Source: Clostridia bacterium (lineage in GTDB: Bacteria; Bacillota; Clostridia; CAKSNL01; HGM11501). From it: a stretch of DNA of 64,000 bases. The stretch is taken from assembly GCA_045545475.1 (NCBI GenBank), contig JAZQAZ010000010.1, positions 96,001 through 160,000 on the forward strand, given 5' to 3'. How positions within the stretch are numbered: position 1 is the first letter of the stretch; every line of letters starts with the position of its first letter. Made by a program: the position numbers and the translations under genes. Positions 1-64,000 of the stretch are shown piece by piece. Under the pieces are notes generated by a model. It did no database searches. It worked only from the letters and a program-made list of their open reading frames with translations, and was not told where the DNA came from.

Positions 1-2
1 TT

Positions 3-215
3 AAGGAAATGACAAAATCTGCAAAAACAGAAAATAAAGGATTGCGTGACGGAACAAATATGGCGGTAATAAGAAATACGGCGATGCCGGCTGTGATTGT
101 GGAATGCGGATGCCTTACAAATGCAGAAGAACTTGAAAATCTAATGGATATAGATTTCTTATATAGTCTGGCAGAGGGAATAACAGAAGGAATACTTCTT
201 ACTTTGGAAAGCTGA
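3..215 (+). CDS. N-acetylmuramoyl-L-alanine amidase (Amidase_3), C-terminal part; 5' end outside window
   Basis: AVIRNTAMPAVIVECGCLTN resembles the Amidase_3 C-terminal motif (VLR...PAVLVE.GF.TN). Confidence 0.8.
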   Translation, partial: KEMTKSAKTENKGLRDGTNMAVIRNTAMPAVIVECGCLTNAEELENLMDIDFLYSLAEGITEGILLTLES

Positions 216-269
216 TTTTTCTTGACTAATTAAATAAGAGAAGGTATAATTACTATAGAGGTGATAGAT

Positions 270-1085
270 ATGTATAAAAAAATAACAGGTATTTTATTGG
301 CATTGGTTATTATTTTTACCACTTGTTTTGCAACAACATTTTCGGATATGCCGGAAGAAAGCTATTGGTCCTACGAAGCACTTAATTCTGCTGTTACAGA
401 TGGCCTTTTAAACGGATCTGACGGTAAAATTTATCCTAAAAACAACTTGACAAGGGCAGAAATGGCAACAATACTCGTAAGAGCATATAAGCTTACAGAA
501 AAGGCTGATATATCAGAATATACAGATGTGGCAACCGATGCCTGGTATTATGAATATATGCAAAAAGCATGTGCAAAAGGTCTTTTTAAGGGAGACGGCA
601 CAAATAAATTGAATCCCGATAATTACATTACCCGTCAGGAAGTATTTGTTGTTTTATCCCGTGCACTTAATCTGACAGGCGGAAAAGTAAGTGTTCTTGA
701 TGCTTTTTCAGATAAGGATTTGATTGCATCATGGGCACTTGATGCAACTGCATCTATGGTTGAATCAGGATACATAAAAGGGTCGGGAGATAGGATAAAT
801 CCCACAAACAATATATCAAGAGAAGAATTTGCACAGATTATGTATAATCTTAAGAAAGCAGGACTTTTCGAGGAAAAGAAGGAAGAAACTAAAGCAGAGG
901 ATAAAAAGGAAGAAAATAAAGAAGAGACTTCTTCCGGCGGCAATTCAACCGGAGGTTCTTCAAAACCTTCTGGTGGCTCTTCAAAGCCTTCAGGCGGTTC
1001 TTCTTCGGGAGACAAGGACAATGACGAGCCTACAATATCACCGATTCCAGGAATTGACGAAAATGTTGATATGTCGGACGATTAA
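270..1085 (+). CDS. Secreted S-layer homology (SLH) domain protein with low-complexity Ser/Gly/Pro tail
   Basis: Signal peptide; three SLH motifs (LTRAEMA, ITRQEV, ISREEFA); GGSSKPS repeats. Confidence 0.85.
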   Translation: MYKKITGILLALVIIFTTCFATTFSDMPEESYWSYEALNSAVTDGLLNGSDGKIYPKNNLTRAEMATILVRAYKLTEKADISEYTDVATDAWYYEYMQKACAKGLFKGDGTNKLNPDNYITRQEVFVVLSRALNLTGGKVSVLDAFSDKDLIASWALDATASMVESGYIKGSGDRINPTNNISREEFAQIMYNLKKAGLFEEKKEETKAEDKKEENKEETSSGGNSTGGSSKPSGGSSKPSGGSSSGDKDNDEPTISPIPGIDENVDMSDD

Positions 1086-1091
1086 AATGAT

Positions 1092-1122
1092 AAAAAACGA
1101 AGCCTTGATGGCTTCGTTTTTT
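1092..1122 (+). terminator. Intrinsic terminator
   Basis: AAAAAACGAAGCC-ttgat-GGCTTCGTTTTTT just after the stop codon. Confidence 0.85.
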
Positions 1123-1240
1123 AGTGGAAATTTTTTATAAAAACGGTTGATTTTTGTATCTTTTTGTGTTATTATCTTTAAGGCTTTGAAAAAGCAAATA
1201 TTTGTAAACCGTATTAGGATAAAATAAAGGGGATAATTTA

Positions 1241-2536
1241 ATGAACACAACATTGTTGTCTGTATCAATAGCACTTCTTGCAGGTCTTTTGATGACAAGA
1301 TTAATGAAAAAGCTAAAGCTTCCGGCAGTAACAGCTTACCTTATCGCAGGTATCCTCGTGGGACCGTATGTTTTAGGCAGATGCGGTATTCCCGGACTTG
1401 GATTTAAGTCCATGGAAGAAATGGAAGGACTTGCCATAATATCGGATGTTGCACTGGGTTTTATTGCTTTTGCAATAGGAAACGAATTCAGAACTGAAGA
1501 TCTTAAGAAAACAGGAAGACAGGCTCTTATAATAGGTATTTTCCAGGCTCTTGTTGCCACACTTTTTGTTGATCTTGCACTGTACGGAATGCATCTTTTG
1601 ATGCCCGAGAAGCTTACAATGCCACAGGTAATTACTTTGGGTGCAATAGCAACTGCGACTGCTCCTGCTGCAACGCTTATGGTTGTAAGACAGTATAAGG
1701 CGAAAGGTCCGTTGACAAGTCTGCTTCTTCCGATTGTTGCATTGGATGATGCCGTTGGTTTAATCGTATTTGCCGTATCCTTTGGAATTGCAAAAACTCT
1801 TAAATCGGGACAGATGGATTTTGTTTCCATTTTAATAAATCCCATTATTGAAATAATTGCATCATTAATTCTCGGTGCGATTATGGGATGGATATTAACA
1901 CAGCTTGAAAAGCTCTTTAACTCCAACACAAACCGTCTTAACCTTACAATCGGAGCTGTGCTTCTTACAGCATCGCTTTCTATGATTAAGTTTGAAATAG
2001 GTCCTGTACATATCGGATTTTCTTCGCTTTTGGTATGCATGATGCTTGGAACGGTGTTCTGTAATATCTGTTCACTTTCCCACGACCTTATGGCGGCATC
2101 TGACAAATGGACGAGTCCGCTTTTCGCACTCTTCTTTGTAATAAGCGGAGCGGAGCTTGAATTGGGTGTATTTACAGATTGGGCAATTGTGGTTATAGGT
2201 GCTGTTTACATCATTTTCCGTTCTCTCGGAAAGTATATTGGTTCCTTTGCAAGTGCGAAGGCTACAAAATGTTCACCTGAAATCTGTAAGTATCTGGGTA
2301 TTACACTTCTTCCGCAGGCAGGTGTTGCCCTTGGTATGTGTACAACCGCAATGTCACTTGGTGCAGAGGGAGCACTTATACGCAATATTACACTTTTCGC
2401 AGTTTTGATATATGAATTATTTGGCCCCTTATTCACAAGAATGGCTCTTACTGCTGCAGGCGACATCAAGCCTATGAGCGATGAGGTTAAACATCGTCGT
2501 AAGATGAAGCTTGAAGCTGTAGGAAAAACTAAATAA
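1241..2536 (+). CDS. Cation:proton antiporter (Na+/H+ exchanger family)
   Basis: Multiple TM helices; ATATAPAAT and ALDDA motifs; LLPQAGVALG. Confidence 0.85.
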   Translation: MNTTLLSVSIALLAGLLMTRLMKKLKLPAVTAYLIAGILVGPYVLGRCGIPGLGFKSMEEMEGLAIISDVALGFIAFAIGNEFRTEDLKKTGRQALIIGIFQALVATLFVDLALYGMHLLMPEKLTMPQVITLGAIATATAPAATLMVVRQYKAKGPLTSLLLPIVALDDAVGLIVFAVSFGIAKTLKSGQMDFVSILINPIIEIIASLILGAIMGWILTQLEKLFNSNTNRLNLTIGAVLLTASLSMIKFEIGPVHIGFSSLLVCMMLGTVFCNICSLSHDLMAASDKWTSPLFALFFVISGAELELGVFTDWAIVVIGAVYIIFRSLGKYIGSFASAKATKCSPEICKYLGITLLPQAGVALGMCTTAMSLGAEGALIRNITLFAVLIYELFGPLFTRMALTAAGDIKPMSDEVKHRRKMKLEAVGKTK

Positions 2537-2694
2537 TTAAGAGGGATATTTCCGCTTCTTGCAGAAATATCCCTTTACTTTTTTTGCCAAAGGCAGTATA
2601 ATGAATTTAAGAAGTCAATCCTGAGATTTGTCGGTTCTGATTTTTAATAGAAAAACATATACTGTAAATTTAATGAAAGATGAAGGAGAATGGT

Positions 2695-3192
2695 ATGAAA
2701 ACTTTAATTGTTGTCGATATGCAGAACGATTTTATAACAGGTAGTCTGGGAAGCGAAGATGCGAAAAGAATCGTTCCTTATGTGAAAGAAAAGGTAGAAT
2801 GTTTTGAGGGAAGAGTAATCTTTACAATGGACACTCACGATAAGAACTATCTTAATACCCAGGAAGGTAAAAAACTTCCGGTGGAGCATTGCGTGTGGGG
2901 GACAGACGGCTGGCATATATGCGATGAACTTGCTCCTTATGTTCGTGAAACATTTGAAAAAAAGACCTTTGGCAGCATGAAGCTTCCTTATGCAATTGAT
3001 GCCGCAAATGAGGAAATTGAGCTTTGCGGGCTGTGCACCGATATATGCGTAATATCCAATGCAATGATATTAAAAGCGGCACTTCCGGAAATGCGAATTG
3101 TTGTAGATTCAAAAGGCTGTGCAGGTGTTACCAAGGAAAGTCACGAAATTGCACTTAATGCAATGCGTGCGGTGCAGATAGAGGTTATATAA
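2695..3192 (+). CDS. Isochorismatase-family cysteine hydrolase (nicotinamidase-like)
   Basis: LIVVDMQNDF, DTH, HC, KKTFGS, GLCTDICV catalytic motifs. Confidence 0.85.
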   Translation: MKTLIVVDMQNDFITGSLGSEDAKRIVPYVKEKVECFEGRVIFTMDTHDKNYLNTQEGKKLPVEHCVWGTDGWHICDELAPYVRETFEKKTFGSMKLPYAIDAANEEIELCGLCTDICVISNAMILKAALPEMRIVVDSKGCAGVTKESHEIALNAMRAVQIEVI

Positions 3193-3224
3193 AAAGAACT
3201 TCAGGCATTGCCTGAAGTTCTTTT
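3191..3224. terminator. Bidirectional intrinsic terminator
   Basis: AAAAGAACTTCAGGC...GCCTGAAGTTCTTTT between convergent genes. Confidence 0.85.
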
Positions 3225-3744
3225 AAAATTTCCTTAAGTATTCGCTTTTTAATATGCTTTCAATTTCTTCCGGTGTTTCTTTGCAGCCGGAGTTAATCCA
3301 TTTTCTTAAAATGGCGTTTAATCCGCTTTTGAAAAACTCTATATGATAATCTATAAATTCCGAATTGAAGAATTTTTCGGCACTTTCCTTGTCATAGCCG
3401 ATGATGGCGTCGCTGTCTGTGGAAAGCTTCATATAGGTTTTATAAAAAAGCTGGTTATCACGAATGTGATGAAATAGTTTTAGGAAGTTATAAGAACTGC
3501 TTTTCTGTGCAACCTCCTCACTGTAAAGGGATAAAAATTCTTTTTCCAGACGATCCTTGACTTTATCACGCAGGTCATAAATATCTAAATAATTGGCGTA
3601 AAATGTACTGCGGTTAAGTCCTGCACCGGTACAAATATCAGATACGGAAATTTTTGAAATTTCCTTTTCCTGAAGCAACGAAATGAAAATCTTTTCAATT
3701 TTTTCAATGCTTTCACGTTTTCTTTTATTGTTCTTTGTGTTCAT
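3223..3744 (-). CDS. TetR/AcrR family transcriptional regulator
   Basis: N-terminal ISVSDICTGAGLNRSTFYANY HTH. Confidence 0.9.
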   Translation of the reverse strand: MNTKNNKRKRESIEKIEKIFISLLQEKEISKISVSDICTGAGLNRSTFYANYLDIYDLRDKVKDRLEKEFLSLYSEEVAQKSSSYNFLKLFHHIRDNQLFYKTYMKLSTDSDAIIGYDKESAEKFFNSEFIDYHIEFFKSGLNAILRKWINSGCKETPEEIESILKSEYLRKF

Positions 3745-3860
3745 AAATCCTCCATTAAACCAACAACTGTCTGAAAATTGATGATTGTAATTTTAATTTT
3801 AGTACATTATACTATAAATGTATTAAATATACAAGTGTTGTTTTAATGGAGGTTTTATTT

Positions 3861-4229
3861 ATGAAAAAAAGCAGTTTTATTGCCCTTATAATGGGCACGG
3901 TGAGCGGATGTATGTTTGCACTTGGTATGTGTATGGCACTTCTACCCGAATGGAATGCTTTTGTTCCAGGAATAATTTTGGGAGTTGCCGGCATAATTTT
4001 AGGGTTTGTCACCGTCCTTATATGGCACAAAATGGAAAACAAAACACCCATCAAGATAGGAGAAAAAACGGTTGGAGCAATTCTTATTTCTCTTTTCGGG
4101 GCATTACTTTTAGGTGTTGGTATGTGTTTTTGCCTTGTGTGGAATAATATAATTTTAGGAACCGTAATCGGAATGTTTGGCATAATAACATTGCTGTTCT
4201 TAATACCTTTCATAAAAGGGTTGAAGTGA
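3861..4229 (+). CDS. Small integral membrane protein (about 4 TM), divergent from TetR
   Basis: Hydrophobic segments, internal repeat GMCM/GMCF; GGAGG RBS. Confidence 0.7.
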   Translation: MKKSSFIALIMGTVSGCMFALGMCMALLPEWNAFVPGIILGVAGIILGFVTVLIWHKMENKTPIKIGEKTVGAILISLFGALLLGVGMCFCLVWNNIILGTVIGMFGIITLLFLIPFIKGLK

Positions 4230-4230
4230 T

Positions 4231-4842
4231 TTGAAAAAGGATTATAAGAGGGAAAGAGTAATTTCCTTTGCAACCGCAAGCCTTATTATAAATATGACAT
4301 ACGCCGTTGGAAATTTTCTTCTGGGTCTGCTTCAGAAATCATTTTGGTTTATGACCTCGGGAACATATTATATGGTGCTTGGAGTAATGCGGTTTGCGGC
4401 AGTTTTATTTTATAAGAGGCATAAAGGAAGCGACAAAGATGAGCTTTTCGTACAAAGGTTTTCGGGAGTAATGCTGGTTTTCTTAAGCGTTGTACTTTCA
4501 TGCTCGGTATACTTAAGCGTAAAGCTTGATGTGGCACGCAAGATTCATGAAATTGCCATGATAACAATTGCTCTTTATGCATTTACAAAGATGACTCTTG
4601 CCATAATCAGAACGATAAAGGTGAAAAAGGCAGAGTCTCCACTGCTCACTTCGCTCAGGTGTATAAGCCTGGCGGATGCTGCAGTATCAATTTTTTCCCT
4701 GCAAAGATCGATGTTGGTTTCTTTTGAAGGGATGACAGCGGGGAAAATAACGCTTATGAACAGCCTTACAGGAGTAGGAGTATGCTTAGCGGTTTTGGCT
4801 TTGGGAATAATATTAATAAAAAGAAAAGGAGAACAAAAATGA
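4231..4842 (+). CDS. Integral membrane protein, unknown function
   Basis: About 6 hydrophobic helices; operon-like spacing. Confidence 0.7.
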   Translation: MKKDYKRERVISFATASLIINMTYAVGNFLLGLLQKSFWFMTSGTYYMVLGVMRFAAVLFYKRHKGSDKDELFVQRFSGVMLVFLSVVLSCSVYLSVKLDVARKIHEIAMITIALYAFTKMTLAIIRTIKVKKAESPLLTSLRCISLADAAVSIFSLQRSMLVSFEGMTAGKITLMNSLTGVGVCLAVLALGIILIKRKGEQK

Positions 4843-5060
4843 GTAAATTACCCATAAAGAATGCAAATGAAAAAATTGCGGAAAAAGTAGTGGAAGGGTA
4901 TAAAAAGATAGAAGAAGGCGTTGTTGGAGGTTATAAAAAAATCGAAAACGGCGTTGTGGTAGGTTACACGAAGATAGAGGATAAATTCGTGGATACGTTT
5001 TTAACCAAAGACGGTGAAACTGTAGAGGAAGCCAAGGAACGCCTTAAAAAGACAAAATGA
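4839..5060 (+). CDS. Small hypothetical protein with VVxGYKKIE repeats
   Basis: AAGGAG RBS, ATGA overlap; three 11-aa repeats. Confidence 0.75.
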   Translation: MSKLPIKNANEKIAEKVVEGYKKIEEGVVGGYKKIENGVVVGYTKIEDKFVDTFLTKDGETVEEAKERLKKTK

Positions 5061-5084
5061 AAAGCACCCTGAAGGATGCTTTTT
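5060..5084. terminator. Bidirectional intrinsic terminator (also the terminator of the original minus-strand tRNA)
   Basis: AAAAGCAcCC-tgaa-GGaTGCTTTTT. Confidence 0.7.
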
Positions 5085-5088
5085 ATTT

Positions 5089-5252
5089 TGGCGGAGCAAA
5101 TGCTTTAATATCCGAACTTTCTCCATTAGGACTTCCGGGGTCCCCGAAAAGCCGCTGGCTTTGTGGGGAAAAGGAAGAGCAAGGGAGTGGGCGGATATTT
5201 TCGCCGTATGGCGAAAACGGAGTTAAACGCACTTTGCTCTGACGTGGCGGAG
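5089..5252. mobile_element. ~156-bp miniature element at the tRNA 3' end
   Basis: TGGCGGAG (tRNA 3' end) duplicated at 5089 and 5245; imperfect IR CGGAGCAAA/TTTGCTCTG. Confidence 0.5.
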
Positions 5253-5302
5253 ACGGAGGGATTCGAACCCTCGTGTCCGGAAGGGCAAACGCATTTCGAG
5301 TG
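5245..5302 (-). pseudogene. 3' half of host tRNA-Ser(CGA) (left junction of element)
   Basis: Minus strand reads CACTCGAAATGCG-variable arm-GAGGGTTCGAATCCCTC-CGTCTCCGCCA; tRNA similarity stops at the anticodon. Confidence 0.85.
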
Positions 5303-5463
5303 ATTTTGGTCTAAAAAACTCTGTCGAAATTTAAGGTAAGATAACGGAATATAAAAGAGTGTGAAAACCCCTGTATTTACGCGGTTTTCACGCTTTTTTT
5401 GTTTCAAAATACCGAAAAATCAAGGGAAACATTAGAACCCAATTTTGAGCAAAATTTTGCACG

Positions 5464-5486
5464 TTTTTGGGAACTTTTTGGGAACT
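5464..5486 (+). repeat. Tandem TTTGGGAACT, putative integrase arm-type sites (left)
   Basis: TTTTTGGGAACTTTTTGGGAACT; same tandem at 30460-30483. Confidence 0.6.
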
Positions 5487-5528
5487 CGCACCTGCTATTA
5501 AATCTAAAAAAGAAGATGGTGGAACTTA

Positions 5529-6032
5529 ATGATAGTTAAATCAAACGACTATGTTTCAAAGGAGCAATTTTACAAATTATGTCACATTTCAAAAAAGACG
5601 GCATACAAGCTTATAAAGTCTGGCAGGATTAAAGCAATAAAACAGAATTGCGGTTCACTTCACTGTTATGAGATACCGATAAGCGAAATTGAACGGCTTG
5701 AAAGTGTAAGGTGTTATCTCAACAAATTGCGGGAAGAAGAAATCAGCAAGGTAAAAGAATACTATTCCGAAAAGCTTCAGAGTTATCCCGATGTTATTAC
5801 TTCGGAGGACGTTCAAGCAATAACAGGATATGTAAAAGAGACTGTCCGTAGATGGATTCAAGGCGGAAAACTCATTGCAATAGTTTATAAAAGTAAATAT
5901 GTCATAGCAAAAAATGATTTTTTGGATTTTGTTACAAGTCCCTCTTATGTGGGGATAACAAGAAAATCGCAGGTGCATCTTTCGGATTTTATTGAACTTG
6001 GAATTGTTGACAAAGGAGGTCAAAGATTATGA
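5529..6032 (+). CDS. Tandem HTH_17/excisionase-like DNA-binding protein
   Basis: Two MerR-like wHTH units; C-terminal unit (SYPDVIT...YVIAKNDFLDFV) resembles 28630-28839. Confidence 0.7.
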   Translation: MIVKSNDYVSKEQFYKLCHISKKTAYKLIKSGRIKAIKQNCGSLHCYEIPISEIERLESVRCYLNKLREEEISKVKEYYSEKLQSYPDVITSEDVQAITGYVKETVRRWIQGGKLIAIVYKSKYVIAKNDFLDFVTSPSYVGITRKSQVHLSDFIELGIVDKGGQRL

Positions 6033-6373
6033 GAAAAATATTTGTAACACCTAATGTGAAAATCTATATGGAGCAGGCAGACGATAAAACAAGAACGAAA
6101 ATAAATTCTGTGCTTTTGTATTTAACCGATGATAAAAATCCCCTGCGTGAGCCGTATGTCAAGCATATTGCAATGTCAAAGTATAAGGAGTTGTACGAAT
6201 TGCGGGTAAAAGCATCAAAAGAAATGTCAAGGCTCGTCTTTACCCTCTCGGGAGATGATATCGTGCTTCTCTATGCTTTCAAAAAGAAGTGCGGCAGGGA
6301 TAATGAAAAGGCTTTTGAACGGGCTTTTAGGATGAGCAAATTGAGTGAAGAACTTACGGAGGTATGTATATGA
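6029..6373 (+). CDS. RelE/ParE-superfamily (HigB/Gp49-like) toxin homolog
   Basis: LREPYVKHI...LYELRVK...IVLLYAFKKK pattern. Confidence 0.7.
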   Translation: MRKIFVTPNVKIYMEQADDKTRTKINSVLLYLTDDKNPLREPYVKHIAMSKYKELYELRVKASKEMSRLVFTLSGDDIVLLYAFKKKCGRDNEKAFERAFRMSKLSEELTEVCI

Positions 6374-7419
6374 GGAAATCATCATTTTTAATTGGAATGC
6401 TTTGCGGTAGCTTGTTGTTTAGCGGAGTTACGGTGTTTGCAAATTCAGAGATAGTTGCGAAACTTACGTCACAAATTTTCTTTTGGAATAACGAACAGAT
6501 TGAGCTTGAGGCATACAACATCAACGGAGCGAACTATATAAAGCTTCGTGATGCAGCAGAGTTGTTCGGCGTAAAGGTGGAATATTACGAAGACACGAAT
6601 ACCGTCTATTTGGGAGAACCAAGAAAAGAAAACACTTCAAAAACAATAATTGACGGAAACTCTTACGCAAAGGAAAATTATTCGGAAAAAGCAAATCCCG
6701 AGATATTCAACGAAATTTACACAAGGGATGCGTATAATGCAATCAGGCAGTCTATAGTTGATATTGCAGAAGTAACTAAAAATACGGATGATAACGGTTA
6801 TAATGCGAACTATGAGTATGCTCACTTTGTTGATGTGACATCTAAAGGAACGGAAAAAACGATAGAAGCAATGAAATCTGTTACGGCGACAATGTTCGGG
6901 TATTATAATTTCAGTTTAGGTTATGAGCCGACAATATCGAATTTGTACGAATATCCGGGCTACCGAATTTGTAAAGTGCAGATACATAAACACTTTGAGC
7001 CTGCAAACAACGCAACGGATACCTTCATTGCGGAGATTAAAAACTTGCCCGACACAGAAAAAGTAAAACGGATCGCCGATTACATTTGCGACAGAGTTGT
7101 ATATAAAGATGATAACGTTGCAGGAATCAACAGAGTATTCACTGAAACACCGCCCACAAACGGACTTTGCGGTACTTATGCAAACGCTTTCGTTTATCTG
7201 TGTCAAAGAACAAAAATTCCCTGCATAAGCGTTAAGGATGATGTTCATGCGTGGAACGAGGTCTATATTGACGGGAAGTGGTATACAGCAGATATAAGCT
7301 ATTACGATATGTCGAGAAACGATAAAATATTGTTTCAGGAAACATATATCAGAACAGATATAGATCCGCAAAAAACAAACTTTGCAAAAGAATTGCTTGT
7401 TCCGGGGAGTACGGAATAA
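6370..7419 (+). CDS. Secreted transglutaminase-like domain protein with N-terminal stalk-like domain
   Basis: Signal peptide; YIKLRD; Cys-His-Asp triad GLCGTYA/HAWNEV/TADIS. Confidence 0.75.
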   Translation: MRKSSFLIGMLCGSLLFSGVTVFANSEIVAKLTSQIFFWNNEQIELEAYNINGANYIKLRDAAELFGVKVEYYEDTNTVYLGEPRKENTSKTIIDGNSYAKENYSEKANPEIFNEIYTRDAYNAIRQSIVDIAEVTKNTDDNGYNANYEYAHFVDVTSKGTEKTIEAMKSVTATMFGYYNFSLGYEPTISNLYEYPGYRICKVQIHKHFEPANNATDTFIAEIKNLPDTEKVKRIADYICDRVVYKDDNVAGINRVFTETPPTNGLCGTYANAFVYLCQRTKIPCISVKDDVHAWNEVYIDGKWYTADISYYDMSRNDKILFQETYIRTDIDPQKTNFAKELLVPGSTE

Positions 7420-7514
7420 TAGGCTGATTGTGTGTAGAAAAGTGTGATGTTTATTACGCAACACAAGAATAATATGTGGTTTTCACGCAACAAACAGCTT
7501 GTATCGTAAAGAAT

Positions 7515-7566
7515 AAAGAGTCAATCATTGGTATGAAGGTGCTTTTGATTGACTCTTTGTTTTTTT
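7515..7566 (+). terminator. Intrinsic terminator
   Basis: AAAGAGTCAATCA...TGATTGACTCTTT followed by a T run. Confidence 0.65.
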
Positions 7567-7592
7567 AAGAAATAAGGAGAGATATGCTTAAG

Positions 7593-7710
7593 AACTTCCA
7601 TTTCGGCATGTCTTGAATTTGTGTTTTAATCACAAAAAGTCGGTGTTTCCTTGTGTTTCACTCATAAACAGTTATTTTCTTGATATTAAGAACTGCCAAA
7701 ATGGCATATC
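7593..7710 (+). repeat. 118-bp imperfect direct repeat, copy A
   Basis: AACTTCCATTTCGGCATgTCTTGAATT ... CTGCCAAAATGGCATATC; same length and end motifs as 9828-9945. Confidence 0.8.
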
Positions 7711-7746
7711 TAAAATTAACTATCCAAAAAGGATAGTACATACCAC

Positions 7747-7775
7747 TTGAATTCTTTATTCGTTTGTGGTACAAT
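7747..7775 (+). promoter_or_regulatory. Sigma-A promoter of the RNase III gene
   Basis: TTGAAT-17 bp-(TG)TACAAT, extended -10. Confidence 0.65.
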
Positions 7776-7985
7776 ATCAATGTAAGAAGGTGGCACTGAT
7801 TTATAAAAGGTTTGACATAAAATAAGTTTATTTGTCTTGAATTATGTAAGTGATTCTTTACAAATAAGAGTGGTTTATGTAATACAGTTTATTCTTCGGT
7901 GCCCGAATGAGGCGCACGTGATACGTGGGCTTTATCGGGTTATATTTATGCCTTCTTGTAGAAAACTATAAGGAGGTTGTTTTTT

Positions 7986-8972
7986 ATGAACAACGAAACA
8001 TTGTTGGAAATTGCAACACAACTGGAATACGATTTTGACGATATTCGCATTCTGCGTCAAGCATTTACAAGAAAGTCTTATTCTGAGGAACATAACGGAG
8101 AGCATCACAATGAGGTGCTAGAATTTTATGGTGACAAAGCACTAGAATTTGTCGTTATGAAAAAACTGTCCGAGTTTTACGGAAATACAACGCAAAATGG
8201 CAAGTATGCTTCCGAAAAGGCGGAAGGACAACTTACCGAAATGAAAAAGAAACTTATATGTAAGAAGATGCTCGCACATCGAATTGATATGTTTGGTTTT
8301 ACAGAACATATTTTAATGGGTAACGGTGATGTCGGTCAAAAAGTTCAAAATCAGGATTCTGTCAAAGAAGATCTCTTCGAGGCGATAGTAGGTGCAGTGG
8401 CTATTGACAGCGACTGGGATGTGGATGCACTTGAAGATGTCGTTGGCAGAATGCTTGACATAGAGTATTATCTTGAAAAAGGCTTCAACGATGATGAAAA
8501 CTATGTAGATTTAATACAAACATGGTGTCAAAAAAGATACGGTTGGATTCCTGAATATGATTTTGTGGAAATAGAAGAAGATTATGAGTGCTCACTAACG
8601 CTGTCAGACGATTATGATGATTTTATCGGTTGCGGATATTCAAAACGAGAAGCAAGAATGAATGCGGCTCAAAAAGCTTATGAATATTTAGAAGAAAATG
8701 ATGAGCTGCTTCTACCTGTTGACGAGGTAGGTGAACCGGATATTGAACGCGCAATCAATCAATTGCAGGAGCTTTACCAAAAAGGTTATATTGATGAGCC
8801 ATATTATGAGTTTTACGAAGAATACGACAACAACGGTAATCCTATATGGAGATGTGAATGCCATATAAAAGGTGCCGAAGAGTATTATTGGATAAACTCA
8901 TCTTCGAAGAAAAACGGAAAAAAGCGTGTTGCCTACGATATGCTTTGTGATGTCCTTGAGTGGGGTGACTGA
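7986..8972 (+). CDS. Ribonuclease III-family protein with two dsRNA-binding domains
   Basis: AFTRKSY...NEVLEFYGD...EDLFEAIVGAVAIDS RNase III signature; two dsRBD-like units (GYSKREARMNAA; SSSKKNGKKRVA). Confidence 0.85.
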   Translation: MNNETLLEIATQLEYDFDDIRILRQAFTRKSYSEEHNGEHHNEVLEFYGDKALEFVVMKKLSEFYGNTTQNGKYASEKAEGQLTEMKKKLICKKMLAHRIDMFGFTEHILMGNGDVGQKVQNQDSVKEDLFEAIVGAVAIDSDWDVDALEDVVGRMLDIEYYLEKGFNDDENYVDLIQTWCQKRYGWIPEYDFVEIEEDYECSLTLSDDYDDFIGCGYSKREARMNAAQKAYEYLEENDELLLPVDEVGEPDIERAINQLQELYQKGYIDEPYYEFYEEYDNNGNPIWRCECHIKGAEEYYWINSSSKKNGKKRVAYDMLCDVLEWGD

Positions 8973-8975
8973 GAT

Positions 8976-9173
8976 ATGAAACTTCGAGAACTCAGAGAGA
9001 AAAAAGGTGTAACACAAAAAGATGTGGCAACCGCTGTTGGGTGTACCGCCACCGTCTATTCGAGATATGAACGTGGGGAACGAGAACCGGATATTTCAAC
9101 ACTTTGCAGTCTTGCTGATTATTTTGAAGTAAGCATAGATAAATTGATTGGTTATATAAACAAACATAAATAA
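8976..9173 (+). CDS. XRE-family HTH regulator
   Basis: LRELREKKGVTQKDVA...YSRYERGEREPD. Confidence 0.9.
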   Translation: MKLRELREKKGVTQKDVATAVGCTATVYSRYERGEREPDISTLCSLADYFEVSIDKLIGYINKHK

Positions 9174-9181
9174 TAGCTATT

Positions 9182-9214
9182 AAAGTCGGTGATTTGTAAA
9201 TCATCGGCTTTTTT
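9182..9214 (+). terminator. Intrinsic terminator
   Basis: AAAGTCGGTGATTT-gt-AAATCATCGGCTTTTTT (G-U pairs). Confidence 0.75.
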
Positions 9215-9327
9215 ATTGCTTGTGCGTTGTAATAAGATAAATCATAGCATTGTTAACTTAATTTGTTAAGTTAATAAATTAACTTTTCAATGAAACGTTG
9301 CATATTTCTGTATAGAATATGAGCATT

Positions 9328-9495
9328 TAGAGGTGGCGCTGTTGAGTTGAAAAAGTCCTTTTTTACATTGGCAAAAAACAAATGGACAGCGTCACCTCTA
9401 AATAGGGCGAAAAGCTCTAGAATACGGGGCTTTTCTGCACATACTAAACCAACAAAAATGTGGACAGCAGCACCCTAGGGTAGGAGGTGACGCTG
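9328..9495. repeat. Cluster of 14-bp TAGAGGTGGmGCTr-like motifs in inverted pairs
   Basis: Copies at 9328 (+), 9387 (-), 9465 (-, degenerate), 9482 (+). Confidence 0.7.
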
Positions 9496-9611
9496 TGGAG
9501 TGTTTTTTGGCAGAATTGTGTGGTTTCTGAGGCGTTGAGAATCTTGCAGGAATAGCTTAGGTGAATTTAAAGGGATTGTTGATTTGTTTTTTTCAGAAAG
9601 TTGCTCTAAAA

Positions 9612-9786
9612 GAGAAAAAGAAGCCTCCGCTTTCCCCTTGCAGGAATAATCCCTTGGAGGAATTGCGGAGGCTTTTATACAGTTGTATTAAAGTTGTGCG
9701 TTGTAATATCAAGAAAGTAGAAATAGAGCGTTGGAGGAATATTAGGTCGAGGTGTTTGCTCTACCAATAATAAGATTAGAGCGAGA
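9612..9786 (-). ncRNA. Candidate small RNA with two anti-SD (AUUCCUCCAA) segments
   Basis: Promoter TTGCAT-18-(TG)TACAAT at 9822-9793; closing stem AAGCCTCCGC/GCGGAGGCTT plus U tract; no ATG seen. Confidence 0.4.
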
Positions 9787-9827
9787 AAGTATATTGTACC
9801 AATATTTATTGGAGAAATGCAATCAAT

Positions 9828-9945
9828 AACTTCCATTTCGGCATATCTTGAATTAGAGTTTTACCTGCAAAACCGCGTATTTTCATATGTTTTACTAACA
9901 AACAGGCTATTTTTCCGAGATTAACACCTGCCAAAATGGCATATC
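9828..9945 (+). repeat. 118-bp imperfect direct repeat, copy B (extra CTGCCGATTTGGAATATC unit follows)
   Basis: Aligns end to end with 7593-7710. Confidence 0.8.
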
Positions 9946-10039
9946 AAGAACTGCCGATTTGGAATATCAAGAAATACAGATAAAATGATAATTTCTTCAA
10001 TCCTTTATTTTATAAAGGATTATTTTTAACTTGACAATC

Positions 10040-10699
10040 TTATTTATAATTCTTTTTTCCTCGACGCTGATAATCGGCATTTATTTCCTCAGACCAATCC
10101 GCACCAAGTGGAGCACTTGCTCTTACATTGCAAACCGCTTTTGCAACCGACTCATAGAGGATATGTGTGCCTTCACCGTCCGCGTTATAGTTTACCGCTC
10201 TGTCTTTGCCAATACCATAGCGAGCTGCAGTTTCAACAGCATCAATATTTGCACCGATGAACAAAAACTCCCATCCGTACTTTTCTTTCTGCCGCTCAAT
10301 CATTTTCTTAACCTGCTCACTTGTATAACGGTGGCTTGCGTTCTCCTGTCCGTCAGTTGTGATAACGAACATCGTGTGCTCCGGCACGTCCTCGTTACGG
10401 GCATATTTGTGAATGTTTCCAATGTGGTGAATTGCTCCGCCGATGGCATCAATCAAAGCCGTGCAACCGCGAACAGTATAGTCCTTGTCGGTCATCTTGG
10501 GGATGTCGCCGAGCTTCACGCGGTCGTGCAAAACCTCACTCTCATCATCAAAAAGCACAGTGGATACGTAGCAATCTCCGTCCTGCTTCTTCTGCTTTTC
10601 AATCATCGAATTGAAGCCACCGATGGTATCGCTCTCGAGTCCTGCCATAGATCCGCTTCTGTCCAAAATAAATACGAGTTCAGTAATGTTGTTTTTCAT
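10040..10699 (-). CDS. von Willebrand factor A (vWA) domain protein
   Basis: MIDAS DRSGS, TALIDA, ITTDGQEN; paralog of 59273-59914. Confidence 0.9.
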   Translation of the reverse strand: MKNNITELVFILDRSGSMAGLESDTIGGFNSMIEKQKKQDGDCYVSTVLFDDESEVLHDRVKLGDIPKMTDKDYTVRGCTALIDAIGGAIHHIGNIHKYARNEDVPEHTMFVITTDGQENASHRYTSEQVKKMIERQKEKYGWEFLFIGANIDAVETAARYGIGKDRAVNYNADGEGTHILYESVAKAVCNVRASAPLGADWSEEINADYQRRGKKNYK

Positions 10700-10731
10700 A
10701 GTATAAAACCTCTCTTTCATTTGATGTCTAT

Positions 10732-10775
10732 ATTGTACATCACCAAAAGAGAGGTTGGGTCGCTTCGTATGCGAC
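10732..10775 (-). promoter_or_regulatory. Palindrome GTCGC-N7-GCGAC-C, 20 bp upstream of TACAAT (-10) of vWA gene
   Basis: Same architecture and spacing as 59174-59217. Confidence 0.7.
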
Positions 10776-10778
10776 AAT

Positions 10779-11363
10779 TCAGTTTTCTTCAATTGTTATT
10801 CTCTGATTTATAAATCCACTGATTTTTGCAGTGTTTTCACAATCCAATTCTGTAGTAATGATCTTGTTATCATCGGTCAAAAAGCTGATGCAGATTTTTG
10901 AAAAATTAGCTATATGAACATTAGATAGCTCATCAAAAACAAAAGGAATAATATATATCTTGCTTTCAGTACAAACACAAGATTGATATGCAAAATCATC
11001 ACTAAGATTAACAGTATATGTCTTATTAAGATCAGTGACTACTAATTTGTTTGAGATATAATGAGCAACATGTTTTTTGCTGTCATTGATTGGAACAAAA
11101 ACACCAACAAAGTTCTTAATGTTGAATTGTTGTGTTGCAGATAATCTTAATGCTAAAAACAAAATTGATGACACATTTGTATTCTTCTCGTTATAAATGT
11201 TAGCATTAATACTTATAGACTTACATTCAACTTTCAAATAATCAATAACAGAAGAATACACTTTAATCTTTTTGTCAATTATCAATTTTTGGTTATTGAA
11301 AAATGCTTCAAAAGCTACTTTTGCCACGTCTATTAACACTTTTGTCCCTTCAGATGCACTCAT
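10779..11363 (-). CDS. AT-rich hypothetical protein inserted between macro and vWA genes
   Basis: 194-aa ORF with AGGAGG RBS; absent from the paralogous operon at 58-60 kb. Confidence 0.6.
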   Translation of the reverse strand: MSASEGTKVLIDVAKVAFEAFFNNQKLIIDKKIKVYSSVIDYLKVECKSISINANIYNEKNTNVSSILFLALRLSATQQFNIKNFVGVFVPINDSKKHVAHYISNKLVVTDLNKTYTVNLSDDFAYQSCVCTESKIYIIPFVFDELSNVHIANFSKICISFLTDDNKIITTELDCENTAKISGFINQRITIEEN

Positions 11364-11386
11364 GCTTTATGTCCCTCCTGTAAAAA

Positions 11387-12412
11387 TTATGCTCCCAACA
11401 AACTCTGATCAAACGCAAACAGAGTCTCGTTGATTTCAAAAATATTGTAGTTACCTTTGCTGATAAAATACTCGATAATGATATCGAACTTATTGCTGTG
11501 AGATAAAGCAAAGCCCGCCTTACGGAGCATATCATCGGTTTCTGCGAGTGAAAGCTCTAAGGATATTGCAAATGCGAGTGCGGTGGATTTGCTCGGCTTA
11601 TAGTGAACGTCGCTACGGATTTTGGAGAACAACTTACGGTCAATATTCGCCTTTTTGTAGCACTCGGCATCGGTCATACCCTTTTCATCAATCTTACGCA
11701 GAAGCATTTGAGAGAAGCTCTCGTCGATCTTTTTTAGCTTCGCATACAAGTCATCCTCGGCAAGCATAGCCTTACAATCGCACATTTCAAGGAAATCTTC
11801 ATCCGCTTTCTTTCTTCTTGTGCGCGGAGCCATTGACGGCAGTGCGTTCATACGGATACGCTCACGGCTGTAATCAGTATGCTCGTCCACGTAATTGTCG
11901 TCAATGTATTCGGTGATATCCGAGAACAGCTTCTCGCTGATCTTATAGGCAGCCTTATCGAAGATGACGATATAAACCGTAATTTCGTTTTCAAGAAGAA
12001 AGTCGCTTATAATGTCGATAGCAATCTTCAAAGCTTGATCTTTTGGATATCCGTAAACTCCTGATGAGATAAGAGGGAAAGCAACGGTTTCGCATTGATG
12101 CTCCTTCGCAAGAGTTAAAGATTCGTGGTAGCAGGATTCAAGCAACGCCTTTTCCCCGTGTGTTCCGTCGCCATAGATAGGACCGACGGTATGTATTACA
12201 TACTTTGCAGGCAGATTATATCCGCCCGTGATTTTCGCTTTACCCGTCTTGCATCCGCCAAGAGTTCTGCACTCTGCGAGTAATCCGTCACCTGCGGTGC
12301 GATGAATCGCACCGTCAACACCTCCGCCGCCCAAGAGCGACTCGTTGGCAGCATTGACAATGGCATCCACCTTCATTTTTGTTATATCGTTTCTTACAAT
12401 TACTAGTGGCAT
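11387..12412 (-). CDS. Macro-domain (YmdB/MacroD-like ADP-ribose hydrolase) protein fused to C-terminal XRE-like HTH
   Basis: [47 protein letters not shown]; C-terminal [16 protein letters not shown]...KPSK. Confidence 0.9.
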
Positions 12413-12506
12413 AGGTGCACCTCTTTAATTCAACCCATCTTTCCTTACTGCATTATAACGTATTAGTCACATTTTGATGGCACTACTTTCATCAACATTA
12501 AAGTGC

Positions 12507-12713
12507 TCACCGTATCTTCATACGAAGCTCGTGCTCAATGTCTGATATAACTTTCTTGTTGTTTTCCTCTATTGCTTTACTTACTCCAATAACAAGCAAG
12601 TTTACCATTTCATCAATATAATCGTTGTTGATATAGTATTTTAAATCTGGATTTTTGTTAAGCGAATGTCGAATAATCCTCTCAACTTCATAATCTTTTA
12701 GCCCATATTGCAT
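12507..12713 (-). CDS. Small hypothetical protein
   Basis: 68-aa ORF immediately after 12717-14144 with GAGGG RBS. Confidence 0.55.
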   Translation of the reverse strand: MQYGLKDYEVERIIRHSLNKNPDLKYYINNDYIDEMVNLLVIGVSKAIEENNKKVISDIEHELRMKIR

Positions 12714-12716
12714 AAG

Positions 12717-14144
12717 TTATCCCTCATATTTGATATTTACATATTGAATCAAATCTGTCAGCAATTCGATTACTTTTTTCTGTTGTAAGTCCCATTCTTG
12801 TCTTGCAGACTTTATGTTGATGATTGTTTCATTCTCACGACATTTTTCGTAAAACTTGTCGTCTGCTTGCTTCCACTGTTCATCTGTAACATCTACTTTT
12901 TCTTTTAAACAATCTTTATAAGTTTTAAAAACTTCTTCACCAGAATTATTTAGCGCATGATGAATTATTGAATCGCCTAAATTAATTATACTACATTTAG
13001 TTCCAATGACATCTTGAAGAATATTGTTAGCAAGTTCTGTCATCATTTCATTATTGTTACTTCTTGCTTTTAAATACTTGCCAATCTTTTCAAACAACTT
13101 ATCAACTTCTTGGATTAAAATTTGTGGAGTTTCTAAGTAACGCGTATCTGTCTTTATCCTTCCCCAAACTGCATACTGAGGGAAATTTTGAGATACTCTG
13201 TCTAATGTTTCAAAAAATATCATACTGGGGTATGGATTTGTTGCGAGAACATCGTTTTCTATTTCGCACAATTCATCATACAAAGGTTTGTAGATTAGAT
13301 TTTTTCTTTTAATATGAGTTTGTGCTTTGAGTTGTTTCTTGTTAACATAAATACTGCCTATAAGGGTAAACATACCACCAATAATGGCACCTAATAGTGT
13401 TCCAATAACAGCGATAGTTTCTCCCTTCCAGCTACTGATTTTTTCGATGAAATTGAACTTGCAGAACAAAAATATAATTGCGGCAGTAGCGATCAAGGTA
13501 AAGCATGCGATTATCCATCTTCCATACTTTGCCCAAAACAATTGAACTTTTGGCCTTTTCAAATGACTCACACCTTTCATTATTTTTTGGATCCATTTCC
13601 GAATGTAATTTATAAATCTCTCTTTTAAGGATGGCTTTTTATAGTTTATTTTTTCTATTTCCGTCTGATAGTCTATAATTATCTTTCGTTCCGTTTTCAT
13701 CATCTCATATAAATACATATACGGATGAATTAATGTGGCTGGGAAATTTTCTTCATTTAATGCTCGATTGTAATAATCTTCTCCGTATTTTTCAAGAAGA
13801 TCGTGAATTTCTTTTAATTGATTTTTGTTGCCACGAATCAAATTTAAATTTGACGAAACACCTGCTCGGCAATCGTTTTGCAAAGAACATTGAATATAGT
13901 CTAAAAACAACTCTGCAAAACGAGGATAATATTCAAAATCATTTTTTTCAGTTAGTGAAATCAGTTCTTTTCTAAGTTCAAGTTCAATTTGAAGAAAAGC
14001 TTCTACTGAACCGTTTGAAAATCCTTCTTTAACAAGTAAAGAAGTTTGATGCAGATCTCGCATATCCTTTAGAGTAAACGATTCCGGCATTTTTACATTA
14101 TCAAAACTTCTTTCTTGCAAAGGGGTAGCCACGCAATAGTACAT
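12717..14144 (-). CDS. Hypothetical protein with two central TM helices; possibly a fragment fused to a second gene
   Basis: 475-aa ORF overlapping the helicase 3' end; internal AAAGGTG RBS plus TTG before the TM region. Confidence 0.5.
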   Translation of the reverse strand: MYYCVATPLQERSFDNVKMPESFTLKDMRDLHQTSLLVKEGFSNGSVEAFLQIELELRKELISLTEKNDFEYYPRFAELFLDYIQCSLQNDCRAGVSSNLNLIRGNKNQLKEIHDLLEKYGEDYYNRALNEENFPATLIHPYMYLYEMMKTERKIIIDYQTEIEKINYKKPSLKERFINYIRKWIQKIMKGVSHLKRPKVQLFWAKYGRWIIACFTLIATAAIIFLFCKFNFIEKISSWKGETIAVIGTLLGAIIGGMFTLIGSIYVNKKQLKAQTHIKRKNLIYKPLYDELCEIENDVLATNPYPSMIFFETLDRVSQNFPQYAVWGRIKTDTRYLETPQILIQEVDKLFEKIGKYLKARSNNNEMMTELANNILQDVIGTKCSIINLGDSIIHHALNNSGEEVFKTYKDCLKEKVDVTDEQWKQADDKFYEKCRENETIINIKSARQEWDLQQKKVIELLTDLIQYVNIKYEG

Positions 14145-15966
14145 CGTTATATGTTCTCAAAATACGACCGCGTCTTTGAACAAATTCTCTGTAATCATCA
14201 TTGCTGGAAAGTATAAGGGCACTCTTGATTGAAGGAATGTTGATACCTTCGTCAAGACATCGAATAGCCGCCAAAGCCGATATCTCGCCTTTATTAAAAG
14301 CATCGACTAATTGCATTCTGTCATCCATATTTTCCTGAGCTGTAAATTGACTGGATTTATATCCATGTGCTGAAAGAACTCGTTTTACAGATTGGATGTG
14401 TCGTAATTCTTCACCCGTGTTGTTATCAAACAATCGACCATCACCGCAGTAGACTACAAAATGATCCTTTTCTTGAATCTGAGATACTATATAATCTATT
14501 TTCTCTTGTTTTTCGTCCGCCATAGAAATAACACGCAGTCTATTTCTCAAAGACTTCACCAGCTGGTCTGGGTTTATACATACACTGTTTTTAAAACATG
14601 ACAGTATTTTATGAGTGTGATATTGAAATTTGTTTTCATCCTCTTCGCTTGCGTGTACATATATAGGGTGATAGTAATATGGAACAAGGAATTTGCGTTC
14701 AAGAGCTTCTTCAATTGGTAAGCTAAATACTTGTCCACCGAAGAATTCCATTAACTCCTTTCCTCGTTGAGCCGATGTACCGCTGAATGGAGTGGCACTT
14801 AATCCAAGCATATATTTGAATTGTGTATGCATATCTTCAGAACGGTCAGTAAAGCGATGTGCTTCGTCTACAATTAAGAGTTTATCTTCAGTTGATTTTC
14901 CCAAAGTGTTTGTAAACCTTGGCATTTTGAAAGATGCGATTGTTGAAATAATAATTGTTTGTGCTTTTGAATCATATTTCTTTCTGATAATTTCTTGGGA
15001 CATTTGTTGTTCCCACTTTGGATTTTCAGAAGAAACCAATATAATCTTGGCATCTTCGAATGCTTTTTCGACATCTTCTGCCCATTGTTTTACTAAATGC
15101 TTATATGGTGCACATATAACAATCATAGCAGGGTGCGTTTTAAGAAGTTCTTTTGCAGAATAAATTGCGGTCCATGTTTTACCTGTACCGGTAGCCATAA
15201 CATAAAAACCATGATAATCGTTTTCTACCCACGCTGCAATTGCTTGTTTCTGATAATCTCTTAATTCTATAGGAGATTTCGCAGAAACAGATGTAGCACG
15301 TGTCTCTATCATCTGTAAAATGTTAGATTGGGCACTTTCTTTGTAATCATAAACTTTTACAAATTTATTAGTGCCATTCCAAAGAGATTCAAATTCTTCT
15401 TGCTCATCGGCAATATTAGCACATTCTTCAGGAATCCAGTTTTTTACAACACGTATTTTTTCATAGTTGTTTTGATACCCACTTAAAGTAGAGTTTGCAG
15501 AACCGTAGAAAACCACAACATTCCCATCAAAATCCTCAAGAATACCAAGCTTATCATGATATATTCCGAGAGTATCAGTTACAGCAATCTTGATATCAAG
15601 AATTCCACGTGCAATTAAGGTAGCAAGTAATTGTAATTTGGCATCATCAAATACTTCTATTTCTTTCATAAAATCACGAGTAAAGGATGACTTTATAACC
15701 TTCTCTCTTGCTTCATATCCGGTAGTGATTGCCTGAACATCTTCTTCGGTAAGATTCGGACTTGCAATTAATTGTATCTTGCCATTGTTTCTCGCCAATG
15801 CAACTATTCCATCCACAATGGGCTGTAAAACCGACGAGGAGAAAAAACCTACACTTCGTTTATAATTTTTGGTACATTTTAAAACAGGAGTCAAAAAAGC
15901 TTTGGCTATATTTTCTTGACCCACACTTACATAACTTCGTTTAATATCTAATTCCCGGTAATTCAT
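14101..15966 (-). CDS. PLD-like nuclease + SF2 DEAH helicase (PbeA/type III Res-like), apparently C-terminally truncated
   Basis: HDKLGILED...GSAN; MATGTGKT; IVDEAHR; SATP; QRRGRILR followed by only a short tail. Confidence 0.75.
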   Translation of the reverse strand: MNYRELDIKRSYVSVGQENIAKAFLTPVLKCTKNYKRSVGFFSSSVLQPIVDGIVALARNNGKIQLIASPNLTEEDVQAITTGYEAREKVIKSSFTRDFMKEIEVFDDAKLQLLATLIARGILDIKIAVTDTLGIYHDKLGILEDFDGNVVVFYGSANSTLSGYQNNYEKIRVVKNWIPEECANIADEQEEFESLWNGTNKFVKVYDYKESAQSNILQMIETRATSVSAKSPIELRDYQKQAIAAWVENDYHGFYVMATGTGKTWTAIYSAKELLKTHPAMIVICAPYKHLVKQWAEDVEKAFEDAKIILVSSENPKWEQQMSQEIIRKKYDSKAQTIIISTIASFKMPRFTNTLGKSTEDKLLIVDEAHRFTDRSEDMHTQFKYMLGLSATPFSGTSAQRGKELMEFFGGQVFSLPIEEALERKFLVPYYYHPIYVHASEEDENKFQYHTHKILSCFKNSVCINPDQLVKSLRNRLRVISMADEKQEKIDYIVSQIQEKDHFVVYCGDGRLFDNNTGEELRHIQSVKRVLSAHGYKSSQFTAQENMDDRMQLVDAFNKGEISALAAIRCLDEGINIPSIKSALILSSNDDYREFVQRRGRILRTYNDVLLRGYPFARKKF

Positions 15967-18683
15967 ATCAAATCCTCATCTAAGTCTAATTCAATATAAT
16001 CCGATATCAAATCGTCTATATTGTCCAAATCATCTGCCTGTGTAATTGTCGCAGTCGTATCTACAGAAACACCTTGATATCTCTGTGTATCCAACTTTCC
16101 ACTTGGAGCAATTATAGGAACAGACAACTTAAACTGATTCGATGTTGTTCCAACCACTAAAGAATTGCTCCATTTGTTAACCACGCTGTAAATTAGCCAT
16201 TCCGTCCATGGTACATTGATTTTGGGAAGATTATATATGCACTCAAGTGATGTTACAAGCACCGTATCAGTAACTTCGCTTTCCAAAATAGATATTACAT
16301 CATTGGCAACATCATCATTTATTCCGATATGCTCAATAGTAGCAAATGTATTTCTATTCACAAGAAGATGGGTGTCGTTGAAATTATTAAGCAATTCAAG
16401 TATAGAATAAATCTCGTAATGGTTTTCTTTTGCAAAAGAGGTGATTTCGGATATTGCTATTTCTTCGCTATTTATTATTAAATCTTGTAACTGTTCTTCG
16501 GGATCTCCAATTTCGACACCAATATTTGCAACAAAAGGTCTCTTGAATTGATATTGTTCCCTAAACAGATACTCGAGCACCGAGAATAAACTGGTAGGAA
16601 AATGTATAAAAAGCTTATGTAAAAGATCTGAATCGTCGTGTGCTATATAGTCATACAATTCTTTGTAATGTTTTACTTTGTCATCCGAAACAAACTTTTT
16701 TAAAACTCTTGCAAAATACATTTTGTCTGAATCCGAAAGGTTCAACATACTACCGTGAATATATTTACCAAAGAGATTAATGATGTTTGTGTCATCTGTA
16801 GCAAAAGATATAACTATTTCCGTTACACCGGGAAAAGCTCTCTTGATATCTTCTTTCGTAATGGGATAAGAGAACTGTTTAATATATTGAATAATCTCGA
16901 CATACACAGAGGTAACAGATTCGTCTTTTGATATATAATCTCGCCTGAATACGAACTCAGAACCATATAACTCACGCAATATACCCTGTAAATAGTATTT
17001 ATTGTCAATGCCGAATTTGAGTAATTCATCTTCGAAAACACTAAACAAGGTATTGGTCATAAAAATTACAGAAGAACTCTCAACAATATATCGGTGTATT
17101 TTTTCTGCCAGTTCTTTCGAGATATATGATTCTTTCTTGGGACGATATTTACCCCTGCCGCAAAGAATACCTATATCAGAAAGACGCGCAGATATTGCTC
17201 GGCTCTTTTCGGGAAGATTCTTGCATCCATACTCTTCAACTGCAACATATCTGAATACTTGGAGCTCTTTCTCATTATAAATGTCAATTCCATTTGGATA
17301 ATATTTTTCTAGTATTTCAGTATAAATAGCGGTCAGAGAAAGGTGTGAACGATGATATGTAGAGCCGTCCTTTTGGAATTCTTCACATAAAGCTTTTTCT
17401 AATAATTCTCTCGGAATATTTTGTTCTTCAACAGCTTCTGATATAATAGCTTCATATTTCTTTTCATCAAAAGAATCCGGCAAAGATTCAACAATTCTTC
17501 CTATGACAGCAGAGATGGATTCATCACCCATAACAAAAACATCGAGTTGAGAATCATAATAGTAGGAGGGACTGTCAGAAGTACGAAGCAAAAAGACCAT
17601 TTCAGAATATTTATCATCAAAATATTCACTTAGTTCTGATGCAGAAAGAACAGTATCTCCGTTACGTTCCGCAGAAATCTTGGATAGAATATGAGCCTTA
17701 CCCTGCCAAAAATTAAAGATTCTTTTAGCTTTTGCCTCAATTTGACGAACTCTTTCACGCGTGACACCCATTTTGTCGCCGACGCTACCCAACGTTTCTC
17801 CGGAGGCTCGTCCTAAAATAACAGATTTAATACTTTTGGATTTACCATAAAGCGTTTGAAACAAATCCTCAATTTCTTCTTTTATGTCAAATGTGCACCA
17901 TTTAAAAAAATTCAATAATAAGGCAAAATCTGTTACAGACTCTGAAACCTTTTCAGAAACAAAACTATTTATAGTAGCAGTTGGATTGTTCTCTAAGCCA
18001 TAAATATCATAAAGAATTTTGCGTTGTTCATCATCGTTTGTAAAAGCGTTGATGTATCCGGAAACACTGTTTTTCCTTCGCCATACTGGTATAACCGCAA
18101 GATACTCATTAATTTTATTAATCCTGCATTCACGTTCATGTTGATCTTTTATAAGTGGCTTGAGAAGTTCCAACAACGGAAGAATATCGTTCGGAGAGTT
18201 ATAGCAGGCGCGTGCCAAATCAGCACCCAATACTTCAACTGCACTTTTGTATTTTTCAACAATAATCAATTCTTCTGTTGAAATATTCAATTCTTCGCAA
18301 AAAGAAAAATCCTGATTTAGTATGTTTTCAATATTGCTGGATATGATTTCGGGAATATAATTTGCAACTTTTTGTTTTTCATTCGTAGGGTTTAATTCGG
18401 TGGTTTTATTGGAAAGTTCTGACAAGTATTTACAAGTTTCATCATAACACTTTTTACCTGCACCACGAAGTTTGATAAACTCATCAACTTTCATTCTGTA
18501 AAGATCTGCTATGGTATTTACGCCACTATGCATCAATAGATTTGTTACACGAACGGAAATAGGAAGAGATTGTACACTCACATCCTCAACGCTCGACAGA
18601 TCAACTGGGTAAAGATCCCAGAAAGTTGTATCTGATATTAAATTGTCGGCAGTCTTTTTTGAGGTTTTGAGATTTTCTATCAT
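15963..18683 (-). CDS. Large protein with RNA polymerase alpha-CTD-like and sigma70 region-4 HTH domains
   Basis: LPISVRVTNLLMHSGVNTIADL...LRGAGKK; ETLGSVGDKMGVTRERVRQIEAKA. Confidence 0.75.
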   Translation of the reverse strand: MIENLKTSKKTADNLISDTTFWDLYPVDLSSVEDVSVQSLPISVRVTNLLMHSGVNTIADLYRMKVDEFIKLRGAGKKCYDETCKYLSELSNKTTELNPTNEKQKVANYIPEIISSNIENILNQDFSFCEELNISTEELIIVEKYKSAVEVLGADLARACYNSPNDILPLLELLKPLIKDQHERECRINKINEYLAVIPVWRRKNSVSGYINAFTNDDEQRKILYDIYGLENNPTATINSFVSEKVSESVTDFALLLNFFKWCTFDIKEEIEDLFQTLYGKSKSIKSVILGRASGETLGSVGDKMGVTRERVRQIEAKAKRIFNFWQGKAHILSKISAERNGDTVLSASELSEYFDDKYSEMVFLLRTSDSPSYYYDSQLDVFVMGDESISAVIGRIVESLPDSFDEKKYEAIISEAVEEQNIPRELLEKALCEEFQKDGSTYHRSHLSLTAIYTEILEKYYPNGIDIYNEKELQVFRYVAVEEYGCKNLPEKSRAISARLSDIGILCGRGKYRPKKESYISKELAEKIHRYIVESSSVIFMTNTLFSVFEDELLKFGIDNKYYLQGILRELYGSEFVFRRDYISKDESVTSVYVEIIQYIKQFSYPITKEDIKRAFPGVTEIVISFATDDTNIINLFGKYIHGSMLNLSDSDKMYFARVLKKFVSDDKVKHYKELYDYIAHDDSDLLHKLFIHFPTSLFSVLEYLFREQYQFKRPFVANIGVEIGDPEEQLQDLIINSEEIAISEITSFAKENHYEIYSILELLNNFNDTHLLVNRNTFATIEHIGINDDVANDVISILESEVTDTVLVTSLECIYNLPKINVPWTEWLIYSVVNKWSNSLVVGTTSNQFKLSVPIIAPSGKLDTQRYQGVSVDTTATITQADDLDNIDDLISDYIELDLDEDLI

Positions 18684-18784
18684 TATGAATCTTCCTTAAA
18701 ATTGAGTACTTGACTTAAATTATACCACACTTATTGTCAATTATCAAGCGTGGCTGTCGATAAATGTCTACTTATGCGAGTAAG

Positions 18785-20566
18785 TTATTTACAAAGATCT
18801 ATATATGCTTTACGTACAATTTGAGCCATTAATTGACGGCGCTTTTCAAGAAATTCAAGATATTCCATATTTTCAAAGTTTTCAGGCAAAGCGTTTTGTT
18901 CGCACGCTTTTTTATAACCTTCATCTCCGAGTTTTTGACGATAAACATTTACATACTCAGCAGGAGGCTTGTCAGAAATATCAATATTGGTGGCATAGTC
19001 CAAGTATGTAAAGTTAGCAAGTTGATTACGATCACGGTCATTAGTATAACCAATCTGTTCCAAATGGTGTTTCGGGAATATGTGATGCTTATCAATAGCA
19101 TTTTTCGTTCCGCTTGATCCGATAATAAAATATTTAGAAACAGGGGTATTACTGAACAACATCGGGTTGTTCAAAACGATTTGTGCAGCTATATAACCGT
19201 TCCAAGCGGGAGAAATTGCGGCAGCACTGTTAAGTTCACTGGGAAGGGTGAGATTGAAGTAATCGTCAGTAAATCTTGTAGAAATAACTCTGTCTATATA
19301 TGCAATAAATTCTTCAGCAGAATTAACATCTCTTAAATCAGCAAACTGATTTTCAACTTCACTTTCTGTAGAACCGGTGTAAAAATATGTAATGGTGCTC
19401 ATAAAGAACCATTTGCTAATACATTTTCTTAAGTTGATTGCGTCAAGTTTGTAATCATATTTAGCTATAAGATACAGCACATAAGAGAAAACAACAGCGT
19501 TAGAAGACGCAATAAGTTTGTTGCTAATATAGCCGGCTTCTCCGACAATGTTGATAAATCCGTGCCAATTATTAAGATTCATAACTTTGTCCAAAGCATC
19601 CTTAAATTTGTCGAGGTTAGCTTGACGTTCTTCTGCAGAAAATTTTCCTGTTTTAAGATTTTTACCACGCAACAGCATATACGCATAACGTAATCTTGCA
19701 CGTCTGAAACCAACACCTACCGCCATTCGAATCAAATGGGAGGGTTCAACTGCTAACAGCGTATTATAAGAAGTATTTTCTGCCGGAATTCTTGATTTTT
19801 CGGAAAACTCGTTTATTCTATCACTCGTTTCATTTTCGTAAACAGAAATCAATGTTTGAATAAAGTTGTTTTCTGTTAATTTCTGACCTCCGGAGTTTAC
19901 TCTTACAAAAATATCAGCAACAGCTTCTTCGTCAGCATTATATTGAATTTCCAGAGTTGGAAGTGAAAAATCTGAAAGATTGAGCAATGCATTTATGTTG
20001 TTTTCTACAGTAATTTCTTCGTCTTCGGTCAGTTCTGGAAGATTCTTTTTCGCTCTACCTTCATTAGCTTCTTTAATGAATTTTCGGCGAAGCGAAATAA
20101 TGTTGTTTTCTTCTTTTGCAAGAAATACCTCACTTATTCGAGAAATCCATTCTGTATCTCGCTCATATGCTGGAGTCCACACTGCAAATTCTCGTGTTAA
20201 AGGGTTGAACGATATTTTTATTTCTTTGTCCGCAAAATTTTTATCTTTGACAACAACCCCATACATTGCAGCAACAAGAGCGGTCAACCGTTGTTGGCCA
20301 TCTATAACTAATTCTTTAGGTTCGTCATGAATTTTTTCGTTTTTACCGATAACATTTTTCTTTGTTTCATAATCAGCCGGCGATTCCCAAATCATAACAT
20401 ATCCGATAGGGTAACCCTTCATCATAGAATCAAAAAGATCTCTTACTTTATTATCTGCCCACACAAAAGGTCTTTGTAAGTCCGGCAAACCTATTCTGCC
20501 TATTCGTACTCCTCTGACCAAGTCATCAACTTTACTAGGTATATTTTTGAATAATTCCGCACCCAT
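18785..20566 (-). CDS. GmrSD-family (DUF262 + HNH/DUF1524-like) type IV restriction endonuclease
   Basis: LPDLQRPFVW, DS, IDGQQRLT, FVRVNSGG; C-terminal DKHHIFP...LANFTYL...TN. Confidence 0.85.
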   Translation of the reverse strand: MGAELFKNIPSKVDDLVRGVRIGRIGLPDLQRPFVWADNKVRDLFDSMMKGYPIGYVMIWESPADYETKKNVIGKNEKIHDEPKELVIDGQQRLTALVAAMYGVVVKDKNFADKEIKISFNPLTREFAVWTPAYERDTEWISRISEVFLAKEENNIISLRRKFIKEANEGRAKKNLPELTEDEEITVENNINALLNLSDFSLPTLEIQYNADEEAVADIFVRVNSGGQKLTENNFIQTLISVYENETSDRINEFSEKSRIPAENTSYNTLLAVEPSHLIRMAVGVGFRRARLRYAYMLLRGKNLKTGKFSAEERQANLDKFKDALDKVMNLNNWHGFINIVGEAGYISNKLIASSNAVVFSYVLYLIAKYDYKLDAINLRKCISKWFFMSTITYFYTGSTESEVENQFADLRDVNSAEEFIAYIDRVISTRFTDDYFNLTLPSELNSAAAISPAWNGYIAAQIVLNNPMLFSNTPVSKYFIIGSSGTKNAIDKHHIFPKHHLEQIGYTNDRDRNQLANFTYLDYATNIDISDKPPAEYVNVYRQKLGDEGYKKACEQNALPENFENMEYLEFLEKRRQLMAQIVRKAYIDLCK

Positions 20567-20568
20567 TT

Positions 20569-21006
20569 TTATTCTCCTATCCTGTTATTACTATACGCTT
20601 CCTTCAACCTATCAATCGCCAACTCTGGACTCATTGTATGGTACATAAGATAAACCACATTCATAGTTTTAGCCGGAGCTTGTTTATAAATTTCTTTACT
20701 GCTTTCGCCGGTATAATAGTTCCAATAGCGATAAATGTATCCGATCCAATAAAGTGCTTCCTTATCGTAGATTTCACCGTTTTTTGTAAGCTTCTCACCG
20801 AACTCATCCTCCATACGTGAAAGAATATACGCTTTGCCTGCCCATTGCACGTGGTGGAATTCTTTGTCCATATCGGCAGATACCTGAGTGGTCATATACA
20901 CCTTGATGAAAGCTTCACTGCTATATCCTCGCTCTGCCGCAAGTTCAAACAGTTGACCTTGTGTATCACATAAAGTGAGTTGTAACGACTTACACATATC
21001 ATTCAC
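20569..21006 (-). CDS. Conserved hypothetical protein resembling the partner gene of DUF3990 toxins
   Basis: LCDTQGQLFE...LYWIGYIYRYW...YHTMSPE..IDRL pattern recalled from such pairs. Confidence 0.5.
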   Translation of the reverse strand: MNDMCKSLQLTLCDTQGQLFELAAERGYSSEAFIKVYMTTQVSADMDKEFHHVQWAGKAYILSRMEDEFGEKLTKNGEIYDKEALYWIGYIYRYWNYYTGESSKEIYKQAPAKTMNVVYLMYHTMSPELAIDRLKEAYSNNRIGE

Positions 21007-21175
21007 CTTTCAAAATCTCGTCAAAGAATTCACTTTCACAACGGTAGTTAATTTCAGTTTTTTCTTTTCTTCTTTCTGAACTCATATCTTTGAAATGCGA
21101 AAATCCCTGGTTGTAAAGTGGTTCTTCTCCAACGCTTTTATATGAGATCACTATAGGAATGTCCTTGATTGTCAT
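20999..21175 (-). pseudogene. 58-aa ORF, possible remnant of the deleted partner gene
   Basis: Manual translation MTIKDIP...EFFDEILKGE*, stop overlapping the next start. Confidence 0.3.
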
Positions 21176-21249
21176 AATTTTTCTCTTAATAAAAAGATAC
21201 TCTAGTGCTCAGTAATTATACTACAATTGATGTCCTATAAAACGGACTG

Positions 21250-22092
21250 TTACTCTCTAAAATAGTCAGAATTGATTTTATATATATTAAATGTCTTGAC
21301 ACTTTCAACGCCAATTCCATATTTAACCATATAATCAGCTAATAACTCGCCATCAATAAGTTTCACGCTTTTTTGCTGTTGCTGAGTTCCAAAAGTCAAA
21401 GCTTCTTTTGTGTATGATGAGGTTGTAATAAATACGCCCTTCTGAATATGACCCATTGCACCAATGAATGCTTGCAATTCTTTTCTGCCGACTTTATTTG
21501 TGCTTGAATTACGCTTAGCTTGTATGTAAATGAGGTCTAATCCTAATTTATCTTCGCTGATAATACCATCAATTCCATTGTCATGCGAACCGCCAGTCAC
21601 AATTCCTGAATTTTTGTCATACCCGTAACCCATTTTTAACAACAATTCCACAACCAGTTATTCGAAAAAATCGGGGTGATTTGACATAATGTTATCCAGC
21701 AACTGTTGTTTTATCTGATGTAGATGCTCATCCAGAGCATTAACAATCTTTTCTTCTGGTAAAAAGTCTGTATTATCATCGTCTATATTTGTAGATTGAT
21801 TTGTGGTTTTCTTAAATTTGTCGCTGTCGCTTACAATAAACTTAAGCTTTTTCCCATCTTTTCCCGAAATCGCAAAGTGTTTAACTGGATATGCAGTAGG
21901 AAACTCAAGACCAATACAATGACGTCTGATTTCACCGTTGACAACACCAACGGGATTTTTTGCACCAAACTTATATAGATTTTTATCAATTATCCTCTGA
22001 TAAATATCAGCAGAAGATAAACCATCGGGCTCATCTTTTAAAACTTCTTTAATTGCTTCGATTATTGTCATAGGGTTCTCCTTCTTTCGCAA
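21250..22092 (-). pseudogene. mrr: Mrr-family restriction endonuclease (N-terminal wHTH) interrupted by an in-frame TAA
   Basis: NHPDFFE*LVVELLLKMGYG in one frame; DNGIDG...YIQAKR...GVFITTS Mrr catalytic domain. Confidence 0.85.
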
Positions 22093-22186
22093 ACACCCAT
22101 ATATCTACAAATTTCGCGCCAATGGGTATATGACCTATGACATGAGGAATAGATATATGTGGCATAATTAAATTAATTCTTTTTTC

Positions 22187-23269
22187 TCAAACCAAAACTT
22201 CCCACTTACCGTAGCGTTTACCACTTTCACGGTGGATATAGTTTTTATTCTGCAGCGATTTCATAATTCGCTTAATTGTTGCAATAGATTTTCCGGTTAC
22301 TTCAACGAGCTCTTGCTGTTTCATCGTCGGGTTCTTTGCAACCAATTCTAAAACGGCAAGTTCTTCTAAAGTACAGTCTAAAGTATCAAATTGATACTTT
22401 GGAACTTTAGAATTGATACTTTGGGAAGCATTTACATCCACAAAATCAACGTGCATATAGCGGTTCTTCAGCTCGTGGTTCGTGCCGAGCAAAAGATTTT
22501 CGAAAAACAATTCCAGAAATTTTGTGGTGGAATGAATCCCTTTTTGCAAATCGTTATAGTTAGCACGAACGAGTGCGTTGCGGAAATACCAAGAGTTTTC
22601 ACGGAACGCATCGTTATTGACACGGAAACCGAAGGTTTTCATATATTTAATCATAAACACGGCGGTGGCTCTTGTATTGCCCTCGCCGAAGGGATGAATC
22701 TGCCAAATGTCCGATGCAAATTTAGCAAGGTGCTTTACCGATGCTTCAACCGACAGCCCCTCATATGAGAACTGCTTTTCGGTGGCAAAATCATAATCCA
22801 AGGTATCTTTTATGCTGTTGAAATCAGCATAGATAACCGTTTCGCCATTCAGTACCCATTCCTTTTTGGAAATGTTATACTGACGAATCTTACCGGCGTG
22901 GTCAAATACACCCTCAAACAATCTGCGGTGAATGGTAATCCACTCGGCAGGAGAAAACTGAAACGCTTTTTCGCCTAAAAGCTTGGTTATTCTTGCAGAA
23001 ACAATATCCGCTTCTTTGGTGTTATCTTCAGCTTCGGTGCGGGTACTTCTCTGCTCATAATAGCTGTAAATACGCTTTTGAGCTTCATCTATGGTGATTT
23101 TACCCTCGATGTGATCCTTTGCAGTATCAAGCAAATATTCAGACGTGTTGAGTCCGTCAACCGCCTGCAAACCAATAGCAGTTTGCCAAGCTTCACTTTT
23201 TTCGGCTCTTTCAGGTTCGCCTTGCTTTATATATTCTTCAAGTTCAAATTGCCAATTCTTATCGGGCAT
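22187..23269 (-). CDS. Fic-family protein with C-terminal wHTH
   Basis: HPFGEGNTRAT Fic motif; C-terminal HTH ending ESGKRYGKWEV. Confidence 0.85.
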   Translation of the reverse strand: MPDKNWQFELEEYIKQGEPERAEKSEAWQTAIGLQAVDGLNTSEYLLDTAKDHIEGKITIDEAQKRIYSYYEQRSTRTEAEDNTKEADIVSARITKLLGEKAFQFSPAEWITIHRRLFEGVFDHAGKIRQYNISKKEWVLNGETVIYADFNSIKDTLDYDFATEKQFSYEGLSVEASVKHLAKFASDIWQIHPFGEGNTRATAVFMIKYMKTFGFRVNNDAFRENSWYFRNALVRANYNDLQKGIHSTTKFLELFFENLLLGTNHELKNRYMHVDFVDVNASQSINSKVPKYQFDTLDCTLEELAVLELVAKNPTMKQQELVEVTGKSIATIKRIMKSLQNKNYIHRESGKRYGKWEVLV

Positions 23270-23298
23270 ATTTGCACCTCATTTCGCTATCATATCTA

Positions 23299-24201
23299 TT
23301 ATTCATTATCCAAAACCCTAAAATAATCATCATATCTCTCGCTGACATACTCAGCAACGAGATTTATCATCGGTTCAGGATCGTTATCTCTGTAGAATGA
23401 ATCAAATGCGTTATAATACCGCTTTCGGTCGGCAAATTTTACGTTGATTGCCGGATAACCGTGTCTTATAAGCTCAAGATTCATAATCAAGCGGCCTGTT
23501 CTTCCGTTACCGTCAACAAAGGGGTGAATGCCCTCGAATTCAAGATGGAACAACGCAATACGCTCAATGGTGCTCATTTCTGCCTTGCGTTCTTCGTTTT
23601 TTAAGAGCAGTTCAGTCATTTTGGGTTCAATCAAATAGGGCTGCACCGGCTCTGTAAAAGCTCCCATAATACGCACGGGAATGCGGCGATACACACCCTT
23701 ATCCTCTGGCTGATTCATCAACACAAGGGAATGAATGGCTTTTATGGCTGACTCGTTTAACGGCACATCCTTAGTAGCAATGTCCGTAACATACAGAAAA
23801 GCATCACGGTGTCCGACTGCTTCAAGGTGGTCTTTCAGCGGCTTTTGATCGACAGTCATTCCTTCAAGAACCATTGCGGTTTCCTTCAAGGTAAGCGTGT
23901 TTCCTTCGATTGCGTTTGAGTTATAAGTATACTCTATCATAAACTCTTGGCGGAGACGGTTTAACTCACCCTGTGTAAGAGGACGCATTGCATTAAGACG
24001 TTCTTTTTTGTATTCTATTTCTGCAATTATATTAGTCTTTGACAATCTGCCGTCCATGGGCTTAACTGCCGTTTCGGGAATCATATAGAGTTTTCCCTTG
24101 CGTATAACGCCCTCCACCTTGCCTTCGGCACACAATGTACGCACACGGCGAGGTGAAATTCCCCATTTTTCAGCAGCTTTTGATACCTTAATATATTCCA
24201 T
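23299..24201 (-). CDS. Fic-family protein with N-terminal HTH and autoinhibitory SNAIEGN motif
   Basis: HPFVDGNGRTGR; SNAIEGN; GAGGAGG RBS before MEYIK. Confidence 0.9.
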   Translation of the reverse strand: MEYIKVSKAAEKWGISPRRVRTLCAEGKVEGVIRKGKLYMIPETAVKPMDGRLSKTNIIAEIEYKKERLNAMRPLTQGELNRLRQEFMIEYTYNSNAIEGNTLTLKETAMVLEGMTVDQKPLKDHLEAVGHRDAFLYVTDIATKDVPLNESAIKAIHSLVLMNQPEDKGVYRRIPVRIMGAFTEPVQPYLIEPKMTELLLKNEERKAEMSTIERIALFHLEFEGIHPFVDGNGRTGRLIMNLELIRHGYPAINVKFADRKRYYNAFDSFYRDNDPEPMINLVAEYVSERYDDYFRVLDNE

Positions 24202-24457
24202 TAGAGTTGCCTCCTCAGTTAATACAATACTACAAAATACATTATACACCATTTTGGGAATATTGTCAAGGTTGACTGAAAATGTTTACAACTGTTTTGT
24301 TCCCCAAATTGAATTTAAGGGAAGAATGTTTGTACAAGTGAATTGATTTTTGTATTTTGACACTGTTGTAGCATTCATGATAATTGCTACAGCGTAGCAC
24401 CAAATATAATGAAGAAAAGCCTTGAATGTAATAACTTTCAGGGCATTTCTTATGGTC

Positions 24458-24612
24458 TAGAGGTGGAGCTATGAAGTGAAAATTTAATATCAAAATTACA
24501 ACTTTGTGATAATTTATAATGTCGTACAGCTCCACCTCTGAGCCCTTGCAATTACTGGCTTTAACGGTGTTTGCCGAGGTATGCATCGCGCCTGCTCTTA
24601 GAGGTGGAGCGA
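24458..24612. repeat. Second cluster of the 14-bp TAGAGGTGGAGCTA motif
   Basis: Copies at 24458 (+), 24527 (-), 24599 (+). Confidence 0.75.
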
Positions 24613-24731
24613 TTGACTTTTTTGATGGTAATATTCTTGAATCTATATTGAATTTGTAAATTCTATTTGCCAAAAACGAAAAACTATTGATTTTGACAAG
24701 TAAAATTAGAGCACCAAAACAGTGGCTCTGA

Positions 24732-25606
<875 letters not shown>

Positions 25607-25634
25607 ACCTATATGGAGGTGAGAACATTCGGGA

Positions 25635-26090
25635 ATGAATAAATCAAAAATTCGGTGTACTTTTGCCGGGCACAGTGAGATTCATAACTCAAATCTTGTT
25701 GAAGAAATAAAGGCTACTGCAAAAGAATTGATTATCGAAAATGGTGTTAATGAGTTCTGGGTAGGTCATTACGGTGACTTTGATCATTATGCCGCAAAAG
25801 CAGTAAGGGAACTCAAGCGGGAGTATGACATAGAGCTTGTACTTGTAATTCCATATCTTACAAAGGAAATCGAAGAATACAAAGAAGACTATTATAAAAA
25901 TTTTGATGCGATAATTATGGCAGACATACCCCAAACAACACCTACAAAATTAAGAATTATAAAAGCAAATCAGTATATGGTAAATGAGTCTGACTACTTG
26001 ATTTGCTATGTGAAAAATACTTGGGGAGGAGCTGCGAAGACATTAGAATATGCAAGTCGTAAGAAAAAAACAATTTACAACTTAGGATAA
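25635..26090 (+). CDS. SLOG-superfamily (YpsA/DUF1273-like) protein
   Basis: CTFAGH, FWVGHYGDFD, NQYMVNESDYLICYV..WGGA. Confidence 0.75.
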   Translation: MNKSKIRCTFAGHSEIHNSNLVEEIKATAKELIIENGVNEFWVGHYGDFDHYAAKAVRELKREYDIELVLVIPYLTKEIEEYKEDYYKNFDAIIMADIPQTTPTKLRIIKANQYMVNESDYLICYVKNTWGGAAKTLEYASRKKKTIYNLG

Positions 26091-26183
26091 ATGACATGTA
26101 TAGCAAATTAAAAAAATACAAAAGCACCCACTTTTTTAACTCCTGCCATTGAAAGTAGTAAAAGCATATGTTAAAATGTCAAT

Positions 26184-26284
26184 GTAAAAATGGTAAGCAG
26201 TTAAAATGGTAAGCAGTTAAGCAGGTATTGGTATGTGCATCCTTGGGATAGGTGTGTGCATTTATACTTGCTTGTTATTTTTTT
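26184..26284 (+). ncRNA. Putative small RNA, unit 1 (~100 nt)
   Basis: Shared 35-nt leader, AAGCAGGTAT/ATACTTGCTT stem with G-U pairs, T-rich end. Confidence 0.55.
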
Positions 26285-26428
26285 GAAGGAAAACTAAATA
26301 GTTTTCGGGGAACTGATTGCATATTAACTTGCAGAATCACATATTTTCTTAAAATATTTTTCTGAAAAATACCCTTTATTTTTTCTCCTGGTCTTGTTTT
26401 GAGAAAAATAATGTGGTAAACTATGTGT

Positions 26429-26533
26429 GTAAAAATGGTAAGCAGTTAAAACGGTAAGCAGTTAAGCAGGTATTGGCGTATGCCTTTTCTTAGGATAGGT
26501 GTGTGCATTTATACTTGCTTTTTCTCATTTTTT
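26429..26533 (+). ncRNA. Putative small RNA, unit 2 (~100 nt, paralog of unit 1)
   Basis: Same leader and outer stem; inner GCGTATGCCT/AGGTGTGTGC pairs only through G-U. Confidence 0.55.
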
Positions 26534-26629
26534 ACGGAAAACAAACTTTTTAGCAGAATAAAAAAATTTATACCTTCAATTTTAGCTCCACCGCTACCAA
26601 TTAGTATTTACATATGCTAAAATAGCACT

Positions 26630-26805
26630 GTAAAAATGGTAAGCAGTTAAAACGGTAAGCAGTTTAGATGGTTTTTAAGGGTAACAAATTTACTCACAAA
26701 ACCGTCGGGGTTTTTGTCAAACCTTGTAAGAAGACGAGGGTACACATAAGCCTTTCCGACGGGAGAAGTATGCCCAAACGCCTTTTTTAAGGTGTTCGGC
26801 ACAAC
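26630..26805 (+). ncRNA. Putative structured RNA, unit 3 (paralog of the 5' part of unit 4)
   Basis: Leader plus hairpins that vary compensatorily against unit 4 (AACCTTGT/ACGAGGGTACAC; TGCCCAAACGCC/GGTGTTCGGCA). Confidence 0.5.
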
Positions 26806-26921
26806 AAATTATTTCAAGTCAAAACAAACGATTTTTGTATTAAGAAAAAACAATTTACAAATTTATATTTAATTTAGCGCCACCTCTACTCAAGAGGGTT
26901 TACATATGTTAAAATAACAGT

Positions 26922-27766
26922 GTAAAGATGGTAAGCAGTTAAAATTGTAAGCAGTTGCGGTAACTTTAGTTACTGATAGTTTTTTCAGGAGATTAACCAT
27001 AAGTTCTTGTGAACCTTTACAAGTCGTAAAGAGTACACCAAAACTTTTATTACAGGAGATATTGTCTGAATACTCATTGAGTGTTCGGCAAGTAAACGGT
27101 ATGACTGAAGAGCGATTATGCTCATTTGCAGTCTGTGGAGTGGTAAAGCTACGGGATAACTATGTCCTGAAGCTCTATCTAAAAATTAAATATTACGGAA
27201 ACAAAAAGAATGTAGATTTAGCCTTAAATGGCTTATTTCTGCATTCTTTTTTTATCTAAATATCGAATGGAAACCAAAACTTTTGAAGAGTTCTATCGGC
27301 ACATCCAGCCCTGCTCGGCAGGAATGTGTACGGACAAAATTTTGTGGAACAACGAAAATGAAATGTGCAAGCTTTTAACGGTTTTCCTTGCACAGCAAAG
27401 TCGGGCGAAAAAGAGCCTCACTTTGTTACTTAAAATCCAGGATGTGAGCAGACATCCGGACACAGTAGCGGCTGTGAAAACACATTCATATGTCACCGCT
27501 TATGGCATATTTCAGCATCGGCATTTTATGCACCTGAGTTTAGCAGGTTGATGCTACCGCCGGATTTTTAAGTCCAAATAACAAAATAGCGGTAATATTA
27601 CTAACCTGGCAGTTAGCTTCATACTAAAGGGAGACAGAGATTAAAAAAGCACACGAAAGTGCCGTAAATATGCTGTTTTCCATTAAGTCAAACAAGGAAA
27701 TACAGAGGTAACAGATACAAAAAGCTCAGTGCCATAGCTATGCCCTTGCGAAAGAAAGGGATTAAA
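26922..27766 (+). ncRNA. Putative long structured RNA / leader (unit 4) running into the tyrosine recombinase gene
   Basis: More than 10 consecutive hairpins, several with + strand G-U pairs; no credible ORF. Confidence 0.45.
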
Positions 27767-28633
27767 ATGAAAACTGCAATATACAAGAATTTAGAAGTTC
27801 AGTACAACAAGTTGTTCCGTCACCTGAAAGTTGGCAGTTTCAAAACGAGAGAGCGTTACGGCAAGGCGTTCAAACGCTTTATGGTATTTCTGGCAAAAGA
27901 GTACCGATTGCAAAAGCTTTGCAACATTTCCGAAAAGCATATACTTGCATACGTTTCGTATATGCAAAAGAAAGGTCTGTCAGCTTCGACCATCAAGACC
28001 GAGCTTGCCGCCATTCGTTTCTTCCACGACAATATGCCGTACACGAGAAGCACATTGCCGAGCAATGAGGACTTAGACCTCAAAAAGCGTACCTTTGGTG
28101 GTGCGGACAGAACCTGGACTTCTCCGGAATTTAACCATATGCTCATTGCCGCAATTGATAACAAGGATTATCAGGCGATTCTGTGCCTTGCGAGATACGC
28201 TGGTCTTCGCTTGGAGGAATGCTTCCGCATCGACACCAATGATGCAAAAAACGCCCTTGATACAGGCAATCTGCTTGTCAAGGGCAAGGGTGGACTTTGG
28301 AGATATGTACCTATCAATGAGTCTATCAGAATTACATTCCGTGATATGTTAAAGATAACTCCCATTGGAGAAAAACTGTTTGTGCGACCTTACGACAAGA
28401 CGCATCTTGCAATGAAAAGACTGCAATGCTTTATTGCGTATCACAGAAAAAGATTTACTGAAAACACAATTACTTTCCACGGACTTCGACACACCTTTGC
28501 ACATGAGCAGTACAACAAGTTCATTGAACAAGGTTACTCTGACTTTATGGCTCGTAAAAAGGTATCGGAGCTACTCGGGCATCACCGTGATGATGTAACG
28601 AGAATTTATTTGTCGGGCGGTGATGATGTATGA
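27767..28633 (+). CDS. Tyrosine recombinase (288 aa) with N-terminal core-binding domain
   Basis: R (GLRLEE), K (KGKGG), HGLR, LGH, Y (TRIY) all present. Confidence 0.9.
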   Translation: MKTAIYKNLEVQYNKLFRHLKVGSFKTRERYGKAFKRFMVFLAKEYRLQKLCNISEKHILAYVSYMQKKGLSASTIKTELAAIRFFHDNMPYTRSTLPSNEDLDLKKRTFGGADRTWTSPEFNHMLIAAIDNKDYQAILCLARYAGLRLEECFRIDTNDAKNALDTGNLLVKGKGGLWRYVPINESIRITFRDMLKITPIGEKLFVRPYDKTHLAMKRLQCFIAYHRKRFTENTITFHGLRHTFAHEQYNKFIEQGYSDFMARKKVSELLGHHRDDVTRIYLSGGDDV

Positions 28634-28839
28634 CCAAAAAGAAAAATCTTTATACAAAAATGCTCAAAGATTACCCCGATGTATTAAACGTAAATCAAAT
28701 GTGCAAGGCTTTGGGAGGAATCAGCACAAAGACGGGCTACAAGCTTCTTAAAGAAAAGAAGATTGAAAGCATAAAGGTCGGTCGGGAATATAAGATAGCC
28801 AAAATAAATTTGATAGATTTCATCACAAATAACGGCTAA
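28630..28839 (+). CDS. Excisionase-like HTH_17 protein
   Basis: YPDVLNVNQMCKALGGISTKTGYKLLKE...KVGREYKI; coupled to the recombinase stop. Confidence 0.85.
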   Translation: MTKKKNLYTKMLKDYPDVLNVNQMCKALGGISTKTGYKLLKEKKIESIKVGREYKIAKINLIDFITNNG

Positions 28840-28843
28840 AATC

Positions 28844-28895
28844 TTTACAAAAGCACCTGCTTTTGGTATAATAATTAAATAATAGCAGGTGCTTT
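28844..28895 (+). promoter_or_regulatory. Integrase promoter overlapped by a 12-bp inverted repeat
   Basis: TTTACA-17-TATAAT; AAAGCACCTGCT (28850) / AGCAGGTGCTTT (28884). Confidence 0.6.
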
Positions 28896-28936
28896 ACTTC
28901 CCGAAAGGAGGATTTATTTAAAGGAGGTAAAACACT

Positions 28937-30196
28937 ATGAAAAGAAAAGATATAAATGTCTATATAAGAGACAAAAAAGGTTATTACTATGCTGTTATAG
29001 TTTATAAAAATGCACAAGGCAAGCGAAAAGAAAAGTGGTTTCCGACTAAATTGCAGATTCGCGGTAACAAGAAAAAAGCAGAAGCGATTGCAGATCAGAT
29101 CCTTGAAGAATTTGAAATTCCTGCCGAGGATTTGTGTTTGAAAGAGAAGAGTACAAAGCTTGGCAAGAATTGTATTGCAAATGCTACGCTTGACGATTTG
29201 ACACAATCTCAGGTTGCAAATTTGTTGTTCTCGGATTACATCATAAAGTATTTGCCGCTGACGAGAAAAAGGCGAAGAAAGATTGAAGACACTACATATT
29301 CAGGCTATGAGGCAAACGTAAAAAGCGTTGTCGCTCCTTATTTTGCAAAGAAAAAGATTAAGCTTAAGGATCTGACGGCAAAAGACATTCAGGACTTTTA
29401 CGACAAGCAACTTGAACGTGTAAAACCAAACTCGGTTATTCGATACCACGCAATCATAAGACTTTCTCTGTGCCACGCAAGAAAGATGCGATACATCAAG
29501 GAAAATCCCATTGAAGAGGTGGAAAAGCCCGAGAAGAATCAGTTTATCGGCAAATTCTATACGGCTGAAGAACTTACCAAACTTATAGAGTTAGCCAAAG
29601 GCACAAAGCTTGAAATTCCCGTTATTATGGGCGGTTTTTACGGACTTCGCAGAAGTGAGGTTGTGGGATTGAGATGGTCGGCAATAGACTTTGAGAACAA
29701 CATATTTTACATCAATCACACGGTAACAACTCCGCAAATTGACGGTGTAACCAAAATTGTTGCAAAGGACAGAGCAAAGACTAAATCAAGTTTGAGAGCC
29801 TTACCACTTGGCAAAGATGTTAAAGAAATACTTCTTTGCAAAAAGCAACAGCAGGAAGAGTACCGCAAGAAGTTCAAAAGCTCTTATAACAAGAAATGGC
29901 TTGATTATGTGATGGTTGATGAATTAGGTGATTTAATTACACCCGATTACATTACCGGAGCATTCAAAAGCTTTTTGGCAAAACATGAGCTTCGTGAGAT
30001 ACGCTTCCACGATCTTCGTCACACCTGTGCTTCGTTGCTTCTTAACAAAGGCAAGCACGAGGGAATAACGCTTAAAGACATTCAGGTATGGCTTGGACAC
30101 AGCGACTTTTCGACTACTGCGAATACATATTCACATCTTGATGCAACGTCAAAAGGATTTTCGCTAAGTGCGTTAGAGAAGGCTATAACATTCTAA
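28937..30196 (+). CDS. int: Tyrosine site-specific integrase (ICE/phage type) with N-terminal arm-binding domain
   Basis: GLRRSE, KTKSS, FHDLRHT, LGHS, ANTY; lies at element end. Confidence 0.92.
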   Translation: MKRKDINVYIRDKKGYYYAVIVYKNAQGKRKEKWFPTKLQIRGNKKKAEAIADQILEEFEIPAEDLCLKEKSTKLGKNCIANATLDDLTQSQVANLLFSDYIIKYLPLTRKRRRKIEDTTYSGYEANVKSVVAPYFAKKKIKLKDLTAKDIQDFYDKQLERVKPNSVIRYHAIIRLSLCHARKMRYIKENPIEEVEKPEKNQFIGKFYTAEELTKLIELAKGTKLEIPVIMGGFYGLRRSEVVGLRWSAIDFENNIFYINHTVTTPQIDGVTKIVAKDRAKTKSSLRALPLGKDVKEILLCKKQQQEEYRKKFKSSYNKKWLDYVMVDELGDLITPDYITGAFKSFLAKHELREIRFHDLRHTCASLLLNKGKHEGITLKDIQVWLGHSDFSTTANTYSHLDATSKGFSLSALEKAITF

Positions 30197-30296
30197 AATG
30201 AAAAAAGTAACCTATACTTTTTCACTATTCACTATTACTTATTACTTCCGCCAAAATCGACAGTAAGAGAGTAGTGAAAAGTGAAGAGGTAAAAAG

Positions 30297-30335
30297 TAAA
30301 ATCGACAGGGCTCTCTGTCGAACCCTGTCGATTTT
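30297..30335 (-). terminator. Terminator of the element-borne tRNA
   Basis: AAAATCGACAGGG...CCCTGTCGATTTT. Confidence 0.7.
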
Positions 30336-30426
30336 GGCGGAGAAGGTGGGATTCGAACCCACGTGCCGGAATTACCGACAAACTGATTTCGAGTCAGCCC
30401 CGTTATGACCGCTTCGATACTTCTCC
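30335..30426 (-). tRNA. tRNA-Ser(CGA), intact, inside the element
   Basis: GGAGAAG/CTTCTCC acceptor, G73, encoded CCA, GCTGA-CTCGAAA-TCAGT anticodon arm, long variable arm, GTTCGAATC T loop. Confidence 0.95.
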
Positions 30427-30459
30427 ATATATGTTTAACAGTTATCCAAAAAAGCAAAT

Positions 30460-30483
30460 CTTTGGGAACTTTCTTTGGGAACT
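30460..30483 (+). repeat. Tandem TTTGGGAACT, putative integrase arm-type sites (right)
   Basis: CTTTGGGAACTTTCTTTGGGAACT. Confidence 0.6.
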
Positions 30484-30576
30484 GCTAAAATCTTAAATAT
30501 TCAGTTTTTCAAAAAATCAAGCTATACAGCGGATTTAGGGCACTTTTTGAAGAGGATATTTCCGAAAAGCTTACCT

Positions 30577-30720
30577 CATTTCGAGTGTGCTCCGTTATGT
30601 CCTTTTGCGGTGCCCGGGAAAATTTCACACCTTGTGTTTATTTTTCCGACCGCGGCAGCTCCTTATTGCTCGCTGAATCTGCCACAGGCAGTGCTCGCAA
30701 ACGTCACCACTTCGATACGT
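30577..30720 (-). pseudogene. 5' half of host tRNA-Ser(CGA), interrupted by a 106-bp insert in the D-loop
   Basis: Minus strand ACGTATCGAAGTGGT-[30705..30600]-CATAACGGAGCACACTCGAAATG; the first acceptor bases GGAG are missing. Confidence 0.75.
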
Positions 30721-30755
30721 ATATAATATTGACTGCTTTTTTGCAACTGTTATTT

Positions 30756-30784
30756 ATAATACCACAGAAACCTTTTTGTGTCAA
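30756..30784 (-). promoter_or_regulatory. Host tRNA promoter
   Basis: TTGACA-17-(TG)TATTAT on the minus strand upstream of the tRNA 5' half. Confidence 0.65.
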
Positions 30785-30885
30785 TAAAAATCTGGCTTAC
30801 AATTTAAAAATCCTATTGAAAAAGAAATACTTTTGTGGTAATATAAAAACATTGACAAAAAATAAAATCGAGGAAGTGAACTATC

Positions 30886-32280
30886 TTGGCAAAAGGAAAA
30901 TTCCAGATAGATATGAGCAAGGGATCAATATTTAAAAATATTGTGTTTTTCGCATTTCCATTGATGCTTACAAGCCTTCTTCAGCTTTTCTACAACGCAG
31001 CTGACCTTGTAATTGTAAGCCGTTTCGCCGGCTCTAACGCTATGGCATCTGTCGGAGCTACAAGTTCTGTTACCAATCTTTTAATCAATCTATTTATCGG
31101 TCTTTCTATGGGAGCCGGGGTAATTGTTTCCAGAAAATTCGGAGCGCAGGATAAAGAAGGAATCAAACGCTCAGTTCATACTGCCATGCTTCTTGGTATA
31201 ACTGTCGGAATTCTGGCAGGCATTCTCGGAATATTTATTTCGGAGCCTATATTAAAGCTTATGGGAATTCCGGAAGGCGAAGTTATGGACGGTGCGGTTC
31301 TATATATGAAAATACTCTTTATCGGTGTTCCGGCATCTCTTGCTTACAATTTTGGAGCATCAATATTGAGAGCGGTGGGGGATACACGCCGTCCCTTATA
31401 CATACTGGCAAGTGCCGGAATTATCAATGTAATATTAAATCTTGTGCTTGTTATTTTTTTTCATCTTGACGTTGCCGGCGTTGCAATCGCAACGGCAGTA
31501 TCAAACTATGTATCAGTTATTGCTGTCTTCTATATTTTGACTCATACCAAAGATGATATAAAAATAGAAATCAAAAAGCTTAAATTCCATAAGCATGAGC
31601 TTAAAGAAATTCTCAGGATTGGCCTTCCTGCCGGAGTGCAGTCTTCATTTTTCAGCCTTTCAAACACCGTTATACAGTCATCTGTAAACAGCTTTGGTGA
31701 AGCGGCAATTGCAGGAAATGCTGCAGGCGGAAATATCGAAGGCTTTGTGTATGTGGCCATGAATGCCTTTTATCAGGCAACGCTTACAGGCGTAAGCCAG
31801 AATTACGGAGCCCAGGAAGAAAAGCGTATCAATAAAACCATATGGGTTGCACTTTTATGTGTTATAGTGGTCGGAGCAAGTCTTGGTGCACTTACTGTGG
31901 TATTTTCAGAGCAGCTTTTAGGTATTTACATAACAGATTCGGCTGAAGCCTTGAACTTTGGTGTAAAGCGAATGTATTTAACCTGTCTGCCTTATTTCCT
32001 TTGCGGTATTATGGAGGTTCTGACAGGGGCTTTAAGAGGACTGGGATGCTCAACGACAACAGCTGTTACTTCCTTTATCGGAACCTGCGGATTCCGTATA
32101 TTCTGGGCGAAATTTGCGGTTGAATATATAGCTGCAAGGGTGCATTTTATAGACAGCTCTATTGATATACTCTACCTTTGCTGGCCCATATCCTGGCTTT
32201 TGGTTAGCTTGATGCATTTGGTTACGCTCATTATAATAAAACCTCGTGCAATACGCCGTATGAACGGAGAGTTTATATAA
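30886..32280 (+). CDS. MATE family efflux transporter
   Basis: LLQLFYNAAD, LRAVGDTRRP, NIVLN-like motif, GVAGVAIAT-like motif; TTG start. Confidence 0.9.
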   Translation: MAKGKFQIDMSKGSIFKNIVFFAFPLMLTSLLQLFYNAADLVIVSRFAGSNAMASVGATSSVTNLLINLFIGLSMGAGVIVSRKFGAQDKEGIKRSVHTAMLLGITVGILAGILGIFISEPILKLMGIPEGEVMDGAVLYMKILFIGVPASLAYNFGASILRAVGDTRRPLYILASAGIINVILNLVLVIFFHLDVAGVAIATAVSNYVSVIAVFYILTHTKDDIKIEIKKLKFHKHELKEILRIGLPAGVQSSFFSLSNTVIQSSVNSFGEAAIAGNAAGGNIEGFVYVAMNAFYQATLTGVSQNYGAQEEKRINKTIWVALLCVIVVGASLGALTVVFSEQLLGIYITDSAEALNFGVKRMYLTCLPYFLCGIMEVLTGALRGLGCSTTTAVTSFIGTCGFRIFWAKFAVEYIAARVHFIDSSIDILYLCWPISWLLVSLMHLVTLIIIKPRAIRRMNGEFI

Positions 32281-32302
32281 AAAAGGAGCCTCATGCTCCT
32301 TT

Positions 32303-33133
32303 TTATTTTGCTTTTCTGTACATATTGGGAGTTTTCCCGAAATGGTTACGGAATACTTTTGAAAAATAGTTATAGTCATTATATCCCACAAGTCTTGCAA
32401 TTTCACTTATGGGGAAATCCGTTGAACGCAAAAGCCTTTTTGCTGCAGAAAGCTTCCGCTCGGTTATATAAGCAGAAAGCCCCTTTTTAGTTTCTTCGGA
32501 AAATTTCTGGTATAAACTGCTACGGCTCATATTTAAGTGGCGACACAGATTTTCTGTGGTTGCATCGGATAAATTGGAATCTATATAGCGATTAACCTTT
32601 TCTGTTAAAAGCTCACCTTTGGGACTTATCATTTCTTTTAATATGATGTAGCTTATGCAGCTTTCCATGATTTTTGCGGCAGCGATGATAGTGTCACTTT
32701 CTTTATATTGTACCGATTTAATATACTTTTTGATTTTTTCGCTATCCATATCATAAGAAGCACAAAGGTCGGTTACTGTTTTTAAGAGATTTGTCTTATC
32801 GGCAGAATCGGTAATCTGCCCGAACATCATATAACCTATAATGATTCCACTTTCCTTTATAGGTGCAACAGCCTCGGTGAGTCCTGCGTGGCATTTATAT
32901 ATAATAAGTCCGTCCTTTTTACGGCATTCTGTAAAGGAGCGTCTGTCGCTTTCCTCGCACTTTTCATTGGCTTTCGGAAAGCTTCTTACATATTCGCAGA
33001 ATTTGCAGTAAACATTGGGATATGCAAAAAGGCGGTTACAGTCGGAATCAAAGATGTTAAGCCTTAATCCCGTGAGGGAATGGAAGGACTGCATTATTTC
33101 TTTAAGACGGTCTAAATCATAATTGAAAGCCAT
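32303..33133 (-). CDS. PocR-sensor AraC family regulator
   Basis: YCKFC...KCEESD...YKCHAGLTE sensor; GYNDYNYFSKVFRNHFGKTP HTH. Confidence 0.9.
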   Translation of the reverse strand: MAFNYDLDRLKEIMQSFHSLTGLRLNIFDSDCNRLFAYPNVYCKFCEYVRSFPKANEKCEESDRRSFTECRKKDGLIIYKCHAGLTEAVAPIKESGIIIGYMMFGQITDSADKTNLLKTVTDLCASYDMDSEKIKKYIKSVQYKESDTIIAAAKIMESCISYIILKEMISPKGELLTEKVNRYIDSNLSDATTENLCRHLNMSRSSLYQKFSEETKKGLSAYITERKLSAAKRLLRSTDFPISEIARLVGYNDYNYFSKVFRNHFGKTPNMYRKAK

Positions 33134-33237
33134 ATGACACCTCGGACAAATTTACTTATTTTTGGACATATTTTACTATCATTATAACACAATCGGTGAT
33201 AAAATCAAGATATAAATAATTGAAAGGATGATTTTTT

Positions 33238-34638
33238 ATGAAAAAGAAAGAAATGTGTTTTGCCCTTTATTTCGGTAACAGAGGATTTTTCCCCGAAACA
33301 CTCATTGCATCTGCAAGAAGCGAGATGATTGAGGCTGTTACAAAGGCAGGTTATAAGTATATAATTGCACCTGAAGATATGACACGCTACGGTGCTGTTG
33401 AAACTAAGGATGAAGGTATTAAATATGCCGCTTGGCTTAAGAGTCACGAAGGCGAATATGACGGCGTTATTATGTCGCTTCCCAACTTCAGCGATGAAAA
33501 CGGTGCAATTGCGGCATTAAAGGATGCCGGAAAGCCAATCTTAATTCAGGCATATCCCGACGAAATCGGAAAGATGGACTTTGAACACAGAAGAGACTCC
33601 TACTGCGGAAAGTTTTCCATCTGCGATGTATTCCATCAGTACAGAGTTCCCTTCACGGTGCTTGAGCCCCACGTTGTTCACCCCTTAACAGAGGATTTTG
33701 CAAAGAACCTTTATGACTTTGCGGCAATCTGCCGTGTGGCTAACGGAATGAAGGAATTTACAATAGGTATCATCGGTGCAAGAACAACTAAGTTCAAGAC
33801 CGTAAGATACGATGAAATCACACTTCAGAAATACGGCATCACCTGCGATACATATGACCTTTCCGAGCTTTTCTACAGAGTTGAAAAGATGGAAAGAGAC
33901 GAAAGAGTTATCACAAAAGAAAAGGTACTTTGCGACTATACCGACTTTTCAAGAGTTCCTGCCGACAAGCTTACAACCCTTGCAAAGGTATCTCTTGCGA
34001 TTGACGATATGATGGCAGACTATCACTTGGATGCAATTACACTCCGTTGTTGGGAAGAAATGCAGACAGTACTTGGCGTTGCTCCCTGCGTACTCTTAAG
34101 TGAGCTTAACGACAGAGGAATTGTTGCATCCTGCGAAATCGACCTTTGCTCTGCAATTAATATGTACTCTATGCAGCTTGCATCAGAGGAAAGCACAGCC
34201 TGCGTTGACTGGAACAACAATTATGGCGACGATAAGAATAAGGTTATTTTATTCCATTGCGGTCCCATTGCTCAGAGCCTTATGGAAGGTAAGGGTGTAG
34301 TAACGGACCACAAGATGTTTGCAAAAACCAATCCCGGATGCGGATGGGGAAGCAACGAAGGCAGAATTGCGGCCTTTGAAATGACCTACTCCAACTGTAA
34401 GACAGAAGATGGAAAGCTTACTTTCTATGCCGATGAAGGAAGATTTACGGGCGAGCCCATTGAAGCTGAATTTTTCGGATGCGGTGGTGTAGCAGAAATC
34501 CGCGACCTTCAGAGAAAGCTTATAAAGCTTGCAAAGGAAGGCTACCGTCACCATACCGCAGTAGGTAAGGGCAAGATGGCTTCTGTGCTTAAGGAAGCAT
34601 TTACAACATATTTAGGCTACGATGTAATTGAACTTTAA
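33238..34638 (+). CDS. L-fucose/L-arabinose isomerase family protein
   Basis: NFSDE, RDSYCGK, RCW, CEID, FHCG, HH motifs. Confidence 0.8.
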   Translation: MKKKEMCFALYFGNRGFFPETLIASARSEMIEAVTKAGYKYIIAPEDMTRYGAVETKDEGIKYAAWLKSHEGEYDGVIMSLPNFSDENGAIAALKDAGKPILIQAYPDEIGKMDFEHRRDSYCGKFSICDVFHQYRVPFTVLEPHVVHPLTEDFAKNLYDFAAICRVANGMKEFTIGIIGARTTKFKTVRYDEITLQKYGITCDTYDLSELFYRVEKMERDERVITKEKVLCDYTDFSRVPADKLTTLAKVSLAIDDMMADYHLDAITLRCWEEMQTVLGVAPCVLLSELNDRGIVASCEIDLCSAINMYSMQLASEESTACVDWNNNYGDDKNKVILFHCGPIAQSLMEGKGVVTDHKMFAKTNPGCGWGSNEGRIAAFEMTYSNCKTEDGKLTFYADEGRFTGEPIEAEFFGCGGVAEIRDLQRKLIKLAKEGYRHHTAVGKGKMASVLKEAFTTYLGYDVIEL

Positions 34639-34646
34639 TCCCGGAG

Positions 34647-36140
34647 GTGGCAAAGTTGTACGTTGGCGGACTTGATTTGGGAACAACTGGCTGTAAAATT
34701 GTAATTTACGACGATAAGGGTAATTACATAGATAAGTTTTACAGAGAATATAACGTATCAAGACATGGCGGAATGCACGAGCTTGATATGGGAAACATAT
34801 GGGAATCCGTGGTTGAAATATTAAAAGAGGCATCAAAGTATACACCGCTTGCATCCATCGGTGTCACAAGCTTTGGCGAAACCTTTGCAATGCTTGACGA
34901 AAACGATGAAATTATAGCACCCTCCATGCTGTACACAGATCCCAGAGGAAGCGAAGAATGTGAGGAACTTATAAAGGCACTGGGAAAGGATAAAATTTCT
35001 GTTAAGGTTGGCTGTATGCCTCATCCCATGTACTCGCTTCCAAAGCTTATGTGGCTTAAAAAGCATATGAGCGATGTATATAAAAAGGCAAAAAGAGTTC
35101 TTCTTGCAGAAGACTTTATCGTTTATAAGCTTACCGGCGTTGCACAGATTGACTATTCTCTTGCGGCAAGGACAATGGCTCTTGACATAAGAGAAAAATG
35201 CTGGTGGAACGAGATATTTGAAGCAGCGGGAGTGGATTCTTCCCTTCTTTCAAAGCCGGTTCCGTCAGGAACCGTTGCCGGTGGCATAAAGAAAGATGTC
35301 GCTCTTTTAACAGGACTTTCGGAAGAGACCAAGGTTGTAAGTTGCTGTCAGGATCAGATTGCATCTGCAATCGGTGCAGGTGCTTTTACATCAGATGTGG
35401 CTGTTGACGGAATAGGAACGGTTGAGTGTGTCACCATTATTATGGATGAAGCACCCGCTGACGCTGAATTTTATGCAGCAGGCTACTCTGTTGTTCCTCA
35501 TATCGGCGATAAATATGCCTGCTACGTTTTATCTTATGCAGGCGGTGCAACCTTAAAGTGGTTCCGGGACACCTTTGCGGAAAAGGAAAAGGAAGATGCG
35601 GAGAAAAAGGGAGAAAACGTATATAAAAATCTTGACGATGCAATGCCTGCTGAGCCGACGGAAATTCTTGTGATGCCTTATTTTGCAGGTGCGGCAACGC
35701 CCTATATGGATACAGAGGCGAAGGCAAGCTTTATAGGGCTTACTTTCGAACATACAAAGCTTGATATTTACAGAGCTTTAATGGAAGGAACATCCTATGA
35801 AATCGCTCTTAATATGGACGTCATAAGAAAGTTTTTAACAACGCCAAAACACCTTCGTGCAACCGGCGGTGGCGGAGCATCAGACCCCTGGCTTCAGATT
35901 AAATCCGACATCTTAGGAGTGGGTATAACGGCTCTTTCGGCCTCGGAGGTTGGCGGTGCGGGAAGTGCAGCACTTGGAGGATTTGCAACCGGCGTATTTT
36001 CCGACCTTAAGGAAGCCGTAAGTCTGATGGTTCCTGAGCGAAAGAGTTTCACACCCGGAAGCGAATTTAAGGCGACATACGAAAAGTGCTTCAATAAATA
36101 TAAAAATTTATATAAGGCTGTAAAAAGCCTGGGAGAATAA
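34647..36140 (+). CDS. FGGY-family carbohydrate kinase (xylulokinase-like)
   Basis: GLDLGTTGCK, DPR, DYSLAART, QDQ, TGGG; GTG start. Confidence 0.9.
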   Translation: MAKLYVGGLDLGTTGCKIVIYDDKGNYIDKFYREYNVSRHGGMHELDMGNIWESVVEILKEASKYTPLASIGVTSFGETFAMLDENDEIIAPSMLYTDPRGSEECEELIKALGKDKISVKVGCMPHPMYSLPKLMWLKKHMSDVYKKAKRVLLAEDFIVYKLTGVAQIDYSLAARTMALDIREKCWWNEIFEAAGVDSSLLSKPVPSGTVAGGIKKDVALLTGLSEETKVVSCCQDQIASAIGAGAFTSDVAVDGIGTVECVTIIMDEAPADAEFYAAGYSVVPHIGDKYACYVLSYAGGATLKWFRDTFAEKEKEDAEKKGENVYKNLDDAMPAEPTEILVMPYFAGAATPYMDTEAKASFIGLTFEHTKLDIYRALMEGTSYEIALNMDVIRKFLTTPKHLRATGGGGASDPWLQIKSDILGVGITALSASEVGGAGSAALGGFATGVFSDLKEAVSLMVPERKSFTPGSEFKATYEKCFNKYKNLYKAVKSLGE

Positions 36141-36141
36141 T

Positions 36142-37131
36142 ATGAATAAGTATTTAGGACATGCGTCGCAAATAAGGGGCGCAGAAGAACATATATTAAA
36201 AGGCGGTAAGGGCGACGGAATGCGTCTCCTTAATGTAAGAAACGGAAAAGGCCTTGATATAACTGTCTCGCTTGATCGTGCGGCAGATATTTCACGTCTT
36301 TCTTACAAAGGCGTCAACATGGGGTATTTTGCACCCTGCGGATATGTGGCACCTTCCTACTATAACGGGGACTTCTTAAAGTCATTTACAGCGGGCTTTT
36401 TCACCACCTGCGGTCTTACAACCGTCGGAACGCCCACACACGATAACGGAGAGGATTTGCCCCTTCACGGAACGATTTCAAACATTCCCGCAGAAAAGGT
36501 AAGTTATAAGGAAACGGGTGACGGTCTTGAGCTTTACGCCGAAGTTCCAGAAGCATCTCTTTTCGGCAGAAAGATGACCTTAAAGCGTACATATTTTATT
36601 TCCTATGAGAAAAACGAAATTACATTATCTGATGAAATTGTAAACGAAGGGGGAGCGGAAGAGCCGGTAATGGTTTTATACCATTGCAATATGGGTTATC
36701 CCTTGCTTTCAGAAAACTCCGAGGTTGTAATTCCAAGTAGTAAAATCCTTCCGAGAAACGAAGATGCGGCAAAGGGGATTTCCGATTCTCTTAAAATGGA
36801 AAAGCCTCAGAAAGGTTACGTTGAGCAGTGCTTTTACTATGATGTAAAAGAAAAGGACGGCTTTGCAAATGCGGGAATTTATTCGCCTGATGAAAATGTA
36901 GGCGTTGTACTTTCCTTTGATAAAAAAGGCCTTGATTATTTTACAGAATGGAAGATGATGGGCGAAACCGAGTATGTATTGGGACTTGAACCCGGAAACT
37001 GCACACCTGACGGAAGAAGTGTTTTAAGAGAAAGAGGCGAGCTTAAATTTTTAGCACCTGGCGAAAGCTATAAAACACTCCTTAAATTTAAGTTCTTTAA
37101 TGACAGAGGCGACTTTTTAAATAATTTCTGA
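36142..37131 (+). CDS. Aldose 1-epimerase family protein (DUF4432-like)
   Basis: TTCGL, PLHG, LYHCNMGYP, LGLEPG. Confidence 0.85.
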   Translation: MNKYLGHASQIRGAEEHILKGGKGDGMRLLNVRNGKGLDITVSLDRAADISRLSYKGVNMGYFAPCGYVAPSYYNGDFLKSFTAGFFTTCGLTTVGTPTHDNGEDLPLHGTISNIPAEKVSYKETGDGLELYAEVPEASLFGRKMTLKRTYFISYEKNEITLSDEIVNEGGAEEPVMVLYHCNMGYPLLSENSEVVIPSSKILPRNEDAAKGISDSLKMEKPQKGYVEQCFYYDVKEKDGFANAGIYSPDENVGVVLSFDKKGLDYFTEWKMMGETEYVLGLEPGNCTPDGRSVLRERGELKFLAPGESYKTLLKFKFFNDRGDFLNNF

Positions 37132-37186
37132 TTATAAGACCCACATAACTTTTGCTATATGGGTCTTATTAAAATAGGAGGCAATT

Positions 37187-39220
37187 ATGGAAATACTTAA
37201 GATAAATATGGGAAACGAAGCTTTAAGCTTTGAAACATTGGATAACGGGCAGCTGGTTTTATTGCCCGTTTTTAAAGGATGCAGTATTCCCAATGAAAAA
37301 AAACACTATTTCCGCACAACGGAAATTCAGATTACTGGAGATAATCCCGATAATCACAGGGGTGCAAAGTGCTTTCTTATGGGGTGCGGAGAAACTCTTA
37401 AATATAAAGAATTAAAAGAGATAAGAAAAGAGGGTGAAACGGAATATATTTTCACTCTTGAAAACGAAAAGATAGAAGTAAAGCTTCATTATGTCATTTT
37501 TGACGGAATAAATGTTTTGAGGGCATACAGCGAAATTAAAAATATATCGGATGATGCAATAGGTATTGAATATGCATCGAGCATCGCACTTACGGGACTT
37601 GACTTAGGCGGAGAAAAAGATGCCTGCGAGAAAATAAAAATCGGGGTATTTAATAACAGCTGGTGCTGCGAAATGGATTATAAAGAGCATTCCTTAAGAG
37701 ACCTGGGATTCATAAAGGGCGGCGTTAACAGGCTTTCTTATGCAGGTACCGGTTCATGGGTTACAAAGGAATATCTTCCTCAGGGATTTTTAGCTAACAT
37801 CGAAGCAAATCGTGCTTTCTTCTGGCAGATAGAATCAAACACTTCCTGGCATCACGAGGTAAGTGAGCATCAGGGATATTACTATTTAAGAGCATCGGGC
37901 CCATCGGAACACGACAACGGCTGGTGGAAGGAGCTTCAAAAGGGCGAAAGCTTTACTACGGTTAAGGCGGCAGTCTCCTTTGGTAAAAACTTTGAAGAAA
38001 CACTTTTTGAGATGACAAAATACAGAAGGAAAATAATAAACCGTCCCGAAAGCGATTTGCATCAGCCTGTAATTTTCAATGACTACTTAAATTGTCTTTG
38101 GGCAAACCCCACGACAGAAAGAGAAATGCCTGTAATTGATGCGGCAGCAAAATTGGGTGCGGAAATTTACTGTATGGATGCAGGCTGGTATGCAGACGGA
38201 GTATGGTGGGATACGGTAGGTGAGTGGCAGGTTGTTGAAAGAAGATTCCCCGGCGGAATTAAAAAACTCTTCTCCTATATAAAGGAAAAGGGTATGATTC
38301 CCGGTATCTGGCTTGAACCTGAAACCATCGGTATAAAAAGCCCGGCACTTTCACGTTTTACCGATGAGGATTTCTTTATACGTCACGGAAAAAGAATCGT
38401 GGAACACGGAAGACATCAGCTCGATTTCAGAAGCGAAAGAGTGCGTGCTCATCTTACTGAGCGTGTTGATTGGCTGGTTAGTGAGCTTGGAATAGGTTAT
38501 TTCAAGTTTGACTATAACATTGATGCAGGCATCGGCACGGAAAACGACGCATCAAGCTTTGGAGACGGACTTATGGCACACGGAAAGGCATATCTTTCAT
38601 GGGTTGATTCCTTAAGAGAAAAACATCCCCATCTCATAATTGAAAACTGTGCGTCCGGCGGAATGAGGATGGAGTATGAATCCCTTTCACATACGGCACT
38701 TCAGTCTCTTACAGATGCAGGTGACTATAAAAGAATCGGCATAATCGCAGCAAACAGTTCCTTGGGTGTCATTCCTGAACAGGCGGCAGTATGGGTAGCA
38801 CCTAAAAAGAGCTATACTAAAAATGAAATAGAAGCCTCCCTTGTAAATGCAATGTTCAAGCGTATTCACTTAAGCGGCGAAACATATTTGTTCGATGAAG
38901 AAGAATCAAAGATTGTTATGGATGCAATTAACTATTATAAGTCAATACGAAGTGAGATTCCTGATCTTTTGCCATTTTTCCCTAAAGGCGTGCCGGGCTA
39001 TGATAAAAATATCCTTTGTGCAGGATATAAGGGCAAGGAAAAGATGTATATAACTCTTGTAAATATTTCGGATAAAGATGAAGAAACAATTGTACCGCTC
39101 CCGAATATAAAAGATGTAAAAATTCCATTCGGAACAGGTGAAATTATAAAAACAGAGGAAAATGCGGTTACGGTTAAAATAAAAGCGGGTTCCGGTTTTA
39201 TTTTAGAATGTAGAAAATGA
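37187..39220 (+). CDS. GH36 alpha-galactosidase
   Basis: FNDY, MDAGW, GIWLEPE, YFKFDYN, ENCASGG. Confidence 0.85.
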   Translation: MEILKINMGNEALSFETLDNGQLVLLPVFKGCSIPNEKKHYFRTTEIQITGDNPDNHRGAKCFLMGCGETLKYKELKEIRKEGETEYIFTLENEKIEVKLHYVIFDGINVLRAYSEIKNISDDAIGIEYASSIALTGLDLGGEKDACEKIKIGVFNNSWCCEMDYKEHSLRDLGFIKGGVNRLSYAGTGSWVTKEYLPQGFLANIEANRAFFWQIESNTSWHHEVSEHQGYYYLRASGPSEHDNGWWKELQKGESFTTVKAAVSFGKNFEETLFEMTKYRRKIINRPESDLHQPVIFNDYLNCLWANPTTEREMPVIDAAAKLGAEIYCMDAGWYADGVWWDTVGEWQVVERRFPGGIKKLFSYIKEKGMIPGIWLEPETIGIKSPALSRFTDEDFFIRHGKRIVEHGRHQLDFRSERVRAHLTERVDWLVSELGIGYFKFDYNIDAGIGTENDASSFGDGLMAHGKAYLSWVDSLREKHPHLIIENCASGGMRMEYESLSHTALQSLTDAGDYKRIGIIAANSSLGVIPEQAAVWVAPKKSYTKNEIEASLVNAMFKRIHLSGETYLFDEEESKIVMDAINYYKSIRSEIPDLLPFFPKGVPGYDKNILCAGYKGKEKMYITLVNISDKDEETIVPLPNIKDVKIPFGTGEIIKTEENAVTVKIKAGSGFILECRK

Positions 39221-39333
39221 CAAAAAATTAAAGAAAAAGTGAAAAACAGGGCAAAATAGTTAAGGAAACATATATATTTGTGTGGTATAATAAAAATAAG
39301 CAGTGAAACTGTGAAGAGAAAGGATGGAAAAAC

Positions 39334-42285
39334 ATGAAAAAATTATTGGCACTTGCTATGGCTATGATAATGGTATTAGCAATTTTTATCGTTGTCGAAG
39401 CAACAGACGGTGCTTACACCTATTCAAGCTCCTGGAAGCTTGAAGTGGAAAGCACAAACGACTCAGGCTCAACTTTATCAAGAGCCTTTGACGGAAAGAG
39501 CGAAACCTACTATCACTCATGGTTTACTAAAAAAGATGGTGAAACATTAAAGGATGCTTGTCCTCACACAATTACGGTAACCTTTGATAAAGCACTTGAA
39601 ATTTCTTCGATTTCTTATCTCCCGAGACAGATAAACGGAAACGACAAGTCAGAATCAGGTATCTGGAAAAAGGCCGAAATCTATGGCTCAACCGACGGAA
39701 AAACATTTAAGAAGCTCACTGATGTAAGTTATGATGTTGCAAAGACAAGAGATCTCACAACAACCAATATTCCTAAAAACAACTATAAGGCAATCCGCTT
39801 TGTTGTAACGGATAGTGTTAACGGCTATTGCACAATTGCCGAAATTGAATTTTTCGGCGGTGAGGCAGGAGCGACAACAACGACAACTACTCCCACTACT
39901 CCTACAACAACACCTGCTACAGGTGCAACTTCTGCCATTACAAATAACGGCTGGAAAATCGAAGCATCCAGTGCTTTTGGAACGGGCAATTCTATTGATA
40001 AAGCCTTTGACGGAAACGAGAAGACAATCTGGCATTCAAATTACACCGTTAAAGACGGTAAAATCGTTGCAAAGGAAGAGTGCCCTCACACAATTACAGT
40101 AACCTTTGATAAGGCAACTGAAGTTGCAGCGGTTACATATCTTCCCAGACAGCTCACGGATACAGATAAGTCAGGCTCAGGTATCTGGAAGAGAGCGGAG
40201 ATATACGGCTCAAAAGACGGAAGTAAATTCACAAAGCTTTGTGATGTAACTTATGATGTTGTTGCTACAAGAGCACTTACAACAACCGAAATAAAGAAAG
40301 ATACCTATAAGGCTATAAGAATCGTTGTAACTGAGTCGCAGAGCGGCTACGGAACAGCAGCTGAAATCGGATTCTTAGGTGCATTTACAGGTGCTACCGA
40401 AGAAAAGAAAGAAGAAGCTAAGGAAGAAGCGAAGACCGATGCTCCTTTATACGAGCCTGTCAAGGTTACATACGTTAATGTAACAGGTGCTGTTTCAAAG
40501 GATGCTTATGAATACAATTCTTCCTGGGATATTACGGTTTCTTCTTCTACTAAAGGTTCCGCCGAGAGAATGTTCGACGGAGAAAAGCTTTCCTACTGGC
40601 ATTCCTGGTTTACTTCCAAGGACGGAGTAACCACCAAAGCAGAAGGACCCCACGAAGTAACGATAGTTTTCCCGGAAGAAAAGGCTGTTTCCGGTATAAG
40701 ATACACCCCCAGACAATTAAACGGAAACGATAAGTCAACCTCGGGTATTGCGATACTTGCCGAAGTACACGTTACTACAGACGGAGAAAAGTTCACAAAA
40801 ATAGCTCAGGGCAACTTTACTTATGCGTCAGGCTATGCAGAAAGAGAAACTCAGGAGATTAAATTTGACACTGTAAAGGTAAAGGGTATCAAGTTTGTTA
40901 TCACCCAGTCTGTTTCAGGTTACGGAACTTGTGCGGAGCTTGAAGTATTAAAAGGCGAAGGAGCAGAGGCCGACATTGAAGAGCTTACAAAGGAAGCAAA
41001 GAAGAACAATAAGTTCATCACTATGCAGATTGACTCACTTGATGCAAAAATCGGAGATAAAGAAGTTAAACTGGTAAAGGCTCCTCAGATTGTTGACGGA
41101 AGAACCTTGGTTCCCGTAAGATTTGTATCTGAATCATTAGGCGCAGTGGTTGGCTGGAATGGAGAAACAAGAGAAGTTTCTATAATGGACGGCACAAATA
41201 ATATCGTTCTTGAGATAGATTCTCCCTATGTAATGGTAAACGGAAAAGTCGAAACACTTGACGTTCCTGCAATGATTATAGATAACTCCACAATGGTTCC
41301 TATTCGTTTTGTATCCGAAACACTTGGAGCTAATGTAGAGTGGGATGGAGAAACAAGAACGGTTACCATTGATAAGCCTATGACAATTGCTTGTTGGGGT
41401 GACAGCTTAACCTACGGTGACGGAGCAACATCTTCTCCTTATCCTACGGTTTTAGCAAAGCTTTCTGGTCTTAAGACCTTAAACCTTGGTATCGGTGGTG
41501 AAAGTGCTCTTACAATTGCGGCTCGTCAGGGTGCATATGATATTTCCATGAGCGAGGATTTCGTAATTCCCGAATCCGGAAGCGTTGACCTTCCTCTTGT
41601 TACATTCAAGGAAGGAACATATCTTACAACTCCTGACGGTGGACAGGTTTGCCCAAGAGCCACTTCTGCAAAGTGGAATCCCTGTTATATCAACGGAGTA
41701 GAGGGAACACTTTCAATTCAGGTTGATACAACAGTTGTTCCCAGAGTGTTAAAGAAAGCAACTTTTACAAGAAAGCAGTCAGGCGAAGCGGTGGAAGTTA
41801 AGAAGGGCGACCTTTTAATTCCCTCTGCAAGCTATGTGAAAGCTGACATCAATGTTATCTACATCGGTGCAAACGGCATCTGGGATGAGGATAATACAAA
41901 CGGCAAAAACACCAAAGAGCAGGCAGATAAGCTCATCGCTATGATAAACAGAATGATTGAAAATACTCCAGATCCCGAAAAGTTTATCGTTGTTGGCTTT
42001 ACATGGAGTGGAAAGGATTCCTGGAGCGTAGTTGATGCCGAAATGGAAAAAGCATTTGGAAGAAAGTTCGTTTCCACAAAGAGCTATATGTCAAGCGAAC
42101 AGGCTCTTAAAGATATGGGTGTAACACCCACGGAAGCAGATCTTGCCGACATCAAGCTTGGCAGAGTTCCTGAATCCTTCAGAAAGAGTGCATCCGACGG
42201 CACACACCTTAACGACCTTGGATACACCATTCTCGGTACAAAGATTTACGAGAGAATGATAGAACTTGGCTATATTGTTAAATAA
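39334..42285 (+). CDS. Secreted 3x F5/8-type C (CBM32) + copper-amine-oxidase-N 'stalk' + SGNH hydrolase protein
   Basis: Three (A/M)FDG..(W/Y)HS..YxPRQ units; TLVPVRFVSE repeats; WGDSLT, G, GAN, DGTH. Confidence 0.8.
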   Translation: MKKLLALAMAMIMVLAIFIVVEATDGAYTYSSSWKLEVESTNDSGSTLSRAFDGKSETYYHSWFTKKDGETLKDACPHTITVTFDKALEISSISYLPRQINGNDKSESGIWKKAEIYGSTDGKTFKKLTDVSYDVAKTRDLTTTNIPKNNYKAIRFVVTDSVNGYCTIAEIEFFGGEAGATTTTTTPTTPTTTPATGATSAITNNGWKIEASSAFGTGNSIDKAFDGNEKTIWHSNYTVKDGKIVAKEECPHTITVTFDKATEVAAVTYLPRQLTDTDKSGSGIWKRAEIYGSKDGSKFTKLCDVTYDVVATRALTTTEIKKDTYKAIRIVVTESQSGYGTAAEIGFLGAFTGATEEKKEEAKEEAKTDAPLYEPVKVTYVNVTGAVSKDAYEYNSSWDITVSSSTKGSAERMFDGEKLSYWHSWFTSKDGVTTKAEGPHEVTIVFPEEKAVSGIRYTPRQLNGNDKSTSGIAILAEVHVTTDGEKFTKIAQGNFTYASGYAERETQEIKFDTVKVKGIKFVITQSVSGYGTCAELEVLKGEGAEADIEELTKEAKKNNKFITMQIDSLDAKIGDKEVKLVKAPQIVDGRTLVPVRFVSESLGAVVGWNGETREVSIMDGTNNIVLEIDSPYVMVNGKVETLDVPAMIIDNSTMVPIRFVSETLGANVEWDGETRTVTIDKPMTIACWGDSLTYGDGATSSPYPTVLAKLSGLKTLNLGIGGESALTIAARQGAYDISMSEDFVIPESGSVDLPLVTFKEGTYLTTPDGGQVCPRATSAKWNPCYINGVEGTLSIQVDTTVVPRVLKKATFTRKQSGEAVEVKKGDLLIPSASYVKADINVIYIGANGIWDEDNTNGKNTKEQADKLIAMINRMIENTPDPEKFIVVGFTWSGKDSWSVVDAEMEKAFGRKFVSTKSYMSSEQALKDMGVTPTEADLADIKLGRVPESFRKSASDGTHLNDLGYTILGTKIYERMIELGYIVK

Positions 42286-42286
42286 G

Positions 42287-42324
42287 AAAAGAAACCTCAG
42301 ACTTTTGTCTGAGGTTTCTTTTTT
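42287..42324. terminator. Bidirectional intrinsic terminator
   Basis: AAAAGAAACCTCAGAC-tttt-GTCTGAGGTTTCTTTT. Confidence 0.85.
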
Positions 42325-43378
42325 ATTCTGTAACTCTTGGAACATCCAACCATACTCCGCCTTTTTTTGCGGCTTCATGGGCTATTAATCCGGGAATGGT
42401 CATATCCATTCCTTTTACAATGTCGATGGGGGGAGTTTTGTTATCTTCAATTGATTTAAGGAAATCTCTTACAAGGAAATATTCGCTTGTGCCGTGAGAG
42501 CCAAGAGGAATATCTGTGATACCGGGGGCAGAAGTGGCTATGTCGATTTCTATGCCTTCTTCTGGATCTTCGCCTGCGAAATAGCGTCTTCCTTTACCCT
42601 TATATCCCATTCTGCTGCTTTCCATAAAGCCTTCGGTTCCGATTATGTTATATGTACAAAGGGCGGGGTGACGAAGAGCAACGGAGCTTCTCGCCATTTT
42701 AATTGTTGCACCCTTTGCGGTTTCAAAAAGAGCCACCTGTATGTCTATATTTCCGTCGGTTGCAACGGGGAAGCTTCGTGACTCTGTTCCTGATGCTGTA
42801 CATCTTACAATGTGGTCGTCCATCCACATAAGAATGGGGCCTAAGCTGTGGGAGCAATAGTGAAGCGGTGCACGGTTTGCACGCCACTTTCCGTCAACGA
42901 GGCTTCTTATTTCGTGAACATAGTCTGCCTCTGCGTAGAAGGGAGTTCCGATTTTGCCTGCCTTTATATTCTTATCCCATTCCAGGGCAAACTGCATATA
43001 GCAGCAGTTTTCTGCCAGCATAAATTTGGCTTTTGACTTTCTTACCGCATCAACCATTTTAATACAGCTTTCAACTGAATCTGATGCAGTAACTTCACAA
43101 AGCACGTGTTTTCCTGCTTCCAAGGCTTTTATGGATTGCTCCGCATGGAAGGGAATGGGAGTACCGATTACGACAATGTTAGCATCGGTGTTTAATATAT
43201 CATCATATTCTGTGAACAGTGCAGTATCAGGCAAGTTGAATTCCTTGCCGTTCTTCTCTAAAGAGGCACTATCCATATCGCATAGAGCGACAACTTCGGT
43301 GTCAGGATGGTTTGAAAATATGTGACCGTAAGCGGTTCCACGTCCAACGCCAACCATGGCTACCTTATACTTTTTCAT
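42323..43378 (-). CDS. Gfo/Idh/MocA family oxidoreductase
   Basis: VGVGRG Rossmann motif; TPIPFH; GKHVLCEV; AEN. Confidence 0.85.
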   Translation of the reverse strand: MKKYKVAMVGVGRGTAYGHIFSNHPDTEVVALCDMDSASLEKNGKEFNLPDTALFTEYDDILNTDANIVVIGTPIPFHAEQSIKALEAGKHVLCEVTASDSVESCIKMVDAVRKSKAKFMLAENCCYMQFALEWDKNIKAGKIGTPFYAEADYVHEIRSLVDGKWRANRAPLHYCSHSLGPILMWMDDHIVRCTASGTESRSFPVATDGNIDIQVALFETAKGATIKMARSSVALRHPALCTYNIIGTEGFMESSRMGYKGKGRRYFAGEDPEEGIEIDIATSAPGITDIPLGSHGTSEYFLVRDFLKSIEDNKTPPIDIVKGMDMTIPGLIAHEAAKKGGVWLDVPRVTE

Positions 43379-43480
43379 TAAATCATCTCCTTTTATAACA
43401 TAATAACATGTTTTTGTTGACTTGTTAATGCAATTATGTTAGAATTTACATGTAAAATGTTGAGTAAACGGAGAGAGGAT

Positions 43481-44314
43481 ATGAAGAAAGTAAAGTCGGT
43501 CAAGGAGTTTGATATATCTTTGCGAAACTGCGGAAAAGACAGATATATTGCCAAAGGACATGTATTCGGGCCGATAATAAGCGGAGATTATATAATGCAG
43601 TACTGTTTTGCGGGATGCGGAGTTTTCAAAGTGGATGGAAAAAGCTTTCCTGTAAAAAAGGGAGAATGCATGGTAACATTTCCCGGACAGCAAAGAATCG
43701 AAACAGCGGATGAAGAAACTCCATGGAGGCACATATGGTTAAGCTTTGAAGGGGAAAGTGCAAGACGATTTTTTTCCCTGCTTGGTACAAAAAATGAAAA
43801 TCCGGTAATCTCATTTTTCGGACACTCTAAGATACCCTATCTTATGGAAAACATAATTGAGCTTTCTGAAAACACAGAACCAGGAGGAGAGTTTATACTT
43901 GCATCCAAGCTTTATGAGTTCCTTGACGAGTGTATAAAAGCAAGAAGCAATAACGAAGGCTCTCTTAAAGCAAAGGATATGTATGTTTCACATGCAATAA
44001 ATTATCTTGAACTTCATTTTACGGAGTTTGACATAAGAGTTGAGAAACTTGCAGAACATATAGGTATCGACAGAAGCTATTTTTATGGGATATTTAAGGA
44101 AATAACGGGGGTATCACCAAAAGAATATCTTACGGAATTAAGAATGAAAAAGGCATCTGAGCTTCTTAAAATCCCGGGAGCAACGGTAACTAACGTAGCC
44201 TATTCCGTAGGCTATGAGCCTTCGGTTTTCACTAAGGCATTTAAGAATTATTATGGAATTAATCCTTCGGAATGCATAGAAAAGACGGTTAAAGGAGACG
44301 GAATTTATGGATAA
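43481..44314 (+). CDS. AraC family regulator (cupin sensor)
   Basis: GIDRSYF..FK..TGVSP; VAYSVGY..FTKAFK..YGINP. Confidence 0.9.
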   Translation: MKKVKSVKEFDISLRNCGKDRYIAKGHVFGPIISGDYIMQYCFAGCGVFKVDGKSFPVKKGECMVTFPGQQRIETADEETPWRHIWLSFEGESARRFFSLLGTKNENPVISFFGHSKIPYLMENIIELSENTEPGGEFILASKLYEFLDECIKARSNNEGSLKAKDMYVSHAINYLELHFTEFDIRVEKLAEHIGIDRSYFYGIFKEITGVSPKEYLTELRMKKASELLKIPGATVTNVAYSVGYEPSVFTKAFKNYYGINPSECIEKTVKGDGIYG

Positions 44315-45503
44315 AAAAATATGGAAATATATGATGGATAACTTATTTTCGGATGAAACTAAGCTTTTTTACGATTACATAGTGCCTGAAAAACGGGGAG
44401 ATTTTAAAAACTACCTTCCTTCGCCTGAGTTTATAAAGAAGTGCATCCCCAGTCCTACCGGCTGGGGAACCGGCATGGAGGACTCGGTAATTAACGGAAG
44501 TGTTATGCTGGATTCGGCACTTCTTGCTTACGAAGTAACAAAGGAAGAAGCTTTTTTAGTTAAGGCAAGGGATTTTTTTAAGGGGCTTAAGCTTTGTGCA
44601 ACAATATCTGAAAGCGAAGGATTTCTTGCAAGAAGTGTTTCGCCATTTGACGGAAAAAGCCACTATATTGACTCTTCCAGAGATCAGTATACCCATTATG
44701 TAGCATCCGCAGCAAAATATTACGAAAGCGGAAAAGCGAAGGAGGACGAAATAAAAGCAATAAAGGAAACACTTTTATCATTTGCACGTCGGGCAAGAGC
44801 CAATGTAACTGAAGAAAATAAATGGAATATGCTTCGTGAAGACGGAGGGCAGGGCTTTGTTACAGCACTCTGGAATGCAGCACCCCACGAAATGATGCGC
44901 CTTCCCATGATTTATCTTGCGGCATGGAAAATTTCAGGTGACGAAAGCTTTAAGGAAGATTACTTAAAATACAGAGATTTGGGAATGGATGAATCGGAAA
45001 AGATTGTATACCGGGATAATATGCGTCCCTTTGCCTTTGGTCAGATGCAGCTTTCATTAAGATTCTGCTATGATTATGATGAGGATTCGGCTTTTCGTGA
45101 AAGATGCTATAAGCTAATGAAGCAAAACGCCGATTACGGATTTAATAAAGTATTGGAATGTGCGAAAGAAAATCTTACGGAAGAAAACAGAGAAATTATA
45201 CATACAAAGGCAACTGCGTGGAATGAAACTCCTGCATGGTTTAACGGCTATTTATCGGATTATGCCTACTATGTCCCCATGCACTTTAAGTCTCTTTTTG
45301 CCGCCGGATTGAAGGGGGCGTGGCATATAAGAGATATTGGAGATGCCGCATCAATTTACATGAATTTACCCGGTGCAGAATATAAAAAAGAACTTTTTGA
45401 TGCACTTTCAGCTGCGATTGGATATGTTGATACGGAAAAATATACATCGGATGCAGTGTGCTACCTTTTAACACCCTACTATAAACTTTTGTTGGTAAAA
45501 TAA
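44307..45503 (+). CDS. Hypothetical protein, possibly an alpha/alpha-barrel carbohydrate enzyme
   Basis: 398-aa ORF coupled to AraC; GMED, GFLAR, SSRDQY motifs. Confidence 0.55.
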   Translation: MDKKIWKYMMDNLFSDETKLFYDYIVPEKRGDFKNYLPSPEFIKKCIPSPTGWGTGMEDSVINGSVMLDSALLAYEVTKEEAFLVKARDFFKGLKLCATISESEGFLARSVSPFDGKSHYIDSSRDQYTHYVASAAKYYESGKAKEDEIKAIKETLLSFARRARANVTEENKWNMLREDGGQGFVTALWNAAPHEMMRLPMIYLAAWKISGDESFKEDYLKYRDLGMDESEKIVYRDNMRPFAFGQMQLSLRFCYDYDEDSAFRERCYKLMKQNADYGFNKVLECAKENLTEENREIIHTKATAWNETPAWFNGYLSDYAYYVPMHFKSLFAAGLKGAWHIRDIGDAASIYMNLPGAEYKKELFDALSAAIGYVDTEKYTSDAVCYLLTPYYKLLLVK

Positions 45504-45506
45504 ATA

Positions 45507-45535
45507 TTGACAAAATTAAAGCATATAGCTATAAT
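45507..45535 (+). promoter_or_regulatory. Consensus sigma-A promoter of the retron
   Basis: TTGACA-17 bp-TATAAT. Confidence 0.85.
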
Positions 45536-45558
45536 ATTGTCACGTTTGTTTATTTTAA

Positions 45559-45733
45559 GCAGAGCATTAGTGTATGTCAAACCTTGTTTGACGCCTCGGG
45601 CGAGTCGCCCCGGGTTACATAAAAATAAAAAAAGTCACTTCGTTCCATCCATGTGGTGCCGCTGTAATATTGCCCACTTCATGGGCCGAAAGTTACAGCT
45701 TACCACAAAAGATTTTCTCATGTTTTGCTCTGC
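45559..45733 (+). ncRNA. Retron msr-msd non-coding RNA
   Basis: Terminal IR GCAGAGCA/TGCTCTGC, TTAG after the 5' arm, two msr hairpins (45576-45592, ~45597-45614), long msd hairpin 45652-45707. Confidence 0.8.
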
Positions 45734-45757
45734 GAAAAGGAAGGAGGAAAGCTTAAT

Positions 45758-46681
45758 ATGATAGTTTATAAGGAGCTTTCCTCCTTAACAACGGATCTCG
45801 GGTTTTCTGCAAGGACGCTTTATTCCGTGGCAAGAAGGGTGAGAAAGCATTACCATGAGGTATCAATTCCAAAAAAAGACGGCACGGAAAGAAAACTTTC
45901 TGTTCCGGACGAGCTTCTAAAAAGAATACAGCGGAGAATTGCGGAAAAAATCCTCATGTACGAAGACATATCACCTTACGCCACCGCATACAGAGTTTGT
46001 GCTTCTACTCTTATTAATGCAAAGGCACATCTTGACAAAAAGTGTATATTAAAGCTTGATATAAATCACTTCTTTGATTCCATAATCTTCCCGGTGGTAA
46101 AAAATAAGGTTTTCACCGAGGAAAAATATTCCTATGCCAACAGAATATTGCTTACGGCTCTTTGCATTTATGAGGATTCTGTTCCTCAGGGTGCACCTAC
46201 TTCGCCTGTTATATCTAATATAATTTTAAGGGAGTTTGATTTTCATATGGGCTCTTGGTGCAGTGAGCGTGGAATTACATACACCAGATACTGCGACGAT
46301 ATGACTTTTTCGGGAGAATTTGAAGCCGGAGAGGTTATTAAAGAGGTTGAGGATGCACTTGCAAAAGAAGGTTTTTACTTAAACAGGAAAAAGACGGCTT
46401 TTCTTAAAGATGGGCAAAGGAAGGAAGTTACCGGAATAGTTGTTAATGACAAAGTATCCGTTCCTAAGGAGTATCGCAGAAAAATACGGAGTGAAGTTCA
46501 TTATATCAAAAAATTCGGAATTGACTCCCATCTTTCTCATATAGGCTGTAACACGGATAAAGTGAAATATCTTATGAGTCTTTTTGGAAAAATCAACTAT
46601 GCTCTTTCGGTTTCTCCTGATAATGCAGAAATGAAAAATTGTAAAAAAATAATAGGGAAAATATTATATAAGCTTAAATAA
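45758..46681 (+). CDS. Retron-type reverse transcriptase
   Basis: IPKKDG..R, NAKAH (region X), LKLDINHFFDSI, PQGAPTSP, TRYCDD, VTG (region Y); AAGGAGG RBS. Confidence 0.92.
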   Translation: MIVYKELSSLTTDLGFSARTLYSVARRVRKHYHEVSIPKKDGTERKLSVPDELLKRIQRRIAEKILMYEDISPYATAYRVCASTLINAKAHLDKKCILKLDINHFFDSIIFPVVKNKVFTEEKYSYANRILLTALCIYEDSVPQGAPTSPVISNIILREFDFHMGSWCSERGITYTRYCDDMTFSGEFEAGEVIKEVEDALAKEGFYLNRKKTAFLKDGQRKEVTGIVVNDKVSVPKEYRRKIRSEVHYIKKFGIDSHLSHIGCNTDKVKYLMSLFGKINYALSVSPDNAEMKNCKKIIGKILYKLK

Positions 46682-46705
46682 GCGGATGCATTTGCATTCG
46701 CTTAT
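46680..46705 (+). terminator. Hairpin after retron RT
   Basis: AAGCGGATGCA-tt-TGCATTCGCTT. Confidence 0.55.
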
Positions 46706-46802
46706 TAATTTTAAAAGTGAACTATATTACCAAATTTTGCAATATAAGGCGTTGACTTGGAATTTACATCGTGTTAAAATGTAACCTAAGGAGGCGTTTT
46801 TT

Positions 46803-47717
46803 ATGAAACTTGCAACAACACTTGGCGATTTCAGAGGATACTGCAATACTTATGAAGAAAGGGTGAAGCATGTATGCGAAGCAGGATTTTTATATCTTGA
46901 CCTTGATTTGTATACGGCAGACAAAAATGATGCACTTTTAGTAAGCGACAACTGGAAGGAAAATGCAAAAAGCTTAAAGTCTTATGCAGAAAGCCTTGGA
47001 GCCACCTTTATTCAGGCGCATTCTCCCGGAGGAAACCCGCTTGAGAAAGGAGAAAAGTTTGATTATCTGCTTAAAACTACAATCCGCTCCATTGAAGTCT
47101 GCGGTGAAATGGGAATAAAGAATACGGTTGTTCACGCAGGGATGCTTAAGGAAATTTCCAAAGAAGAGTATTTTGAAAGGAACAGAGAATTTTTCAGAAA
47201 GCTTATCCCCACAATGGAAAAATGCGGTGTAAACGTGCTTTGCGAAAACAGCACAAAGGCAAATATGGGCGGGATGTATTTTACCAACAGTGGAAGCGAT
47301 ATGCTTGAATTTGTAAAATATGTTGACCATCCGCTTTTCCACGCCTGCTGGGACACAGGACATGCCAACTGCGAAGGAAATCAGTATGACGAAATTATGA
47401 CCTTGGGTGATGAGCTTTACGCCCTTCATGTACACGATAACAGCGGACACAGAGACGAGCATCTTATCCCATATTGCGGAACAATTAATATGGATGATGT
47501 TATGCACGCCCTTATCGATTCGGGTTATAAGGGATATTTTACGTTTGAGGCATCAAGCTGTCTTCGTCACAGCAGATACTGGCTCGGAAACAGACGCGTA
47601 TTTGAAAAAGATACAAGGCTTTTAGAACCTCAGCTCTTTATGCAAAAGCAGCTTGAAAAGCTGATGTTTGACACAGGTAAATACATTCTTGAAAAATATA
47701 ATTTATATGAGGAGTAA
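46803..47717 (+). CDS. Sugar phosphate isomerase/epimerase (xylose-isomerase-like TIM barrel)
   Basis: VVH, LCEN, WDTGHAN, LHVHDN...HL, FTFE; own promoter TTGACT-17-TAAAAT. Confidence 0.85.
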   Translation: MKLATTLGDFRGYCNTYEERVKHVCEAGFLYLDLDLYTADKNDALLVSDNWKENAKSLKSYAESLGATFIQAHSPGGNPLEKGEKFDYLLKTTIRSIEVCGEMGIKNTVVHAGMLKEISKEEYFERNREFFRKLIPTMEKCGVNVLCENSTKANMGGMYFTNSGSDMLEFVKYVDHPLFHACWDTGHANCEGNQYDEIMTLGDELYALHVHDNSGHRDEHLIPYCGTINMDDVMHALIDSGYKGYFTFEASSCLRHSRYWLGNRRVFEKDTRLLEPQLFMQKQLEKLMFDTGKYILEKYNLYEE

Positions 47718-47721
47718 CATT

Positions 47722-48828
47722 ATGGAAAACAAAATAAACATAGTAATCGAAGAATCCATGCCCACAGCCTTTTTAAACAAGGACAGAATTTATCAGGACG
47801 GAACAACACCTATGTACCGTGATAAGGACGGCAGCCTCTGGGCAATGAGCGGTCACTCTCATATGGGTGAAATTGCAATGTTTAAGGGAACTAGCCTTGA
47901 CGATATAAAAAAGGCATACGCCATAAACCTTAACTTCTGTGTGGGACACGCAGATTTTGCCTTTGACGGAGTACGCTATCCCGAAGGCGTAAAGGCAAGA
48001 GGAAGCATATGGCCCTTTGGTCTTTATATATGCCCTGTAACACACCGTTTTTTCTGCCTTTTCCATAATGAAACAGGCTGGAACGGTAAAGGCACCGGCT
48101 ATGATGCTGAAGGATTTTGCGACACACCGAAATGCGACTGGGATTTCCGTCATGTAGGTCTTATGCACTCCGACGACGAGGGTAAAAACTGGACCTTTGA
48201 CCGCTGGGTGTTGACCTCAGAAGAGGTTTGCTTTACAGATACTTTTAATCCCGGTGCAGGAAACGTACTTGGTCAGACGGGAGATGTTTTTTCCTGCGGA
48301 AGCGGTGACTTTTCCACTTATATTGACGATGAATATATATACATTTTCTATAACATCATCCGTGCCAACAGAGCAGTTGTAAGCCTTAAAAATGTTGACG
48401 TTTATGTTGCAAGAACAAGACGTCGTGAAGATGGTATAATGGGTGACTTTGTGAAATATTATAACGGTGCATTTACAGAGCCGGGTAACTTCGGAAAGGA
48501 AACTCCCGTTGCATATTGCTCCTGGCATCCCAGGGTAATTTACCTTGAAAAGTACGGAGTTTATTTAATGACCGCATCCTATGCCGATCCTACCGTAACA
48601 GAAAAAATGATAAAGCACGAAACACAGATGCGTATAAGCACGGATTTAGTTAACTGGGGCGAGGTTTACGTTCAGGAATATGAAGGGAAGCCCTTCGGAA
48701 ATCACTATGTGGCATTGGTGTCGGATGATACGGATACACAGCCGAGCTATGCAAAGGGCGACAGAGTTTCCTTCCTTACAAACCATAACGGAACGGACGT
48801 AACACGCTATAAGGCACATATTGAATAA
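47722..48828 (+). CDS. Beta-propeller glycosidase-like protein
   Basis: Asp-box SDDEGKNW and STDLVNW. Confidence 0.55.
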   Translation: MENKINIVIEESMPTAFLNKDRIYQDGTTPMYRDKDGSLWAMSGHSHMGEIAMFKGTSLDDIKKAYAINLNFCVGHADFAFDGVRYPEGVKARGSIWPFGLYICPVTHRFFCLFHNETGWNGKGTGYDAEGFCDTPKCDWDFRHVGLMHSDDEGKNWTFDRWVLTSEEVCFTDTFNPGAGNVLGQTGDVFSCGSGDFSTYIDDEYIYIFYNIIRANRAVVSLKNVDVYVARTRRREDGIMGDFVKYYNGAFTEPGNFGKETPVAYCSWHPRVIYLEKYGVYLMTASYADPTVTEKMIKHETQMRISTDLVNWGEVYVQEYEGKPFGNHYVALVSDDTDTQPSYAKGDRVSFLTNHNGTDVTRYKAHIE

Positions 48829-48839
48829 AAAACTTTACA

Positions 48840-48885
48840 AAAAAGGTATACTGCTGTATAATTTAAGCAGTATACCTTTTTTTTT
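48840..48885 (+). terminator. Terminator hairpin overlapping a promoter
   Basis: AAAAAAGGTATACTGC...GCAGTATACCTTTTTT with TTTACA-17-TATAAT inside. Confidence 0.6.
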
Positions 48886-48899
48886 AAGGAGGCATTAAT

Positions 48900-51728
48900 A
48901 TGGATAAGAAACGCTTTGAAAACCCCGGCAGTGAATACCGCGCAAAACCTTTCTGGTCCTGGAACGGAAAACTTTCAAAGGAAGAGATTATAAGACAGGT
49001 GGATATCCTTCGTGAAATGGGCTTTGGCGGCTATTTCATGCATTCCAGAGTCGGTCTTATTACAGAGTATCTCGGCGATGAGTGGTTTGATATAATAAAC
49101 GCCTGCTCCGAGTACGGTGATAAAGTGGGAATGGAAAACTGGCTTTATGATGAAGACCGCTGGCCCTCCGGCAGTGCAGGCGGAATTGTGACGGAGAATA
49201 AAGAGTATCGTCAGAAGTTTATAAGAATGAATATGAGACTTACGGATAATGCTTTCGCAGCATTTGCTTGTCGCCTTGACGGTGTAAAGGCTTTCGATAT
49301 CGAGCCTTATGACAAGGAAAAAGCAAGCGATAAGGATATAATTTCCTTTGAAATTATTGAAAGACCTACAAGTCCCGAATATAACGGTAATACATATCTT
49401 GACACAATGAAAAAGGAAGCAACTGAAGGCTTCATAAAATCCACCCACGAAAAGTATAAAAAATACTGCGGTGAAAAAATCGGAAACAGTATAAAGGGTA
49501 TATTTACCGATGAACCTCACAGGGGAGAACTTATGATTTCCGTTGTAAGGGACGGTATGGATTATACCAACTGTGCTCCTTATACAGATAATTTCTTTGA
49601 GATTTTTAAAGAGAAATGGGGCTATGATTTAAAGGAACATTTACCGGAATTGTTTTTAAAGAAAGACGGAGAAGATGTTTCCAAAGTTAAATGGCATTAC
49701 TCGGAAACGGCGGCAGCTTTATTCATTGAAAATTTTGTAAAGCCAATAGGCGATTGGTGTCTTGACAATAATCTTATACTTACGGGGCATCTTCTTCATG
49801 AAGATACCTTATCTGCAGGTGCAATTATGGCAGGCTCACTTATGCGTTGTTATGAGCATATGCAGTATCCGGGTGTTGATATTTTAGGACAGAACAGCCA
49901 TTATAACATTGTTAAACAGCTTTCCTCAGTTGCTCATCAGTGCGGAAAGAAGCATCTTTTGTCTGAGCTTTACGGTGCAACCGGCTGGGAAATGAGAATT
50001 GAAGACTATAAAAATATGGGAGACTGGCAATCACTCATGGGAATCGACTTAAGATGCCCGCACCTTTCCTGGTATACAATGATGGGTGAGTGCAAGAGAG
50101 ACTATCCCGCAAGCATATTCTATCAGTCCTCCTGGTATAAGGAGTATAAGCATTTAGAAGACTATTTTGCAAGAATAGCATCCTTCTTAGGTGAGGGAGA
50201 ATCCACGGCGGATGTGCTTGTTATAAGCCCTCTTGAAAGTATGTGGTGTCAGATTTATGCAGGTTGGGGCAAGTGGCTTGAAGCAACAGATCCTGCCTGT
50301 CTTGAGCTTGAAAGAAAATATGCGGATATGTATCGCTTCCTTCTTTCAAACAATGTGGAATTTGATTATGGCGATGAAGAAATGCTTGCAAGAATGGCAA
50401 AAATTGAAAATGGCGTAATCAAGTTCGGTAATGCTGAATATAAAAAGGTAATAGTATCCGGTATGCTCACAATGAGAAGCAGTACGCTTTCGCTGCTTAA
50501 GGAATTTGAGAAAGCGGGAGGAATAGTTGCAGTCGAAGAGCTTCCTTCCTATATTGATGCTGAAAAGGCAGAATTTACATTGGGAAATGCTTCTATGGAA
50601 GATATATTAAAAGACCGCAAACTCATAGCGGATGAACCTTCCGTATTTTCTGCGGTAAAGAAAGAAAAAGACGGAACATACCTTGTTGCACTTCTTAACA
50701 TGGATACAGAGTCAGGTAAAACTTTCAAATGTACTTTCCCGGAAGGAATACTTACCGAGTGGTGTCCTGAAAGCGGAAAAGTGAAAAATGTAAGCTTTAC
50801 GGGCGAAATCACCCTTGAAGCAGGCGAAATGAGGCTTTTTACCGTGGGTAAAGCATTTGAAGCTGAAGCATCAAATGAGGAAAGCCTTCCGGAAATAATG
50901 CTTTCCAATGAATTTACATATAGACTCGATGAACCGAATGTGCTTGTGGTGGAAAAGGCAAAATGCCTTGCAGAAGGCGAAGAATTTGAGGATGATATCC
51001 TCAAAATTGACAGGTATCTCCGAGATAAAGCAGGTATTCCTTACCGTGGCGGAGCAATGTATCAGCCGTGGTACACGGCTAAAAATCCCACAGTAGAATA
51101 TTTCCCCTTTGAACTTACTTATTCCTTTACATCCGAGATTGAAACAGAAGGCTATATCGCCTCAGAATGGGATGAAGCGAAGGTAAACGGAAAGAATGTT
51201 ACTTTTACGGATGACTGGTGGGTTGATCCTTGCTTCAGAAAAGCAAAAATCAAAATCGAAAAGGGAATTAACACCGTTACGGTCAAGGGGATTTATACAG
51301 AAAAGGTAAACCTTGAAGCTATATATATTCTTGGAGACTTTGGCGTATTTGACGGAGTTATAAAAGAAAGTCCTGAAAAAATCACTTATGGTGATATAAC
51401 CAAGCAGGGATTTACGCTTTACGGAGGAAAAATCACATATATTTTCAATCAGAAGGTAGAAAAAAAATCAAGCCTTACCTTAAGCTCTATGGGAAATGCA
51501 TCGGCAATACGCGTAAACGGCAAAGTTCTTGCATGGAAACCTTATAGAGTCGAGGTTGAACCTTGCGATAAAATCGAAATTGAACTTTCGCTTACAAGAA
51601 GAAATACCTTCGGACCTTTGCACAGAGTTCCTTTCAGAAAGGGCGGAGGCCCCGACGGATTTGTTACATACAATAATGCGTGGAGCGACGATTTTATTAC
51701 AATGCCCTGCGGTCTTGAAAAACAATAA
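48900..51728 (+). CDS. GH106-like glycoside hydrolase (alpha-L-rhamnosidase family)
   Basis: PFWSWNG, MHSRVG, WLYDEDRWPSG, FTDEP, SELYG. Confidence 0.75.
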   Translation: MDKKRFENPGSEYRAKPFWSWNGKLSKEEIIRQVDILREMGFGGYFMHSRVGLITEYLGDEWFDIINACSEYGDKVGMENWLYDEDRWPSGSAGGIVTENKEYRQKFIRMNMRLTDNAFAAFACRLDGVKAFDIEPYDKEKASDKDIISFEIIERPTSPEYNGNTYLDTMKKEATEGFIKSTHEKYKKYCGEKIGNSIKGIFTDEPHRGELMISVVRDGMDYTNCAPYTDNFFEIFKEKWGYDLKEHLPELFLKKDGEDVSKVKWHYSETAAALFIENFVKPIGDWCLDNNLILTGHLLHEDTLSAGAIMAGSLMRCYEHMQYPGVDILGQNSHYNIVKQLSSVAHQCGKKHLLSELYGATGWEMRIEDYKNMGDWQSLMGIDLRCPHLSWYTMMGECKRDYPASIFYQSSWYKEYKHLEDYFARIASFLGEGESTADVLVISPLESMWCQIYAGWGKWLEATDPACLELERKYADMYRFLLSNNVEFDYGDEEMLARMAKIENGVIKFGNAEYKKVIVSGMLTMRSSTLSLLKEFEKAGGIVAVEELPSYIDAEKAEFTLGNASMEDILKDRKLIADEPSVFSAVKKEKDGTYLVALLNMDTESGKTFKCTFPEGILTEWCPESGKVKNVSFTGEITLEAGEMRLFTVGKAFEAEASNEESLPEIMLSNEFTYRLDEPNVLVVEKAKCLAEGEEFEDDILKIDRYLRDKAGIPYRGGAMYQPWYTAKNPTVEYFPFELTYSFTSEIETEGYIASEWDEAKVNGKNVTFTDDWWVDPCFRKAKIKIEKGINTVTVKGIYTEKVNLEAIYILGDFGVFDGVIKESPEKITYGDITKQGFTLYGGKITYIFNQKVEKKSSLTLSSMGNASAIRVNGKVLAWKPYRVEVEPCDKIEIELSLTRRNTFGPLHRVPFRKGGGPDGFVTYNNAWSDDFITMPCGLEKQ

Positions 51729-51729
51729 T

Positions 51730-51768
51730 AAAAAAAGCCATGAAAACTCAGTTTTTCATGGCTTTTTT
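51730..51768. terminator. Bidirectional intrinsic terminator
   Basis: AAAAAAAGCCATGAAAA...TTTTCATGGCTTTTTTT. Confidence 0.85.
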
Positions 51769-52674
51769 ATATTCGCTTGGAGACATTCCGGTCTCTTGTT
51801 TAAAATGCTTGTAAAATGTATTCATATCCCTATAACCTGCTTCCTCGGCAATTTCTGTAATGGGGCGATCCGTTGCACCTAAAACTCCGCAGCTAAGGTT
51901 TATTCGCAAGTTTCGTAAATAGTCTGTAAAGGTTTGTCCCGTAACTGTTTTAAATCGTCTTGAAAGATACTGCCTGCTTAATCCTTCCTTTTCGGCAAAC
52001 TTGTTTATGGAAAGATCCGGCACCTTTATGTTTTCCTTTCCGTACTGCAAAACTCTCAGTATCAAATCGTCACGGGATTTTACATCCCTGTCTGTGATCT
52101 GACGCATTGCATGGATTATTATTTCATTTAAGTGGCTTCTTAAAATTTCTTCACTTCCGATATCTGAAGAATCATATTCTTTAATCATATCTTCAAGCAG
52201 GTTTCTTATCCTTTTCTGCTTGTCGTCCTTAAAAACAAAGCGCCCCGGGTCTGCATTAAGCATACCTTTAAGGAAATAAAAGGGATGGGAGGCCAGACAC
52301 TCTCCGAGGTCACGGCAGGAATCAAGCATTGGGTTTAAAAAACGGGGGAGAAAGGCACAGTTTATTATGTAAGCTGTTTTTCCCGAATGTAGCTTGTACT
52401 GATGAACATCATCGTAGTTTACAAATATAAAATCTCCCTTACCCAACATAACTCGTTCGTCACCGATATAATGAACCATCTTTCCGCTTATTACATAGGC
52501 AAGCTCGATATAGTCGTGGTTGTGCTTGGCGGAGTCATACTGAAGCCAGTGGAAGACGCAGATATTTTTAACCTTGTTGTCCCTTGAAATATAATTCTGC
52601 CTTTGAATATGGTAGCTTGGTTCATTGGTAAAATAGTTTCTTTCCCAGGATAATCTTAAGTTTTTCTGCCTCAT
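51748..52674 (-). CDS. AraC family regulator (cupin sensor)
   Basis: HNHDYIELAYV; YLSRRFK..TG; GYRDMNTFYKHFK..TGMSP. Confidence 0.9.
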   Translation of the reverse strand: MRQKNLRLSWERNYFTNEPSYHIQRQNYISRDNKVKNICVFHWLQYDSAKHNHDYIELAYVISGKMVHYIGDERVMLGKGDFIFVNYDDVHQYKLHSGKTAYIINCAFLPRFLNPMLDSCRDLGECLASHPFYFLKGMLNADPGRFVFKDDKQKRIRNLLEDMIKEYDSSDIGSEEILRSHLNEIIIHAMRQITDRDVKSRDDLILRVLQYGKENIKVPDLSINKFAEKEGLSRQYLSRRFKTVTGQTFTDYLRNLRINLSCGVLGATDRPITEIAEEAGYRDMNTFYKHFKQETGMSPSEYKKAMKN

Positions 52675-52827
52675 AAAATCGCCTCCTTATGTTATTATAT
52701 TTGGCAATTTTATAAAAGTCAATATAAAAGTTTACAAATGCACTATAAATTTGATACAAAAACGTATTGCATTATAATTTATGTTCATTTAAAATAAAAT
52801 TATTCAAAAAGAAAGGACGGAAAAACA

Positions 52828-55536
52828 ATGAAAAAAGTATTGAAACTTGCACTTATTTCTCTTATGATTTTGTCGCTTCTTCCGTTTACGGCTATGGCAA
52901 AAGAAGTAAGCTATAAAGCGACGGATTCTGCTGTAAGAGAAAATGCTCCAACAGTTGAAAATTACATCAAATTCACCAGGGAGTACGGGTATTTTGAGAT
53001 AAAGGATGTTGACCTTACGGGGATAAATTCCGTCTCCGTTACAAGTCATCACGCCGATTCGGATTCCAGCTATGACGGTGACTATCTTTTTGTCAGACTT
53101 GATTCCCCAAAGGGTAAATCAATCGGAACAATTAACATTGATACAAGCGCTTCAGGCGTCGATAAGGTCTTTAAGGGAAGCATCGAAAAAACAGAAGGCG
53201 TGCACAATGTATACATAATGAGCTATTTAAGTGCCAACGGCACATTTGTAAAGGATGTTACCTTCTCAAGTGAAGTGTATAACGGTGCATATGTTCCGGC
53301 TGACAGAAGCAAGTATCAGGATACTCACTCATCAACCTGGGCACTTACTGACGACTACGGTGTGAGAGCAGCGGATTTTGAAGAGGTAGGAAAACTTGAC
53401 GAAAACAAAAAGGTTGGTATATTTTATTGGACCTGGCACGCGAGAAAACCATCTCAGTATCACAAGGCCTTCAACAATACGGAATTTATTAAAATGCATC
53501 CCGAAGCAAAATATGATTATGCTAACAGATTATGGCCTACAAGCAGCACGGAGTTTTACTGGAATGAACCGCTTTTCGGGTTTTATTCGGGAACTGACTA
53601 CTGGGTAATGAGAAAACATGCGACCATGCTTAAAAACGCAGGAGTTGACGCCCTTTTCTTTGATGCCACAAACGGACACAAAACCTGGAGAAGCCAGTAC
53701 GAAGTGCTCTTTTCCGCACTTTACGATTCCTTGGAGGCAGGAAATGATGTGCCCAAGGTTGCATTTATGTGTAATTTCAGCAGCACCGTAGCAGAAGGAA
53801 AGAGCAATTTGAAGCGACTTTATTCAGGCGCATATAAAGACGGCAAATATTCTGACCTTTGGTTTATGTGGGAAGGAAAACCTGTTGTAATGGCATATCC
53901 CGAACACTTAAAGCCTGAAGAAGGCGATGAGCTTGATGCAAAGCTAATGGAAGAGATGCTTGACTTCTTCACCTTCAGACCGGGACAACCTTCTTACAAT
54001 ACAGGTTCAACAAGAGAAGACCACTGGGGTTGGCTTGAAATGTATCCTCAGAATAAATTCGGAGATAACGGCGACGGAACCTATGAGCAGGTTACGGTTG
54101 GTGTTGCTGCAAATTTCTCATATATATCAAACTCAAAAGTCGCTATGAACGATCAGTATGTAACAGGCAGAGGCTATACCACCGGTCTTGGAGATGATAA
54201 GAGTACGGAAGGAAAGAAGAAGGGATACTTCTTCCGTGAACAGTTATCCCGTGCTCTTGAGGTTGATCCTGAATTTATGTTCATTACAGGATGGAACGAA
54301 TGGAGAGCGGGAAGATATCAGTCCTGGGGCGGAACGCCCAATGCCTTTCCCGATCAGTTCGACGATAACGGAAGCCGTGATATGGAACCTTCGAAAGGAG
54401 AACTTAAAGACCTTTACTACTGTTATCTTGTAGATGCCGTAAGAAGATTTAAGAGTGCAGAAATGCTTCCCGAAGCATCGGCTGAAATTACCATTGACTT
54501 AACAGATCTTTCTGCCTGGGATGCAGTCACACCCGAGTATTACAATGACAAGGGAACATATACCCGTGATAATCAGGGCTTTAGTAACATTCGTTACACA
54601 AATGATACTATGAGAAACAACCCCATAAAAGCGAAGGTGGCAAGAGATAAAGAAAATATTTATTTTATGGCAGAGTGCGAAGAAACATTAAAGGGTGAAG
54701 GAGATTCCTCCTTTATGAACCTTTATATTGATTCTGACAGACTGCATAAAACAGGCTGGGAAGGATTTGACTATGTAATAGCTGGCACAAAGGTTTATGC
54801 ACTTGCATCTGACGGTACAAGAAACGAAGCAGGAAATGCGGAATACAAGATAACGGGAAGCACCATCGCAGTAAAGGTTTCACGAACTCTTATTAATCTC
54901 TCAGGCACACTTGACTTTGAATTCAAGTGGACAGATAACGTGGTAACAAAAGACATTCTTGACTTCTACAGTTACGGATGTGTTGCACCTATGGGCCGCT
55001 TTAACTATCGCTATAAAGAGACAAAATCCGTTTCCTTAAGCGATGCAGAAAGAGCTTCACTTAAGAATACAGGCGTATTCAAGGCAGGCAGCGCAAAGAT
55101 GTTTGTAAACGGCGGCATGTGCGACCTTTCACCGAAAAATCCCGGTGTAACTGCCTTTGAAAAGGACGGAACACTCTATATTCCTTCCGAATCATTTGAT
55201 AAAGTTATGGGATTCGGCAGAGCAAGAACAGAATATGATTCATTCTACAATATGCTCTTTACTTATAATTATGAGCTTTCTGAAGATGAGACAGAAGTTG
55301 TAAACTATATATGGACGGCAACAAAAGTCGGCAGTGCAGAAACGAGAGTAAACGGAAAGTATAAAACTCTTACACATCCCTTAATTTCTGAAAACGGAAT
55401 AGTTTACATTCCGCTTTCGTTAATAACCGATTGCTACGGCTGGAATATTTACGTTGCAGGCAACGGAGTTTATGCAGTAGGTTATGATGGAATAAGCGCA
55501 TCAGGCGTAAATGCTGCAGTGGCTTATTTTAATTAA
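52828..55536 (+). CDS. Secreted CBM6-like + GH99/GH71-like glycoside hydrolase + stalk domain
   Basis: VRLDSPKG..IG; VGIFYWTWH, EPLFGFY, FFDATN, ITGWNEW, DMEP. Confidence 0.65.
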   Translation: MKKVLKLALISLMILSLLPFTAMAKEVSYKATDSAVRENAPTVENYIKFTREYGYFEIKDVDLTGINSVSVTSHHADSDSSYDGDYLFVRLDSPKGKSIGTINIDTSASGVDKVFKGSIEKTEGVHNVYIMSYLSANGTFVKDVTFSSEVYNGAYVPADRSKYQDTHSSTWALTDDYGVRAADFEEVGKLDENKKVGIFYWTWHARKPSQYHKAFNNTEFIKMHPEAKYDYANRLWPTSSTEFYWNEPLFGFYSGTDYWVMRKHATMLKNAGVDALFFDATNGHKTWRSQYEVLFSALYDSLEAGNDVPKVAFMCNFSSTVAEGKSNLKRLYSGAYKDGKYSDLWFMWEGKPVVMAYPEHLKPEEGDELDAKLMEEMLDFFTFRPGQPSYNTGSTREDHWGWLEMYPQNKFGDNGDGTYEQVTVGVAANFSYISNSKVAMNDQYVTGRGYTTGLGDDKSTEGKKKGYFFREQLSRALEVDPEFMFITGWNEWRAGRYQSWGGTPNAFPDQFDDNGSRDMEPSKGELKDLYYCYLVDAVRRFKSAEMLPEASAEITIDLTDLSAWDAVTPEYYNDKGTYTRDNQGFSNIRYTNDTMRNNPIKAKVARDKENIYFMAECEETLKGEGDSSFMNLYIDSDRLHKTGWEGFDYVIAGTKVYALASDGTRNEAGNAEYKITGSTIAVKVSRTLINLSGTLDFEFKWTDNVVTKDILDFYSYGCVAPMGRFNYRYKETKSVSLSDAERASLKNTGVFKAGSAKMFVNGGMCDLSPKNPGVTAFEKDGTLYIPSESFDKVMGFGRARTEYDSFYNMLFTYNYELSEDETEVVNYIWTATKVGSAETRVNGKYKTLTHPLISENGIVYIPLSLITDCYGWNIYVAGNGVYAVGYDGISASGVNAAVAYFN

Positions 55537-55550
55537 AGGAGGCGAAAGTA

Positions 55551-58052
55551 ATGAAAAAATTGATGTCTTTTATGCTTACAGGATTTATGCTTTTGTCTCT
55601 TATGATAGCGACAAATGCAGAAGGAAATACCATAGCGAAGGATTCATCATGGAAAATTTCTGCGACGGATAATATGGCGGGTTCACCTCCGGCATTCGCT
55701 TTTGACGGAAATCCGGAAACAATGTATCATTCGTTTTATAAAGTTAATCCCGACGGCACAATGAGCTATGAAAGAAACAACCACGCTATAACAGTTGATT
55801 TCGGAAAAACCATAAATGTATCCGGTTTTACATATCAGGCAAGAAATGACAATAAATCAGGCGTGATGACGGCATATGCCGTTTATGCATCCACCGATGG
55901 CGTTAACTTTAAGGAAATACATACCGGAACCTTTAATTACGGAGAAGACTATACGGATACTTCCTTAAAAACTGCTTCATGGGGTAATACGGAAATGAGA
56001 GCAATAAAGCTTGTTTCCATCGAGGCTTATGCAGGTCACTTTACAGCACCTGAAATCACATTTTTGGAGGGAACAAGCGGAAGCAAAAACGGAAGCGGGG
56101 CATCTTATGTTCCCACCGGAGCTGAGGCAGAAGAAGCTAAGAAAGCGGATAAAAACAATGTTTCTCTGGATGAAGTCGGCGGAAGCATAATAGAAAAGGA
56201 TGCAACATGGAAATTTTCTGCAACCGACAATTATAGAGGAATGGGTCCTGAGCTTGCCTTTGACGGAAATGATAAAACTTACTATCACTCCTTCTACGAG
56301 GTTACAGAAAGCGGAATGAACTGGCAGAGAAACGGCCACGCCATAACAGTTGATTTCGGAAAGAAAATCATGGTGTCAGGCTGGATATACCAAAGGAGAA
56401 CAGATGACAAGTCCGGTACAATAACAGGCTATGAAATTTATACTTCCGAAAACGGAACGGACTTTACTAAAATTTACACAGGAGCCTTTAACTACGGCAC
56501 GGACTATTCAGACCTTACGGCAAAAATAGGCTCCTGGGGTGATACTGAAACACGTTATATAAAAATTGTTTCAACTGAGGGTTATGCAGGACACGCCACC
56601 GCCGTGGAAATTTCATTCCTCACCGGAAGCAAGAGAGTAGAAGAGACGACAGAAGAAAATCAGAAATCAGAGGAACTTTATACTGCGGAAAACGGAGTGA
56701 AATCCATTTCAAGAAAGGGCTGGAAAGTTTCCGTTAATTCCGACCTTAATAATGGTATTGCAAATATCATTGACGGAGACACAAAGAGCTATTGGCACTC
56801 ATGGTATAAGGCATCCGGAACAACCGTAACAGAAAAAGATGGCTTACCTTACGAAATTGAAGTTGTGCTTCCGAAAGTTGAAACAATCTCAGGCATTATA
56901 TTCATTCCGAGACAGGACAATCAGAGCGGTCGTTTTATATCAACCAACGTTTATGCTTCGGAAAGTGACGAAGGGGAATATTTCCTTCTTACGGAAGGCT
57001 TTGCCACAGAAACAAATCCCGACACAAAAGAGCTTTTATATAACTCAAATGTAAAGGCGAAGAAAATAAAAATCGAGGTTATGGCTGCCTACGGAACCTA
57101 TGGCACACTGGCAGAGCTTTATATACTTGGCGAAAATAAGGATGCAGCTACCGTAAGCTATGAAGAGTTTGCGGAAAATGAAAAGAAGCATAAGATGTAT
57201 GCTATTAACAAGGCTAATATGCGGGCATCATCTGAAACACCATCATGGTCAGAGCACGTTCCGGGACAGGTGCTTGACGGAACAACCGAAAACTTCTGGC
57301 AGACTGAATGGGTTTCTGAAGGGACAACAATAAGCCTCAAGGTTGATCTCGGCACTGTTACTGAGTTTTCAAAAATAAGCTATCTTCCGAGACAGACTGA
57401 GGACCACCACGGTCTTTGGAAAAATGTTACAATCTGGGTTAGTGAGGACGGCGAGGACTGGAAAGCCGCAAAGGAAAATATTGCCGTAGAGCAGACTTTA
57501 GGAGAACACATTTTTGACCTTGGCGGAAACGTAAGTGCAAGGTATGTTGACTTTGAAATAACAGACTTTGAGGCTTCCCGCGCATCCTGCGCCGAAATTA
57601 ATTTCTGGCAGGACTACGAAACATATTTGAAATACGGAGCACAGGGAGAAAAATACACTCTTAAAATTGATTCAAATATAATCAAGGTTGAAAAAGGAAA
57701 GAACTCTTATGAAAAGCAGTTAGATGTTGCACCTTACATTGTAAATGGATCTACATTGATTCCCTTAAGGGGATTGCTTGAAGAAATGGGGGCAACTGTT
57801 TCTTGGGATGGTGAAACTCAGACAGTGACCCTTGAAAAGGGAGCATTGAAGCTTGAGCTTCAGATATGGAGCAAGATGGTTTATGCCGAGACTGCTGCAT
57901 ACGGAAGAGTACGTCACACAATGCTTAACTTCCCTGTAATAAAGGATTCAAGAACCTTTATTCCCATCCGCTTTGTTTCAGAACAGCTTGGATACACAGT
58001 TTCATGGGATGGCGAGACGAGAACTGTAACAATTACTACTCCCGAAGTATAA
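55551..58052 (+). CDS. Secreted 4x F5/8-type C (CBM32) protein with stalk domain, no recognisable catalytic domain
   Basis: Four DG...(HS/WQ) discoidin units; TLIPLRG / TFIPIRFVSE. Confidence 0.75.
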   Translation: MKKLMSFMLTGFMLLSLMIATNAEGNTIAKDSSWKISATDNMAGSPPAFAFDGNPETMYHSFYKVNPDGTMSYERNNHAITVDFGKTINVSGFTYQARNDNKSGVMTAYAVYASTDGVNFKEIHTGTFNYGEDYTDTSLKTASWGNTEMRAIKLVSIEAYAGHFTAPEITFLEGTSGSKNGSGASYVPTGAEAEEAKKADKNNVSLDEVGGSIIEKDATWKFSATDNYRGMGPELAFDGNDKTYYHSFYEVTESGMNWQRNGHAITVDFGKKIMVSGWIYQRRTDDKSGTITGYEIYTSENGTDFTKIYTGAFNYGTDYSDLTAKIGSWGDTETRYIKIVSTEGYAGHATAVEISFLTGSKRVEETTEENQKSEELYTAENGVKSISRKGWKVSVNSDLNNGIANIIDGDTKSYWHSWYKASGTTVTEKDGLPYEIEVVLPKVETISGIIFIPRQDNQSGRFISTNVYASESDEGEYFLLTEGFATETNPDTKELLYNSNVKAKKIKIEVMAAYGTYGTLAELYILGENKDAATVSYEEFAENEKKHKMYAINKANMRASSETPSWSEHVPGQVLDGTTENFWQTEWVSEGTTISLKVDLGTVTEFSKISYLPRQTEDHHGLWKNVTIWVSEDGEDWKAAKENIAVEQTLGEHIFDLGGNVSARYVDFEITDFEASRASCAEINFWQDYETYLKYGAQGEKYTLKIDSNIIKVEKGKNSYEKQLDVAPYIVNGSTLIPLRGLLEEMGATVSWDGETQTVTLEKGALKLELQIWSKMVYAETAAYGRVRHTMLNFPVIKDSRTFIPIRFVSEQLGYTVSWDGETRTVTITTPEV

Positions 58053-58055
58053 TTA

Positions 58056-58087
58056 AAAGCTCCGAAACATTGTTTCGGAGCTTTTTT
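58056..58087 (+). terminator. Intrinsic terminator
   Basis: AAAGCTCCGAAACA-t-TGTTTCGGAGCTTTTTT. Confidence 0.85.
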
Positions 58088-58144
58088 AGCTAATTTCTTG
58101 TAAAATAGAAAGATGTGTGATATAATTAAAAAGAGGTGATTTTT

Positions 58145-59173
58145 ATGCCGCTTCAGATTATACGAGAAGACATAACCAGGATGAGGGTTGATGCTATTGT
58201 AAACCCTTCCAATGAAATACTCTGGCCGGGAGGCGGAACTGATGCCGCTATTCACAAGGCCGCAGGCTCGGCCCTGCTGTCAGCTTGTCAGGCCCTTGGC
58301 GGTTGCAAGGTAGGAGAAGCGAAGATAACAAATTCATTTAAGCTTCCAAGTAAATATGTCATACATACAGTTGGCCCTGTGTGGAGGGGCGGGCTGAACA
58401 ACGAAAAGGAAAAACTTATATCCTGCTACAGAGAATCTCTTAAGCTTGCAAAGGAAAATGATTGCGAAAGTATAGCTATTCCGCTTATTTCATCAGGAAC
58501 ATACGGCTATCCGAAAGACAGTGTTTTGAAAATAGCCATTCAAGCCGTGAGTGAGTTTCTTTTCACGGAAGAAATGATGGTCTATATTGTGGTTTTTGAT
58601 AAAAAATCCTATAGTTTCAGCGAAAAACTGTTTTCGGACATCAAGGCCTATATAGATGACAGCTATGTAGATGAGCACTCGGACTTTTATACAAATTGTA
58701 AAGACTTGGGAGAAGAGCGACCGTTAATGAATTCTATGCCACTACCTTCCGAAAAAAGGTGTATGAGAATTAACGATGGTGCATTTGAACCCGGAGATGA
58801 ACTTGAAAAAATTATTTTGGAGCTGGATGAACCTTTTTCTGTCAAGCTGTTAAAGCTCATAGATGAAAAGGGATTTACGGATGTAGAGTGTTATAAAAAA
58901 TCGAATGTAAGCAAGAAAACCTTCTGGAAGATAGTGAATCAAAAGGGGTATAAGCCAAGTAAAAACACTGTACTTTCCTTTGCTATCGGACTGGAACTTA
59001 ACTTGGATGAAACACTTGCTTTGCTTAAAACTGTAGGACTTACACTATCATCCAGCGAGAAATTTGATGTAGTGATTAAGTATTTCATCGAAAGAGAGGT
59101 TTATAATATATTTGATATAAACGAAGCTCTTTTTGAATTAGATTTACCGTGTTTGGGCGGGGCAGTTTCTTGA
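58145..59173 (+). CDS. Macro-domain + XRE-like HTH fusion (paralog of 11387-12412)
   Basis: DITRMRVDAIVNPSN...GGGTDAAIH, HTVGP, PLISSGTYGYP; ECYKKSNVSKK..KPSK. Confidence 0.9.
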   Translation: MPLQIIREDITRMRVDAIVNPSNEILWPGGGTDAAIHKAAGSALLSACQALGGCKVGEAKITNSFKLPSKYVIHTVGPVWRGGLNNEKEKLISCYRESLKLAKENDCESIAIPLISSGTYGYPKDSVLKIAIQAVSEFLFTEEMMVYIVVFDKKSYSFSEKLFSDIKAYIDDSYVDEHSDFYTNCKDLGEERPLMNSMPLPSEKRCMRINDGAFEPGDELEKIILELDEPFSVKLLKLIDEKGFTDVECYKKSNVSKKTFWKIVNQKGYKPSKNTVLSFAIGLELNLDETLALLKTVGLTLSSSEKFDVVIKYFIEREVYNIFDINEALFELDLPCLGGAVS

Positions 59174-59217
59174 GTCTCCCGACGGGAGACCAAAAGCGAT
59201 TCCCGAATGAGTATAAT
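59174..59217 (+). promoter_or_regulatory. Palindrome GTCTC-N7-GAGAC-C, 20 bp upstream of TATAAT
   Basis: Same geometry as 10775-10732. Confidence 0.7.
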
Positions 59218-59272
59218 GTGGTTGTAAGGTAAAAAAACCTTAAATCACATTATTTTTTTGGGAGGATTTATT

Positions 59273-59914
59273 ATGAGAGAAATGGTAAAAAACAACATAA
59301 CGGAAATGGTGTTCATTATTGACAGGAGCGGATCGATGACAGGCCTTGAAGCAGATACTGTGGGTGGATTTAATTCCATGATTGAAAAGCAGAAAAAGCT
59401 TCCGGGAAAAGCTTATGTTTCAACAGTTCTTTTTAATCATGAAAATACGGTTGTTTACGACAGAGTACCGCTGGAGAATATAGAGCCTATGAAACTTTCG
59501 GACTATGAACCGCTTGGAACAACTGCCTTGCTTGATGCAATAGGCGAGGCTGTTTATCACATTAAAAACATTCACAAGTATGCAAGAAAAGAGGACGTTC
59601 CCGAGCATACTGTCTTTGTTATTACGACTGACGGAATGGAAAATGCAAGCCGTAGATTTGACAGTAAAACCATAAAGAAACTGATTAAGCAGTATGAAGA
59701 AGAATACGGCTGGGAGTTTCTTTTTATAGGGGCCAACATCGATGCGGTTGAAACGGCCTCTGACTTGGGAATAAGACAGGAACGAGCTGCAAATTACAAT
59801 GCAACGGCAAAAGGTACAAAGATGCTTTACGAGGTTGTAAGTGATACGATGTCTTGCCTGCGTTTTGACTCACCGGTTGAAGCAGGATGGGCAGATAAGT
59901 TAAAGGAGGATTGA
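59273..59914 (+). CDS. vWA domain protein
   Basis: DRSGS, TALLDA, ITTDGMEN. Confidence 0.9.
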   Translation: MREMVKNNITEMVFIIDRSGSMTGLEADTVGGFNSMIEKQKKLPGKAYVSTVLFNHENTVVYDRVPLENIEPMKLSDYEPLGTTALLDAIGEAVYHIKNIHKYARKEDVPEHTVFVITTDGMENASRRFDSKTIKKLIKQYEEEYGWEFLFIGANIDAVETASDLGIRQERAANYNATAKGTKMLYEVVSDTMSCLRFDSPVEAGWADKLKED

Positions 59915-59915
59915 G

Positions 59916-60716
59916 ATGATAGGTGCAATTTTAGGAGATGTTGTAGGGTCAATTTATGAGTTTAACAATATAAAAACAAAAGATTTTGAACTCTTCGGTA
60001 AAAAGTGTTCTTTTACAGATGATACGGTTATGACAGTCGCTGTTTCAAAAGCACTCAGAAAATATGAGGAAATTGACGAAAATAATATGGAAGATTTTAA
60101 GGCAACACTTATTTCTGATATGCACGAAGTAGGAATAAAATACCCTTATTGCGGATATGGAGGAAACTTTCGAGTATGGATAATTCGAAATGCTACAGAA
60201 CCATACGGAAGCTTCGGTAACGGATCTGCAATGCGAGTGTCCGCCGTGGGATGGTACGCAAAAAGCCTTGAAAATGCTGAATTGATTGCAAAAGCCACAG
60301 CTGAGGTTACGCATAATCATCCTGAGGGAATAAAAGGTGCTGTTGCAACAGCGGGAGCGGTGTACCTTGCAAGAAGCGGTAAAAGTATGGAAGAAATAAA
60401 AAAATATGTGGAAGGCTTCTATAATCTGGATTTCACATTGGATGAAATACGCCCGCATTATCATTTTGATGTGACATGTCAGGGAACAGTTCCACAGGCT
60501 ATGGAAGCGTTTTTTGAATCCGTGAGCTTTGAGGATGCTGTAAGAAATGCCATTTCCATCGGCGGTGACAGCGATACTCTGGCGGCCATAACGGGAGCTG
60601 TGGCGGAGGCGTATTATGGTATTGAAAAAGAATTTAAGAAAAAAACGCTTTCATATCTTGATGAATATCTTTTTTACTTAACCGAAAATTTCTGCAGTAA
60701 ATTTTGTGTTGAATAA
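59916..60716 (+). CDS. ADP-ribosylglycohydrolase (DraG/ARH family)
   Basis: GAILGD, FTDDT, GNGSAMR, TH, GGDSDT. Confidence 0.92.
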   Translation: MIGAILGDVVGSIYEFNNIKTKDFELFGKKCSFTDDTVMTVAVSKALRKYEEIDENNMEDFKATLISDMHEVGIKYPYCGYGGNFRVWIIRNATEPYGSFGNGSAMRVSAVGWYAKSLENAELIAKATAEVTHNHPEGIKGAVATAGAVYLARSGKSMEEIKKYVEGFYNLDFTLDEIRPHYHFDVTCQGTVPQAMEAFFESVSFEDAVRNAISIGGDSDTLAAITGAVAEAYYGIEKEFKKKTLSYLDEYLFYLTENFCSKFCVE

Positions 60717-60725
60717 TTTTTCACG

Positions 60726-60758
60726 GGAAGCCTTTTAACAAGGCTTCCTTGTTTTTTA
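60726..60758 (+). terminator. Intrinsic terminator
   Basis: GGAAGCCTT...AAGGCTTCC followed by a T tract. Confidence 0.7.
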
Positions 60759-60838
60759 TTCGGCAAAGTTGTTGACGGATAAATAATTTTTGTGCTATAA
60801 TTTATCCTGTAGATTTTGTTTGAATGGCGGTGTAGCTG

Positions 60839-61588
60839 ATGGTAGAAGTGGTTGCGGCATTAATCTGGGATAAGGATAAGTTTTTAATATGTCAGCGTCC
60901 TGAAAATAAAGGAAATGCACTTCTTTGGGAGTTTGTGGGCGGCAAGGTTGAAAAAGGAGAAACAAAGGAAGAAGCCCTGATTCGTGAATGTCGAGAGGAG
61001 CTTGATATAATCCTTTCGGTGGATGACGAGTTTATGGATGTGGTGCATGAATACCCTGACATCACGGTGCATCTTACGTTGTTTAATGCCGAAATAAAGG
61101 AAGGTGTCCCAAAGAAATTAGAACATAACGATATAAAATGGATAACAGTAGATGAAATGGATAAATTTGACTTTTGTCCTGCGGATACAGTGCTGCTTGA
61201 CAAAATTAAATCTGAACGGAGGGACAAAATGATAAATAAATTACTTAAAAGTGTGCTTGATCAGGACACAGCACCTGTTGTTGTCTGCGATATTAATGAC
61301 TGTATACGTTATATGAATCCTTGTGCAATAAAACGCTATCATAAGGATTTGACAGGGGAGAGTATTAAAAAATGCCATCCTCCTAAGGCAAATGAAATGA
61401 TTGATAGAGTTGTTTTGTGGTTTAAGAAAAGCAAGGATAACAACATTGTTTATACCTATCGTAACGACGAGGAAAATAAGGATGTTTATATGGTTGCCCT
61501 TCGTGACGATGACGGTACTTTGATAGGCTATTACGAAAAGCACGACTACAGAAACAGAGAAACATTAAATCTTTATGAAATGAAGTAA
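60839..61588 (+). CDS. MutT/NudG-type Nudix hydrolase fused to a PAS-like domain
   Basis: WEFVGGKVEKGET.EEAL.RE..EEL Nudix box; C-terminal YMNP...G.SI..CHP PAS-like domain. Confidence 0.75.
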   Translation: MVEVVAALIWDKDKFLICQRPENKGNALLWEFVGGKVEKGETKEEALIRECREELDIILSVDDEFMDVVHEYPDITVHLTLFNAEIKEGVPKKLEHNDIKWITVDEMDKFDFCPADTVLLDKIKSERRDKMINKLLKSVLDQDTAPVVVCDINDCIRYMNPCAIKRYHKDLTGESIKKCHPPKANEMIDRVVLWFKKSKDNNIVYTYRNDEENKDVYMVALRDDDGTLIGYYEKHDYRNRETLNLYEMK

Positions 61589-61602
61589 AAGGAGAAAGTA
61601 TT

Positions 61603-62004
61603 ATGAAAATTGCAGTAACTTACGAAAACGGTGAAATATTCGGACACTTCGGTCATACCGAACAGTTTAAGGTGTATGAGATTGAAGGCGGAAAAATAGT
61701 TTCAACAGAAATTTTAGACACAAATGGAAGCGGACACGGAGCTCTGGCAGGCTTTCTTGAAAACCTGGATGTTGATGTACTTATCTGCGGAGGAATTGGC
61801 ATGGGTGCACAGTTGGCTTTGGCATCTTGTGGAATCAAGCTCTTTGGCGGAGCTTCCGGAAATGCCGACAAAGCAGTTGAAGCTTTCCTTTCGGGTTCAT
61901 TGAATTATGATCCCGATGCAAAATGCGATCATCACGGTCACGAACACGGCGAAGGACATAACTGCGGAGAGCATAGCTGTGGAGGAAATTGCCACAATCA
62001 TTAA
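61603..62004 (+). CDS. NifB/NifX (FeMo-co biosynthesis) family protein with His/Cys-rich tail
   Basis: KIAV, GHFGHTEQF, LICGGIG. Confidence 0.85.
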   Translation: MKIAVTYENGEIFGHFGHTEQFKVYEIEGGKIVSTEILDTNGSGHGALAGFLENLDVDVLICGGIGMGAQLALASCGIKLFGGASGNADKAVEAFLSGSLNYDPDAKCDHHGHEHGEGHNCGEHSCGGNCHNH

Positions 62005-62066
62005 GGCAACAGAGAGTTGCTTGATGAAAAATGAAACCTGTAATATAATTGGCGTGAGGTGATTTT

Positions 62067-62828
62067 ATGGAAACAAAAGATATTTTAGCAAAGCTCCGAA
62101 ACGAAAAAGGGCTTACGCAGGATGCGTTGGCAGAAAAAGTATTTGTCACAAGACAGGCGGTGTCCCGATGGGAAACAGGGGAAACACAGCCAAACACCGA
62201 AACGCAGAAGCTTCTTTCAAAGCTTTATGATGTATCCATAAATACTCTTTTGGGCTCGCCGAGAGAGCTTATTTGCCAATGCTGCGGCATGCCTCTGGAA
62301 GATTCTGTGACAAGTAAGGAAACAGACGGTTTCTTTAATGAGGAATACTGCAAGTGGTGCTATGCCGACGGAGAATATATGTATCACAACATGGATGATC
62401 TTATTGACGTTTGCGTAGGTCATATGGTAAATGAAACACTTTCGGAAGATGATGTCCGTTCATATTTGAAAGAGACTCTTCCAAAGCTCGATTACTGGAA
62501 GCGGTATAGAGAGCTTGGCGGAGACGGGGCATTTGATGAATTTAAGAAAGTTTTAATTAATGAAATCAATGATTTACATATTGAGGGGATGCCTCATCTT
62601 ACAAAGCTTAATGCCCTTGTGGGTGGTTATATAAACCTTGAATACAGACTTCCGAGCGGTAAAACCGTTAAGTTTTTGGATGACGGGGCGACATATCTTG
62701 GCAATCAGCTTGAAAGCGAATTTGGCGGTAGATGTTTCGGCATTGCAGCCAATATGGACTTTATTCTTATTTGTACATATGAAGAAAACGGCGAAAATCC
62801 CGAGCTTGTTATGTATAAAAAGAGGTAG
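62067..62828 (+). CDS. XRE HTH + zinc-ribbon protein
   Basis: TQDALAEKVFVTRQAVSRWE; CQCCGMPL...YCKWCY. Confidence 0.85.
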   Translation: METKDILAKLRNEKGLTQDALAEKVFVTRQAVSRWETGETQPNTETQKLLSKLYDVSINTLLGSPRELICQCCGMPLEDSVTSKETDGFFNEEYCKWCYADGEYMYHNMDDLIDVCVGHMVNETLSEDDVRSYLKETLPKLDYWKRYRELGGDGAFDEFKKVLINEINDLHIEGMPHLTKLNALVGGYINLEYRLPSGKTVKFLDDGATYLGNQLESEFGGRCFGIAANMDFILICTYEENGENPELVMYKKR

Positions 62829-62880
62829 GACGATGCTTAGTTCAAAGCAAAATGATAGTTGATTTAAGGAAAGTGATGTT

Positions 62881-63663
62881 GTGAGATTGTCAAAAGGAAA
62901 AAACAACTTTCAGGATAATGTGTATTCTTACTGGGAATGGAGTGCACCTGTTTTGCAGACACACGATGAAATAATAGCAAAGCTTGCTGAACTTAATTTA
63001 GAAGGGCGTACAGTGAAAAATGTACGTTGCGTGGGAATGGCATATAATTGGAATGATGACAATATAGGTGAAGCGGTATACAGGGCACTTGGAGATATGA
63101 GTAAGGAAGATAGAAAGAGGTTGCCTAATCCGGAAGCATTTCTGCCTGAGGGAGTATATATCCCATGTTGGGCAGAGATTGATGAACCATTCATTATTGA
63201 GTTTGAAGACGGCGACGCTCTAGCTATTGATTATAGTGAGGGCAGCAGCGTAAGGATGGAAATGAATACACTTCCTGTAAATATTTTATGGGGGACAAAT
63301 AATCCTACAGTTCATGCTAATAAATTGTTTTCGGATATTATAGGAAAAAGGATTACTGCTGTTGAAATCGTGACTTCAACAGTGATGCCGGAGTTTACAG
63401 GATCATATGGACTGGATTTAGAAGAACAAGCGGCTTATATAGTTGGTCTTCATATCAAATATAATGATGGTAGTTTGCGGTATCCTCAAAAATCGTTATT
63501 TTTTACGTCATGGATGGATTACGGAGAAGTTTCGATAAGAAATCATGGAGGCGAGGCACTGCAAATTCACGCTCCTTATGTAAAGGAAATCGTAAAGGGT
63601 TTTGTAGATGATGAAGTGTTGAACTCCCAAAATGAATTTGATTTGTCCGAACTAGATAAATAA
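62881..63663 (+). CDS. Hypothetical protein
   Basis: 260-aa ORF, AAGGA RBS, GTG start. Confidence 0.6.
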   Translation: MRLSKGKNNFQDNVYSYWEWSAPVLQTHDEIIAKLAELNLEGRTVKNVRCVGMAYNWNDDNIGEAVYRALGDMSKEDRKRLPNPEAFLPEGVYIPCWAEIDEPFIIEFEDGDALAIDYSEGSSVRMEMNTLPVNILWGTNNPTVHANKLFSDIIGKRITAVEIVTSTVMPEFTGSYGLDLEEQAAYIVGLHIKYNDGSLRYPQKSLFFTSWMDYGEVSIRNHGGEALQIHAPYVKEIVKGFVDDEVLNSQNEFDLSELDK

Positions 63664-63808
63664 AATTTATTCTTATATACTGGACGAAAAAAATATTTGT
63701 AGACTCGTCCGTAAGTCATTCTGACGACGGCATTTTCTGTAAAATGCCTGCGGAAGAATCTCTTTATCAATGTAACAACACCGTAAATCCGGCAAAAAAG
63801 GAGAATTT

Positions 63809-64000
63809 ATGAAAAAAGTTTTATGCTTGCTTGTTATAGCATTTACACTTATAACTTCAAATATCGCTTTGACAAATTCCTATGTTACAATGTATGCCTT
63901 AGACGGCAGAACCATAAGTGTCCCGGAAGAGGATATAAACAAATGGAAGGCAGTAGGCTGGTACGCCCTAGCACCTGTTACGATGTATGCACTTAACGGA
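63809..64000 (+). CDS. Secreted protein with VTMYAxDGR...VGWY repeats (runs off window)
   Basis: AAGGAG RBS; MKKVLCLL signal; VTMYALDGR..KAVGWY..PVTMYALNG. Confidence 0.7.
   Translation, partial: MKKVLCLLVIAFTLITSNIALTNSYVTMYALDGRTISVPEEDINKWKAVGWYALAPVTMYALNG

Follow-up and report, generated by a model that had tools for sequence, protein, structure and literature searches.

Gut Clostridia harbour integrative and conjugative elements that move defence, resistance and metabolic genes, and to our knowledge the regulation of these elements is almost unknown. In the lambda N/nut and Q/qut systems, short RNAs are the default and a lineage-specific factor permits read-through; put of HK022 and EAR of Bacillus are further processive antitermination leader RNAs. 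Leader RNAs also control termination in Gram-positive conjugative elements, as the reports on canT of Tn916 (PMC11658703) and conAn of pLS20 (PMC8191782) describe. The plasmid p576, of the pLS20 family, has four strong establishment-gene promoters with dual direct-repeat motifs, just past the start site in two cases, to which a ribbon-helix-helix repressor binds, according to PMC8708921.

Here we describe an array of four promoter–leader units within a 64-kb stretch of DNA (the window). The array adjoins the recombinase genes on a 25-kb island at tRNA-Ser, which has no conjugation genes. As described, canT and conAn are large structured RNAs (∼340–450 nt for canT) that are found in one copy per element and lack a tandem repeat, whereas the element described here has a 35-nt unstructured tandem repeat that is specific to a lineage, is joined to a promoter of its own and recurs at each operon. 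Leader control as such is already known; what is new is the form with a lineage-specific tandem repeat.

Four leader units upstream of a recombinase operon

The four units all lie on the + strand and start at the first positions of the leaders in Table 1. A repeat search recovered them as a 119-nt family with copies at 26120, 26365, 26566 and 26858 (spacings 245, 201 and 292), confirming the array, starts and spacing of the original prediction. Each 35-nt leader holds two copies of GGTAAGCAGTT with a period of 16. With up to one mismatch allowed, this sequence occurs nine times in the 64-kb window against 0.84 expected, a count reached by none of 100 shuffles, and eight of the nine matches fall on the + strand of 26192–26956. 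The tandem leader occurs four times in the whole 2.74-Mb genome, always at the array.

Table 1. Coordinates of the array and of the surrounding island features in the window
Feature	Position	Strand	Description
Island left end (likely att repeat)	5245..5269	+	tRNA-Ser 3'-end copy, 2 mismatches in 25
Unit 1 promoter	26137..26183	+	T-run, AACTCC box, -35 TTGAAA 26149-26154, TG-extended -10 TAAAAT 26172-26177
Unit 1 leader	26184..26218	+	GGTAAGCAGTT at 26192-26202 and 26208-26218, period 16
Unit 1 T1	26219..26284	+	55-nt hairpin 26219-26273 and T-rich tail, terminator-like; model R1, 91 bits
Unit 2 promoter	26370..26428	+	TTCTCC box, TG-extended -10 TAAACT 26417-26422
Unit 2 leader	26429..26463	+	Repeats 26437-26447 and 26453-26463
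Unit 2 T1	26464..26545	+	57-nt hairpin 26464-26520, U-run, conserved linker TTACGGAAAACAAA; model R1, 89 bits
Unit 3 promoter	26583..26629	+	TAGCTCCACCGCTA box 26583-26596, TG-extended -10 TAAAAT 26618-26623
Unit 3 leader	26630..26664	+	Repeats 26638-26648 and 26654-26664
Unit 3 body	26665..26860	+	Three hairpins, GGGAGAAGTATGCCC at 26761-26775, clear terminator absent; z -4.16, matched by 0/200 shuffles
Unit 4 promoter	26875..26921	+	TAGCGCCACCTCTA box, TG-extended -10 TAAAAT 26910-26915
Unit 4 leader	26922..26956	+	Repeats 26930-26940 and 26946-26956; second starts TG, not GG
Unit 4 body	26957..27197	+	Several hairpins, GGGATAACTATGTCC at 27153-27167, linker TTACGGAAACAAAA at 27193; z -5.61
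T2	27198..27263	+	Strong hairpin and U7, terminator-like, closes stacked leaders; conserved in 12/12 homologues
Conserved non-coding 5' UTR of recombinase	27264..27766	+	1-2-nt indels among homologues; ATAGCTATGCCC just 5' of ribosome-binding site
Xer-like tyrosine recombinase 'XerRec'	27767..28633	+	288 aa from likely start; R/H-x-x-R/H/Y catalytic residues seen by eye
Excisionase-like HTH_17 protein	28630..28839	+	Start overlaps recombinase stop
Tyrosine integrase of island	28937..30196	+	419 aa
tRNA-Ser(cga)	30335..30426	-	Integration target, island right end

The promoters have a common plan. In all four units a −10 element with a TG extension (TGnTAAAAT or TGnTAAACT) ends 6 nt 5' of the leader G, as predicted, and this spacing extends to the family: 71 of 90 distinct units from all loci have TGnTAnnnT, 70 of them with the 6-nt spacer. 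The 14-bp box predicted further upstream is present, but it is the region just upstream of and overlapping the −35 element; across 86 units, conservation is limited to a T-run, to C.CC around −44 to −41 and to TTGcAA. The family promoter is near consensus and of the strong type (86 units). A promoter scan scored unit 1 at 10 of 12 consensus matches with the TG present, and found a single weak match on the minus strand of the array (9 of 12, 26433–26405). Every window promoter matches a conjugative-element operon promoter at 55–59 of 75 positions. The promoters of units 1 and 2 agree with any sibling at only 39–49 of 75, those of units 3 and 4 with one another at 59. Units 1 and 2 are thus nearer to conjugative-element operons than to their siblings, which suggests that the array was put together from operon leaders.

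Downstream of the leader, units 1 and 2 each form one long hairpin (T1) that contains G–U pairs and is followed by a U-run, in agreement with the prediction. Single-sequence folding gives weak z values for these units (−1.8 and −1.7), and the support for T1 is comparative. Among 88 distinct rows aligned to model R1, an alignment that had been fitted to the structure of that model, 86.4% of cells are paired against 43–49% when the partner is slid, and the covariation score is 0.323 against 0.055–0.084, a value reached by none of 500 shuffles. Both sides have changed at all 10 pairs of the outer helix, and G–U pairs are many. T1 is a conserved structure of the sense strand, and the covariation proposed as a check among homologues is found. 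RNAalifold predicted no pairs on a MAFFT alignment because the middle of the hairpin was misaligned, and was replaced by per-sequence folds and a covariance model. The per-sequence folds place the start of the hairpin 0–2 nt past the last repeat in 34 of 35 distinct sequences, and a GGGRnA...UGCCC motif, read off alignments and sequences, is kept family-wide.

By sequence, T1 of units 1 and 2 and T2 resemble intrinsic terminators, each a stable hairpin with a U-run directly after it (tails such as TTTTCATTT); T1, which has internal loops, is not listed by a simple terminator scan. Units 3 and 4 likewise have structured bodies, as had been claimed (z values in Table 1), but the stem differences between them, said to be compensatory, proved on inspection of the folds to be mainly one-sided G–C to G–U changes, with one double change.

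The island itself is bounded by tRNA-Ser sequence, the 3' end of which has two matches in the window (5245 and 30335) against none expected. Between T2 and the recombinase, the ORF at 27228–27551 was rejected as coding, as it has 1–2-nt indels and loses its start codon among 12 homologues. Positions 27487–27606 align over the full length of xerDC RNA (RF03062) at 42.3 bits and E 6.9e-5, below the gathering score of 72.5; an Rfam search of 12 related loci gave no match, xerDC RNA included, at E up to 0.001, and the main text of PMC5737381 contains no mention of an xerDC motif. Five public runs match the stretch with shares of 0.06–0.21, all as contigs of relatives. A 510-nt contig from an RNA library spans 27146–27652 and shows neither starts, ends nor strand.

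The module in conjugative elements of gut Clostridia

A scan for the exact repeat pattern in one genome per species returned 73 loci, of which five (L011, L017, L021, L042 and L073) were set aside as chance matches after reading. The remaining 68, in which the repeat is invariant by construction, come nearly all from MAGs of gut Clostridia. The module consists of a promoter, one to three repeats, the long covarying terminator-like hairpin T1 and a U-run. At 51 of the 68 loci it lies co-oriented and directly 5' of one of three protein operons: Xer-like recombinase followed by integrase (20 loci), JAB-ThiF-DUF6094-E2, which is PRTRC-like (18), or SNF2-helicase/DnaN-like/SSB/VWA (13). The window is of the recombinase kind. 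The other two operons belong to conjugative elements; a full contig with the JAB-ThiF-DUF6094-E2 kind carries ParAB, TrbL, a VirB4-like protein, VirD4, RepA_N, primase and Rad52, which mark it as such an element. The module is best explained as a shared operon front end, apparently belonging to one conjugative-element family in gut Clostridia.

Unit number differs between related loci, the variation that had been proposed as a check. The four-unit order of the window is kept in at least six loci of different MAGs (the window, L032, L061, L066, L071 and L072), and more distant relatives of the recombinase have a single unit only. Promoter types and bodies recur in new combinations from locus to locus, the leader being the breakpoint, with a TAGCGCC promoter being joined to bodies B, B' or C, and one metatranscriptome contig has a 223-nt tandem duplication of unit 3.

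The repeats occur in one, two or three copies per unit at a spacing of 16 or 42 nt, always on the sense strand and in nearly all units at +9 to +35. At L098, ∼130 nt separate the promoter from the repeats, yet the repeats still abut T1. By this placement the repeat goes with the hairpin and not with the promoter, and it behaves like a recognition element, which supports a recognition role proposed from the window alone. One genome has GGTTGTAGTT at both its units. Upstream sequence of at least 320 nt was available for 69 metagenome relatives of the SNF2 operon. Of these, 54 have one of six clear tandem-repeat types, one has a single type-III copy, six have a less clear seventh form and eight have none; type III is the commonest (45 of 69), many contigs being labelled human gut. 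The repeat sequence therefore differs by lineage, with at least six clear types, whereas the architecture is constant, and all units of one element change type together. In types I, II, III and VI the 5' arm of T1 looks like an extra, degenerate copy of the repeat; a second predicted terminator lies directly 5' of the ribosome-binding site in types I–V and in the window. The original idea of a constant handle with a variable body thus holds within the window and is reversed across the family, where the repeat switches and the hairpin stays.

No protein common to all carriers of the module was found. The Xer-like recombinase, proposed as a partner of the units, was not found in any of five leader-carrying conjugative-element genomes, which rules it out as a general partner. 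Two array-type genomes (G000 and G004) gave no match to the first gene of operon 1, and a resolvase was found in three of five genomes; none of the three candidates is shared by all carriers. An S1-like protein was found in all five conjugative-element genomes and was not found in the genome of the window. Plasmid and phage collections gave no DNA match, and a viral contig scan gave one, on a 43,982-base contig that also holds the chance hit L017. In Rfam 15, the tRNA is the sole match in the window and the units (25900–27800 scan) match nothing below E 0.2, so that the novelty check by Rfam came out in their favour. The module is likewise absent from the literature that we searched.

Proposed conditional termination and its alternatives

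The best reading of the units, to which we would give about an even chance, is that they are conditional-termination leaders read by a candidate lineage-specific factor. Each unit would provide a sigma-A-type promoter, then a cis-acting 5' leader with a short single-stranded tandem repeat, then T1. From this architecture we infer that transcription would stop by default at T1 or T2, yielding RNAs of ∼90–110 nt from units 1 and 2 and of ∼340 nt from unit 4, and that the factor, on recognizing the repeats of the nascent RNA, would let polymerase read through. It may do so by blocking T1, the 5' arm of which is much like a further weak repeat, or by rendering polymerase terminator-resistant. The window array is best explained as four modules, probably of different ancestry, stacked 5' of T2, the structured 5' UTR and the recombinase–excisionase–integrase operon.

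Switches made of RNA alone were considered. Pairing of the repeat with the 3' arm of T1, worked out by hand, fits some types (AAGCAGG, type II) but fails for AAGACGG, GAGATGG, AAGCGT and type VI, so that it was discarded as a general mechanism. Between the repeat and the TTACGGAAAACAAA linker only 4 bp can form, with no covariation in type II, and this pairing was also rejected. The 5' end GUAAAAAUG can pair with CAUUUUUAC after T1 in ∼16 of 34 class-A sequences, among which compensating changes are absent.

A wider, joint reading is speculative and in our judgement rather unlikely as a whole: the repeats would be RNA 'address labels' that license read-through lineage by lineage, and the island would mimic them so as to excise only with an active helper. 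Each conjugative-element lineage would encode a factor specific for its own repeat on nascent leaders, the S1-domain-like protein being a candidate lead. The island, which appears to have gathered leader modules from at least three different conjugative-element promoters, lacks conjugation genes and such a factor and would depend on an incoming or resident helper element. With its collected leader modules it would therefore eavesdrop on that helper, a satellite-like regulatory mimicry built out of stacked attenuators.

The main rival, improbable but deserving serious weight, takes the tandem repeats for dsDNA operators of an element-encoded, lineage-specific repressor. The strong promoters would be repressed and fire briefly on entry into a repressor-free cell (zygotic induction), with T1 and T2 as mere insulators. 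PMC8708921 supplies a close precedent in p576, with four strong establishment promoters that carry dual direct repeats. The near-consensus promoter and the repeat position just past the start would suit such operators, as would the joint switch of repeat type at every unit of an element and the establishment-type genes of the operons (SSB, methyltransferase, primase and Rad52); direct repeats specific to a lineage are typical of repressor–operator pairs. However, the L098 repeats stay by T1 and not by the promoter, no repeat copy lies upstream of −35, and the observed spacings and copy numbers fit cooperative DNA binding poorly; a 15–16-bp period would set neighbouring sites on opposite faces of the helix. 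The DNA model also leaves unexplained why the T1 5' arm is a degenerate repeat in four types, and neither a ribbon-helix-helix nor any other repressor gene was recognized in the operons.

The original prediction was an array of stand-alone, trans-acting small-RNA genes, in which the 5' repeat is a protein-binding or sponge handle and the short RNAs of units 1 and 2 are functional. That the modules are separate and promoter-driven appears correct from their sequences, but we now regard the small-RNA view as unlikely. A module that is co-oriented directly 5' of a protein operon at 51 of 68 loci is more readily taken for an operon leader, just one unit is present in more distant relatives of the recombinase, and the window promoters resemble those of conjugative-element operons. 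Units 1 and 2 have no gene before the next promoter and the four-unit order is conserved, both of which would suit small-RNA genes, and short terminated leader RNAs carrying repeats could titrate their binder. An antisense copy of the repeat is absent from the 64-kb window, and 492 kb of related loci hold one isolated 10-mer, so an antisense target is not evident.

It is very unlikely that the leaders are recombination sites, whether of an integron-like cassette array worked by the Xer-like recombinase or through recombination at the 35-nt leader that the units have in common. The array is always found immediately 5' of the recombinase, and the reshuffling at the leader, the range of one to three repeats and the unit 3 duplication are what such exchange might leave, but the reshuffling is explained equally well by slippage, or by homologous recombination, at a 35-nt sequence common to the units. 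By eye, the leader is a direct repeat without the inverted core that tyrosine recombinases use. A repeat search found no inverted repeat in the leaders or at unit ends, and four pairs elsewhere; an integron-integrase model with a cut-off of 265 gives the recombinase 44.9 bits, and this leader also stands before operons of elements in which the recombinase was found in none of five genomes.

Least credible of all is ribosome-dependent attenuation through the MVSS micro-ORF, or a small peptide from the GGGAUAnnUAUG motif in T1: the micro-ORF is present in all four window units as predicted, its ATG stands at +7 in 85 of 90 units, a second-repeat ATG, where present, has a stop codon adjoining the T1 5' arm, and the T1 motif resembles a Shine–Dalgarno sequence with a NUG start codon, but just 22 of 76 units have the ATG in the second repeat, the type III repeats as printed have none, and no Shine–Dalgarno sequence precedes the +7 ATG. 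A peptide from the T1-internal NUG was rejected on its unconserved frame (linker in frame 0, 2 and 1 in 10, 8 and 2 of the 20 cases with a linker found), length (2 to 50 aa) and start codon (CTG in 12 of 45), and a type I toxin–antitoxin of the pAD1 par kind was rejected on unconserved ORF frame and length. As originally stated, the array is neither CRISPR, its units being 201–292 bp long with their own promoters and homologous bodies and no cas family appearing in 40 window ORFs scanned, nor ToxI, with a 16-nt repeat in two copies per unit against head-to-tail repeats of ∼36 nt and no ToxN-like family in the scanned ORFs.

Significance and comparison with known systems

The module provides a searchable signature for the regulated operons of one large conjugative-element family. 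Switching of the repeat within a constant architecture suggests a specificity system, similar to immunity, that works through transcription termination. The stacked array is a case, open to test, in which an island that is not conjugative is linked to the way conjugative elements are controlled. If conditional termination is the correct reading and the repeats are read as RNA, they would constitute an antitermination signal that is short, modular and re-addressable, in contrast to the known large RNAs.

Among described RNAs, xerDC RNA is similar in lying upstream of an Xer-like recombinase, but the matching stretch lies outside the four units, on their 3' side. The fit to processive antitermination RNAs is one of layout only, a leader ahead of at least two terminators, and the Rfam search revealed no relationship of the units to these RNAs, by sequence or by family. 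With lambda N/nut and Q/qut the units share a promoter-proximal recognition site and a nearby terminator; this is a resemblance of logic only, since the boxA/boxB hairpin is absent, an N- or Q-like gene was not recognized and the host clade is different.

The closer likenesses are to Gram-positive conjugative elements. In PMC11658703 and PMC8191782, canT, conAn2 and ConAn1 are cis elements in the 5' part of long mobile-element transcripts, ahead of intrinsic terminators, and the former describes canT just upstream of xis/int, like the window leaders and 5' UTR. PMC8708921 describes EGeRS2/Reg576, where near-identical strong promoter regions stand before several establishment operons of one conjugative element, as they do here. 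The p576 motifs, as described there, are 7-mers 2 bp apart that lie mainly upstream of −35 and serve as DNA operators, whereas the present repeats are 10–11-mers with a 15–16-nt period, confined to the transcribed region and always followed by a covarying terminator hairpin.

Four promoter-leader units in a tRNA-bounded island

The array comprises four co-oriented copies of a ~119-nt family identified by repeat search, spaced 245, 201 and 292 bp apart. Each unit has an extended -10 element (TGnTAAAAT or TGnTAAACT), and a G located 6 nt further on is the first base of a 35-nt leader that contains two GGTAAGCAGTT repeats 16 nt apart. With at most one mismatch allowed, this 11-mer occurs nine times in the window, with eight of the matches in the array on the + strand, compared with 0.84 expected; none of 100 shuffles reaches nine. 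All four copies of the tandem leader in the 2.74-Mb genome are at the array locus. Units 1 and 2 continue into hairpins of 55 and 57 nt with G-U pairs and a U-run (T1), for which single-sequence fold z-scores are modest (-1.8 and -1.7). The bodies of units 3 and 4 are longer and structured (z = -4.2 and -5.6). The original prediction of four repeated units, each with its own promoter and tandem leader, is well supported by comparison with relatives, and the Rfam search proposed alongside it, run over units 1-4, returned no match. Five public sequencing runs carry small parts of the window, as contigs of relatives without start, end or strand information; one 510-nt RNA-library contig spans 27146-27652.

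The array lies inside a ~25-kb island bounded by tRNA-Ser sequences (see table). The gene order is a small serine resolvase, a YspA/SLOG protein, the array, an Xer-like tyrosine recombinase, an excisionase-like protein and a 419-aa integrase. The cargo is of defence type (GmrSD, Mrr, two Fic proteins, a PLD-helicase, a macro-domain protein and an RNase III-like protein), and no conjugation genes were recognised in the island. The RNase III-like gene lies between two ~140-nt stretches that are 77-81% alike and separated by 2235 bp. A gene for a 906-aa protein, which combines an RNA-polymerase alpha-CTD-like domain with a stretch resembling sigma-70 region 4, lies among the defence genes. Three copies of the 11-mer AAAATCGACAG (0.01 expected), two direct and one inverted, lie between the integrase gene and the tRNA; all three are possible arm-type or core sites of the integrase.

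Downstream of the array, an ORF at 27228-27551 was rejected as coding: 12 homologous loci show 1-2-nt indels and loss of the start codon, and the nucleotide sequence is conserved among them despite the indels. Because this ORF is non-coding, 27264-27766 is taken as a conserved 5' UTR of the Xer-like recombinase, whose start is likely 27767. A segment of the UTR resembles the xerDC RNA motif below threshold (42.3 bits vs 72.5), and this motif had no match in 12 related loci.

Features of the island and array (window positions unless stated) and operons of the related loci
Feature	Position	Loci	Content or basis
Copy of tRNA-Ser 3' end	5245-5269		island boundary
Paired ~140-nt stretches	7576-7715; 9811-9950
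RNase III-like gene	7977-8972
906-aa protein	15963-18683 (-)
Four-unit array	26120-26976		repeat search
T2	27198-27263		strong terminator closing unit 4; fold
Predicted recombinase 5' UTR	27264-27766
xerDC-like segment	27487-27606
AAAATCGACAG copies	30253-30263 (+); 30298-30308 (+); 30325-30335 (-)
tRNA-Ser(cga)	30335-30426		other island boundary
Recombinase operon		20	Xer-like recombinase, then large serine recombinase or tyrosine integrase
JAB/ThiF operon		18	small protein, JAB, ThiF, DUF6094 methyltransferase, E2; PRTRC-A match
SNF2 operon		13	SNF2-like helicase (~1000 aa), DnaN-like protein, MoxR ATPase, SSB, VWA protein
Separate leader family, from recombinase start	-706 to -560 (L085); -800 to -650 (L086); -1130 to -990 (L087)

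Related loci, repeat types and the T1 hairpin

Scanning one genome of each prokaryote species for the exact pattern yielded 73 loci, five of which (L011, L017, L021, L042 and L073) were set aside on inspection. The remaining 68 come almost entirely from uncultured gut Clostridia (Oscillospiraceae, Acutalibacteraceae and 'Eubacteriales'). Common to them are the leader and a promoter, for which 86 distinct units give the consensus T-run, C.CC at about -44 to -41, TTGcAA and TGnTAAAAT; most also have T1, a long hairpin with a U-run. When the neighbouring ORFs were clustered, the unit was always directed into one of three operons (see table). A complete 65-kb contig carrying the JAB/ThiF and SNF2 operons also encodes ParA/ParB, TrbL, a VirB4-like ATPase, VirD4, RepA_N, a primase and Rad52, and because of this gene content we assign it as a conjugative element. 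Searches of plasmid and phage collections found no similar DNA, and a scan of viral contigs gave one match, on the 43,982-base Lapidilactobacillus contig of L017 (also L189). There GTAAGCAGTTAATAAC occurs twice in tandem (2486-2511, - strand); this locus was taken as a chance match, with an unrelated repeat and neither promoter nor hairpin. Recombinase relatives at 60-75% identity (L085-L087) carry a separate leader family, in which a consensus promoter is followed by GTAAAnnnnATTTGTGnnGGGG and then by a terminator hairpin, where a TATGYCC motif appears again.

Repeat sequences fall into lineage-specific types, of which type I is that of the window. Type I is present in one, two or three copies, spaced 16 nt apart or, in eight loci, 42 nt. 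At one SNF2-operon locus (L098), ~130 nt separate promoter and repeats, and the repeats still adjoin T1. The repeat behaves as a recognition element tied to the hairpin. Searches started from proteins instead of the repeat take away the bias of the exact pattern. SNF2-operon homologues at 61-67% identity are still type I (L094-L096 and L098), and one genome has GGTTGTAGTT with period 15 at both of its units, 14.7 kb apart. Of the 69 metagenome relatives that have 320 nt or more upstream, 45 are type III (AGGGCGRAGTAAGTT), three are type I and three type II, and types IV, V and VI have a single member each; one has a lone type-III copy (L174), six a less clear seventh form, and eight lack such a leader. 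In types I, II, III and VI the next hairpin begins, at its 5' side, with a degenerate extra repeat copy, and types I-V have a second terminator ahead of the ribosome-binding site. The motif GGGRnA...UGCCC lies within or after the hairpin in all types, as well as in units 3 and 4 and just 5' of the recombinase ribosome-binding site.

Folding places the start of T1 0-2 nt past the last repeat in 34 of 35 distinct class-A sequences (bodies as in units 1 and 2). A covariance model built on 21 class-A sequences gave 100 matches in related loci, or 88 distinct rows, in which 86.4% of cells pair, compared with 43-49% after sliding the 3' partner. The pairing covaries among homologous loci, a check named with the original prediction: in this alignment, which is fitted to the model, the score is 0.323 vs 0.055-0.084 slid, a value that none of 500 shuffles attains. 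All ten outer-helix pairs show changes on both sides. T1 is a conserved structure, and its frequent G-U pairs confine the fold to the transcribed sense strand.

The window units combine, in order, an AACTCC promoter with hairpin A, a TTCTCC promoter with A, a TAGCTCC promoter with body B, and a TAGCGCC promoter with B' or C. At least six loci, from different MAGs, have the same order; between loci, promoter types and bodies have been exchanged with the break at the leader, and recombinase relatives at 64-78% identity have a single unit. Each window promoter (-75 to -1) agrees at 55-59 of 75 positions with the promoter of a conjugative-element operon, whereas those of units 1 and 2 match all siblings at only 39-49; units 3 and 4 match one another at 59. 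Because units 1 and 2 are closer to conjugative-element operons than to their siblings, the array looks, from sequence comparison, to have been assembled from operon leaders instead of duplicated in place. One RNA-library contig (run X2) continues from 26801 back into 26579, so some relative carries unit 3 duplicated in tandem.

Proposed conditional termination and its alternatives

The layout, with a strong promoter, a lineage-specific repeat, a T1 whose 5' arm resembles the repeat, a second terminator and then a gene, is best explained by conditional termination. The repeat after the promoter would be single-stranded, the T1 arm would mimic it, and a proposed factor would recognise the repeat on the nascent RNA, making termination conditional at T1 and at the second terminator between T1 and the gene. 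Stacking is compatible with this scheme: every unit might contribute a promoter and a checkpoint, or polymerase modified at any one leader might get past all later terminators.

The main rival is that the repeats may be a DNA operator for a lineage-specific repressor, by analogy with plasmid p576 (PMC8708921). An operator would account for the promoter-proximal position of the repeats and for the switching of repeat type, but leaves unexplained the fixed contact between repeat and T1, the variable repeat spacing and the repeat-like T1 arm. The free-standing trans-acting sRNAs originally proposed are less likely, as the unit among relatives always leads into one of three operons. A recombinase cassette array is also less likely because the Xer-like recombinase, once suggested as a partner of the leader, was not found in any of five conjugative-element genomes searched. 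Ribosome-dependent attenuation is likewise less likely.

For the factor that conditional termination would require, the first gene of the JAB/ThiF operon gave no match in the window's genome or one other array genome and does not track repeat type, and the serine resolvase was found in three of the five genomes. A 294-aa protein with S1-like repeats (sub-threshold S1 matches) is present in all five conjugative-element genomes with the leader (L079:6354-7238; G001, G002, G003 and G176). It is a backbone gene of these elements, with 65-77% identity among the four genomes besides the query's own; the L079 query did not find it in the window's genome. We regard this candidate as a lead, nothing more.

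A literature search found no description of a promoter-repeat-T1 module. The nearest known systems are canT of Tn916 and conAn of pLS20, both antitermination leaders found in Gram-positive conjugative elements; also close are the regulatory sequences repeated at establishment genes in the pLS20 family. Unlike these, the window module is short, based on tandem repeats and fused to its own promoter, and it occurs at every operon with a lineage-specific repeat, here stacked fourfold. We rate the kind of regulation as already known and this form of module as new; conditional termination is its proposed mechanism.

Follow-up and report, generated by a model that had tools for sequence, protein, structure and literature searches.

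What decides the excision of integrative islands in gut Clostridia is largely unknown, and this is the context in which the leader described here stands. Leaders that act by attenuation or antitermination are known from lambda nut, HK022 put, P4 CI RNA and RfaH/ops. At the DNA level, tyrosine recombinase systems include the TnpI-IRS modules of Tn4430 and Tn5401 and Xer-dif, and the integron attC sites and CTX phage attP are folded single-stranded DNA (ssDNA) substrates of such enzymes. The RNA element with the closest likeness is the xerDC motif of Rfam (RF03062), which was reportedly first defined in a published study. Our literature search found no paper on the motif or on RF03062, and a term search did not find it in the main text of an article that discusses attC (PMC5737381). 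In the part of its text covered here, a review of RNA-guided recombination lists tyrosine recombinases only as protein-guided enzymes (PMC13604230), and no RNA-guided tyrosine recombinase is described in the literature searched, some of it as partial text. Here, we describe a widespread recombinase family with a conserved RNA fold ahead of its gene that ranks among the larger ones seen on mobile elements; of this fold, Rfam has only a 126-nt fragment, as an unexplained motif. We give its anatomy, i.e. a promoter, 5' boxes, a terminator, a pseudoknotted domain and a motif with a second copy at the ribosome-binding site, together with a covariance model.

The leader is located in a 64,000-nt stretch of DNA from a Clostridia bacterium (the window), on an island of ~25 kb that is inserted in tRNA-Ser, with attL at 5245-5275 and attR at 30335-30365. 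The leader and the genes for the recombinase and excisionase (rec-xis) are found at the integrase end of the island:

27767..28633, + strand: tyrosine recombinase, 288 aa, with Pfam PF00589 at 55.4 bits (cut-off 27.1) and N-terminal SAM-like domains
28630..28839, + strand: excisionase-like HTH_17 protein, 69 aa, its start overlapping the recombinase stop (ATGA)
28937..30196, + strand: main integrase, 419 aa, adjoining tRNA-Ser (30335-30426, - strand)

The recombinase belongs to a family of 1802 proteins at E <= 1e-20. Residues R148, K174, H238, R241, H272 and Y281, which we take from the known motif to be the catalytic R-K-H-R-H-Y residues, are invariant in 15 sequences. The protein scores far below the XerC and XerD equivalog cut-offs (TIGR02224, 66.8 vs 335.15; TIGR02225, 56.9 vs 329.6), and its top NCBIfam model, 'XerA / integron integrase', is far below cut-off; the integron integrase model reaches 45.2 compared with a cut-off of 265 and covers residues 23-196 only. 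The main integrase has its own promoter, TTTACA-17-TATAAT, located by eye inside the inverted repeat 28842-28895.

The initial annotation had described ~840 nt directly before the recombinase gene as a hairpin-dense non-coding leader. All eight hairpins that it listed are present at the positions given and are part of the minimum-free-energy (MFE) fold. On the + strand, 26922-27766 has an MFE of -240.8 compared with -194.61 +/- 6.94 for shuffled sequences (z -6.66; 0 of 20 shuffles as good), and on the - strand the MFE is -213.8 compared with -181.25 +/- 7.51 (z -4.33), i.e. both strands fold better than shuffled sequence. In a scan with sliding 150-nt windows and 60 shuffles each, z(+) was -2.29 to -5.37 in seven consecutive windows starting at 26985-27435, and inside the recombinase ORF z was above -1.5 in 10 of 12 sliding windows. 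As to the proposed G-T mismatch bias on the + strand, it held up as a moderate one, with 58 G-U vs 28 A-C cells in alignment A3. A 510-nt contig from an RNA library covers 27146-27652 and contigs of relatives cover parts of the leader; such contigs carry no information on transcription, ends or strand, and five sequencing runs contained just 6-8% of the sampled words.

The leader consists of two modules, A (26907-27253) and B (27254-27766), the latter being ~510 nt and near-constant in length. Module A contains the following features:

26907..26915, + strand: extended -10 promoter element (TGT + TAAAAT) of unit 4, sigma-A-type by sequence
26930..26956, + strand: pair of direct GGTAAGCAGTT boxes whose starts are 16 nt apart, about +9 to +35 in the presumed transcript
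26958..26985, + strand: small terminator-like hairpin with a T-run on its 3' side, immediately downstream of the boxes (consensus scan)
27063..27090, + strand: hairpin common to units 3 and 4 in the four-unit alignment (unit-3 homolog 26772-26799, GCCCAAACGCC / GGTGTTCGGC)
27103..27133, + strand: two-tier hairpin GACTG..GAGC / GCTC..CAGTC, in the MFE fold and kept in only part of the close relatives
27153..27167, + strand: 15-nt motif GGGATAACTATGTCC (GGGAnAnnTATGYCC) inside hairpin 27152-27169, with further copies at 26761-26775 (unit 3) and 27731-27745
27204..27253, + strand: T1, a predicted intrinsic terminator, with a 9-bp outer stem (27208-27216 with 27238-27246), an inner hairpin (27220-27233) and U7 (27247-27253)

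The promoter sequence suggests a transcription start near 26922. A TAAAAT, TATAAT, TATACT or TAAACT hexamer is located 6 nt 5' of a conserved GTAAA..GG in 14 of 14 promoter regions (four units of the window and 10 loci), and in several of these a TTGnAA -35 element lies 17 nt upstream. The four tandem units share promoter and boxes, and the upstream units are 200-290 nt of promoter plus RNA without ORFs. The leader units contain eight exact or one-mismatch copies of GGTAAGCAGTT, all on the + strand; one further one-mismatch match is found elsewhere in the window (1330-1340, - strand), and with up to two mismatches 27 matches are found compared with a chance expectation of 15.3 +/- 3.9. A search of the window for inverted copies of the box gave none. 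In related loci, the boxes or variant tandem 15-16-nt repeats occur at the corresponding position.

In T1, a GC-containing stem (27208-27246, ~ -17 kcal/mol) is directly followed by U7, and termination is predicted ~300 nt downstream of the presumed start. Its outer stem can be extended by A-U pairs and is 93% paired in 24 sequences while its sequence hardly varies, which is unusual for a plain terminator. A hairpin with a T-run lies between boxes and folded domain in 23 of the 27 loci with boxes, the T-run mostly starting ~500-520 nt before the ATG. RNAalifold on 26921-27445 of 10 close relatives gave 94 pairs, only four of them with compensatory changes, and is uninformative for this half of the leader because the sequences are too similar; the helix at 27063..27090 has two compensatory pairs. 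A pairing in which the box mimics the 5' arm of T1 was dropped: in L052, L041 and L054 the boxes differ and T1 is unchanged. Since the box sequence varies between clades while T1 is constant, a simple box-T1 pairing model is unsupported.

Module B harbours the covarying part of the leader:

27290..27335, + strand: helix Ha (27300-27328), loop CUGYYY, with GUYC/GGAC and the near-invariant TGTACGGAC on its flanks
27364..27394, + strand: helix Hb, 8 bp with a 15-nt loop
27424..27622, + strand: extended xerDC-like domain with H0 (27440-27457), H1 (27461-27476), P1 (27488-27510), three-way P2 (27514-27555), P3 (27556-27593) and P4 (27608-27618), its pseudoknotted core being 27436-27620
27467-27471 with 27496-27500, + strand: kissing-loop pseudoknot, 100% paired, three compensatory pairs
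27487..27606, + strand: match to Rfam RF03062 (xerDC RNA, type Cis-reg) over the full model length 1-126, 42.3 bits, E 1.3e-4 over 3.5 kb
27594-27606, + strand: invariant tail AATATTACTAACC of the domain

In 33 sequences, 91.3% of the cells in the domain are paired compared with 25.9-45.7% when the pairing is slid, 30 of 51 pairs show compensatory changes, and none of 500 shuffles attains these values. Ha is 88% paired and has compensatory changes in 9 of 9 pairs; the flanking GUYC/GGAC helix was read by eye, outside this count. Hb pairs in only 48.6% of cells in a column-wise count because its register differs between clades, and thus its support is weaker.

The three 3'-most hairpins of the initial list correspond to the Rfam xerDC motif region. 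The RF03062 match of the window (42.3 bits) does not reach the gathering threshold of 72.5 bits and is absent from the scan at that threshold. By architecture, the P1 hairpin, the multi-stem P2, P3 with an inner hairpin and the 3' tail are all present, and the last inner hairpin is missing; P1, P2, P2b, P3 and P3a have covariation support in the 33 sequences. The gene context is the one implied by the family name and Rfam type: the match stops 161 nt short of the recombinase ATG and is on the same strand, and sub-threshold matches of 29.3-55.1 bits occur at the same relative place in 6 of 23 related homolog loci scanned. These six matches, also on the gene's strand, precede the ATG by 174-195 nt (L084, L079, L085, L082), 159 nt (L053) and 282 nt (L087). 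At E <= 1, xerDC had no match in L022/L077 (59% homolog), L081, L088 or the plasmids L104 and L105. Among 151 genomes of a sample of the class, one has xerDC, namely the window's own.

Between this domain and the recombinase gene lies a 3' part that is conserved in sequence:

27630..27766, + strand: 3' leader of near-constant length with near-invariant motifs, ending at the ribosome-binding site
27630-27637, + strand: GGAGACAG, 137 nt before the ATG by coordinates
27703-27712, + strand: CAGAGGTAAC
27731-27745, + strand: GCCATAGCTATGCCC, copy of the 15-nt motif just before the ribosome-binding site
27750-27760, + strand: ribosome-binding site GAAAGAAAGGG

In 32 related loci, the distance from GGAGACAG to the ATG was measured as 129-140 nt. 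The 15-nt motif recurs in many loci at the same relative places, i.e. once within module A and once 34-47 nt upstream of the ATG, and is found at -36 and -47 in two plasmid homologs, the background being eight hits in 383,629 nt. Moreover, parts of the 3' leader can be aligned with regions upstream of plasmid homologs. In the last 155 nt, RNAalifold gave 0 pairs and a pair scan no helix with real covariation. A pairing of GGAGACAG with downstream pyrimidine runs was dropped, the pairings differing from locus to locus. The last 135 nt, conserved in sequence and without a helix, would also fit recognition by a protein or of DNA.

Conservation upstream of homologous recombinases, which the initial annotation had made a check on its proposal, is extensive. 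The covariance model R1 scores the window at 180 bits and finds the element in 48 of 49 loci that encode a recombinase at least 71% identical and have upstream DNA present, always on the gene's strand and just upstream; 33 of the 48 loci are in the model seed and 15 are not. L040, with an 81% identical recombinase and 750 nt of upstream DNA, lacks the element. Among 82 sources, R1 gave 51 matches at E <= 1.2e-6, again all on the gene's strand and just upstream. The window's genome has a single copy, and 13 further genomes of the order have none. A two-motif pattern had 0 hits in viral contigs and seven in metagenome contigs; four of the latter are chance matches, and the three true hits all adjoin the recombinase or its remnant. 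Thus, in the R1 sources, the genomes of the order and the metagenome hits, the element was never found apart from the recombinase gene. RNA and protein are co-inherited down to ~48% protein identity, and the recombinase-leader module remains 94-96% identical while the downstream integrase is swapped (22-98% identity). Plasmid homologs with 44-47% identity are preceded by 850-1500 nt of DNA that is unannotated and highly structured (z -6.15 and -8.88). In total, the idea of a large ncRNA or folded ssDNA paired with the recombinase was borne out as to a large, conserved, strand-specifically folded and tightly linked element; its use as a substrate or guide was unsupported.

Most likely, the leader controls when the excision genes of the island are switched on. 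The conserved promoter, the U-tract terminator and the fixed spacing from the ribosome-binding site suggest that the element is an mRNA leader, and we give about an even chance to a cis-regulatory leader RNA that gates the rec-xis operon by attenuation and translational control. Such a long 5' leader, acting in cis, would be a multi-layer RNA gate on the expression of recombinase and excisionase. Most transcripts would end at T1 or already at the small hairpin that follows the boxes; read-through might be controlled by a protein via the 5' boxes or the GGGAnAnnTATGYCC motif; and the folded domain, together with the motif copy beside the ribosome-binding site, may set translation or stability. 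The recombinase would be the likeliest autoregulator because it is the only protein common to the island and plasmid families carrying these motifs. If regulatory, the leader would be a new type of excision switch.

Several observations touch on this reading. The overlap of the recombinase stop with the excisionase start and the Rfam type Cis-reg of xerDC speak for a leader. On the opposite side, we found no terminator/antiterminator switch that involves the xerDC domain; this domain stops ~160 nt short of the ATG and no U-tract follows it; the Rfam match does not reach the gathering score; and a covarying pseudoknotted domain of ~400 nt exceeds in size and elaboration what ordinary attenuators require.

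The best placed of the alternatives, which we nevertheless consider unlikely, is that the recombinase functions together with the folded domain (~27204-27766, or the core 27436-27620) as its RNA partner, which would make this domain a ribonucleoprotein scaffold, cofactor or sensor. In favour of this, the domain is large, has nine or more supported helices and the kissing-loop pseudoknot, and contains invariant single-stranded motifs; moreover, its co-inheritance with the protein, the persistence of the module while the integrase is swapped, and the long structured DNA upstream of the plasmid homologs would all fit a partnership. Against it, the recombinase is a plain 288-aa two-domain protein without an extra domain. 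Specifically, that the RNA or ssDNA serves the recombinase as substrate, as had been suggested at the outset, or as guide is not indicated by anything found. The longest words shared with the att/tRNA region are 7-11 nt compared with a null mean of ~9 and maxima of 12-14, so that complementarity does not exceed chance in 10 of 10 loci. The region compared is that of the island, and the recombinase's own site may differ. Guide-like complementarity to the rest of the window or island was not above chance either. Because the conserved loops are invariant and not variable, nothing looks programmable. It is distinctly unlikely that the ~400-560-nt pseudoknotted RNA (27204-27766) represents a new large RNA class that works physically with the recombinase, as a ribonucleoprotein scaffold or allosteric sensor licensing recombination or excision. 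If true, this would be the first tyrosine recombinase family with an obligatory RNA component, and the structured upstream regions of the plasmid-borne relatives would be older versions of the same partnership. If the recombinase binds the RNA, RNA-dependent recombination would be extended to the tyrosine family.

Second in rank, and improbable in our estimate, is that the conservation is partly at the DNA level, reflecting recombinase or Xis binding, res/dif-like sites or operators, or a fold used as ssDNA (sso/oriT-like) on mobilisation of the excised island. Single-recombinase systems of the Xer and TnpI types keep their site beside the gene, which we counted in its favour. The outer arms of T1, GGAGACAG, CAGAGGTAAC and GGGAnAnnTATGYCC are conserved in sequence and do not covary; plasmid homologs have long near-perfect palindromes with GAGACAG ~120-190 nt upstream of the gene (L104 2759-2825); and homologs are encoded, like multimer resolvases, close to the par genes of small non-mobilizable plasmids. 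By contrast, H0, H1, P1, P2b, P3a, P4, Ha and the loop-loop pseudoknot change in sequence and keep their pairing, unlike double-stranded protein sites, and the U-tract terminator and the fixed spacing to the ribosome-binding site are RNA-level features. Nor does the window contain an inverted box copy, and among the 18 island ORFs scanned no Rep, rolling-circle Rep or relaxase was seen. The element was never found apart from the gene, and the pattern was absent from the viral contigs.

It is very unlikely that module A and the three upstream units are separate genes for trans-acting small RNAs, e.g. decoys or regulators, with the recombinase expressed from an unrecognised promoter after T1. 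Consistent with this idea, the four tandem units have promoter and boxes in common, units 1 and 2 end in a hairpin plus T-run (by eye) as unit 4 ends at T1, the transcript region of unit 3 is structured on the + strand only (z -2.91 and -4.58 vs +0.95 and -1.36), and units 3 and 4 carry the 15-nt motif that is also found before the ribosome-binding site. However, no promoter-like site was found on the + strand within 27254-27766, most of the distant loci have a single unit, and the spacing between T1 and the ATG has been kept as though the two formed one unit.

That the region is a chance hairpin-rich spacer or the remnant of a decayed gene or intron is extremely improbable, for the shuffle z-scores, the conservation and the covariation contradict it, and covariation and gene linkage already rule against it. 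The claim that the region contains no credible ORF was confirmed: the 65-aa frame (27062-27259) and the 107-aa frame (27228-27551) have no Pfam match that counts (best E 0.062), and in tblastn rows of related loci neither is uninterrupted, with in-frame stops or matches split between frames. None of 10 stop-to-stop frames matches a Pfam family at E < 0.06, and an Rfam E-value scan of 25500-29000 gave xerDC and noise only, i.e. no intron and no other large RNA. A 9-residue similarity of the 107-aa frame to Xis (E 0.025 for a single comparison) and a 26-nt stretch at 27351-27376 that is 85% identical to 28687-28712 are what could suggest decay. With frames broken in relatives, no Pfam family and only the 9-residue similarity, a decayed gene was rejected; Pfam, Rfam and the frames of relatives all favour a real element.

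In comparison with the known systems, the lambda nut, HK022 put, P4 CI RNA and RfaH/ops leaders share with the leader described here promoter-proximal repeats followed by intrinsic terminator(s) before the regulated genes; they differ in that no NusG-like or N-like factor is found among the island ORFs scanned and in that the boxes here vary between clades and T1 does not. TnpI-IRS of Tn4430 and Tn5401 and Xer-dif likewise combine a small recombinase of ~285-300 aa without an arm-binding domain with short repeats upstream of its own gene, and by analogy autoregulation as in these modules is plausible; here, however, there is no inverted core pair, the repeats are ~830 nt from the gene and the conservation is mostly in RNA-type helices. 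As in attC and CTX phage attP, a strand-specific folded element is located beside an Xer/integron-like recombinase, whereas the element here is multi-helix and pseudoknotted rather than a single imperfect hairpin, has promoter and terminator signals, and is accompanied neither by a cassette array nor, among the island ORFs scanned, by ssDNA-generating genes. Nor does the locus qualify as an integron, the upstream units being without ORFs and the integron integrase model far below cut-off.

Among RNAs, the IS110 bridge RNA and the IS1111 seekRNA are also structured ncRNAs encoded directly upstream of the recombinase gene of a mobile element (PMC11208158). The enzyme here is a tyrosine recombinase and not of the DEDD/serine type, there are no variable loops matching target or donor DNA, and the RNA belongs to an mRNA leader that also contains a terminator and a ribosome-binding site. 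With the large ornate bacterial RNAs OLE, GOLLD and ROOL (10.1101/2024.12.08.627333), the element, at 400-560 nt, has in common its size, its many covarying helices and its location on a mobile element; it has no Rfam match to them and is always attached 5' to a single gene family.

The closest likeness is to xerDC RNA (RF03062), with which the domain shares strand and place, 160-190 nt upstream of an Xer-like tyrosine recombinase gene in Clostridia, as well as the helix order P1, three-way P2, P3 with inner hairpin and the tail ..UACUnACC. The fold here is at least three times the 126-nt model, and the leader adds H0, H1, the H1-P1 kissing loop, Ha, Hb, T1 and a conserved 3' part of 135 nt. 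We therefore file the region as a new, much larger variant of the known, uncharacterised xerDC motif.

Folded as a whole, the 845-nt leader upstream of the tyrosine recombinase gene (26922-27766) scored better than shuffled sequence on both strands (z -6.66 for +, -4.33 for -; 20 shuffles per strand), and the dense run of hairpins reported in the initial annotation was thus borne out. In 150-nt windows, z(+) lay between -2.29 and -5.37 in seven consecutive windows starting 26985-27435; inside the recombinase ORF, 10 of 12 such windows were above z -1.5. A mechanical scan gave two ORFs in the leader, of 65 aa and 107 aa. No protein family was found for either, and both are broken by stops or split between frames in every matching locus (relatives of 80-94% DNA identity), in agreement with the earlier view that the region has no credible ORF. 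Based on the fold z-scores and the interrupted ORFs without a family, we conclude that the leader is non-coding and folded, more strongly on the + strand. RNA-library contigs, which as such cannot show transcription, overlap parts of the leader.

The leader lies in an island of ~25 kb. A 31-nt copy of the tRNA-Ser 3' end, 90% identical, is present at 5245-5275, and this repeat suggests 5245-30365 as the island limits. The order at the right end is leader, recombinase, excisionase-like protein, integrase and tRNA. The cargo to the left of the leader is of defence type (GmrSD, Mrr, PLD-helicase, a Macro-domain protein, two Fic, an RNase III-like protein and a Gp49-like toxin).

Features of the leader and its neighbourhood (window coordinates)
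24795-25541, serine recombinase, island cargo
25635-26090, SLOG/YpsA-like protein, island cargo
26930 and 26946, boxes GGTAAGCAGTT, the window's copies of the 5' direct repeats
26958-26985, small terminator-like hairpin after the boxes
27153-27167, motif GGGATAACTATGTCC, carried by a hairpin
27208-27246 (stem) and 27247-27253 (U7), T1, a textbook intrinsic terminator
27364-27394, helix Hb, column-wise support weaker
27436-27620, pseudoknotted domain
27767-28633, tyrosine recombinase, 288 aa
28630-28839, excisionase-like HTH_17 protein, 69 aa, ATG overlapping the recombinase stop
28937-30196, integrase, 419 aa
30335-30426, - strand, tRNA-Ser

The main integrase has its own TTTACA-17-TATAAT promoter at 28842-28895, inside a 12-bp inverted repeat (AAAGCACCTGCT / AGCAGGTGCTTT). 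Between the integrase stop and the tRNA is a perfect 17-nt inverted repeat (30247-30263 / 30325-30341), which extends with one arm into the tRNA 3' end.

The 5' part of the leader runs from the promoter to T1 (26907-27253). In all 14 promoter regions compared, a -10 hexamer is located 6 nt 5' of a conserved GTAAA..GG, and in several of them a -35 element is found 17 nt upstream. The inferred transcript opens with 15-16-nt direct repeats, two or sometimes three in number, the position of which is kept in other clades with a different repeat sequence. Variable hairpins separate the hairpin at 26958-26985 from the motif hairpin. A T1-like hairpin with a T-run is present in 23 of the 27 loci having boxes, and in most of these the ATG follows 500-520 nt after the start of the T-run; the T1 outer stem is 93% paired and almost invariant in sequence. 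The leader begins at the last of four tandem promoter-box units (26120, 26365, 26566 and 26858). Each of these 200-290-nt units (26120-26976) combines a promoter with two or three GGTAAGCAGTT boxes. Units 1 and 2 resemble ~90-nt small-RNA genes ending in a hairpin and T-run, with the third box as 5' arm, and in unit 3 the transcript region shows structure on + alone (z -2.9 and -4.6). A 19-nt stretch before unit 1 (26117-26135) resembles the integrase promoter region.

The stretch between T1 and the ATG varies little in length across loci. It contains the motif TGTACGGAC and helix Ha (27300-27328), which is 88% paired with compensatory changes in 9 of 9 pairs. For the pseudoknotted domain, we analysed covariation in 33 sequences over helices H0, H1, P1, P2, P2a, P2b, P3, P3a and P4 and a kissing-loop pseudoknot that joins the H1 loop to the P1 loop. 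In the domain, 91.3% of cells were paired vs 25.9-45.7% with the 3' partners slid, 30 of 51 pairs had compensatory changes, and the covariation score was 0.222 vs at most 0.053 in the slid versions; none of 500 shuffles reached the observed values. Pairing in the pseudoknot reached 100% of cells and included three compensatory pairs. The ratio of G-U to A-C was 58 to 28. No consensus helices were found in the last 135 nt of the leader, where GGAGACAG, CAGAGGTAAC and a second copy of a 15-nt motif (27731-27745) are invariant; in the 32 related loci measured, the distance from GGAGACAG to the ATG is 129-140 nt, and the coordinates give 137 nt for the window. A 26-nt stretch at helix Hb (27351-27376) is repeated directly in the xis coding region (28687-28712) with 85% identity, which alone is not significant.

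The recombinase family comprises 1802 proteins at E <= 1e-20, and we fetched 80 loci from Clostridia genomes, mostly gut metagenome-assembled genomes. In close relatives the alignment spans the whole leader, and relatives with 70-80% protein identity retain the promoter with the boxes, the hairpin at 27204-27262 and the stretch 27450-27715; the leader is therefore conserved upstream of homologous recombinases. A 198-position covariance model of the leader domain, R1, found the domain in 48 of the 49 loci with upstream DNA and a recombinase of >=71% identity (33 in the seed, 15 outside it). The exception is L040, in which the recombinase is 81% identical and the 750 nt upstream of it wholly lack the domain. 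R1 gave 51 hits at E <= 1.2e-6, every one of them on the strand of the gene. It detects one copy in the genome of the window and none in 13 further genomes of the order; three metagenome contigs also carry the domain, each time adjoining the recombinase or a remnant of it. In the metagenome contig L112, an intact RNA domain (R1 177 bits) lies beside an internally deleted recombinase matching only at residues 6-34 and 265-283. Leader and recombinase together make up a separate module, because the recombinase keeps 94-96% identity even where the integrase downstream of it shares only 22-35% identity or belongs to another type. Many assembled contigs stop within the leader or immediately 5' of the recombinase, as in L024, L026, L028-L031, L035, L039, L044, L053, L071 and others, and some genomes have several copies on short contigs; these observations fit a multi-copy or mosaic module that breaks assemblies.

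The 15-nt motif GGGAnAnnTATGYCC occurs within the transcribed regions of unit 3 (26761-26775) and unit 4 (27153-27167) and once more just before the recombinase ribosome-binding site (27731-27745). Across loci, this last copy precedes the ATG by 34-47 nt, also in two plasmid-borne homologs of 44-47% identity, where it lies at -47 (L104) and -36 (L105); the background is 8 hits in 384 kb. These placements suggest that a single factor recognises both motif places. Since the island and plasmid families share no protein but the recombinase, we infer that it might regulate its own synthesis, with the upstream motif copies as possible decoys. L104 and L105 are small Brevibacillus and Bacillus cytotoxicus plasmids.

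The likeliest function of the leader is a regulatory one, which in our assessment has about an even chance of being correct. The promoter, the U-tract terminator on the + strand only, the fixed distance to the ribosome-binding site, and the covarying helices and pseudoknot favour a cis-acting leader, which would hold the recombinase-excisionase operon off and permit passage under some signal; one factor, presumably the recombinase, would bind the motif in units 3 and 4 and 5' of the ribosome-binding site. Readings bolder than a plain attenuator leader are kept alive by a fold far larger than that of ordinary attenuators, by T1 arms and several motifs that are conserved by sequence and not by covariation, and by the plasmid homologs, which are preceded by 850-1500 nt of strongly structured DNA that carries no annotation (z -6.15 and -8.88) and includes long near-perfect palindromes containing GAGACAG (L104, ~2759-2825; L105, within 2125-2970) that may be recombination sites. 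The initial annotation had proposed a large non-coding RNA or a folded single-stranded DNA substrate paired with the recombinase. This proposal is partly supported, in that the element is a large structured leader RNA. The covariation and the terminator speak against single-stranded DNA or double-stranded sites as the main explanation, as do the strict linkage to the gene and the absence of Rep and relaxase genes among the 18 island ORFs scanned. In none of the 10 loci examined did complementarity to the att/tRNA region exceed chance, nothing notable turned up against the rest of the window, and the conserved loops are invariant, all of which disfavours a guide RNA.

Finally, 27487-27606 matches RF03062 (xerDC, Rfam type Cis-reg) over the full model; at 42.3 bits (E 1.3e-4 for 3.5 kb searched) the match stays under the gathering score of 72.5. 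The three 3'-most hairpins initially listed correspond to P1-P3 of this motif. Matches in the same relative place and strand were present in 6 of the 23 related homolog loci scanned (L079, 55.1 bits; L084, 47.2; L082, 33.4; L053, 32.3; L085, 32.2; L087, 29.3), with recombinases 48-77% identical; L104 and L105, the two plasmid loci, gave no match when scanned. xerDC is not described in the main text of PMC5737381, and a literature search for its function found nothing. In total, we conclude that the leader is a real, large structured leader RNA, that it is related to the uncharacterised xerDC motif, though enlarged and diverged, and that its new parts are the 5' boxes, T1, Ha and Hb, H0 and H1, the pseudoknot, and the duplicated 15-nt motif.

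Follow-up and report, generated by a model that had tools for sequence, protein, structure and literature searches.

A compact retron without a toxin partner gene, assigned to the Ec107-like lineage, in a sugar-utilisation cluster of an uncultured Clostridia genus

The window analysed here, a stretch of 64,000 nucleotides from a genome (G000) of an uncultured gut Clostridia genus, carries at positions 45501-46716 a compact retron cassette of ~1.2 kb made up of a promoter, the msr-msd RNA, an invariant AG whose G is G45570, a reverse transcriptase (RT) gene and a hairpin (Table 1). The insertion site is an 84-bp intergenic spacer in a sugar-utilisation cluster, and according to Pfam the flanks hold an AraC regulator, an unknown 398-aa protein, a xylose-isomerase-like TIM barrel and a GH106 protein. 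A whole-genome search found one copy each of the RNA and the RT. The locus has 20 listed holders in a database of sequencing runs, all of them DNA contigs from 8 studies, with no RNA holder among them. A preliminary description of this DNA had proposed a complete retron, and all features named there, including the closing hairpin at ~46680-46703, were found; a terminator scan did not flag this hairpin. The cassette is a real, intact retron without a toxin partner gene.

Table 1: Features of the retron cassette and its flanks, with positions in the window.
Feature	Position	Strand	Basis
Upstream 398-aa ORF	44307-45503	+	8-nt overlap with AraC ORF
TAAAA direct repeat, left copy (5 bp, indel edge)	45496-45500		empty-site comparison with G002
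Promoter TTGACA-17-TATAAT	45507-45535	+	12/12 consensus matches; both hexamers kept in G010 and G003
a1 arm, terminal inverted repeat GCAGAGCA	45559-45566	+	sequence, fold; 7/8 a1/a2 pairs compensatory in relatives
Candidate branching (priming) G in UUAG, directly 3' of a1	45570	+	A45569 and G45570 invariant in 8/8 aligned relatives
msr hairpin 1	45576-45592	+	fold; 5/5 pairs compensatory; congener changes wobble-compatible
msr hairpin 2, conserved apical GCGAGUCGC	45593-45615	+	GCGAGTCG invariant in 8/8 relatives; 7/9 stem pairs compensatory
msd long bulged stem-loop, msDNA hairpin template	45652-45707	+	fold; 12/12 pairs of three msd helices compensatory
a2 arm TGCTCTGC	45726-45733	+	sequence, fold, compensatory changes
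GGAGG, 10 nt upstream of RT ATG	45743-45747	+	
Retron RT, 307 aa	45758-46681	+	PADLOC RT_Ec107-like 8.6e-127, 420.7 bits; Pfam RVT_1 1.9e-21
NAKAH motif of RT (residues 87-91)	46016-46030	+	
YCDD motif of RT (residues 178-181)	46289-46300	+	
VTG motif of RT (residues 224-226)	46427-46435	+	
Terminator-like hairpin, then T-rich tail	~46680-46703	+	sequence; stem kept, loop differs in G010 and G003
TAAAA repeat, right copy; empty-site homology resumes	46712-46716		comparison with G002
Promoter-like site before isomerase-like gene	46752-46780		10/12, with TG
Xylose-isomerase-like TIM-barrel gene, downstream	46803-47717	+	weak sugar-epimerase matches

The RT is best described by the PADLOC model PDLC03739 (RT_Ec107-like), which covers 304 of 307 profile positions with 420.7 bits, the runner-up being RT_III-A with 332.2 bits. 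Its start was placed at ATG 45758, which fits the spacing of the GGAGG and the MI[VI]Y N-termini of homologues and was preferred on these grounds to the TTG at 45725 called in the list of open reading frames. In agreement with the preliminary description, no domain is fused to the enzyme. In an alignment of 12 RTs H91, V224-T225-G226, Y178, D180 and D181 are invariant and N87 nearly so. The usual catalytic motif of retrons is YADD, and the YCDD found here had been taken for a departure from it. This view had to be given up, as YCDD is the lineage's own motif: genome searches run with no motif filter returned it in 10/10 Ec107-like RTs, and YADD in 2/2 type III-A RTs. The Simon 2019 review likewise gives YCDD for RT-Eco5/Ec107 and names NAxxH (region X) and VTG (region Y) as retron-defining motifs.

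A generic RVT_1 domain, together with weak NCBIfam matches to group II RT/maturase, Drt2, Drt3a and Drt4, might be thought to indicate another class of bacterial RT (a group II intron remnant, DRT/Abi or DGR) with a fortuitous fold upstream. Those matches, however, reach 26-70 bits against cut-offs of 200-450 (the group II intron RT/maturase TIGR04416 scores 70.2 bits, below its cut-off of 300), and NCBIfam has no Ec107 model, its retron_St85_RT scoring 219.9, below a cut-off of 235. The best 25 of the 77 matched PADLOC models are all retron RTs, the nearest solved structures are retron RTs as well (Ec86 first at 1.5e-31), the NAxxH and VTG motifs are in place, and the covariation of the RNA fits an msr-msd closed by a1/a2. 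A non-retron origin is already contradicted by these data and we regard it as exceedingly improbable.

Folding of positions 45550-45745 yielded two msr hairpins and an msd stem-loop, long and bulged, within the closing a1/a2 stem, with a minimum free energy (MFE) of -61.1 kcal/mol (z = -3.97), and none of 200 shuffles was equally good. The extent of the msd is probably roughly 45620s-45725. RNAalifold detected compensatory change in 24/34 pairs. A covariance model built from 8 relatives, on which the window itself scores 180 bits, finds the RNA just upstream of the RT at 66/80 metagenome loci, these being the best 80 of 571 relatives in a sample drawn by YCDD and VTG peptide patterns; at the type III-A control loci it has no match (0/2). 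Across 59 distinct RNA sequences 93.2% of cells are paired versus 35-45% with slid partners, a value reached by 0/500 shuffles, and compensatory changes occur in 31/34 pairs. The apical GCCCA/TGGGC stem of the msd persists in relatives at ~55% RT identity. The terminal inverted repeat, the TTAG with the candidate branching G45570, the two msr hairpins and the bulged msd stem named in the preliminary description are all present, and the fold beats chance and covaries. Rfam applied to 44000-48000 gave two chance-level matches only, both sub-gathering and on the minus strand at the start of the RT. A whole-genome search with the msd, meant to reveal a second copy or a complementary target, returned nothing better than matches of 18-22 nt with E of at least 0.125. 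Two further candidates in this region were rejected. A promoter-like site on the minus strand (45580-45552, 11/12) lies within msr hairpin 1, its hexamer is absent from the related loci L016 and L017, and it was treated as chance; an 84-aa ORF spanning the RNA (45507-45761), considered as a hidden peptide, does not cluster with the similar small '-1' ORFs of other loci, nor do these cluster together.

The site is empty in G002, a genome of the same genus, and the indel holds the promoter, the RNA, the RT and the hairpin only; therefore the unit of presence and absence is the retron alone. Gain or loss affects the cassette as one clean block of 1.2 kb. It is bounded by two TAAAA copies, the left of which falls on the final codons of the upstream gene, and the stop TAA of that gene (45501-45503) comes from the inserted segment. 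This repeat, only 5 bp and A/T-rich, could have arisen by chance, and a simple repeat-mediated deletion would have left one more A at the G002 junction than is there. Both retron junctions are spanned by contigs from three studies, and a retron-skipping joint was absent from the contigs of four runs, which does not show that the empty allele is absent.

In two congeners (G010 and G003) the retron occupies the same site, with the same junctions. The RT dS values of 0.75, 0.98 and 0.36 track those of the upstream gene (0.65, 0.69 and 0.21); in three species of the genus, cassette and flanks have diverged together. Against the congeners the RT shows a dN/dS of 0.11-0.13, and the RNA, with divergences of 0.068, 0.069 and 0.028, changes ~10x slower than the synonymous sites of the RT. 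The low dN/dS of the RT and the slow divergence of the RNA mean that the cassette is under selection and no relic. Since RT and RNA are both under purifying selection, the RT-msDNA pair appears to be useful without a linked toxin, and the unit has been maintained in that state. The locus is a clean natural experiment, with filled and empty alleles of one site in sister species.

The preliminary description had seen no effector adjoining the RT, and we agree with it, as PADLOC gave 0 matches among the 8 ORFs scanned around the RT. Its statements that the upstream gene is coupled to the AraC regulator (the ORFs overlap by 8 nt) and that the downstream isomerase has a promoter of its own (the promoter-like site at 46752-46780) were also borne out. 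It had further allowed that the gene at 44307 or that at 46803 might be the effector. Both genes directly adjoin the retron on the same strand, and neither Pfam nor PADLOC nor NCBIfam has a match for the 398-aa protein. This idea did not survive the comparison with other genomes: G002 (88% identity) and G004 (74%) have the 398-aa gene but no RT, and in G002 the two genes are contiguous, with the internal promoter unchanged. Neither gene recurs beside, or clusters with the neighbours of, the 87 other Ec107-like loci; the downstream gene encodes a xylose-isomerase-like TIM barrel that weakly matches sugar epimerases, and both genes are under strong constraint of their own. A flanking effector is already contradicted by the empty-site genomes and is very improbable.

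A wider look at the neighbourhoods did not bring out a partner. The commonest neighbour family at 88 loci, which form 62 RT clusters (an approximate number, an antisense ORF having been taken as the RT in L035, L038, L066, L079 and L097), is a generic AraC HTH family with 10/62, followed by families with 5/62 and 4/62. At seven Ec107-like loci in other genomes the 24 neighbours vary by locus, and no specific associated protein cluster was found at the window locus and its two congeners. In the same analysis the type III-A controls L023 and L024 have both PRTase_III-A and WH_III-A beside the RT. This agrees with the published picture: Mestre 2020 describes the clade-2 Ec107-like RTs as orphan retrons, only 2 of 59 lying beside a PRTase, and the SPIRE survey 2026 scores the lineage (192 members) as lacking a recurrent accessory module. 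Membership in this partner-less lineage therefore makes the window retron an ordinary member of its group, and the oddity attributed to it at first is not upheld. All evidence on identity, anatomy, absence of a cis effector and selection taken together, we consider it likely that the cassette belongs to the published clade-2 'Ec107-like' (Retron-Eco5) lineage, as an intact retron of two parts that is self-contained; this judgement extends to these points jointly and not to any single functional role. The empty site, the congeners with the retron at the same site, the selection on RT and RNA and the covariation of the RNA across relatives are new here, as are two negative results, on the flanking sugar genes as partners and on a type III-A effector in the genome.

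The nearest relatives, in turn, are not all without company. Two NTPase modules were found near them, one consisting of a MoxR-AAA and a DUF2201/VWA metallopeptidase and the other of an nSTAND3-like AAA and a 580-aa protein, and 7/9 of the nearest non-congeneric RTs (L016, L017, L034, L036, L037, L038 and L040) have a module within 7 kb, in most cases co-directional with the retron. The L040-type operon has a 289-aa protein in addition to the nSTAND3-like AAA and the 580-aa protein. According to the preliminary description, homologues that consistently carry an adjacent effector would make the present copy a deletion remnant. This held in part: most of the nearest relatives do adjoin an NTPase module. 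The arrangement varies. Because of these modules the partner-less state of the window retron may be a secondary loss, the lineage having once used an adjacent NTPase module of which the window copy is the remainder. In line with this, tblastn with five module proteins matches 10/90 loci, all within a 42-row clade of the RT tree to which the window clade also belongs, and 8 of those 10, including a weak match at L039, fall in a 12-row sub-group; the tree, a quick search run without bootstraps on RTs taken from tblastn frames, gives an SH-aLRT of 90 at the node joining the window clade and the module rows and of 85 for the 12-row group. Furthermore, the AAA frame of L016 abuts the RT stop, the modules of L034 and L036 end 13-34 nt before the RNA, and MoxR proteins of different loci are 55-65% identical, a range similar to that of the RTs (47-59%).

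Against such a loss speaks that the module lies downstream, upstream or convergent and is therefore not fixed in its arrangement, that one module (B) is inserted between the retron and the other module (A) in L017, and that L036 and L037, near-sister RTs, differ in their module. The DUF2201 protein, found at E <= 1e-30 in 7/399 genomes of the class, also turns up in retron-free genomes: no RT reached E <= 1e-40 in 5 of the 7 (G062, G192, G279, G281 and G363). In G395 a second copy of it lies on another contig. PADLOC has no retron-effector model for the module proteins, MoxR matching only weakly to AAA models (mad8, IetA, DolB and TRIP13). Within the genus, moreover, the retron-only unit has been under purifying selection across a dS of ~0.4-1.0, and the indel against G002 contains the retron alone. 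We therefore judge secondary loss to be quite unlikely, and the two modules are candidate partners of the closest relatives. The downstream AAA ATPases of L016 and L017 had also been compared as one shared partner, and this was dropped, since BLASTP shows the compared ORFs to be unrelated and L017 has both modules.

Characterised retrons are anti-phage systems with a cognate effector, and we know of no functionally characterised retron that does without one. This established knowledge suggests that an effector encoded elsewhere in the genome might turn the cassette into the usual three-part retron that acts by abortive infection. Type III-A, the sister group, with PRTase and winged-helix proteins beside both control RTs, points in the same direction, and the window itself contains a defence island at a distance of 21-31 kb. 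The G000 assembly is 95% complete in 50 contigs, so that an unlinked partner could be missed. On the other hand, the search of G000, which covered a few effector families (PRTase_III-A, WH_III-A and the signature families of modules A and B), found none in trans: PRTase_III-A gave only a 19-bit match in a 584-aa frame, WH_III-A gave none, and the signature proteins of both modules are absent. Unlinked toxin/antitoxin-like partners would also be hard to keep while a 1.2-kb cassette comes and goes. In addition, Mestre 2020 states that homologues of known retron-associated proteins are missing from the majority of orphan-retron hosts. A trans-encoded effector is a possibility that we hold to be somewhat unlikely.

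In its make-up the window retron resembles the Retron-Eco5 (Ec107) lineage in its best RT model and YCDD box, in a minimal RT of ~307 aa without a fused domain, in an msr-msd directly upstream and in the lack of an accessory gene, although this membership rests on the PADLOC profile and the RNA model is our own, from 8 relatives, and not the published Ec107_like model. Like Ec107 it occupies a short intergenic spacer without a nearby mobile element, Ec107 replacing a 34-bp intergenic palindrome according to a review. Its Bacillota host and the gut metagenomes that hold it match the reported range of the lineage (93% Bacillota and 92% host-associated). It differs from Ec107 in its host, an uncultured gut Clostridia genus and not E. 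coli, and in appearing as a pure insertion bounded by TAAAA instead of a sequence replacement. Type III-A (RT, PRTase and winged-helix) is the sister RT group, its RT_III-A models being second best in PADLOC (332 bits) over the same core. In contrast to it the window has no PRTase or winged-helix protein in cis or in the genome, its RT has YCDD and not YADD and lacks approximately the first 43 profile positions (the match begins at 44 of 341), and its RNA model matches neither III-A locus. Some of the near relatives, unlike the window itself, are reminiscent of type I-A (Ec78/Ec83: RT, Septu-like ATPase and HNH), with an ATPase-containing two-gene module before or after the ncRNA-RT. Their modules, however, are MoxR-AAA with DUF2201/VWA or nSTAND3-like AAA and not PtuAB, the link to the retron is a candidate one, and the DUF2201 gene occurs also without a retron.

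Regarding the working of the cassette, the consensus promoter would drive a single transcript that serves as msr-msd RNA and as RT message, with the RNA closed by the a1/a2 stem. The RT would presumably dock on the two msr hairpins, the one with GCGAGUCGC being conserved more strongly than any other element, and, by analogy with general retron biology, prime from the 2'-OH of G45570. Copying of the msd leftwards from ~45725 would then give a branched msDNA of ~100 nt with a long bulged hairpin, and the hairpin 3' of the RT would end the unit.

What such a product does in the cell can be answered only tentatively. We found no paper in the literature searched that gives a function for the Ec107-like lineage, and according to the Millman 2020 preprint the first defence screen did not include Ec107, its founding member. 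Cooperation with an unlinked factor, host or accessory, is the role we would name first, as a possibility short of an expectation. Somewhat more doubtful is an RT-msDNA complex that is itself active, e.g. as a decoy or sponge for phage proteins. A physiological, non-defence role seems rather unlikely; a review reports starvation induction of Ec107. What then remains falls to little or no present function.

A self-sufficient two-component system, in which the RT-msDNA would be the active agent without a toxin, either as phage sponge or decoy or as a regulator of host physiology, also strikes us as somewhat doubtful; it is suggested by the purifying selection on RT and RNA of a retron-only unit across three species and by an msd that is unusually conserved even at ~55% RT identity. 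If it were true, the NTPase modules of the relatives would be optional add-ons and might be early stages of effector recruitment by retrons. The cassette, 1.2 kb long and equipped with a promoter and a terminator of its own, is easy to clone.

The element is an intact retron and belongs to the Ec107-like lineage, the published clade-2 lineage that includes Retron-Eco5 (Ec107). Its RT matches best to the PADLOC model RT_Ec107-like (8.6e-127, 420.7 bits, profile positions 7–304 of 307), followed by RT_III-A models with 332.2 bits and lower, the best of which is matched only from position 44 of its 341 onwards. Pfam reports RVT_1 only, NCBIfam holds no model for the Ec107-like group and its retron_St85_RT stays under its cut-off for this RT. 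A group II or DRT identity was rejected, as the NCBIfam models concerned score far under their own cut-offs. The closest solved structures are retron RTs with Ec86 at the top (1.5e-31), none of them from the Ec107-like clade. When twelve RTs were aligned, YCDD was present in all ten Ec107-like and YADD in both III-A sequences.

Sequence reading, folding and RT motifs confirmed all retron parts named in the preliminary description. The RT carries NAKAH, YCDD and VTG, and the predicted fold of the RNA between the terminal repeats a1 and a2 has a long bulged stem-loop and two small hairpins besides the a1/a2 stem (MFE -61.1 kcal/mol, z = -3.97), with 0 of 200 shuffles folding equally well. From general retron biology, transcription would start from the consensus promoter, G45570 would prime the synthesis of an msDNA of ~100 nt on a template at ~45620s–45725, and the closing hairpin would terminate the transcript. 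A minus-strand promoter-like site inside msr hairpin 1, directed away from the retron, is probably due to chance because its hexamer is not retained in the related loci L016 and L017.

Coordinates of features in the window and, where a locus (L) is named, in related retron loci
Feature	Position	Strand	Remark
Promoter TTGACA-17-TATAAT	45507-45535	+	12/12 consensus matches
Repeat a1 GCAGAGCA	45559-45566	+	sequence reading
Repeat a2 TGCTCTGC	45726-45733	+	sequence reading
GGAGG	45743-45747	+	ahead of RT ATG
RT frame, 307 aa	ATG 45758, end 46681	+	ORF reading
Closing hairpin	~46680-46703	+	10 bp, T-rich tail; sequence reading
Promoter-like TTGACA-17-TAAAAT	45552-45580	minus	11/12
Segment absent from G002	~45501-46716
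TAAAA, left and right	45496-45500 and 46712-46716
Upstream gene, 398 aa	44307-45503
Downstream isomerase-like gene	46803-47717
Second sugar-cluster protein	47740-48828		~362-386 aa
Defence island	12717-24252	minus	at least 21 kb upstream of retron
PbeA	14101-15966	minus	622 bits
HEC-05-like	18785-20566	minus	defence island
Type IV methyl-directed restriction enzyme fragment	21250-21651	minus	only C-terminal third of profile matched
PDC-S72	22187-23269	minus	defence island
PDC-S04/SoFic-like Fic protein	23299-24252	minus	defence island
L016 module A	9230-10854
L017 modules A and B	1922-8087
L034 module A	7-1200
L036 module A	1316-3756
L037 module B	854-1579
L038 module B	4-642
L040 module B	5381-9125
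L050 module A	4324-6739
L072 module A	2569-4861
L017 split AAA gene	6952-8087	minus	94-aa and 284-aa frames
L016 hairpin 5' of promoter	~8025-8050
L017 hairpin 5' of promoter	~9350-9380
L098 msr-msd RNA	1188-1368
L112 msr-msd RNA	5744-5934

YCDD and the missing effector, which had at first appeared to be oddities, are hallmarks of the lineage, because the published accounts of the Ec107 clade between them report both (Mestre et al. 2020; the 2026 mSystems survey of SPIRE genomes; Simon et al. 2019). There, Mestre et al. 2020 count 59 RTs on the clade-2 branch with Retron-Eco5, only two of them adjoined by a PRTase, describe a node in common between this branch and PRTase-linked RTs, and find homologues of known retron-associated proteins absent from most hosts of 'orphan retrons'. 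The SPIRE survey lists n=192 'clade2_Ec107like' candidates (93% Bacillota, 92% host-associated) with a biggest accessory cluster of only n = 8. In their review, Simon et al. 2019 give YCDD for RT-Eco5 and state that Ec107 took the place of a 34-bp intergenic palindrome, mobile elements being absent from the vicinity, and that starvation raises its expression; the preprint of Millman et al. 2020 omitted Ec107 from the defence tests. Nothing beyond these papers was found in the literature searched on Retron-Eco5 and orphan, stand-alone or effector-less retrons. Our finding adds a member to a published lineage; it does not define a system of a new type.

The RNA is a conserved family whose base pairs covary. 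Eight loci have an a1-to-a2 segment of 166–180 nt in a common layout, in which the AG ending at 45570 and GCGAGTCG of hairpin 2 are invariant, and RNAalifold predicts 34 pairs for their alignment, 24 with compensatory changes. With a covariance model derived from it, the window and 66 of 80 metagenome loci (the best 80 of 571 relatives) show the RNA just 5' of the RT and on its strand; the model gave no match in the two III-A loci, in L022 or in L021, where the upstream sequence is cut off. Across 59 distinct rows 93.2% of cells are paired (35–45% with the 3' partners slid), a fraction biased towards structure as the rows were fitted to the model; both-side changes occur in 31/34 pairs, the observed values were reached by 0/500 shuffles, and the compensatory counts in the independent MAFFT alignment of the eight loci point in the same direction. 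The window's genome contains neither a second copy of the RNA nor a complementary target. Within one RT cluster the RNA lies ~130 nt 5' of the RT in L099, L100, L101 and L109 and ~1.07 kb 5' of the RT match in L098, L106 and L112, and this difference suggests an insertion of ~0.9 kb between RNA and RT, with small ORFs of 67–161 aa, in the latter three.

In the window's genome (2.74 Mb, 95% complete) a whole-genome search found the RT once, and two of the 11 other genomes of the genus have it as well. In the congeners G010 and G003 the retron lies between the same two genes with an identical right-hand junction. A third congener, G002 (97% complete), has no RT match, and its copies of the two flanks adjoin directly: window 43000–45518 and 46714–49000 align to 2858–5380 and 5357–7643 of its region L032. 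The segment it lacks is made up solely of promoter, RNA, RT and hairpin, and is flanked by TAAAA. The upstream gene ends in G002 with a TGA that is located in the window's right flank, and in the retron-bearing genomes with a TAA that the insert provides. Three separate gut-metagenome studies yielded contigs that span both junctions. Just 5' of the retron promoter, L016 and L017 have a common GTGTCCGTATTTA(T/C)GGACAC hairpin, which may be the upstream edge of a mobile cassette in their sub-group.

RT and RNA are both under purifying selection and have persisted vertically in the genus. For the pairs window–G010, window–G003 and G010–G003, RT dS is 0.75, 0.98 and 0.36 with dN/dS of 0.12, 0.11 and 0.13; this synonymous divergence follows that of the upstream gene (0.65, 0.69 and 0.21 over its last 148 codons), and the RNA from a1 to a2 diverges by 0.068, 0.069 and 0.028 per site, its few hairpin changes being wobble-compatible. 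As the G002 flanks cluster on both sides with G010 and G003 and not with the window, the simplest history would have the retron at this site before the four genomes diverged, followed by either a clean loss in G002 or an empty allele gained there by recombination. Whichever applies, the comparison indicates a retron-only cassette maintained intact under selection in three species.

The flanking genes are not partners of the retron, although either had initially been considered as a candidate effector, because the 398-aa gene occurs without RT in G002 and G004 (another congener), the downstream gene resembles a sugar enzyme, and neither clusters with any neighbour at 87 other loci. The 398-aa protein has no match in Pfam, PADLOC or NCBIfam; the downstream protein, a xylose-isomerase-like TIM barrel, matches sugar epimerases weakly, and the promoter-like site of its gene is kept at the empty site. 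In G004 the 398-aa gene is directly followed by a 386-aa gene (L033 3918–6465 versus window 44310–49000), and from the lack of both retron and isomerase-like gene there it follows that the sugar cluster itself is variable within the genus. A second conserved protein of this cluster is likewise without match in the three databases; dN/dS of 0.08–0.17 for the 398-aa gene and 0.04 for this one reveal strong purifying selection.

The preliminary description of an RT with no effector beside it holds for the window locus, and the trans effectors tested are absent as well: in the window's genome PRTase_III-A gave only a 19-bit match within a 584-aa frame, and WH_III-A and the signature proteins of the modules A and B described below were not found. 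A defence island lies on the minus strand of the window. For RT and msDNA, work with an unlinked partner is a tentative possibility, self-sufficient action of the complex is rather doubtful and a physiological role unlikely, the remainder of our expectation going to little or no present function. The locus offers a clean test case.

Outside the genus, neighbourhoods differ. The RT occurs in 13 of 399 scored class genomes, the window's own included (two more were unscored), and around nine of the hits outside the genus we scanned the RT and the 3–4 nearest ORFs within at most 17.5 kb with PADLOC and Pfam. Two of the nine RTs score best on RT_III-A, and both have PRTase_III-A and WH_III-A directly upstream, so the scan is able to detect effectors. 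The other seven score best on RT_Ec107-like and have 24 neighbours, different at each locus: WYL, Sel1 and AAA; AAA, RlaP and RtcB; AraC, nucleoside hydrolase and PBP; XRE-type HTH and UDP-glucose dehydrogenase; GH2, a DnaC/IstB-like protein and DnaB_2; NAD synthase; or PHO4, PhoU and amidohydrolase.

A metagenome scan with YCDD and VTG peptide patterns, and thus YCDD-biased, yielded the best 80 of 571 relatives. Clustering the neighbours (±4 ORFs, 88 loci, 62 RT clusters at 85% identity; 506 ORFs in 350 clusters) revealed no common partner, the commonest family being a generic AraC HTH (10/62 RT clusters). Two NTPase modules recur: module A, a DUF2201 metallopeptidase-VWA protein (5/62) with a MoxR-type AAA (4/62), and module B, an nSTAND3-like AAA (3/62) with a 580-aa protein (3/62) and a 289-aa protein that adjoins in L017 and L040. 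PADLOC gives no retron-effector match for any of them, and the 580-aa and 289-aa proteins are without family match. By tblastn the five proteins match 10 of 90 loci, including a weak MoxR match in L039. In an RT tree (66 rows, quick IQ-TREE, PMSF model, SH-aLRT support only) the window groups with G010 and G003 (100), and the sister of this clade (90) comprises L034, L039, L036 and L037; all of them fall within a 12-row group (85) that also holds {L038, L040} and {L043, L016, L017}.

Seven of the nine nearest non-congeneric RT rows carry a module, which speaks in part against the preliminary reading of a stand-alone retron, since homologues with an adjacent effector would point to a deletion remnant. 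Against a fixed partnership, the arrangement varies, with modules downstream, upstream or convergent to the retron; L017 differs from L016 by an insertion of module B between retron and module A, and the near-sister RTs L036 and L037 bear different modules. Moreover, the DUF2201 protein occurs in seven of 399 class genomes, five without RT match, G395 from this search has a second copy on a separate contig, and the window's genome lacks the signature proteins. We read the modules as frequent companions of the sub-group, in the form of island neighbours or dispensable additions, and not as a demonstrated effector; they may be retron partners that have escaped notice or no more than neighbours within a defence island, and are a lead worth testing. 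Neither is named as an accessory of the Ec107-like lineage in the accessible parts of the two surveys (Mestre et al. 2020; SPIRE 2026). In L017 two separate frames make up the module-B AAA gene and jointly match a single 379-aa protein of L040; the split is probably a frameshift or sequencing error.
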